17,571 nucleotides of DNA. It comes from a virus. How positions within the stretch are numbered: position 1 is the first letter of the stretch; the number at the start of each line of letters is the position of its first letter. Under the pieces are notes generated by a model. That model saw only the letters and a list, made by a program, of their open reading frames with translations, was not told the origin of the DNA and did not search any database. The stretch lies in UHGV virus genome UHGV-0122130. The stretch is one strand, 5' to 3'. Shown one piece after another: positions 1 through 17,571 of the stretch. Both the position numbers and the translations under genes were made by a program.

Positions 1-112
1 AACTGAAGTTGCCCTGAAAATGAAATTTTTTTGCACAACCGCAGAACTTTTCCGCAGGGCATCAGTCTTAATTAGTGCCACTGCTTTTCTTTGATGTCCC
101 CATTTTGTGGAG

Positions 113-156
113 CCCATCAACCCCGCCATTTCGGTTCAAGGTTGATGGGTTTTTTG
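113..156 (+). terminator. Candidate rho-independent terminator: perfect 10-bp stem (cccatcaacc / ggttgatggg), 17-nt loop, then TTTTTTG
   Basis: Inverted repeat 113..122 and 140..149 followed by a T6 run at 150..155 on the plus strand. The minus-strand version has no U tract, so it is unidirectional. Confidence 0.5.
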
Positions 157-235
157 TTGCCTAAAATTTATGCCATTCAAAATCATGATGTTAGAAGCAC
201 TGTTTTTTAATGATGGCGACAAATTGGCGGCAGCG

Positions 236-454
236 TCAAAGAGAGAGCACCACCTGTCCTGATTTCATTGGATGCGGCTGAACCGGATTTGACTCTTTTG
301 GCGTTGCAATCGAACGAACAAAAGTTTCATGGGTAACAAAAGTATGGCTGCAGTTAATGTTCTGGCACTGGTTGTAACGCTCTTTGGTCAATGAAGATAC
401 CTGAAAACTGCTGCGAGTATGAGCGGCACTTCCACACAGTGGGCAAATCATCAT
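236..454 (-). CDS. ogr: Ogr/Delta-family zinc-finger late-gene transcriptional activator
   Basis: ORF 236..487 contains MMICPLCGSAAH...KERYNQCQNINCSHTF with a C-x2-C-x22-C-x4-C motif, closely resembling P2 Ogr (72 aa). Start placed at the internal Met (454) to give about 72 aa. Sits just downstream of gene D as in P2. Confidence 0.85.
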   Translation of the reverse strand: MMICPLCGSAAHTRSSFQVSSLTKERYNQCQNINCSHTFVTHETFVRSIATPKESNPVQPHPMKSGQVVLSL

Positions 455-544
455 TTTTCGAGTTCTCCCCATTTTTGCTAAATTCACAATAATGATACCG
501 CATTATTCCATTTTGAAAACTTAAAAGTTCTCCATTGCGAAGAA

Positions 545-1645
545 TCATTCCATTTCGAAATCATCAATCTTCACTTCAAGCTCCAGACTGGTCGTAAAAC
601 CGTTATCCGGGCTGACAGTATGCGTCAGGGTGGTAATAGTCCATTCCGCATCATCTATCGGCTGTTTAAAACCACTGACCTTCACAGGCATTTCCGTGTA
701 GAGATCTGCCCGCCCTTCCGCCAGTTGTAGCGAGAATGACGCAACGCCGCGTTGCAGGCGTTCCCACTGCATTTTTGCCGCTCGTTCGGCGTTGCTCCGG
801 TTGGCATAAGTGCGATTAAGTACCAGCACGTTTTCATCCGTCCCCACCAGGTAATCGCCCTGCTTCGCTTCCGGCTCTTTCTTCTGCTTCTTAGTCCTGC
901 GCTTACGCTTCACCGTAGTGCTTTCTTTCTTCGCGGGTTCGCGGGTATGCAACCAGCTGGCAATTACCCCCGTGTAAGCTCCGCGATCTGCCAGGGTAAA
1001 GCGGTGACTGTCGCCGTCCTTACGTATGATAGTGATCACCGGCAGTGGTTTACCGCTGGCGCTTTTGCCCTGTCCCTGCCGGATGAATAACAGATTGCCA
1101 TTTTTCACCGATGCAATGGCACCGTACTGGCGCGCCAGCCGCATCAAAAAACTGCCGTCACTCTCATTAGTCTGGTCTATATGCTCCACGGGTTTATCCG
1201 ACAGGTCTTTACCCAGTGCCATCTTCAGTTTGTGACGCGCAGCTATTTCCTTCACCACTTCCCCGACCGTGGTCTTGTGCCACGATTTTTCACGACGGGT
1301 ATTCAGCGTTTCCCGAAAATCAGCGCTTCGCGCCCGGATAGTCAGGCGGTCCGGTGCGCCAGTGTGTTCAATCTCGTCCACCGTGAATGCCCCTTTCGGG
1401 AAAAGCGGCTGCCCCTTCCAGCCCAGCGCCAGCGTAATGACCGCACCACGGCGCGGCAGCACGATTTTTCCGTCGGCGTCGTCCAGCTCCAGATCAAGCT
1501 GGTCCGCTTCAAAGCCCCGGTTATCCGTCAGCGTAAGCCCCATCAGGCGGTTGTCCAGCACAGTGGTGATATCCCTGCCCTCAATACTGATGCTGAATGC
1601 TGGCGTTTTGTTGCCTTTGTTAAGCAGTTCAGAGCTGAAATTCAC
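545..1645 (-). CDS. D: Tail protein D (P2 gpD, late control D family)
   Basis: 366-aa ORF; size, sequence character and position downstream of the U gene with overlapping start/stop match P2 gpD. Confidence 0.88.
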   Translation of the reverse strand: MNFSSELLNKGNKTPAFSISIEGRDITTVLDNRLMGLTLTDNRGFEADQLDLELDDADGKIVLPRRGAVITLALGWKGQPLFPKGAFTVDEIEHTGAPDRLTIRARSADFRETLNTRREKSWHKTTVGEVVKEIAARHKLKMALGKDLSDKPVEHIDQTNESDGSFLMRLARQYGAIASVKNGNLLFIRQGQGKSASGKPLPVITIIRKDGDSHRFTLADRGAYTGVIASWLHTREPAKKESTTVKRKRRTKKQKKEPEAKQGDYLVGTDENVLVLNRTYANRSNAERAAKMQWERLQRGVASFSLQLAEGRADLYTEMPVKVSGFKQPIDDAEWTITTLTHTVSPDNGFTTSLELEVKIDDFEME

Positions 1646-2127
1646 GACAGCAGCCCTCCCACCGTTTTACTGATATCACTTAAGGCAGACGTTACCGTGT
1701 CCTGCAGATTATTCAGTTGCGCACTAAGATCACCGAACATATCGGACAGGGATTCATCCACCCGTTTGAGCGACAGAGTGAACTCAATCCGGCGCGGCAT
1801 ACCATCGCGGAAAAACTCCGTTTTAGTCTGATTTAGTCCCTCAATCACATACATGCCGTAAATCGTGCCGCTGCCTTCAATCAGGGGCCATGCTTTCCCC
1901 TGTTCTGCCATCTGTTCCAGTGCCAACAACGACAGCCTGCCACCTGTTATCTCCGGCATAAGAACACCAGAAAGCGTCAGCATGTCGTTGTCCGGTCCCA
2001 GAAACTGCGTGGACGGACGTCGATTTACCCGGCTGTTTGCCGCATGTCGCCAGCTGCGTTGATACTGCAGTTCCTGATACGGCACGGTGCGCAGCATAAA
2101 CACGTACAATCCCAGCACCATCATCAC
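1642..2127 (-). CDS. U: Tail protein U (P2 gpU)
   Basis: 161-aa ORF between the tape measure gene and D; ATGA-type overlaps with both neighbours. Confidence 0.85.
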   Translation of the reverse strand: MMMVLGLYVFMLRTVPYQELQYQRSWRHAANSRVNRRPSTQFLGPDNDMLTLSGVLMPEITGGRLSLLALEQMAEQGKAWPLIEGSGTIYGMYVIEGLNQTKTEFFRDGMPRRIEFTLSLKRVDESLSDMFGDLSAQLNNLQDTVTSALSDISKTVGGLLS

Positions 2128-5100
2128 GCGTCGTATCCCCCCTGATCGCTGTAGTTACTCCTGGCTTTTGCCTTCAGCCTGCGTTCACGTTCATCAAGCT
2201 GGCGGGCCACCTCCCGCGCAATATCCTGCGCACTTTGTCCTGGCTGCGTCTGGATGATGATCTGCGTCGGTGCCTCAATGCTGTAAACGGGCGGCACAGC
2301 GGCTGCGCGACTCACCATCGCTTCTCCACCTTTCGCGGGAAGTGCCAAAGGGTGCAACGGTGGAAGCTCTGCTGGCGCGGCAGCAACGCCCATCATTCCG
2401 GCAACAACGGCAGCCAGTGCAGCTGTATTTCTCCGGCTGGTCACGTTTGCCGGACCGTTGACAATTTCAGGCCCGTTTTCACCGACGATGCCAAACTGCC
2501 CGTGCGGGATATACCCACCGCTGTCATACATCCCCGCAAAGCCATATCCCCATGACGGGAAACCACCCGATGGCATCATCACTTTACCGTCTGCATTCAC
2601 CGTCGCAGGTTGCTGACGCGTCACGCTTTCCGGCAGTTTTGCCTTTGCGGCCTCTTTACTGACAATGCCGAGTTTCTCCAGCAACCAGGAAACGCCGGAT
2701 TTCAGGGAGTCCAGCGGATGCATGACCATATTCAGCCCTTCCGCCAGTGCCTCCCCGAATCGTCGCCCCATTGCCGCTGCGCTCTGCAGTTCGGCAGAGG
2801 TCGACTTAACGGGCGTCAGCAGATCAGTAAACCAGCCCCACAACGCCTGCACTTTGTCGCCAATCCACTGAAACACAGGCTTAAGTGGTTCGAATGCTGC
2901 ACTGATGGGACCTGCCGCCGCTTTGAATCCTTCCACCACGCCACCGAGAAATGCGGTGATGGGTTGCCAGTATTTCCAGACAACCAGCGCTACGCCCGCC
3001 AGTGCAGTAACCACAAGACCTATCGGACTGAGCAGAGCACCTAACAGACCAGATACGGCATACAGGGCAATGCGCAACATCGCCAGCGGGCCGGATGCGA
3101 GCACACGCAGCACCGCGCCTGCGGCAGCCAGCCCACCGCGTAGTGCTGCCAGTGGATTCATAAACATCACAGCAACAGCACGTAAACCGGATAATCCAGA
3201 CCGCAAAAGTGCAACCAGCGCACCTGCTACAGTTTTCAGGACATTCCCCGTCAGTGATGCCGTGCGACGCAAAGATGACAACGGAGCAGTAAGTAAACCC
3301 GCTGCGTTGCCCGATGAAGCAAGCCCGCGTCGCAGCAGTGCCAGTGGTGCGCCAGCCAGCCAGGACAACGCGCTGCTGGTTCGAGTTACTGCTGCCGTAA
3401 CGGAAGGTAACGTTTTGATACCCAGCACAGAGAATCCCAGACGGATCACTGCCAGCGGCCCCAGCACTGCAGCCAGCGCCACCGCTAAGGTGCCGAGGCC
3501 TACGGTAACCGCAGCCACAACAGCCGCTACTTTCATCAGTGTGCCTGTCAGTTCCGGGTTAGCTTCCACCCAGCGGCGCAACGCCCCCGTAATGCTTTTC
3601 ACCGTGTACAGAATATCCATCAGCGGCTGGCGCAGCGTTTCGCCCAGGCTGCTGAAGGTGTTCTGCGCTCCGGTTTTGACCAGCAACCACTGAGCAGAAA
3701 GTGAGTCTTTGTTGATGTCGGATTCTTTCTGCATGGAACCGAGCGCATCATTGCCCGCTGTCAGTTTTAGCTGGCGCTGCAGTTCCGGAAGGTTGTTTGC
3801 CAGTTTCGCCGCGTCATCACCAAACTCTTTACCAAACAACATGGTCATGGCAGACAGACGCTTGTCCTGCGGCAGTGCGTTCACCTTCTCCAGCACACGC
3901 TGAATAGTTCCCATCGCATCCTTCGTCATCTGCTTTTCAATCACTTCAGGATTGAGTTTCAGCAGATTCATCCCTTCAAAGAAACTCTTGCTTTGCATGG
4001 TGGCAATGGACAATTCACGCACCATCGCGTTTGCTGCACTGGCTGCAACCTCCGGCGCAGCGCCCAGTGTCAGAAAGGTGGAACCCAGTGCCGCCGCTTT
4101 ACGATAATCCAGACGGTCAGCCACACCGCCCAGACGTTGCATCACATCAATGATGTCCGCCCCTTTCGACATGGCGTTATCATCCAGATAGTTCAGCGCA
4201 TCGCCGAGCTGTTCAATATTGCGGGTAGGTATTTTGTAGAGCTGGGCGATTTTCCCCAGACTTTCTGACAGTTCATCCGCTGGCAGCTCAAAGGCTGTTG
4301 CCGCCTTTGCTGCCGTACTGGCGAAGGCCAGCAGGTCACGTTTCTGGTCTTCCCAGCTGTCGTCAGGGTTTGCGACGTTCATGCGCGCACCACCTTCAAC
4401 CAGTGCAGCGAAGTCCACCGCACCGTTTTCCATCGGCAACTGTTCGCTGGCAGCCTTGATGGCATCCTGCATTTCATAAAAACGTGCAGTGCGGTTGCCA
4501 TTATCGTCACGCAGACCATTGACCTGCTTTGCCACACCTTTCATGGCATCTTCCATGCTGGTATAGCTTTTTACTGCCGCCATCACTGGCGTCCCCATTG
4601 CCAGCCCTGCAGCCGTGGTGGTGGCTCCGGCTCCTGCGATGCGATCGCGCACCTCCAGCGAACGGGCATAACTGGCACGCGCTGCATTCATCCTGCGCTG
4701 AGCTTCCCCCAGTCGCTTCAACCGCGCCTCCTGTTTCGACAGTTCCTGGTTATAACGTGATGTTTCACGGGCTAAACGGGCAGTTGCTCCCGCATCATCT
4801 TTCGCAGAAATTCCCGCCCGGTACAGTTCTGCACGCACAAGCGCCGTTTGCTTCTGCAAATATTTTTGTTGTTCTTCCAGGCGTTGGACTGCCAGCGTTT
4901 GCCGACCTAAAGCCACAAGGTGCCGTTGTGATGGTTGTTCCATCGACTCCAGCTCAGAGCTAAGCAAATTAGCCTTCTGTCTGGCATAGTTCAGCCTGTC
5001 GCCTAACTTCTTGTTATCGGCCTGCAGCTTGCGAAATTTTTCCAGGCTGTTACCCGCCTGATTGAGTTGCTTTAATGCGTCACGGGAGTTTCTGATTGCG

Positions 5101-5201
5101 CCAGCCAGCTCTTTCGAACTGGCCTGTGCAGCACGGAATGGGCGGGTGAGTTTGTCAACCGCATTAAGAATGACCTGCAGCCGCAGGTTATTATCACTCA
5201 T
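2124..5201 (-). CDS. T: Tail tape measure protein (P2 gpT-like)
   Basis: 1025-aa ORF with a coiled-coil-like Ala/Gln/Leu/Arg-rich N-terminal part and a long Ala/Leu/Gly-rich hydrophobic central region typical of tape measure proteins; lies directly downstream of E/E'. Confidence 0.9.
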   Translation of the reverse strand: MSDNNLRLQVILNAVDKLTRPFRAAQASSKELAGAIRNSRDALKQLNQAGNSLEKFRKLQADNKKLGDRLNYARQKANLLSSELESMEQPSQRHLVALGRQTLAVQRLEEQQKYLQKQTALVRAELYRAGISAKDDAGATARLARETSRYNQELSKQEARLKRLGEAQRRMNAARASYARSLEVRDRIAGAGATTTAAGLAMGTPVMAAVKSYTSMEDAMKGVAKQVNGLRDDNGNRTARFYEMQDAIKAASEQLPMENGAVDFAALVEGGARMNVANPDDSWEDQKRDLLAFASTAAKAATAFELPADELSESLGKIAQLYKIPTRNIEQLGDALNYLDDNAMSKGADIIDVMQRLGGVADRLDYRKAAALGSTFLTLGAAPEVAASAANAMVRELSIATMQSKSFFEGMNLLKLNPEVIEKQMTKDAMGTIQRVLEKVNALPQDKRLSAMTMLFGKEFGDDAAKLANNLPELQRQLKLTAGNDALGSMQKESDINKDSLSAQWLLVKTGAQNTFSSLGETLRQPLMDILYTVKSITGALRRWVEANPELTGTLMKVAAVVAAVTVGLGTLAVALAAVLGPLAVIRLGFSVLGIKTLPSVTAAVTRTSSALSWLAGAPLALLRRGLASSGNAAGLLTAPLSSLRRTASLTGNVLKTVAGALVALLRSGLSGLRAVAVMFMNPLAALRGGLAAAGAVLRVLASGPLAMLRIALYAVSGLLGALLSPIGLVVTALAGVALVVWKYWQPITAFLGGVVEGFKAAAGPISAAFEPLKPVFQWIGDKVQALWGWFTDLLTPVKSTSAELQSAAAMGRRFGEALAEGLNMVMHPLDSLKSGVSWLLEKLGIVSKEAAKAKLPESVTRQQPATVNADGKVMMPSGGFPSWGYGFAGMYDSGGYIPHGQFGIVGENGPEIVNGPANVTSRRNTAALAAVVAGMMGVAAAPAELPPLHPLALPAKGGEAMVSRAAAVPPVYSIEAPTQIIIQTQPGQSAQDIAREVARQLDERERRLKAKARSNYSDQGGYDA

Positions 5202-5630
5202 CGTTGGCCCCGCTTCTCTGAATCGCTTTATACCGCCATTCCAGCACTTCGGTCAGCGGCATAACGTCAGTAACGGATGGCGGCCAGTGAAAAATGGTGG
5301 CGATATCTGCCACCAGATCGTCAACCGTCAGGCTGTCGGTAAACCGGCAAGCACCGACTTCTTCAACAAAAAAGTGACAACCTCAACCGACATGGCAGTG
5401 AGATCTGCCGGGTCCATCTCTGCAATTTCCTGTGCAGTCAGTGCCGGACTGGAGATGCGGGGGATCACGGTCATCATCGCGTTCACATCCATATCCATAA
5501 TGGCCTGCAGGCGTGTACCGCGCAGCGCACCGGACTGCGGTTTACGCAGCACAATTTCGGTGATTTCTGTTTTACCGCGCTTGATGGGGGTATCCAGTTG
5601 AATGGTCTTTTCAGTCTGCTTATCACTCAT
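5194..5630 (-). CDS. E': E+E' tail assembly chaperone, predicted -1 programmed frameshift product
   Basis: Hand translation of the minus strand: after the slippery site T_TTT_TTG (5373..5367) the -1 frame stays open for a further 57 codons (FFVEEVGACRFTDSLTVDDLVADIATIFHWPPSVTDVMPLTEVLEWRYKAIQRSGANDE) to a TGA at 5196..5194, overlapping the T start codon at 5201..5199. Confidence 0.65.
5328..5630 (-). CDS. E: Tail assembly chaperone E (P2 gpE)
   Basis: 100-aa ORF upstream of T, ending ...VTFLLKKSVLAGLPTA; contains the slippery heptamer near its 3' end. Confidence 0.85.
   Translation of the reverse strand: MSDKQTEKTIQLDTPIKRGKTEITEIVLRKPQSGALRGTRLQAIMDMDVNAMMTVIPRISSPALTAQEIAEMDPADLTAMSVEVVTFLLKKSVLAGLPTA
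5367..5373 (-). other. Slippery heptanucleotide TTTTTTG for the E/E' -1 translational frameshift
   Basis: Plus strand reads caaaaaa at 5367..5373, so the minus strand reads T TTT TTG within the codons T-F-L of gpE. Confidence 0.6.
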
Positions 5631-5684
5631 TTTGCTGTCCTGTAAATTGGGTTCTGGCGCGGTATCCCGCGCCGTTCAGATATA

Positions 5685-6200
5685 TCAGAGGCCGAGGGCG
5701 TTGCGGTGCGCTTCCATCAGGTCCATACCGTCCACAATTTCCACCATGTTGATAAGGTCCACTTCATAGAGCACCTCACCATTGATGGTCAGCTTCGCGT
5801 AGCTGTTGGTACTGGTCACTTTGGTGGTGTTGCTTTCGCCCGTCTTCCACTCGCCGGAATCCACTTCTTTGTGACGTCCACGCACCACAAGCTCCACGGC
5901 CTGCACTTCTCCGGTATCGTCACGCTGGATAGAGCCGGTAAAGCGCAACTGGATGCCATCCACCGTGGCTTTGCCCATCTGCTTAAACAGCAGCAGTTCA
6001 GTACCACCAATGGAAAATTCTGTGTCCAGCGCACTGTCATCAAGCCCCAGATCCACATCAACTGCACCAGGCATTCCGCCGCCGCGATACTTCTCATATT
6101 TGCGGGTGAATTTCGGCAGCGTCAGCGACTCTACGATCCCCTGCCAGTTGTTCCCGTCGTTAAACAGGTTCAGATGTTTTAATTTGCGTGGTAAAGCCAT
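5685..6200 (-). CDS. FII: Tail tube protein FII
   Basis: 171-aa ORF immediately downstream of the sheath gene, matching P2 FII in size and position. Confidence 0.88.
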   Translation of the reverse strand: MALPRKLKHLNLFNDGNNWQGIVESLTLPKFTRKYEKYRGGGMPGAVDVDLGLDDSALDTEFSIGGTELLLFKQMGKATVDGIQLRFTGSIQRDDTGEVQAVELVVRGRHKEVDSGEWKTGESNTTKVTSTNSYAKLTINGEVLYEVDLINMVEIVDGMDLMEAHRNALGL

Positions 6201-6209
6201 GTTGTCCCC

Positions 6210-7382
6210 TTACGCGCTGACCTGGCTGGCGAAATTCACCAGGTACTGATCGGTGATGCGCTGACGCAGCATCAGGTTTTCAAGTGGCGGCACTGGCGTG
6301 TAGTCGTAGTCGATGGTGAGTTTTCCGGCTTTCAGCGTGTCTTTGTCGTTCACCGACTCGTCCAGCCAGCAATCACCACCAATGAGATACCCCTGACTGA
6401 CCAGGCTGCGCATTTTGGCGCGGATACCTTCGATAATGTCGCGCGCCAGCGACGGGTTAAGAGGTTTATCCACCGCCCACATGTGCGCTTCTGCCATCGT
6501 GTCCATCAGCACCTGCGCCGTGCGGGTGTAGTTTTCGAAGGTAAAGAGCGGGTCATCACTCAGGCAGCGGGAACCCCAGAAGCGGAAGCCGTCTTTACGC
6601 ACAAGTGTGGTGACGTCGTTCTGGTTCAGCAGACCTGCATCGGTTGCCGGGTCCTGCAGATCCCAGAAAACATCAGCAGAAATTCCGGTGACACCGTTAA
6701 CGCCCACGTTGGACAGGCTTTTGTGCCATCCGGTCTGCTCGTCAATTTTGGCGCGCAGACCAAGCGCACGGGCGGTGGCATAAGCCGTTGCTTCGGCATT
6801 CAGCACCGTGTCCCAGCCAGTAAAGTCGGGCCAGATCAGCATTCCTTCACGCTGACTGAAGTTTTTACGGTAAGTGATTGCTTCCTGCACCGTCTTGCAA
6901 CCATACGCTGACAGGTAAGCAAATCCACGCAGGCTTTGCGCCACGCTCAGCAACTCAGTAGCTACCGCCTTCGTGTCGTGACCTGGCACGCCGAGAATGC
7001 GCGGTTTAACGCCGAGCTGTGACTGGGCAGATAACAGGGCTTTCATGCCTGTTTTTTTACCTTCAGCGGTCACTGCTCCGATGATATTGGTCGTGGTTTC
7101 TTCTTCCGTTTCACCCTGCGGTACACGCACAACAACGGTCACGGGTTTTGCCTGGTCAGAGATGGCGTCCAGCGAACGGGCCAGCGTGCCGGACTCACCC
7201 GCTTTACCGCTGGCAGTCAGCACATCAGTGATCAGCACGGGTTTATTAAGAGGAAACATTTTTGCATCGGCATCATCGCCCGTGCAGACCATACCCACGA
7301 TGGCGGTGCTCACCGTGGTAATGGATCGGGTGCCTTCGTTGACTTCAACAACGCGCACCCCATGGTGGTAATCCTGAGCCAT
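6210..7382 (-). CDS. FI: Contractile tail sheath protein FI
   Basis: ORF 6210..7415; P2 gpFI-like N-terminus [19 protein letters not shown] begins at the internal Met (ATG 7382..7380), which is preceded by AGGAGG about 8 nt upstream. Confidence 0.88.
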
Positions 7383-7457
7383 AGTGGCGAACCTCCTGAT
7401 TGGATTAGGCTTCACCCTATGTTGAAGTGATTGTGCCTGACAAACAGCTAAGCGCAG

Positions 7458-7477
7458 TTGTACCGTTATTCACACAA
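7458..7477 (-). promoter_or_regulatory. Candidate Ogr-dependent late promoter activator site (TTGT-N12-ACAA dyad) upstream of FI
   Basis: ttgtaccgttattcacacaa at 7458..7477, centred about 88 nt upstream of the FI ATG. P2/186-type late promoters carry a TGT-N12-ACA element centred near -55. Confidence 0.45.
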
Positions 7478-7524
7478 AATGACGGTATTTGTCTGCTTGC
7501 AGGGATAATCAAAATAATGCTGAT

Positions 7525-8091
7525 TCAGGGAGATTCATTGCTCTTATTTGCCGGAAATTTTCTATAAATGGTAGAAACGCCTACATCAAAAATCAGTGCA
7601 ATACGCTGTCTTGATTCTCCGGCCTCGAGTAAGCGTCCAATCTGTGCCCACTGTTCGGTGGTCAACTTAGGACGGCGTCCACCTACTCTGCCTTTGGCGC
7701 GAGCTGCAGCAAGCCCCGCCCTGGTACGTTCAACTATCAGTTCGCGTTCCATTTCAGCCAGGGCGCCCATGACATGAAAAAAGAAACGGCCCATTGGGGT
7801 ACTGGTATCAATACTGTCAGTCAGGCTTCGGAAATTCACACCACGCTGGCGCAACTCTTCTATCAGCGTAACAAGATGCCGCATACTGCGCCCCAACCTA
7901 TCCAGCTTCCAGACAACCAGCGTGTCTCCTGCCGATAGTGTCCTGAGCAGTTTTTTCAGCCCCGGTCTGTCGGACTTAGTGCCACTGATTTTGTCCTCAA
8001 AAATCCGCTCACATCCCGCGCAGTTCAGCGCATTACGTTGCAAATCGGTGTTCTGGTCATTTGTTGACACGCGTACATAGCCAATAAGCAT
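7525..8091 (-). CDS. Serine-recombinase DNA invertase (Gin/Pin/Cin/Hin family)
   Basis: MLIGYVRVSTNDQNTDLQ... N-terminus with the catalytic-serine motif, GRFFFHVMGALAEMEREL core and C-terminal helix-turn-helix (RQRIALIFDVGVSTIYRKF); very similar in sequence and length to Mu Gin. The ORF opens at 8097 (MIM...), but the SD-like GGGAG fits the third codon best, so the start is set at 8091. Confidence 0.9.
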   Translation of the reverse strand: MLIGYVRVSTNDQNTDLQRNALNCAGCERIFEDKISGTKSDRPGLKKLLRTLSAGDTLVVWKLDRLGRSMRHLVTLIEELRQRGVNFRSLTDSIDTSTPMGRFFFHVMGALAEMERELIVERTRAGLAAARAKGRVGGRRPKLTTEQWAQIGRLLEAGESRQRIALIFDVGVSTIYRKFPANKSNESP

Positions 8092-8146
8092 GATCATCTC
8101 CCTGAATAAAAATAGGGGATGATGCCAGTTAGCCGTAATCGCTGCA

Positions 8147-8172
8147 TTTTCTTAAACGTTGGTTTGGGAGAA
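8147..8172 (+). repeat. Invertase recombination site (gix/hix-like 12-2-12 site), segment end next to the invertase gene
   Basis: TTTTCTTAAACG-TT-GGTTTGGGAGAA; shares a 15-bp perfect inverted repeat (ttggtttgggagaag, 8159..8173) with 9965..9979. Both half-sites resemble the hix/gix half-site pattern TTnTCnnAAACC. Confidence 0.6.
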
Positions 8173-8616
8173 GGTGCTCCGGCTATTGGAGTTCCGTTCT
8201 TCTGGCCCTCCGCTGCAATGCCAAATACCGTAATCAACAGCTGGTCCGGTATGGTGTTTTTGAAGTTCAACGGAGCGAAATTTTCTGCCACTGATTACCC
8301 TGTGCTGGCGAAAGTGTTTCCGTCGCTGGTATTACCTGACGCACGGGGTGATTTCATTCGTATCTGGGATGATGGGTGCGGGGTGGATAGTGGGCGAGCA
8401 TTATTAAGCTGGCAGGCAGCAACATCTTTATCGCAATTTGGAGGTAATTATCCAGAGGGCTCCGGCCATTCGATTGCTAATCACGATGGAATATCAGCAC
8501 ACGAGCCGGGTTTCTCTCGATACCATTACACCAGTAATTCAGTGGGTGATGGTGTGAATTTTATTGCCGTCAGGCCACGTAACATCGCATTTAACTTTCT
8601 GGTGAGGGCTAAATAA
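8159..8616 (+). CDS. Silent alternative tail-fibre C-terminal cassette (Sv'), promoterless in this orientation
   Basis: ORF 8119..8616 reads ...NVGLGEGAPAIGVPFFWPSAAMP...KFSATDYPVLAKVFPSLVLPDARGDFIRIWDDG, a Mu/P1-type fibre C-terminus. The frame is continuous with the constant part of H across the crossover core. The first 13 codons of the ORF-track ORF (8119..8158) lie outside the segment and are probably not coding. Confidence 0.7.
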
Positions 8617-9206
8617 TGAAACCTGTTTTTGATGAAAATGGGCTGGCTACAGTACCGGGTGATATGCGTTGTTTTTATTATGATGCAGTAACGTATGAAT
8701 ATACGGGTTGGTCTGATGAATATATTAATACTGGTGTAAGTATGCCCGCTTGTTCCACTTATATTGACCCGGGCGAAAACATTTCGGGGAAAGTGGTATT
8801 TACGGGGAAGGGATGGCACCATGAAGAAGACCATCGCCATGAGACTGTTTACTCAACCGAAAATGGCGCTGCCGTTACAGTGGATGATATCGGTGCCATC
8901 AAAGACGGTTATGTCACGCTTTCACCGTTAACGCCATACGATAAATGGGATGGGGAAAAATGGGTGACAGATACTGAGGCACAGCACGGTGCTGCAGTAG
9001 AAGCGGCAGAAACACAGCGCCAGTCGCTGATTAATGCTGCAATGGCGTCCATTAGTCTTATTCAACTGAAATTGCAGGCCGGACGGAAGCTGACGCAAAC
9101 AGAAACCACCCGACTAAACGCCGTGCTGGATTACATTGACGCGGTGACGGCAACAGATACCAGCACCGCGCCGGATGTCATCTGGCCTGAACTGCCGGAG
9201 GCGTAG
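8616..9206 (+). CDS. Alternative tail-fibre assembly protein (U'/Tfa), paired with Sv'
   Basis: 196-aa ORF whose start overlaps the Sv' stop (TAATG); conserved Tfa-like C-terminus ...LDYIDAVTATDTSTAPDVIWPELPEA, similar to that of the minus-strand assembly gene. Confidence 0.75.
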   Translation: MKPVFDENGLATVPGDMRCFYYDAVTYEYTGWSDEYINTGVSMPACSTYIDPGENISGKVVFTGKGWHHEEDHRHETVYSTENGAAVTVDDIGAIKDGYVTLSPLTPYDKWDGEKWVTDTEAQHGAAVEAAETQRQSLINAAMASISLIQLKLQAGRKLTQTETTRLNAVLDYIDAVTATDTSTAPDVIWPELPEA

Positions 9207-9618
9207 GCCATTCAATATCTGGAGCACCGGAAGTATCGACCAGTTCCAGTGCGTCCAGATAATCCAGCCACAAATTATATTGCGCCAGTTCCTCACCTTT
9301 CAGACGACCAATAGCTGCTTTACCAGGCCATTGCTTACTGTTTATGTATGCGTTGGCCTTATTAATCAATTGCTGCTTTTGCAATTCAGCTGCTGCAATC
9401 TGTTCTTCATGTGTTGGTGGTGGAATATCAATCCATGCTGGCATTCCGTCGATGACACCTCTGTATTTTCCTTCTGGTGCTTCCTTCATAAATTCGGCGG
9501 CAACAGTGTCGTCAATTTCGATTCCATCATCGGGCCATTCGCCGGATTCCTGATAAGCGATTTTAAGCTCCACAGGGAAAAACGCATTTTTATCGGCACT
9601 GAAAATATATTTCTGCAT
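9178..9618 (-). CDS. Tail-fibre assembly protein (Tfa, P2 G / Mu U equivalent), currently expressed copy
   Basis: 146-aa ORF immediately downstream of H on the minus strand; C-terminus ...LDYLDALELVDTSGAPDIEWPTPP is paralogous to the U' C-terminus. Confidence 0.8.
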   Translation of the reverse strand: MQKYIFSADKNAFFPVELKIAYQESGEWPDDGIEIDDTVAAEFMKEAPEGKYRGVIDGMPAWIDIPPPTHEEQIAAAELQKQQLINKANAYINSKQWPGKAAIGRLKGEELAQYNLWLDYLDALELVDTSGAPDIEWPTPPAVQAR

Positions 9619-9620
9619 TT

Positions 9621-11027
9621 CTACCGTCCTATCGAAATATAACTGAATCTGTATTGCTGTGAGATATTACTGGTTGCCACACGCCACGCTGAATTACTGA
9701 TATGTTCAAAATTTACAGACAAAACCTGCGGGGCAGGATTCGACGGGTCTGACTGAACGGCATCAGACATAACACTGACTGAAACCATCGGTTGATTAGG
9801 GAATGGTATAGGGAAGTGTCCACTGATAATGCGGGTCGTGTTCCCTGAAAAAGTGCCAAACTGAACAATATATCCACTTGGTAGCCTGAACCATCCCGAG
9901 CCAGAAGCGAATGCTCCCATATCCGGTATCTGATTTTCCCCTGTCCCCACATTCCTTCTTGCCGCTTCTCCCAAACCAAGGTATGTGAGAAGACCAGCTA
10001 CATCCTTTCCACTCAAATTAGTCAGCGTATTGTCCAGCGGTTGTTTACCTGCCAGCGCATTAAGCATTGTCGTGGCAAAGTTCGGGTCATTCCCCAGCGC
10101 TGCCGCCAGTTCGTTCAGTGTATCCAGTGCCGCAGGTGCAGAACCCACCATTGCCGCAATTGCCGATTTCACAAAAGCTGTGGTGGCAATCTGTGTATTG
10201 TTGACCGACTGTGCCGCAGTAGGTGCGGTTGGCGTTCCGGTGAGTGCCGGACTCGACAGCGGCGCTTTCAGTGCCAGCGCATTGTTAATGGTGGTACTGA
10301 ATTTCGGATCATTGTTAATGGCTGCGGCTATTTCTTTCAGCGTGTCCAGCGTGGCTGGCGCACCATTAATAAGAGCCGTCAGAGCCGCCTGAACAAACGC
10401 GGTGGTCGCAATCTGCGTGGTGTTATTCCCTGCGGCTGGCGTTGGCGCTTTGGGTGTCCCGGTAAACGTCGGACTTTCTTTGAGTGCATACTGTGAATGC
10501 GGGTCCGGTGCGGCAAGATGTTTTGCCATCTGATCATCCGCGTACACCTTCAGCTCCAGTGCCTTGTCATCCACATACTTGCGGGTTGCCAGCACTACGG
10601 CAGGGTCGATTTTCAGGGTGATATTGTCCGTGCTGCTGGTAATCAGCACCATGCGCACGGTCTGAGTGCGCCCGCTACCTTCAGCCAGTTGCGGCTTATA
10701 GCTTTCCGGGCAGTTGCCCGCGGCAATCAATGCCCCGGACTCATCAAACAAGCCCACTTCACGTATCCACCAACCGCCCTCGTTTTCAGGGATCACCTGT
10801 TCGGCAATAATCTGGCTGCTGTTCTGCGGGTCGATATAGAGCATATTCAGCGCAGCCCGGCGTTTCTCATTTACCAGTGCGGTCTGCTTTGAGTCTGGCG
10901 TTGGCAATACTCCGCCGCCATCGCCGACCGCCATATGGGTAATTTTTAGCGGCACACCGAGCGCGGCGGCGCTGGCAAGTTTCGCCGCGCCAATATCCGT
11001 CAGCAGGGTATAAAATTTTGTGCTCAT
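9621..11027 (-). CDS. H: Tail fibre protein H (constant part plus currently fused variable C-terminus Sv)
   Basis: 468-aa ORF; N-terminus MSTKFYTLLTDIGAAKLA...MAVGDGGG and internal NNTQIATTAFV...LDTLNELAAALGNDPNFATTM repeats match P2 gpH. The C-terminal 119 aa (from L350) lie inside the invertible segment. Confidence 0.9.
   Translation of the reverse strand: MSTKFYTLLTDIGAAKLASAAALGVPLKITHMAVGDGGGVLPTPDSKQTALVNEKRRAALNMLYIDPQNSSQIIAEQVIPENEGGWWIREVGLFDESGALIAAGNCPESYKPQLAEGSGRTQTVRMVLITSSTDNITLKIDPAVVLATRKYVDDKALELKVYADDQMAKHLAAPDPHSQYALKESPTFTGTPKAPTPAAGNNTTQIATTAFVQAALTALINGAPATLDTLKEIAAAINNDPKFSTTINNALALKAPLSSPALTGTPTAPTAAQSVNNTQIATTAFVKSAIAAMVGSAPAALDTLNELAAALGNDPNFATTMLNALAGKQPLDNTLTNLSGKDVAGLLTYLGLGEAARRNVGTGENQIPDMGAFASGSGWFRLPSGYIVQFGTFSGNTTRIISGHFPIPFPNQPMVSVSVMSDAVQSDPSNPAPQVLSVNFEHISNSAWRVATSNISQQYRFSYISIGR
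9966..9991 (-). repeat. Invertase recombination site (gix/hix-like) inside the H coding sequence, at the constant/variable junction
   Basis: Minus strand reads TTCTCACATACC-TT-GGTTTGGGAGAA with 10/12 internal dyad symmetry; the core TT sits at positions 2-3 of codon L350 of H. Confidence 0.65.
10029..10472 (-). repeat. Diverged tandem duplication (two units of about 74 codons) inside tail-fibre gene H
   Basis: Protein segments around aa 186-259 and 260-333 align (NTTQIATTAFVQAALTALINGAPATLDTLKEIAAAINNDPKF... versus NNTQIATTAFVKSAIAAMVGSAPAALDTLNELAAALGNDPNF...); the nucleotide copies are visibly related. Confidence 0.6.
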
Positions 11028-11629
11028 GGATTCACTCTCATTGTGTCAATAACATGGACCGCCCCGCCTTCATGCGCGGTGCCGCCAGAAATAATTGTTT
11101 CGTTGATATACGGATAGATCGTGATTTCTTCGCCAAGATAGCTGGCGGCCCCCACCCAATGCGGACCGCTGGTCTGCAGATTGATGGACATGCCGATCAT
11201 GTGACGGCTACATGGTTTGGCATCGCTTATCAGCCGCTCAAGTTCCAGATAGGTATCTTCAGTGATGCCCTGGTCCTGCACGCCGATATCCAGGCGAAAC
11301 GTGCCCGGTGTTTCTCCGGTCTGCCACCACTCAATAATGCGGATCAGGAATCCGAACGGTTCCACCACCCGCCGCACGGCACTGGTGGTTCCTTTATGCT
11401 GATGAATATAAAAAGCATCCTTCACTACCTGGCGTTTGACGCTTTCTGTCCAGCCCTCGTCCCAGCGATCCACAGAGAACGCCCAGGCGAGATAAGGCAG
11501 GAAGCTGACCGGACAGGTAGCCGGATTCCACAAGTCACGCAGCGACACCTGCAGATCAGAAATCCCGCTACAGGTTTGCGCCAGTCGGCGCTCCAGTGAA
11601 GTTGAACCCGGTGGCAGCAGACTATTCAT
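11024..11629 (-). CDS. I: Baseplate/tail protein I (P2 gpI)
   Basis: 201-aa ORF with P2 gpI-like motifs (LWNPATCP, LPYLAWAFSVDRWDE, GTFRLDIGV); overlaps the H start by 4 nt. Confidence 0.85.
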   Translation of the reverse strand: MNSLLPPGSTSLERRLAQTCSGISDLQVSLRDLWNPATCPVSFLPYLAWAFSVDRWDEGWTESVKRQVVKDAFYIHQHKGTTSAVRRVVEPFGFLIRIIEWWQTGETPGTFRLDIGVQDQGITEDTYLELERLISDAKPCSRHMIGMSINLQTSGPHWVGAASYLGEEITIYPYINETIISGGTAHEGGAVHVIDTMRVNP

Positions 11630-12530
11630 CCGTTCCTCCGTTGGTTACGCTCCACTGCGTACATGATGCCGCCTGTGTTTTGTTCAGGACCACATCCGCC
11701 AGAGGAGAAGCCAGCTCCACACGCTGCACACCCTCAACATGCAGGGCGGCAAAGATGGCGCTACGGCGAATATCCCGACCAAGACGCGTCTGACTGGCGA
11801 TGTACTTCTGCAGGCTGGCTTTTGCCGCTGCCATTACCGGCTCTGCTTCCGGTCCCGGATAGAGAAAAATGGTGGCTTCCACGCGATACGGGATGATTTC
11901 TGCGCTGCGAACCGTCAGACGGTCAGCCACCGGGCGGACGCTCTCACTGTTCAGAGCTTTTTCCACCACGTCCAGCAGGTCTTTTTCTGCAGTTCCATCG
12001 CCTTCGCGGCTAAGGACAGTCAGCACCACCTCTGCAGGTGCCGGGCTGGTTGCACTGGCATCCGCCACCCGACCGTCGGCGCTTCGGGCATGAAATTCAT
12101 AAGCTGCAGTTGGCCCCGCAACAGAAAGCCCTTCAAAGGCTGCAGGCACACGCAGGCGTAACGCTTCATCGCTTTCCATCACAGCTGCAACGGGCGGCAC
12201 AGCATCATTATCAGCAGGCGTCACCGTCAGGCGTGTCACGTTGTAGTTGGCAGCGAGCTGGTCAAGATCGCCGCCCATCGCGTAAGCCACCATCACCGCC
12301 TGCGCGGCTTCGTTAATGCGCTGGCGCAGAAGCAACTCACGGTAAGCGTTCTCCTGCAACAATTTAGTGACGGGTTCAGATTCCAGTTCCAGCGTGCGGA
12401 TCACGGCTTCCTGCTCATCTTTCGGATGAAGCGCCACAAATTCTGCCTTGCGTTCGGCAAGCAGCGTCTCAAAGTCCGGCACATCCACAATCTGCGGTGC
12501 AGGCAACTGCGAAAGGTCAATCACTGCCAT
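11622..12530 (-). CDS. J: Baseplate assembly protein J (P2 gpJ)
   Basis: ORF 11622..12569; P2 gpJ-like N-terminus MAVIDLSQLPAPQIVD begins at the internal Met (12530). Confidence 0.85.
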   Translation of the reverse strand: MAVIDLSQLPAPQIVDVPDFETLLAERKAEFVALHPKDEQEAVIRTLELESEPVTKLLQENAYRELLLRQRINEAAQAVMVAYAMGGDLDQLAANYNVTRLTVTPADNDAVPPVAAVMESDEALRLRVPAAFEGLSVAGPTAAYEFHARSADGRVADASATSPAPAEVVLTVLSREGDGTAEKDLLDVVEKALNSESVRPVADRLTVRSAEIIPYRVEATIFLYPGPEAEPVMAAAKASLQKYIASQTRLGRDIRRSAIFAALHVEGVQRVELASPLADVVLNKTQAASCTQWSVTNGGTDE

Positions 12531-12876
12531 TCTCTGCTCCTGTTGATACGGAAAGGGACACAGGCACACCGTTATTCCGCCGCCCGGTCAGCTCCACCAC
12601 CATAGAACCGTCAAAGTTGCTGTTGATGGTGATGGAATCCAGCGTCAGCCGTGGCTCCCAGCGACTCAGCGCCACATACACTGCCGACATGACCTGCAGG
12701 CGTAATGCCGGATTTTGTGGCTGATCTATCAGTGCCGACAGTAGGGAACCATATTCCCGACGGGCAATGCGGCTACCCTGCGGCGTCAGCAGAATGTCCC
12801 GCACCGACTGGCGCAGATGGTCAATATCAGTAATGACTTTGCCGCTGGTATTGTTCATCCCGCTATAAAGCGTCAT
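12517..12876 (-). CDS. W: Baseplate protein W (gp25/GPW family)
   Basis: 119-aa ORF between V and J with the expected size and synteny. Confidence 0.85.
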   Translation of the reverse strand: MTLYSGMNNTSGKVITDIDHLRQSVRDILLTPQGSRIARREYGSLLSALIDQPQNPALRLQVMSAVYVALSRWEPRLTLDSITINSNFDGSMVVELTGRRNNGVPVSLSVSTGAENGSD

Positions 12877-13451
12877 ACCGGGCCTCCGGTTGTGTCGCCG
12901 CCTTTCAGGACGCCAGTATGCTGATGTGCATCAACCACAATTCCGTTAGAACTCATTGCACCGCCGCCCTGGGTAACACCACCATTGATCACTACTTCGC
13001 TGTTAATACGCGTGCGGTCAGCCTCCAGCACAAACTCACTGGTTTTCAGGGTGATGTTGTCGGCAGCCTCAATGACCATGGATTTGATGCCCCTGACATA
13101 CCAGCGCCCGGTGGCGGGTTCGTATTCAAACCAGCCACCGTCAGGATGCTCTGTCACACAGGCGTCCGCCGACGTCGAAGGTGGCGCGAACTGATTCGAA
13201 TAGACAGCGGGCAACGCAAAGGCGGTTTCCAGATTGCCTCCCAGACTCAGCAGCACCACCTGCTCACCTTCCGATGGTTTCCACCATGTGCGGGCATTAC
13301 CCGCGCGCAGCGTCAGCCAACTGATCCAGTTAGTTTCAAGCTCGCCTGTTTTCACCCGACAAAGCCAGTTTTCCCGGTCCACTTCGGTGACTACACCTGT
13401 GCGGATCAGATTGGTGATAAGGCGCATGATTTCGGTTAATTGTGCGTTCAT
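12873..13451 (-). CDS. V: Baseplate spike/assembly protein V (P2 gpV)
   Basis: 192-aa ORF; position, size and motifs (RTWWKPSEGEQV, TGGPV C-terminus) match P2 gpV. Confidence 0.85.
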   Translation of the reverse strand: MNAQLTEIMRLITNLIRTGVVTEVDRENWLCRVKTGELETNWISWLTLRAGNARTWWKPSEGEQVVLLSLGGNLETAFALPAVYSNQFAPPSTSADACVTEHPDGGWFEYEPATGRWYVRGIKSMVIEAADNITLKTSEFVLEADRTRINSEVVINGGVTQGGGAMSSNGIVVDAHQHTGVLKGGDTTGGPV

Positions 13452-13496
13452 AGGGAAAGGTTGCCATCAGGGGAAGAAAGGCGGCAGTGCTGCAAC

Positions 13497-13516
13497 TTGT
13501 ATCAGTGCTGATACAA
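13497..13516 (-). promoter_or_regulatory. Candidate late promoter activator site (TTGT-N12-ACAA; 9-bp perfect palindrome arms) upstream of V
   Basis: ttgtatcagtgctgatacaa at 13497..13516, in the short S-V intergenic interval. P2 has a separate late promoter for the V operon. The centre is only about 55 nt from the V ATG, which leaves little leader. Confidence 0.4.
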
Positions 13517-13519
13517 AGA

Positions 13520-13966
13520 TCACCCCGCCAGCCATTGCAGAATCATGTCGCGGGTCATTGCCTCAACATCATCATTTACACCCAGCAGGCGGCGCTCTGC
13601 GTAACGGACCTCCGGTCCTTTGCGACTGACGCGATCACGCAGACCGTAATGGTGAACACGGGCAATACGCTGCACCTTGCCTTCAAACTGTACGCTGGCA
13701 GAGTCGGCGCTGGCGGCAGTTTTCAGGTATTTTGTGGTGCGCAGCTTTGCAAACATCTGACGTTTGATGCGCCCCTTCTTGCTGCGTGCTGTTACCCTGC
13801 GCGGTTCATAACTGCTACCATCTGGATTGCGCTGCATCCTGATATTCTGCTGCTGTGTCCGGCGCAGTTCCTGCGCCAGCTGGCGCATCATTCGGCTTCT
13901 TGCGGCTGGTTCCAGATTCGCCAGTAAAGCACTCAGCCAGTCGTCCACCTTCTGCAGTTCAGCCAC
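13520..13966 (-). CDS. S: Tail completion / virion morphogenesis protein S (P2 gpS)
   Basis: 148-aa ORF with the expected size and synteny between R and V. Confidence 0.85.
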   Translation of the reverse strand: MAELQKVDDWLSALLANLEPAARSRMMRQLAQELRRTQQQNIRMQRNPDGSSYEPRRVTARSKKGRIKRQMFAKLRTTKYLKTAASADSASVQFEGKVQRIARVHHYGLRDRVSRKGPEVRYAERRLLGVNDDVEAMTRDMILQWLAG

Positions 13967-14411
13967 GTTTCACCGTCCACATTTCTTCAGGTTCATCGGG
14001 TTCCGCTACCGCTTCAACGCTCGACACACTGCCGTCAGTGCTGACCAGCACACGCTCCGTCAGCTGCAGGTTCAGGCTGATATCACAGACATCGTTGCGC
14101 AGAATATCCACCTCAAAGGTGAATAGCTTTTCCCGTAACGTCGGGTTATTGATGGCATCAGGCTGGTTATCCCGCAGCCACAGCAAAACCGGGGCCATCA
14201 GCAGATTCTGGTCGCCGCTGAAATCTTCAATCACCGCGTTCAGGGTGTAACGGTACTCCCACGACATGGAGCTGACCCCCGTGGCAACCAGCGAACCGTT
14301 ATCCACAAACAGATGCAGTTTGTCCGGGTTATTGCGGACATAAGGCACCGCTTTATTGAGGGCGTGGCGCAGGGATTGTGGTTTGTTCACTGTTTCGCTC
14401 CTGACACGCAA
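13959..14411 (-). CDS. R: Tail completion protein R (P2 gpR)
   Basis: 150-aa ORF; P2 gpR-like stretches (LHLFVDNGS, RYTLNAVIEDFSGD, LWLRDNQPD). Confidence 0.8.
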   Translation of the reverse strand: MRVRSETVNKPQSLRHALNKAVPYVRNNPDKLHLFVDNGSLVATGVSSMSWEYRYTLNAVIEDFSGDQNLLMAPVLLWLRDNQPDAINNPTLREKLFTFEVDILRNDVCDISLNLQLTERVLVSTDGSVSSVEAVAEPDEPEEMWTVKRG

Positions 14412-14643
14412 TAATCATGTCCACTTTGTCTGCACAGACCGCCCAGGCGGCCTCCGTTTCATCCAGCAACGCGTTCAGATCACCGTTAGTGCGCGGCGCT
14501 GCCTGATCCAGCCGACACGGCGTCACTCGCGGACAACCACTGACGGTAAGCTGCACCTCCGGTGAGCGTCGGACGTTCCCGCAGCCGGATAATGTCAGCA
14601 GGCAAAGGAGTATCAGCCCAGCGGCGTAAATCCTCGTTCTCAC
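14353..14643 (-). CDS. lysC: o-spanin lipoprotein (LysC/Rz1-like), embedded in and extending beyond lysB
   Basis: 96-aa ORF MRTRIYAAGLILLCLLTLSGCG... with a signal peptide and LSGC lipobox, Pro-rich mature part; starts inside lysB in another frame and overlaps the start of R, as in P2. Confidence 0.75.
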   Translation of the reverse strand: MRTRIYAAGLILLCLLTLSGCGNVRRSPEVQLTVSGCPRVTPCRLDQAAPRTNGDLNALLDETEAAWAVCADKVDMIIACQERNSEQTTIPAPRPQ

Positions 14644-14914
14644 GCTTCAGTTCCTCGATCCGGTGTTGTCGTTGTCTCAGCAGCGCGCTGGTCTGTTCTG
14701 CTTCGGCATAGAGTCGCGCCTGCTCCCGGTTATTGGTTTCAGTCAGAATGGACAGGCTGATAAGCTGGCTGTTGCTCTTTGCCAGTGCCTGGCTTTTGCT
14801 CTGCAGCTCGTCTGCCTGCGTGCTAATGGTCTGGCTGGCATCAGCCAGCCGCCACGTCTGCCAGCCCAGCGCCGCCAGTAATAACGCCAGCACAACCAGC
14901 AGCAACCGGTTCAT
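14486..14914 (-). CDS. lysB: i-spanin (LysB/Rz-like)
   Basis: 142-aa ORF with an N-terminal transmembrane segment (LLLVVLALLLAALGW) followed by charged coiled-coil-like sequence. Confidence 0.75.
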   Translation of the reverse strand: MNRLLLVVLALLLAALGWQTWRLADASQTISTQADELQSKSQALAKSNSQLISLSILTETNNREQARLYAEAEQTSALLRQRQHRIEELKRENEDLRRWADTPLPADIIRLRERPTLTGGAAYRQWLSASDAVSAGSGSAAH

Positions 14915-15288
14915 GCTGCTACCTGTTGCGCCATCTGATTACGAGTGATCCAGAAGGCAATAACGGTCAGTAGATAAAAGACCAGGGTAATAGCCCACCC
15001 CGTCCAGGCGAGACTTACAACAATCAGCAATCGCATCACCCAACTGGTAAATACGTTTTCTTTTCGGGTAATTGTCTTCAGCAAAGATGCCCTTAACTCC
15101 TGCCAGAGCGGGCCATTCTTAATTAACGCAGCCAGTGCTACCGGAATTGCCGCCCATGTCAGTAAACAGGCTACCCAAACGCCGGACGCTGCCAGTACCG
15201 GAAAAATCCCCTGCGGATACACCATTGCTGCGATTAACAGCGCCATCCATAACATCAGAAACAGTCCGCTGATTAATTTCTTTTTCAT
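14911..15288 (-). CDS. lysA: LysA-like membrane protein (lysis timing; putative antiholin)
   Basis: ORF 14911..15360 with four predicted transmembrane helices. Start placed at the internal Met (15288), which has AGGGAG about 10 nt upstream and abuts the K stop. Confidence 0.7.
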   Translation of the reverse strand: MKKKLISGLFLMLWMALLIAAMVYPQGIFPVLAASGVWVACLLTWAAIPVALAALIKNGPLWQELRASLLKTITRKENVFTSWVMRLLIVVSLAWTGWAITLVFYLLTVIAFWITRNQMAQQVAA

Positions 15289-15289
15289 T

Positions 15290-15802
15290 TCAGTTTGCTC
15301 CCTGTAAGCACCAGGCCATCTCCCGCGCACGGCGGTTATCCAGCCCCTGATTAAACACACCTTTCACATAAACCCAGCGCGGCAACTGTCGGCACGCATC
15401 CGCCCAGCGCCGCTGATTGAGCAATTTCACCAGCGTGGAACTACAGGCATTGCCCGTCCCCACGTTGAAGGCAAACGACACCGTAGTGTCATACACCTTC
15501 TGTGGTGACTGTTGCTTCACACACCTTTCCAGTGCCCGCTCCACACGCAGCACGTTGGAGATTAGCCCTTCTGCTGCCTGTCGTTCCGTGATTGTTTTGC
15601 CGGGAATGACGCCCGATGTATTACCAATGCCGTCGGTCCAGACACCCGCGCTGCACTGATACGGCTGCAGACGACAGCCTTCGTAATCGGCAATCAGTTT
15701 CAGCCCCTCCACGGAGGTGTGAAGCTGCTGAAACCCCGGCAGCGTGGCAGCAATAGCCAGCACGGCCCCTACAAGGCAGCGTTTAACGATTGATGGATTC
15801 AT
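15290..15802 (-). CDS. K: Endolysin, T4-lysozyme-like muramidase (gpK), possibly SAR type
   Basis: 170-aa ORF with DYEG...GVWTDGIGNT (Glu/Asp/Thr catalytic-triad pattern of phage lysozymes) and a weakly hydrophobic Gly/Ala-rich N-terminus (CLVGAVLAIAATLPG). Confidence 0.85.
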   Translation of the reverse strand: MNPSIVKRCLVGAVLAIAATLPGFQQLHTSVEGLKLIADYEGCRLQPYQCSAGVWTDGIGNTSGVIPGKTITERQAAEGLISNVLRVERALERCVKQQSPQKVYDTTVSFAFNVGTGNACSSTLVKLLNQRRWADACRQLPRWVYVKGVFNQGLDNRRAREMAWCLQGAN

Positions 15803-15998
15803 AGTCCTCCCGCGAGATCTGCCCGTCGCGCAGAAGCTGGTAGGCTTTGTGTTTGTAGTACCAGTTGATAGCCAGCATCAGCACACCGATCATCAGGCCG
15901 CCCAGCGTTGAGGCATCCTTGATGGACAAATCGCCCAGCCAGGCCAGCACGACGGCGATGCAATACGTGATAAAGGCGCTGATTCGCTCAAGCGTCAT
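15783..15998 (-). CDS. Y: Holin (two transmembrane segments; P2 gpY position)
   Basis: 71-aa ORF with two hydrophobic helices and a charged C-terminus, located between X and the endolysin gene. Confidence 0.7.
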   Translation of the reverse strand: MTLERISAFITYCIAVVLAWLGDLSIKDASTLGGLMIGVLMLAINWYYKHKAYQLLRDGQISREDYESINR

Positions 15999-16001
15999 AA
16001 T

Positions 16002-16205
16002 TCAGTCCCATAGCTGGACGGTCTGCACGGTGGTGGTAGTCGGAATGTCCGGCAGCTCCACCTGCAACCCGTGAGGTAAAAAGGGGCCGTATTCGGCAAG
16101 CCCCGGATTTGCCTTCAGTACCTGCTCCGTGACACCCTGCGTGCGCCCGTAATGACGCCAGCAAAGCGCGTCCACCGTGTCATACTGATGCGCACGCACT
16201 TTCAT
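16002..16205 (-). CDS. X: Tail protein X (P2 gpX, LysM-like)
   Basis: 67-aa ORF MKVRAHQYDTVDALCWRHYGRTQGVTEQVLKANPGLAEYGPFLPHGLQVELPD, closely matching P2 gpX in length and sequence. Confidence 0.88.
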   Translation of the reverse strand: MKVRAHQYDTVDALCWRHYGRTQGVTEQVLKANPGLAEYGPFLPHGLQVELPDIPTTTTVQTVQLWD

Positions 16206-16669
16206 CAGATAAGCTCCACTGTGCAGTGCGGCGCATCCTGCACCCGGCTGATGGCCCAGCGGGCATCACGCCACAAATCACCGCTTGCTTCCGCCAGTTC
16301 CTCGCCTCGCTTCACACCGGACGCCGTGGCGTCATAGTCCTGATAACGCTCGTTGAGCATGGCGCGTGCCCAGCAGTAAACCGCGTTGAAATAGTGCTGA
16401 ATGCGCTCACTTTTGCCGTCCAGCTGTTCTGCCGGAACCTCTGCCAGCGAGGCATAGCCCAGCATCTGCTGGCGTCTGCGAAACTCATACAGCTCTGCGT
16501 TGACCTCCGAAATTGCCGACAGCGCAACCTGCTTTAGACGCGGCTGCGTCACCGTGCCGTCAGTGCGCATCACACTGCGAAACTCCGACAGGTCCACATC
16601 AGGCCAGAACGGCGTATTTCTGATGATTTCCGCCTGTTCCGGTGCCTGTTCTGGCGCAACAAACTTCAT
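16205..16669 (-). CDS. L: Head completion/stabilisation protein L (P2 gpL)
   Basis: ORF 16205..16732 with a P2 gpL-like C-terminus (ELWRDARWAISRVQ). Start placed at the internal Met (16669), preceded by AGGAGA about 7 nt upstream; the longer in-frame extension has no visible RBS. Confidence 0.8.
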   Translation of the reverse strand: MKFVAPEQAPEQAEIIRNTPFWPDVDLSEFRSVMRTDGTVTQPRLKQVALSAISEVNAELYEFRRRQQMLGYASLAEVPAEQLDGKSERIQHYFNAVYCWARAMLNERYQDYDATASGVKRGEELAEASGDLWRDARWAISRVQDAPHCTVELI

Positions 16670-16764
16670 GCTGCTTTCTCCTGAAATAAAGGGCGGTGGA
16701 CGGGGTTTTGATGTGGCAGAGCCTTTCGCCACCCCGTGCCGCCCGTGCGCGGGGGCACGTTCTG

Positions 16765-17415
16765 TCAGCGGCTGTCATTGCGCAGTCTGCGCTCCAGCTG
16801 CTGTTTGTCTTTTTTCACGCCACAGCGGGGATCGAGCTGTAACGCATGGTTGAGATGGTTAAGGGCAGAAGCCGGATTGCTTTCACTCAGGACAGCGCCA
16901 ATCGCTTTATGCAGACGCGCCCGTGACTGGTCCGGCATATCCAGACCGTCTGTCAGCTCCAGCGTCTGCAACAACAGATCGGCATCAAAGCCGGTGGCGG
17001 CAAGCATTGCGCTCTGCGCCGCGTCTGCCATTTCCTCTGCCAGCACGGTCTGCACATTGCGGTTACCCAGCGGCATCACCCAGCCATGACGCAGGGCATG
17101 ACGCCCGATCTCCAGCGCCCCGGCATAATCTCCGGCATCAATGCGCCACAGCATCACGTACATCAGCACGTCATCCTGCTGTGCGCCTCCGGCAGTCAGG
17201 ACACCCTCTGCCCAGGCGGCGTACTTCGGCAGCAGCTCCACCTTGATTTCCGCTTTTTTGACCGTGGACTGAACGCCCTTGAGACGGCGGCGGTCTTCCG
17301 CCAGTTGCAGCAGCATCAGGTCATAGCCCGACGCGTGGCGAACGCTGCCGCCCTCGCGGGCGGCCTGTTCAGCCTGAACGCGCAGGCGATGCTGCCGTGC
17401 GGGACTCAGGCTCAT
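16765..17415 (-). CDS. M: Terminase endonuclease (small) subunit M (P2 gpM)
   Basis: 216-aa ORF between N and L; assigned from synteny and size. Confidence 0.8.
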   Translation of the reverse strand: MSLSPARQHRLRVQAEQAAREGGSVRHASGYDLMLLQLAEDRRRLKGVQSTVKKAEIKVELLPKYAAWAEGVLTAGGAQQDDVLMYVMLWRIDAGDYAGALEIGRHALRHGWVMPLGNRNVQTVLAEEMADAAQSAMLAATGFDADLLLQTLELTDGLDMPDQSRARLHKAIGAVLSESNPASALNHLNHALQLDPRCGVKKDKQQLERRLRNDSR

Positions 17416-17418
17416 GAA

Positions 17419-17571
17419 TTACGCTCCGGTTTCTGCTGCTGCGGCGCTGAAGTCGCCAATCTGGATGTTTTCCACCAGTGCGGCGCAGCGGTAGTCCTCA
17501 ACCACATAGGCTTCGTTAACGGATTCAAAGTTTTCAATCCGGTCACGTTTCGGGTTGTCGATAACTGAACG
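17419..17571 (-). CDS. N: Major capsid protein N, C-terminal fragment (runs off the right edge of the window)
   Basis: Open minus-strand frame from the window edge to a TAA at 17421..17419 (...VEDYRCAALVENIQIGDFSAAAAETGA*), 4 nt upstream of the M start; assigned by synteny only. Confidence 0.55.
   Translation of the reverse strand, partial: RSVIDNPKRDRIENFESVNEAYVVEDYRCAALVENIQIGDFSAAAAETGA

Follow-up and report, generated by a model that had tools for sequence, protein, structure and literature searches.

The window, a 17,571-nucleotide stretch of UHGV virus genome UHGV-0122130, contains late genes only, which run from M (small terminase) to ogr. Its backbone is P2-like (Peduoviridae), as the first-pass annotation had proposed from the sequence: Pfam families compared with the P2 record follow the P2 late gene order (M-L-X-Y-K-lysA/B-R-S-V-W-J-I-H ... 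FI-FII-E-T-U-D-ogr), the genes are on the minus strand throughout, and the relatives are classified in the Peduoviridae. Head, lysis and tail genes form a complete late operon around a module of two parts, a serine DNA invertase gene and an adjoining segment that carries alternative ends of the tail fibre gene H.

The module had been placed in the position where P2 carries Z/fun, and this holds for the invertase gene, which by itself occupies the fun(Z) slot, but not for the segment, which stands in for the H tip and gene G. A TGT-N12-ACA dyad at 7459..7476 (minus strand), which fits the consensus of P2 late promoters, is likely an Ogr-dependent late promoter that marks the edge of the invertase slot. 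This candidate lies about 85 bp 5' of FI, the sheath gene, whose ATG is at 7382, compared with about 83 bp for the activator site 5' of FI in P2.

Invertase gene

The invertase open reading frame extends over 7525-8097 on the minus strand, and translation probably begins with the ATG at 8091, giving a 188-aa serine DNA invertase of the Pin/Cin/Gin/Hin family (7525..8091 including the stop codon). GGAG is located 6 nt 5' of this ATG, and the alignment of the protein with Gin begins at residue 1. A promoter scan of the minus strand found no sigma-70-like promoter for the gene. The protein has an N-terminal catalytic Resolvase domain (PF00239, E 2e-53) and a C-terminal HTH_7 domain (PF02796, E 1.5e-15), aligns over its full length with Mu Gin (structure 3UJ3, E 8e-93), and matches the PHROG DNA invertase profile at E 9e-101, all in agreement with the 188-aa serine invertase first called here. 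That call had described the protein as very similar to Mu Gin. Comparison with the characterised invertases bears this out at 73.9% identity, but the closest of them is PinE of e14 (83.5%), followed by P1 Cin (77.1%); the invertase of E. coli NRZ14408 is 100% identical. The catalytic serine motif is intact, with Ser9 in GYVRVSTNDQ, and both this stretch and KLDRLGRS (the DRLGR motif) are the same in the window's invertase, Gin, Cin and PinE. By size, domains, motifs and sites, the protein is predicted to belong to the enhancer-dependent serine DNA invertase subfamily (Hin/Gin/Cin/Pin).

Two 15-bp sites matching the Fis consensus (KNNYRNNWNNYRNNM) are found inside the gene at 8055-8069 and 8007-8021, spaced 48 bp, and delimit an enhancer-like element at 8007..8069 (nt 23-85 of the gene); the nearer site has its centre about 98 bp away from the point of crossover. 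The pattern of the pair is by itself non-significant (3 matches vs 1.2 expected). In alignment the pair falls on nt 19-90 of P1 cin, where the Cin enhancer is annotated, and Mu, P1 and e14 all have it; on this pattern match inversion in the window would presumably be Fis-dependent. The Hin enhancer is 65 bp long with a Fis site at either end and is located about 100 bp from hix (PMC3798978).

Recombination sites and fibre genes

Two 26-bp recombination sites in inverted orientation bound a segment of 1,819 bp, in line with the roughly 1.8 kb expected beforehand; they are of the e14 type. One adjoins the invertase gene (8147..8172, central dinucleotide 8159-8160) and reads TTTTCTTAAACG-TT-GGTTTGGGAGAA, and the other lies within gene H (9966..9991, central dinucleotide 9978-9979) and reads TTCTCACATACC-TT-GGTTTGGGAGAA on the reverse complement. 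Both have a 12-2-12 structure, with plus-strand centres of TT and AA, respectively, and are part of a 27-nt inverted repeat (8147-8173 / 9965-9991) with 81% complementarity. The outer half-sites are imperfect, as they are in Mu and e14. A search of the window for the site-like pattern gave 3 matches against a chance expectation of 0.03, all inside these two sites, so that the window has only two; 0 of 200 shuffled sequences gave 3 matches. The site beside the invertase gene has 1 mismatch to the e14 invertase-side site and is identical to the NRZ14408 site.

One site lies within H, and therefore the 354-aa constant part of the fibre (9979..11027, minus strand; Phage_tail_fib N-terminal domain, E 5e-64) joins Sv and U or, after a flip, Sv' and U'. 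The inner half-site of 9966-9991 encodes the conserved GLGE junction. In the present orientation, the last 114 aa of the 468-aa H open reading frame are Sv (9621..9978 including the stop codon, minus strand), which has a Gp53-like_C domain (E 1.7e-8) and a PHROG assignment of tail fibre / virion structural protein. Sv' (8161..8616, plus strand) is a silent alternative C-terminus of 147 aa that, as read here, lacks its own start codon. In-silico inversion of 8159-9979 brings it into frame with H, so that the gene encodes 468 aa with Sv or 501 aa with Sv' behind the common 354-aa prefix. An intact 501-aa H with the Sv' tip occurs naturally in NRZ14408 assembly LT599825.

Each tip is followed directly 3', inside the segment, by its own tail-fibre assembly chaperone with a PF02413 Caudo_TAP domain: U, expressed in the present orientation (9178..9618, minus strand, 146 aa; Caudo_TAP E 1.7e-34, PHROG E 5e-63), and U' (8616..9206, plus strand, 196 aa; Caudo_TAP E 3e-28, PHROG tail fibre assembly E 2e-80). 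All open reading frames in the segment are intact. The two in-frame fusions, the fibre homologies of both tips and the two Caudo_TAP genes agree with the earlier reading of Sv as fused to H, Sv' as silent, and U and U' as assembly genes. That reading would have been undermined had the 8159-8616 frame not encoded fibre; the frame is a tail-fibre C-terminus, with a PHROG tail fibre match at E 7.5e-49 and 79% identity between Sv' and the tips of the side tail fibres in phages mEp043 and mEp213.

Inversion in related genomes

In sibling elements the segment inverts, and the exchange takes place at the centre of the sites. For E. coli NRZ14408, two assemblies share identical flanks of 2,274 and 2,636 bp, and their sole difference is an exact inversion of the segment; its breakpoints fall within the 15 bp that the sites share, and the invertase and sites are identical to those of the window. 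A draft-genome contig (L010, GCA_025548075.1) with 99.93% identity to the window terminates in a recombinant junction, in which Sv' is followed by the site and then by the reverse complement of the H constant part, and the partner switches directly after the central AA. Among complete E. coli genomes with at least 80% coverage, 24 have the window's orientation vs 26 with the in-silico flipped form. In P2-like prophages of EPEC E2348/69, inversion was demonstrated by sequencing and PCR (PMC4272514).

Comparison with known systems

The closest characterised relative of the system is the P segment of e14, a cryptic prophage of E. coli K-12 (stfP-tfaP / tfaE-stfE', with PinE). Both have a constant fibre part, a tip, a chaperone, an inverted chaperone and tip, and an invertase gene with its 5' end beside a site, and the segments are near-equal in size (1.82 kb). 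The inner half-site GGTTTGGGAGAA is the same, and the single mismatch in the invertase-side site is 1 of 26 positions. Among the proteins, U' and TfaE are 62% identical, U and TfaP 57%, and Sv' and the C-terminus of StfE 39%; no Sv counterpart was found in e14 at E<1e-3, and the DNA match is limited to 8925-9333 of the segment (88%). The backbones differ: that of the window is a complete P2-type late region, whereas e14 is defective, and its stfE and jayE are pseudogenes.

The Mu G segment (S/U, S'/U') has the same gene order and orientations as the window and likewise joins a single constant N-terminus to either of two tips that have their own chaperones, and its site and the 5' part of gin share 81% column identity with those of the window. 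It differs in its length (about 3 kb), in its central dinucleotide (GA/TC vs TT/AA) and in belonging to a transposable phage, and blastp found no similarity at E<1e-3 between Mu S/U and S'/U' and the tips and chaperones of the window. The P1 C segment resembles the window in its alternative Sv/Sv' tips, in Cin and in the cin enhancer that aligns with the Fis-consensus pair, but its length is about 4.2 kb (32225-36480 in the record), and cin adjoins cixL with its 3' end, whereas in the window, Mu and e14 the invertase 5' end abuts the site. Salmonella Hin/hix/fljBA shares the recombinase subfamily, 26-bp sites and a Fis enhancer that lies within the recombinase gene, about 100 bp away from the site. 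The central dinucleotide of hix is AA/TT. Hin flips a promoter instead of coding ends, and the comparison with it was confined to its 52-aa DNA-binding domain (1HCR, E 7e-9).

The same backbone and H-FI slot are found in other P2-like loci, namely the EPEC E2348/69 prophages and phages KP12, Kp48xx, Cartapus, 500465-1 and 500465-2. The invertase of Klebsiella phage KP12 is 99.5% identical to that of the window; Cartapus and Kp4845-2 cover 52-58% of a 3.7-kb query at 96-97% identity; and 500465-2 carries the window's segment at 91%, flipped relative to the phage's flanks. Tip combinations vary among the P2-like members, and NRZ14408 carries a different Sv tip. Three inverted repeats and four variants are described for one of the EPEC prophages (PMC4272514), vs two sites only in the window.

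Interpretation

Judged by its sequence and by the inversions in sibling elements, the module is very probably a functional two-state switch of the Pin/Gin/Cin type that inverts tail-fibre ends, located among the late genes of a P2-like prophage. Dimers of the 188-aa invertase would bind both 26-bp sites, and host Fis, bound to the putative enhancer in the first part of the invertase gene (about 8007-8069), would gather them into an invertasome. All four strands would be cut at the central TT/AA dinucleotide, and subunit rotation by 180 degrees would invert the 1,819 bp. H would then consist of the constant part plus Sv, with chaperone U 3' of it, in the window's state, and of the constant part plus Sv', with U', after a flip, and a lysogen population may release two kinds of virion that differ in their receptor-binding tips. 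We infer that flipping proceeds at some rate and, by analogy with Mu and P1, that the two tips may recognise different receptors and so change host range.

A module that is intact in sequence could nevertheless have stopped flipping in this strain and left the fibre fixed as H-Sv, for example if the invertase is unexpressed or the prophage is decaying. The promoter scan, which found no promoter-like site for the invertase gene, is consistent with such a relic, as are the imperfect outer half-sites and the overall complementarity of 81%. We consider it very unlikely: the invertase protein and both sites are the same as in NRZ14408, which flipped between two assemblies; the 99.93% identical prophage contains a recombinant junction; and the segment's reading frames are intact, while outer half-sites are imperfect in Mu and e14 too. 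Still less credible, and in our view refuted, is a transposon-type resolvase beside a chance inverted repeat. Gamma-delta and Tn3 resolvases do match the invertase (E 1e-28 to 1e-34), but far more weakly than Gin, and identity to Gin, Cin and Pin is 74-84%; the 12-2-12 sites are above chance, both fusions are in frame, and siblings show the exact inversion.

The invertase might also serve the host, in addition to or in place of switching phage host range, by acting in trans on similar sites in further prophages of the genome it resides in, or through alternative products that alter a trait of the cell, for example phage adsorption. Cross-reaction is plausible, given sites that nearly match those of e14 and an invertase with 83.5% identity to PinE. 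Kutsukake is said to have found in 2006 that Fin, the invertase of the P2-like prophage Fels-2, can replace Hin, and this too would favour a host-level role. So would PinQ and PinR inversions in cryptic prophages, which are reported to block T2 adsorption (PMC12529663; bioRxiv 10.1101/2025.03.28.646004). Nothing within the window points to a host function, and a complete late operon surrounds the module; we regard a host-level role as quite unlikely. The narrower proposal that the invertase also acts in trans on e14-, Rac- or Qin-type remnant sites and sets several invertible loci draws on the likeness of sites and enzyme to those of e14; we regard it as doubtful. If true, one P2-like prophage would set multiple loci and affect host phenotypes, e.g. 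resistance to phage adsorption.

The tail-fibre switch, the reading we prefer, has consequences for annotation. The prophage fibre gene would have two products, and the 'partial' reading frame at 8119-8616 is probably a functional silent cassette and not a pseudogene. At the invertible locus, genome assemblies of strains of this kind may be broken or disagree with one another. By analogy with known systems, lysates of lysogens are predicted to contain two virion types with differing receptor specificities, which would matter for host-range prediction, phage therapy and typing.

A P2-like invertible tail-fibre arrangement is already known and opens no new question. The first-pass annotation had likewise assigned the module to a known class of system, and such invertases and inversions have been reported in P2-like prophages (PMC4272514; bioRxiv 10.1101/2024.10.15.618418); in the latter report, the Z/fun hotspot of P2-like phages frequently contains an invertase whose neighbouring genes are inverted. 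The description of the module as cargo grafted into a P2 backbone fits its evolutionary history, but the arrangement is fixed in a common E. coli / Klebsiella P2-like lineage, and the same invertase protein, sites and architecture recur in many of the P2-like phages of E. coli and Klebsiella that have been sequenced.

Results and Discussion

The minus-strand ORF at 7525-8097 encodes a small serine recombinase with Resolvase (E 2e-53) and HTH_7 (E 1.5e-15) domains. Against the solved structure of Gin (3UJ3) the E value is 8e-93, against resolvases only 1e-28 to 1e-34. The catalytic serine motif (GYVRVSTNDQ) and the DRLGR motif are intact. Translation likely begins at the second ATG (8091), which has a GGAG 6 nt ahead of it and gives a 188-aa product that aligns with Mu Gin from residue 1. 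A scan of the minus strand for sigma-70 promoters returned none for this gene. A perfect 12-nt inverted repeat at 7523-7534 and 8096-8107 (ATTCAGGGAGAT / ATCTCCCTGAAT) brackets the ORF exactly, one arm lying over the ribosome-binding site and the other over the last codons and stop. We estimate that chance alone would give about 0.6 such pairs in 4.5 kb, and the repeat may be without meaning; its position is curious, given the place of the invertase gene in an insertion hotspot.

A repeat finder returned inverted arms at 8147-8173 and 9965-9991 (27 nt, 81% complementary), which hold two 26-bp sites of the general motif AAACCWWGGTTTGGGAGAA: site 1 at 8147-8172 (TTTTCTTAAACG-TT-GGTTTGGGAGAA) and, in reverse complement, site 2 at 9966-9991 (TTCTCACATACC-TT-GGTTTGGGAGAA). 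Their central dinucleotides agree, as inversion requires. When up to 3 mismatches were allowed, the site pattern matched at these two positions only across the window (0.03 matches expected; the observed count was reached in 0 of 200 shuffles), and multiple inversion among more than two sites, as in one EPEC prophage, was therefore rejected. A weak match found in a looser scan at 8612-8637 (AATAATGAAACCTGTTTTTGATGAAA), on the junction of the Sv' stop and the U' start, was also rejected as a third site, since it has neither the core GG nor the outer TTC. It occurs in E. coli NRZ14408 and phage 500465-2 as well and, with key core bases absent, its similarity is probably due to coding conservation.

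Between the sites lie two alternative fibre C-termini, each paired with a Caudo_TAP chaperone gene. On the minus strand, Sv (9621-9978), with a Gp53-like_C domain, forms the current end of the 468-aa ORF of the tail-fibre gene H and is followed by U (9178-9618); on the plus strand are Sv' (8161-8616) and U' (8616-9206). Sv' matches PHROG tail-fibre families (E 7.5e-49) and is 79% identical to the side-tail-fibre tips of lambdoid phages mEp043 and mEp213, which agrees with the earlier reading of the ORF at 8159-8616 as a tail-fibre C-terminus. When 8159-9979 was reverse complemented in silico, H stayed in frame. Both forms share the first 354 aa (9979-11027, minus strand), ending in GLGE, and continue with 114 aa (Sv) or 147 aa (Sv'). 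The arrangement first proposed, an invertase beside inverted sites that enclose two tips and two chaperones, is thus borne out by the invertase domains, the 26-bp sites and both in-frame fusions.

In one NRZ14408 record (L001, 2256-2717) the Sv' cassette equivalent to window 8161-8616 is labelled 'integrase, incomplete' as a RefSeq pseudogene, and other records label it 'phage tail protein, incomplete'. In the flipped NRZ14408 assembly (L002) H is split into two pseudogene pieces (3639-4106 and 4755-5144), although the ORF is intact at 501 aa. Both the cassette labels and the split of H are an annotation artefact of invertible fibre genes.

The segment inverts in sibling elements of the window. 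E. coli NRZ14408, whose invertase is 100% identical to the window's and whose sites are identical, has been assembled to completion twice, independently (NZ_CP158426 and NZ_LT599825). Over the 6,717 bp compared, the two assemblies agree at every position in flanks of 2,274 and 2,636 bp, and the middle is an exact reverse complement with breakpoints inside the 15 bp common to the two sites; in the flipped assembly H is intact at 501 aa with the Sv' tip. A scan for exact 40-mer matches to the window in contigs of one genome per species had no hit. An exact-protein look-up placed the 468-aa H protein on 11 public contigs, at best with 99.93% identity to the window (L009, over 13.4 kb). Another of the 11, L010 (GCA_025548075.1), is 99.93% identical to window 8159-17027. 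Past the 15 bp shared at the site it continues for 87 bp in the H constant part, read as reverse complement; this tail matches window 9965-10066 at 100% in opposite sense, the partner changing right after the central AA. Because the two sites have only 15 bp in common, such an end requires reads from the flipped form; the junction comes close to the read test proposed in the first-pass annotation, in a sibling contig and not the window's own strain.

Both orientations are also found among public genomes. In 5,426 complete E. coli genomes, searched with the 3.7-kb region at a coverage of at least 80%, 24 matched the orientation of the window and 26 matched the version flipped in silico. In phage 500465-2 the same segment, at 91% identity, lies inverted with respect to that phage's own H and invertase genes. 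E. coli ERP001 (NZ_CP063214.1) holds two copies of the module (4984918-4988634 and 20391-24103). They are separated by about 26 kb spanning the record origin and differ in orientation, one being as in the window and the other flipped; these are possibly adjacent P2-like prophages.

The first-pass annotation had called the invertase Gin/Pin-type and very similar to Mu Gin. The family assignment holds, and Gin is not the nearest member: apart from the NRZ14408 protein (100%), identity is highest to PinE of the E. coli K-12 cryptic prophage e14 (83.5%), followed by P1 Cin (77.1%) and Mu Gin (73.9%). The invertase-side site of e14 is one position off the window's, and the inner half-site GGTTTGGGAGAA is identical in e14, 500465-2 and vB_EcoM-606R2. 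The e14 chaperones TfaE and TfaP are 62% and 57% identical to U' and U, respectively, and the StfE C-terminus is 39% identical to Sv'. Mu and e14 share the window's gene order and orientations, including an invertase gene whose 5' end adjoins the site, whereas in P1 the 3' end of cin adjoins it. The module is therefore Pin-type in detail (sites, chaperones and invertase) and Gin-type in layout. In blastp the window's tips and chaperones had no match at E<1e-3 to Mu S, U, S' and U' or to H and G of canonical P2, so the P2 H-G pair corresponds to one arm of the segment by position only. A 40% tblastn match labelled 'Escherichia phage P2' (NC_041848) belongs to a different record from canonical P2 (NC_001895).

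The entire window is a P2-like late region, all on the minus strand, with the order small terminase M, L, X, holin, lysozyme, lysis genes, R, S, V, W, J, I and H, then the segment and the invertase gene, then FI, FII, E, T, U, D and Ogr. The G-FI interval of P2 holds a terminator, opposite-strand fun(Z) and the F-operon activator site and promoter, whereas the window has the invertase gene there. The proposal that the module occupies the place of Z/fun therefore stands for the invertase gene and fails for the rest of the module. The F-operon promoter appears to be kept, since a TGT-N12-ACA dyad (7459-7476) precedes the FI start by about 85 bp, compared with about 83 bp in P2.

A recombinational enhancer is predicted within the invertase gene, whose first 120 nt show 88% per-column conservation across the window, Mu gin, P1 cin, e14 pinE and NRZ14408. 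Two 15-bp matches to a degenerate Fis consensus, 48 bp apart, lie at 8007-8069 (gene nt 23-85), a position homologous to the Cin enhancer annotated in the P1 record at cin nt 19-90. The centre of the nearer match is some 98 bp away from the crossover point, and the pair fits the description of the Hin enhancer, which is 65 bp long with a Fis site at both ends, about 100 bp from hix (PMC3798978). Statistical support from the Fis consensus by itself was rejected (3 matches vs 1.2 expected, not significant); the putative enhancer is called from the P1 homology, with Fis as its presumed ligand.

The standard invertasome reaction is the best-supported reading. Invertase dimers would bind both sites and be joined by the Fis-bound enhancer, after which double-strand cleavage at the central dinucleotide, 180-degree rotation and religation would swap the fibre tip along with the chaperone gene after it. 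If Mu and P1 are a guide, most flipping would take place in the lysogen, and an induced lysate would therefore be mixed. The anatomy and inversion in sibling elements are observed here, whereas we infer Fis dependence, the flipping rate and a change of host range. The one less ordinary reading, that the invertase also acts in trans on similar sites of other resident prophages, seems improbable.

The segment behaves like a cassette. In phages 500465-2 and vB_EcoM-606R2 the similarity to the window is bounded by the sites (window 8154/8156 to 9982/9991, 90.5-91.3% identity), and the flanks of these two phages are far more distant or unrelated. Conversely, Cartapus, KP12 and Kp48xx have an invertase and H constant part 96-97% identical to the window's and do not share the whole segment, and the Sv tip of NRZ14408 differs from the window's. 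The 42.7-kb unclassified myovirus vB_EcoM-606R2 has another baseplate and fibre constant part and carries the same segment at 90.5%; its annotated invertase CDS (L005, 5396-5710) is only 315 nt and may be truncated, in which case the segment would be locked in that phage. The system is already known at every level, in the class of Gin, Cin, Pin and Hin. Such a module is present in P2-like prophages, where inversion was demonstrated by sequencing and PCR (PMC4272514), and complete E. coli genomes already contain an invertase protein identical to the window's; the finding is ordinary.

Further features were observed outside the module. In close relatives the opposite strand just past the baseplate gene V carries defence-like cargo: APEC IMT5155 has a P-loop NTPase fold protein there and isolate AHB2 a SIR2 family protein (L012, 9608-10688; L013, 9667-10717). 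These genes were rejected as cargo beside the invertase, being located past V and outside the H-FI slot. The V-S gap of the window (13451-13520) is only 68 bp, so the cargo hotspot past V is unoccupied in the window. The tape-measure gene (2124-5201) encodes 1,025 aa, a length that recurs in relatives, compared with 815 aa (2,448 nt) in P2, and the tail may be longer than that of P2. At the window edge, past the ogr-like gene (236-487, minus strand), a hairpin followed by a T run at 100-160 (CCCATCAACC...GGTTGATGGGTTTTTT) may act as a terminator or be close to the end of the prophage or its attachment site.

Follow-up and report, generated by a model that had tools for sequence, protein, structure and literature searches.

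Recombination sites in the same codon phase at a predicted Pin-type tail-fibre switch of a P2-like Escherichia coli prophage

Introduction

It has been known since the work on Mu, P1, e14 and p15B in the 1980s-1990s that the half-site of a DNA invertase can serve at the same time as codons of the fibre gene in which it lies. The Mu G, P1 C and e14 P segments are the textbook cases of a crossover in the same codon phase at both ends of an invertible segment. For the last of these, experiments showed inversion at the repeat TTGGTTTGGGAGAAGG, with chimeric in-frame genes as the result (PMC12529663), and sequencing has detected inversion both in e14 and in the P2-like prophages that EPEC carries (PMC4272514). 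Fibre genes constitute a major class of programmed intragenic inversions (PMC9881135), and the inversion steps of Hin, Gin and Cin are summarised in PMC3575834.

The DNA considered here, referred to as the window, is the whole stretch of 17,571 nucleotides that was analysed (virus genome UHGV-0122130). On its minus strand there are genes for a sheath protein (6210-7415), a serine recombinase (7525-8091), the tail fibre H (9621-11027) and P2 gpI (11024-11629). The genes follow the order of P2-like phages (Peduoviridae), with the J-I-H fibre region, FI sheath, FII tube, tape measure, U and D; Tail_P2_I, Phage_tail_fib and sheath domains are present, and the cassette together with the fibre is common to phage 500465-2. 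The best match of the whole window is an E. coli chromosome (96.7% identity over 99% of the length), and coverage of at least 80% of the window is reached in 827 of the 5426 complete E. coli genomes. The window represents the late (tail) region of a prophage that is P2-like and of a very common E. coli type, and it carries what is with high confidence an inversion switch of the Gin/Cin/Pin type (Din family) for tail-fibre host range.

In this locus a constant fibre part (Sc) can be followed by one of two variable modules (Sv or Sv'), each with its own chaperone (U or U'). With the P segment of e14 and its invertase PinE it shares an invertase of 85% identity, an identical TT GGTTTGGGAGAA core and inner half-site, a segment of ~1.8 kb with two fibre C-termini and two chaperones, an invertase transcribed away from that segment, a Sv' module homologous to StfE and the frame L/V-G-L-G-E; the invertase-proximal site of e14, TTTTCATAAACG-TT-GGTTTGGGAGAA, is one base from that of the window. 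The two differ in that the e14 element is lambdoid and defective and its StfP constant part has only 209 aa, whereas the cassette of the window belongs to a full P2-type H protein, whose constant part takes 349 codons, in a P2-like tail gene cluster that seems complete. The Mu G segment and Gin (74% identical) have the same order of Sc-Sv-U, U'-Sv' and an invertase pointing outward, the same architecture of 26-bp sites, the frame L-G-L-x-E and a TGGCAT motif between the site and the invertase start, but the core of Mu is TC, its inner half-site encodes GLQE, and the 3-kb G segment carries unrelated, larger Sv modules in a transposable myovirus host. The P1 C segment resembles the locus in its invertase (Cin, 77% identical), in the frame Y-L-G-L-R-E and in the place of the enhancer, which for the window is a candidate one, in the 5' part of the invertase gene; it differs in that cin is transcribed toward the segment, cixL overlaps the 3' end of cin and the segment has 4.2 kb. 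The Min system of p15B comprises multiple sites and segments, in contrast to the two sites of the window. Among P2-like phages and prophages with an invertible cassette (the EPEC E2348/69 prophages, phages 500465-1 and 500465-2, Cartapus and the prophage of E. coli NRZ14408) both the backbone and the locus are the same, and the window shows only allelic differences from them.

Recombination sites and reading frame

The proximal recombination site, of the pix/gix type, occupies the 26 bp at 8147-8172 with the core TT at 8159-8160, and reads TTTTCTTAAACG-TT-GGTTTGGGAGAA. It was recognised by direct reading and by inverted-repeat and consensus scans. The distal site, also of 26 bp, lies at 9966-9991 within the H gene; its reverse complement is TTCTCACATACC-TT-GGTTTGGGAGAA, and its core, AA on the plus strand (9978-9979), is the TT of codon L350 on the minus strand. 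Direct reading confirmed both sequences as they had been written in the initial annotation. As is expected of Din-family sites, the two are imperfect palindromes with 12-bp half-sites around a 2-bp core, stand in inverted orientation and have identical cores. The top inverted repeat of the region 7400-11100 has its arms at 8147-8173 and 9965-9991 (27 nt, 81% complementary), and the site pair shares an exact stretch of 15 nt, TTGGTTTGGGAGAAG, which begins with the core, takes in the inner half-site and ends one base beyond it.

When the 17.5-kb window was scanned with the invertase-site consensus TTCTCNNAAACCNNGGTTTNNGAGAA, allowing at most 3 mismatches, exactly two matches were obtained, at 8147-8172 and 9966-9991, in inverted orientation. 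There were 0 matches in 200 dinucleotide-preserving shuffles of the window, so that none is expected by chance, and a third site, as in Min-like multi-inversion systems, was sought in the window by the same scan and not found. Comparison with known sites had been suggested as a check of the initial annotation: the scorer recovers exactly two sites each in Mu (gixL/R), P1 (cixL/R) and e14 (pix), and the P1 matches coincide with the cixL and cixR annotated in GenBank, where the crossover is placed between the two core bases.

In the 468-aa H ORF (9621-11027, minus strand) the distal core TT takes positions 2-3 of codon 350 (CTT, Leu), and in the frame of ORF 8119-8616, on the plus strand, the proximal core TT supplies the second and third bases of a GTT codon. 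In both cases GGT TTG GGA GAA comes next in the same frame. The claim that the core falls at the same codon position at both sites, from which the initial annotation had predicted an in-frame junction of the H constant part with Sv', is borne out. In-silico inversion of 8160-9978 and translation in the H frame produced an ORF of 501 aa with neither a stop codon nor a frameshift, and the predicted junction, LTYLGLGEGAPAIGVPFFWPSAAMP, is found exactly there as well as in a natural inversion in NRZ14408. Two fibre isoforms are in this way defined, one of 468 aa (Sc-Sv) and one of 501 aa (Sc-Sv'). One site is inside the fibre gene, and the constant part joins either C-terminal module in frame, as in other invertible cassettes. 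Since the distal site lies within H and (C)TT GGT TTG GGA GAA stands in the same frame at both ends, inversion would swap the C-terminal, receptor-binding module of the fibre.

The in-frame outcome is independent of the exact 2-bp cut, and what decides it is the identical 15-bp block, which has the same phase at both ends. Because of this identity a crossover anywhere in the stretch gives the same products; for the same reason, comparison of sequences places the breakpoints within these 15 bp and cannot resolve a 2-bp cut. The same-phase reading is correct, and it is a rediscovery of a design already known.

Genes of the invertible segment

The invertible segment extends from 8160 to 9978 and measures 1819 bp between the mid-points of the cores. 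It is supported by the in-silico inversion and by the equivalent segment of NRZ14408, which is an exact reverse complement in one of two assemblies relative to the other. Outside it lies Sc, the constant N-terminal part of the P2-type H protein (9980-11027, minus strand; codons 1-349 and the first base of 350), with a Pfam Phage_tail_fib match (4.8e-64) that corresponds to the tail-collar fibre N-terminal domain. Over residues 1-356 it is 80% identical to gp22 of phage 500465-2. In the constant part of H, at ~10030-10430 (residues ~200-330), there are also two tandem repeats of ~65 aa, ...NNTTQIATTAFVQAALTALINGAPATLDTLKEIAAAINNDPKF... and ...NNTQIATTAFVKSAIAAMVGSAPAALDTLNELAAALGNDPNF....

The currently expressed variable module, Sv, has 118 aa (9621-9977, minus strand); it gives a match to Pfam Gp53-like_C (1.7e-8, H residues 381-468) and to the C-terminal end of phrog_2557. 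Its chaperone U (9178-9618, minus strand) matches Pfam Caudo_TAP at 1.7e-34 and phrog_188 at 4.6e-63. The silent alternative C-terminal module, Sv', has 151 aa (8161-8616, plus strand) and resembles the C-terminal ends of tail-fibre PHROGs, with a match to positions 211-381 of the 382 of phrog_3100 (5.7e-51). The same module is fused in frame to the constant part in NRZ14408 and in gp22 of phage 500465-2. The tail-fibre assembly chaperone paired with it, U' (8616-9206, plus strand), matches Pfam Caudo_TAP at 3e-28 and phrog_105 at 1.9e-80, and its start overlaps the stop of Sv' (TAATG). The convergent genes U' (plus) and U (minus) overlap by 29 bp at their 3' ends (9178-9206), an arrangement that is also annotated in NRZ14408, in Mu-like phages and in 500465-2.

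Invertase gene and its upstream region

The gene adjacent to the segment (7525-8091, minus strand) encodes a Pin-type serine DNA invertase of 188 aa, with matches to Pfam Resolvase (2.3e-53) and HTH_7 (1.5e-15) and to the PHROG DNA invertase (8.8e-101). Besides the identities to PinE, Cin and Gin given above, it is 100% identical to the NRZ14408 protein. When the protein is aligned with Pin, Gin and Cin, no change is seen at the catalytic serine S11 (Ser9 when counted from the Met at 8091) or at the conserved arginines R9, R67 and R70, which places it among the Din-family invertases. In the ORF list the gene starts at the ATG at 8097 (MIMLIGY...), and the Pin, Gin, Cin and NRZ14408 proteins begin with MLIGY. 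The true start is probably the ATG at 8091, which is preceded by GGGAGA.

A candidate recombinational (Fis) enhancer may be placed at 8002-8073 (minus strand), in the 5' end of the invertase gene. The assignment is by homology of position with the annotated enhancer of Cin-mediated inversion, at +19 to +90 of P1 cin, and the Fis sites in it are putative. The identity of this region is 78% to cin, 72% to gin and 89% to pinE. In codons 1-12 of the invertase 7 of the 12 third positions are invariant, as against 0-3 of 12 elsewhere. The 15-mers of the form G-N13-C at +22 and +71 of the gene were considered as Fis sites and rejected, as so degenerate a motif carries no weight.

Between the proximal site and the invertase start there is a conserved motif, TGGCATCAT (8119-8127, minus strand), whose complement provides an in-frame ATG-CCA upstream of Sv'. 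The distance from such an ATG-CCA to the core codon downstream of it is exactly 12 codons in the window (8122), in Mu, in e14 and in 9 other loci, that is in 12 of 42 distinct loci, while the intervening sequence is variable. The TGGCAT motif was also noticed upstream of gin in Mu (L003) and of pinE in e14 (L005), and in the loci L010, L016, L017, L019, L023, L028, L063 and L079. A generic scan for sigma-70 promoters and terminators over 7400-8400 gave no minus-strand promoter for the invertase. A sigma-54 reading (-24/-12) of TGGCAT-N-GC was rejected because the window (TA) and NRZ14408 (GG) lack the -12 GC; the extended -10 pattern TGnCATnAT fits more copies of the motif. It is possible that TGGCATCAT is the extended -10 element of the invertase promoter, kept at a fixed spacing from the site for autoregulation, and this is likelier than its reading as a start codon.

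Proposed mechanism of inversion

By analogy with the described members of the family, dimers of the invertase would bind both 26-bp imperfect palindromes, at 8147-8172 and, in H, at 9966-9991. Homology with Gin, Cin and Hin suggests that synapsis would be activated by Fis bound at the enhancer in the 5' end of the invertase gene. A staggered cut of 2 bp would then be made in each site at the TT core that they share, through a phosphoserine linkage, one pair of half-sites would rotate by 180 degrees, and religation of the DNA would leave the 1.8-kb segment flipped. After the flip, Sv' and U' would stand in the place of Sv and U, with the promoter and the 349-codon constant part unchanged, and the product would be a fibre of either 468 or 501 aa. 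From its family this locus may be expected to depend on Fis and the enhancer, to be cleaved at exactly the 2-bp core and to alter the host range.

Natural inversion and distribution

The records NZ_CP158426 and NZ_LT599825 are both of E. coli NRZ14408, and they carry a related prophage in opposite orientations. The two loci have an identical prefix of 2174 bp and an identical suffix of 2636 bp, and the 1807 bp between them are an exact reverse complement; inversion has actually occurred in this prophage. The two 26-bp sites do not differ in any base from those of the window, and the inverted assembly holds an intact 501-aa fibre. The prophage has ~94.5% identity to the window over 87% of the 3.6-kb query region. 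As the source of the window is a single sequence, inversion of its own copy is predicted from this related prophage with identical sites and invertase.

Among complete E. coli genomes in which at least 80% of the query is covered in one piece, 23 have the orientation of the window and 23 that of the in-silico inverted form. For the 3.6-kb switch region the best E. coli match is 94.9%, and there is no identical record among the E. coli searched. Gp22 of phage 500465-2 (Peduoviridae) was deposited in the fused form, has 501 aa and is collinear with the predicted fusion, to which it is 81% identical over residues 1-501. In phage vB_EcoM-606R2 the same Sv' follows a short, unrelated constant part, with the junction at LGLGE (...ALENLGLGEGAPAIG...). 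Five matches in the phage collection (H50-H54) cover only ~8154-9991 of the window, which is the cassette, so that it also passes as a unit from phage to phage.

The existing annotation of the NRZ14408 assemblies (L001 2156-2617; L002 3539-4006 and 4655-5044) may be described here as well. In PGAP/RefSeq the silent Sv' is labelled as an incomplete "integrase" pseudogene, and in the inverted assembly the 501-aa fibre is split into two pseudogene fragments though its ORF is continuous.

Frame and constraint across the family

A comparative set was composed of 79 Enterobacterales loci around relatives of the invertase, with one genome per species, and 41 site pairs were obtained from it. In the longest open frame the core lies at codon positions 2-3 in all 41 distal sites and in 40 of the 41 proximal ones, the exception being a degenerate site. 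Paired cores are reverse complementary (TT/AA or TC/GA) in all 41 pairs, a property that was itself the criterion of pairing and that is also seen in the unfiltered site list. The peptides encoded at the site are FIQN-L-GLQE in S of Mu, VIQY-L-GLRE in S of P1, ALEN-L-GLGE in stfP of e14 and LLTY-L-GLGE in H of the window. All four genes have a Leu codon here whose second base is the first of the core, and GGT TTR comes directly after this codon.

The initial annotation had proposed that protein and site are under joint constraint. The Gly codons of the site are GGT in 77 of 77 cases, compared with 30% GGT in neighbouring fibre coding sequence, and the Leu codons are TTR in 77 of 78, compared with 39%; the P values are very small and of qualitative use only, since the sites were ascertained with a consensus that contains GGTTT, which makes the test partly circular, and the loci are not phylogenetically independent. 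In the silent copy the outer half-site is conserved even where there is an in-frame stop codon inside it. The frozen synonymous positions and the outer half-sites kept despite stops point to a primary constraint at the level of DNA, with a fibre that tolerates L-G-L-x-E at the junction. The proposal is supported in part, on its DNA side, and a separate constraint on the LGLGE peptide is hypothetical.

Some further features of the set deserve mention. Three sites each are present in relatives from Pantoea allii (L058; 2560, 4811 and 5910), Escherichia sp. (L030; 44, 531 and 1045) and Trabulsiella (L009; 1404, 4706 and 5921), which suggests multi-segment switching of the Min or shufflon kind among three fibre tips. 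Contigs from draft genomes stop 64-270 bp upstream of the invertase start in ~23 of the 79 loci (L006, L012, L013, L018, L020, L026, L029, L032, L034, L037, L038, L040, L049, L054, L059, L060, L061, L067, L068, L069, L071, L083 and L084), approximately at the position of the recombination site, whose core is 68 bp upstream in the window. Coexistence of the two orientations in the culture that was sequenced may cause assemblies to break at the invertible segment. Invertases 76-77% identical to that of the window occur on a Moraxella osloensis contig of 1268 bp (L039) and on a contig of 2350 bp from a Chitinophaga MAG (L052), and these probably reflect contamination or mis-binning rather than the true distribution.

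Alternative explanations

A prophage in which the switch has decayed, so that this copy no longer inverts and is frozen in the Sv orientation, would also display one orientation in the single sequence of the window, and it would agree with the canonical invertase promoter not found by the sigma-70 scan of 7400-8400 and with an upstream motif slightly different from that of the relatives. Nevertheless, the invertase ORF is intact and equal to that of NRZ14408, where the inversion happened between two sequencings, both 26-bp sites are the same in the two prophages, Sv', U' and U are all intact ORFs, and the two orientations are equally frequent among related E. coli prophages; a relic is very unlikely. 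It is far less credible still, and close to negligible, that the inversion in relatives is due to RecA-dependent homologous recombination at short inverted repeats rather than to the invertase at a 2-bp core. This reading draws on the breakpoints being localised only to the 15-bp identical repeat, a length far below that needed for efficient RecA recombination. The repeats moreover match the Din-family consensus, adjoin a Pin-type invertase and belong to a family with reverse-complementary cores in all 41 pairs (by the criterion of their pairing), and the same repeat of e14 was inverted on expression of PinQ or PinE (PMC12529663).

An additional rather than competing function may be considered, in which a free fibre-tip protein is made from the proximal junction ORF, starting at the ATG at 8119 or 8122, with ~13 leader codons followed by whichever module adjoins the invertase, and acts in the cell, for example by masking receptors or excluding phages. 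The in-frame ATG-CCA at a fixed distance of 12 codons in the window, Mu, e14 and the 9 other loci would fit this, as would the call of Mu Mup52 from that ATG by GeneMark and the reported block of T2 adsorption by the e14 chimera StfE2 (PMC12529663). On the other hand, the peptide that would lead from the ATG to the site shows no conservation, an in-frame ATG is missing at 26 of the 42 proximal sites, many have a stop codon inside the outer half-site, and the complement, TGGCATCAT, is equally readable as an extended -10 of the invertase promoter, so that the idea is an unlikely one. If it were true, each orientation would give one virion fibre and one soluble receptor-binding fragment, and the "silent" module would not be silent.

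Significance

The use of these results lies in annotation: the prophage can be described as P2-like, with a working-looking host-range switch of the Pin type whose two fibre isoforms and their chaperones are defined. Loci of this kind are routinely mis-annotated and may break short-read assemblies. The principle that the half-site doubles as codons is re-confirmed over ~40 further Enterobacterales loci, and by virtue of it any module bounded by a site can join any constant part in frame.

Follow-up and report, generated by a model that had tools for sequence, protein, structure and literature searches.

The window analyzed here, a stretch of 17,571 nucleotides from virus genome UHGV-0122130, comes from a prophage of the P2 family, within the Fels-2-like group (Wadgaonvirus/Elveevirus), and has its late genes on the minus strand. 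Its closest records are an E. coli sequence deposited as plasmid p13P477T-2 (CP019275; 97%), Klebsiella phages (96%) and Escherichia phage 500465-1 (95%), and Fels-2 and SopEphi show ∼83% identity to it. Two late genes border the locus of interest. Gene S (13520..13966, minus strand; Pfam Phage_tail_S, 3.8e-42) codes for tail completion and is the last gene of the upstream O operon, and gene V (12873..13451, minus strand; Pfam Phage_base_V, 1.3e-17, and GpV Apex) encodes the 192-amino-acid baseplate spike and is the first gene of the V operon. The order S-dyad-V-W-J is the same as on the P2 map. The window also carries the gene for a 72-amino-acid late activator of the Ogr family (236..454, minus strand; Pfam Ogr_Delta, 5e-22), a C4 zinc-finger protein with a CX2CX22CX4C motif. 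Aligned over its full length of 72 residues, it has 51% identity to P2 Ogr (E = 6e-29), and it is the presumed binder of the dyad between S and V.

The V ATG (13451-13449, minus strand) is the first possible start past the upstream in-frame stop. A downstream start at the methionine of codon 9 was rejected, since in tblastn the alignment of V extends to residues 1 to 7 of the P2, 186 and PSP3 gpV proteins; codons 2 to 4 moreover vary synonymously among relatives (AAC/AAT, GCA/GCT), which likewise speaks against codon 9.

From the S stop codon (13522-13520, minus strand) to the V ATG, the spacer measures exactly 68 nt (13452-13519) and reads, on the coding strand, TGA(S stop)-tct-TTGTATCAG-CA-CTGATACAA-gttgcagcactgccgcctttcttcccctgaTGgCAACCTttccct-ATG(V). 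The perfect 9-2-9 palindrome with a TGT-N12-ACA core that the original prediction had placed here was confirmed in both sequence and coordinates. Its arms, 13497-13505 (TTGTATCAG) and 13508-13516 (CTGATACAA), are 100% complementary and 2 nt apart; the dyad (13497..13516, in the minus-strand reading) starts 3 nt past the S stop codon, and its core, TGTATCAGTGCTGATACA (13498-13515), matches the consensus of Ogr-family activator sites, so that we regard it as a predicted binding site. The center of the dyad, at 13506.5, lies 55.5 nt from the A of the V ATG (A13451), in line with the ∼55 nt given before. None of the Shine-Dalgarno (SD) cores GGAG, GAGG and AGGA occurs in the 18 nt before the V ATG (ggcaacctttccct).

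Neither the motif nor the palindrome is significant by itself, and that line of argument was rejected. TGT-N12-ACA occurs four times in the window, with 4.9 occurrences expected by chance, and a perfect inverted repeat whose 9-bp arms enclose a loop of at most 4 nt, found once in the window, was present at least once in 62 of 200 dinucleotide shuffles (31%), so that both counts are near chance level. It is the position of the dyad and its conservation, rather than the motif alone, that exclude chance.

Putative core promoter of the V operon

Between the palindrome and V we could identify a predicted extended -10 element, TGg-CAACCT (13458..13466, minus strand), on the basis of its register to A13451 and its conservation in the family. 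Relative to A13451, T13466 and G13465 occupy positions -15 and -14, and the CAACCT hexamer (13463-13458) occupies -12 to -7. A GGCA(A/T)(C/T)CT block is conserved at this place in the alignment of the relatives in which S is adjacent to V. The hexamer agrees with TATAAT at two key positions only, which counts against a promoter. A weak -35-like hexamer, CTGCCG (13481..13486, minus strand), probably accompanies it, with three of six matches and an 18-bp spacer; a poor -35 is what would be expected, because the promoter would depend on an activator. Scanning 13300-13700 returned no sigma-70 consensus promoter, and with only TGgCAACCT at -15 to -7 the region has the weak core promoter that characterizes P2-type late promoters.

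The dyad geometry and the -10 register both point to A13451 (minus strand), the A of the V start codon, as the predicted transcription start. Only pyrimidines lie between CAACCT and this position, all 9 nt before the V ATG being pyrimidines, and A13451 is the only purine ahead of the final G in ccctATG. A start exactly at the V ATG is probable from this register, albeit with somewhat lower confidence than the presence of the promoter itself. The window combines, at V, an AUG start with the lack of an SD sequence, two marks of a leaderless mRNA.

Conservation of the putative activator site upstream of V

GenBank phages and three IMG/VR scans, for which the V of the window, the V of P2 and a Klebsiella V were the seeds (70% identity), supplied the upstream regions of V. 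The resulting 253 gpV loci contained 99 distinct 80-nt upstream regions, which fell into 49 sequence families, most of them mutually unalignable; an S homologue lies directly upstream of V in only 6 of the 49 family representatives. An exact TGT-N12-ACA centered -54.5 to -57.5 from the V ATG was found in 41 of the 49 families, against a chance expectation of 0.06, with 21 centers at -55.5, 12 at -56.5, 7 at -57.5 and 1 at -54.5. Only two other exact copies were found in the 120 nt upstream of V in all families taken together. The earlier suggestion that the palindrome fits the late-promoter activator motif and occupies the position of the P2 V-operon promoter is therefore borne out by these 41 families as well as by the P2 annotation described below. 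Its description as unusually close to the V ATG is not, since the 55.5-nt layout is normal for the family and is annotated in P2.

When the same 49 families were registered on the ATG, A was found at -11 in 35, T at -7 in 35 and G at -14 in 25; position -12 was occupied by A or C, T was present at -35 in 30 families, and the nucleotide at -1 was a pyrimidine in 41. The conserved -14, -12, -11 and -7 columns would be those of the sigma-70 -10 and extended -10 TG elements, canonically placed for transcription that begins with the A of the ATG. Of the 15 other ORF starts examined in the window, 7 have an SD core, whereas V has one between -18 and -5 in only 3 of the 49 families. Leaderless translation strictly needs an AUG start, and V accordingly begins with ATG at every one of the 253 loci.

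The S-V junction is also a hot spot of cargo (moron) insertion. A cargo gene on the opposite strand is annotated between S and V in P2, Cartapus, RE-2010, SEN8, ST437-OXA245phi4.1 and ST11-OXA245phi3.1, and the cargo ORFs of the annotated relatives and of P2 (orf30) encode 176 to 311 amino acids. Among phages whose gpV proteins are 98 to 99% identical, no fewer than nine unrelated sequences occur upstream of V, and each cargo variant brings or keeps TGT-N12-ACA at the same distance from the V ATG (L004, L005, L006, L009, L010, L013 and many IMG/VR loci).

Across P2-family phages, the distance from the activator site of the V promoter (PV) to the ATG has thus remained constant despite repeated insertion of unrelated cargo just upstream. 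Leaderless expression of V, if it is read correctly from this spacing, looks like a design feature that the family has conserved and not like something peculiar to P2.

Comparison with P2 and related late promoters

In the curated P2 record (NC_001895), positions 10239-10266 are labeled "activator binding site; activation of pV promoter", and position 10308, with which the V CDS begins, is labeled "transcription start site for V operon"; the center of the annotated site lies 55.5 nt upstream of the annotated V start. P2 V mRNA should therefore be leaderless, a claim whose basis is the RefSeq annotation and a secondary citation. A passage of PMC4633059 counts P2 among the few E. coli sources of leaderless genes, with reference to Christie & Calendar 1985, and beyond the annotation and this citation our literature search on a leaderless P2 gene V returned nothing. 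The short distance between palindrome and ATG, previously seen as a reason to doubt a promoter, hence loses its force, the P2 start being annotated on the first base of V. The accompanying deduction that this geometry would give an almost leaderless transcript with no SD sequence was correct, and it agrees with both the P2 record and the spacing in the family.

In P2, as in the window, PV lies directly upstream of V, has a -10 of the GCAA(T/C)CT type, lacks an SD sequence and is accompanied by a cognate ogr gene. The P2 dyad differs in being a TGT-N11-ACA with short arms and its center at -57, as opposed to the perfect 9-2-9 palindrome and N12 of the window; in P2 the promoter is separated from S by orf30 and a putative terminator, whereas the window has neither an orf30-type cargo gene nor a terminator after S, and its dyad begins 3 nt past the S stop; and the two gpV proteins are only ∼42% identical. 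At the level of the triplets, the predicted PV geometry of the window is therefore similar to that of P2, not identical. We nevertheless regard the PV of the window as the orthologue of P2 PV, and the understanding of late control in P2 is left unchanged by it.

The proposed comparison with P2, 186 and related prophages held in part: the spacing is kept in P2 and in the family, but the site upstream of the V homologue in 186, and likewise that in PSP3, lacks the right-hand ACA. We take the 186 promoter in question to be p32. In the P2 sequence, the PO/PP (3057-3087) and PF (17555-17583) sites consist of TGT-N12-CCA followed by a conserved C-CGGGA. None of P2's own annotated activator sites contains an exact TGT-N12-ACA, the consensus given for PP, PO, PV and PF (PMC3931495), and from these comparisons the textbook consensus appears to fit the Fels-2-like lineage better than P2.

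The predicted features of the locus would otherwise follow what is described for promoters dependent on Ogr, Delta, B or Pag (P2 PF, PO and PP, P4 Psid and PLL, 186 p32), which combine a dyad of the TGT-N12-ACA type at ∼-55 with a weak -35 and require a small activator with a C4 zinc finger, which touches RNA polymerase at its alpha subunit (PMC3152322, PMC3931495). Ogr itself binds conserved inverted repeats centered at ∼-55, and contact with the alpha subunit is needed (PMC3152322); in agreement with this, ogr mutations suppress rpoA109 (PMC11434276). At the other P2 late promoters the site centers lie 55 to 58 nt from the starts, with distances of 57 to 59 nt at PF, and the leaders of PF, PO and PP are ∼25, 40 and 23 nt long. 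Leaderless mRNAs such as lambda cI from PRM, Tn1721 tetR and P2 V (PMC4633059) have a 5'-terminal AUG and no SD sequence and use ATG strictly. For the V of the window, the likeness to them is deduced from promoter geometry.

Other late promoters of the lineage

The PF promoter of the window served as an internal control. Its dyad TTGTGTGAATAACGGTACAA (7458..7477, center 7467.5) precedes the sheath gene FI and corresponds to the pF site annotated in P2; the core of the dyad (7459-7476) is the only other intergenic TGT-N12-ACA in the window. CAACAT at 7424-7419 stands 43.5 nt from the dyad center, the same distance as CAACCT at PV, and from this equal spacing it follows that both late promoters of the window share one architecture. 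With a predicted +1 at A7412, PF would give a 30-nt leader that carries the SD sequence AGGAGG (7397-7392) ahead of the FI ATG at 7382. An SD sequence is visible upstream of FI in both P2 and the window, whereas PV in the window would instead have the start codon at +1; on this predicted geometry, PV differs from PF only in that respect.

In 500465-1 the late-promoter motif is found also between P and O. The shared PO/PP dyad there is TTGTACCGACAACCACACAA (L001, 3621-3774), and in 80 of 80 IMG/VR loci (L258-L337) the center of this dyad and the ATG of the terminase-large gene P are exactly 55.5 nt apart, with TAGGTT or TATGTT at -12 to -7. Judged by this register, the P-Q operon may also be leaderless in the 500465-1 lineage, which would make two of its four late operons so; the 80 P loci are homologous to one another and count as weaker evidence than that for PV. 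The P gene of P2, unlike the P predicted to be leaderless in this lineage, has a 23-nt leader (transcription start at 3016, ATG at 2993).

A late promoter as the favored reading of the palindrome

The palindrome is, very probably, the upstream activator site of the PV late promoter of this Fels-2-like prophage. Late in infection, the zinc-finger protein encoded at 236-454 would bind the TTGT-N12-ACAA dyad centered at -55.5 and, by analogy with P2 Ogr, recruit the host sigma-70 RNA polymerase through its alpha subunit to a weak core promoter with a poor -35 and the extended -10 TGgCAACCT at -15 to -7. Transcription would begin at A13451 of the V ATG, or within a nucleotide or two of it. With a start at A13451 the V-W-J-I-H-G messenger would be leaderless; V would be translated from a 5'-terminal AUG independently of an SD sequence, and the genes downstream of V would use SD sequences of their own or translational coupling. 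For annotation, this reading would fix the start of the V operon, explain the missing ribosome-binding site of V and make the V ATG trustworthy for gene callers.

One property of the palindrome is left unexplained by the promoter alone. Its perfect 9-bp arms exceed what an activator needs, and at PF and at the PV sites of most relatives only the outer three to five pairs are formed.

Possible alternative or additional roles of the palindrome

Perfect palindromes are typical operators, and the dyad could in principle serve an unrelated DNA-binding protein (a repressor, a Cox-like protein or a host factor) instead of late activation. We consider this highly improbable, since the dyad matches the Ogr/Delta consensus, the motif recurs in front of the sheath operon, where it has an equally spaced -10 of like type, and in 500465-1 it is present between P and O as well, and the positions of the motif are exactly the four late-operon positions of P2. 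In addition, it is TGT and ACA that are conserved among relatives, and not the inner positions of the palindrome. A different kind of operator, which had been offered as an alternative main reading, is thus disfavored by motif, geometry and the cognate ogr gene, all of which match the late regulon. It is unlikely, too, that the palindrome belongs to a late promoter whose transcripts start several nucleotides upstream of the ATG, with a very short leader and translation that does not use an SD sequence, or with V expressed mainly by read-through from the O operon. The spread of the dyad centers among families (-54.5 to -57.5) and the 57 to 59 nt between site center and start at P2 PF would be compatible with such a start, but A(-11), T(-7) and G(-14) stand out most sharply when positions are counted from the A of the ATG, the pyrimidines that fill the 9 nt before the ATG in the window are poor initiating nucleotides, and the P2 V start is annotated on the ATG. 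Some read-through may occur besides: a search for terminators between S and V gave none that was convincing, the sole hit in 13300-13700 being weak and located inside S (13543-13522), and V may therefore also sit on read-through transcripts of the O operon.

Instead of being an activator site, or in addition to it, the palindrome could work at the RNA level, as a hairpin with which the S/O-operon transcript ends and which stabilizes this 3' end, directs processing or causes weak termination. A stem-loop that follows immediately on the stop codon of an operon's last gene does resemble a rho-independent terminator or a 3' stabilizing hairpin, and for the 34-nt segment the predicted RNA fold is a stem of 8 bp capped by a loop of 4 nt (-9.8 kcal/mol, z = -2.05). 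The stem differs from such a terminator in being AT-rich, however, with only three of its eight pairs G-C, and it is followed by GUUGCAGC rather than by a U-tract; consistently, the terminator scan was silent here, and the 101-nt region folds no better than its shuffles (z = -0.25). Long arms are a feature of all three motif-bearing families in which S is adjacent (9 bp in the window, 8 bp in Fels-2 and 8 bp in ST13-OXA48phi12.1), with compensatory inner-arm changes among them (ATCAG/CTGAT, GCCA/TGGC, GTCA/TGAC), and only 2 of the 38 motif families with no S directly upstream have arms of at least 7 pairs, one more having 6. The three long-armed families are homologous, though, and amount to about two compensatory events rather than independent cases. 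In favor of the hairpin, a GC-rich stem-loop is present at another place in the spacer of other S-adjacent lineages (P2-like phages, 186 and PSP3), and P2 has a putative terminator after S. What is conserved throughout the family is nevertheless the outer TGT and ACA at a fixed distance from the V ATG, even where the upstream 400 nt contain no S homologue; in the annotated cases of this kind, transcripts of the S operon would accordingly not be expected to run across the site. Rfam gave no match in the spacer, its only match in the window being RybB at 80-158. We therefore judge the hairpin reading quite improbable and, with no U-tract and with inner arms that are unconserved in most relatives, would not follow the original prediction in giving it as a possible main function; a secondary RNA-hairpin role is weakly possible.

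Returning to the activator site, we regard it as unlikely, if worth stating, that in the S-adjacent phages (the window, Fels-2 and ST13-OXA48phi12.1) an Ogr site was selected into an extended, dual-purpose palindrome. Such a sequence would, with similarly low probability, serve as DNA as the PV activator site and as RNA as a 3' hairpin on read-through transcripts of the O operon. If this were true, the RNA hairpin would replace the terminator and the moron cassette that occupy the S-V junction in P2 and many relatives.

Extended hairpins were also seen elsewhere near activator sites of V. In IMGVR_UViG_2684623138_000005 (L218, ∼320-360), where no S lies directly upstream, a perfect palindrome with 17-bp arms, AGCTGCGGTTGTGCCAT-AA-ATGGCACAACCGCAGCT, surrounds the activator site; it is far longer than binding should need and could double as the terminator of the neighboring gene. 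In the S-adjacent P2-like group (L100, 52 loci) the site is an imperfect dyad, TTGTGCCATTCCCGACACCT (∼359-382). It is followed, on the way to the -10, by a GC-rich hairpin, TGCCGCCGG-tatgac-CCGGCGGCA, which overlaps the -10 block GGCATCCT. PSP3 (L011) and 186 (L012) have a comparable GC hairpin.

Other features of the prophage

A DNA invertase gene (7525-8097, minus strand) and oppositely oriented tail-fiber and assembly ORFs (8119-9642) lie between the V operon and PF. This region matches 500465-1 and looks like an invertible tail-fiber segment of the kind found in Mu and P1.

A full-length RybB small RNA gene is located at 80-158 on the plus strand (Rfam RF00110, 105 bits, E = 3.5e-21), ∼80 nt from the ogr end of the prophage, and the corresponding stretch of the related prophage record 4LV2017 carries an attR annotation. 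Integration of the prophage thus appears to have taken place at rybB or beside it.
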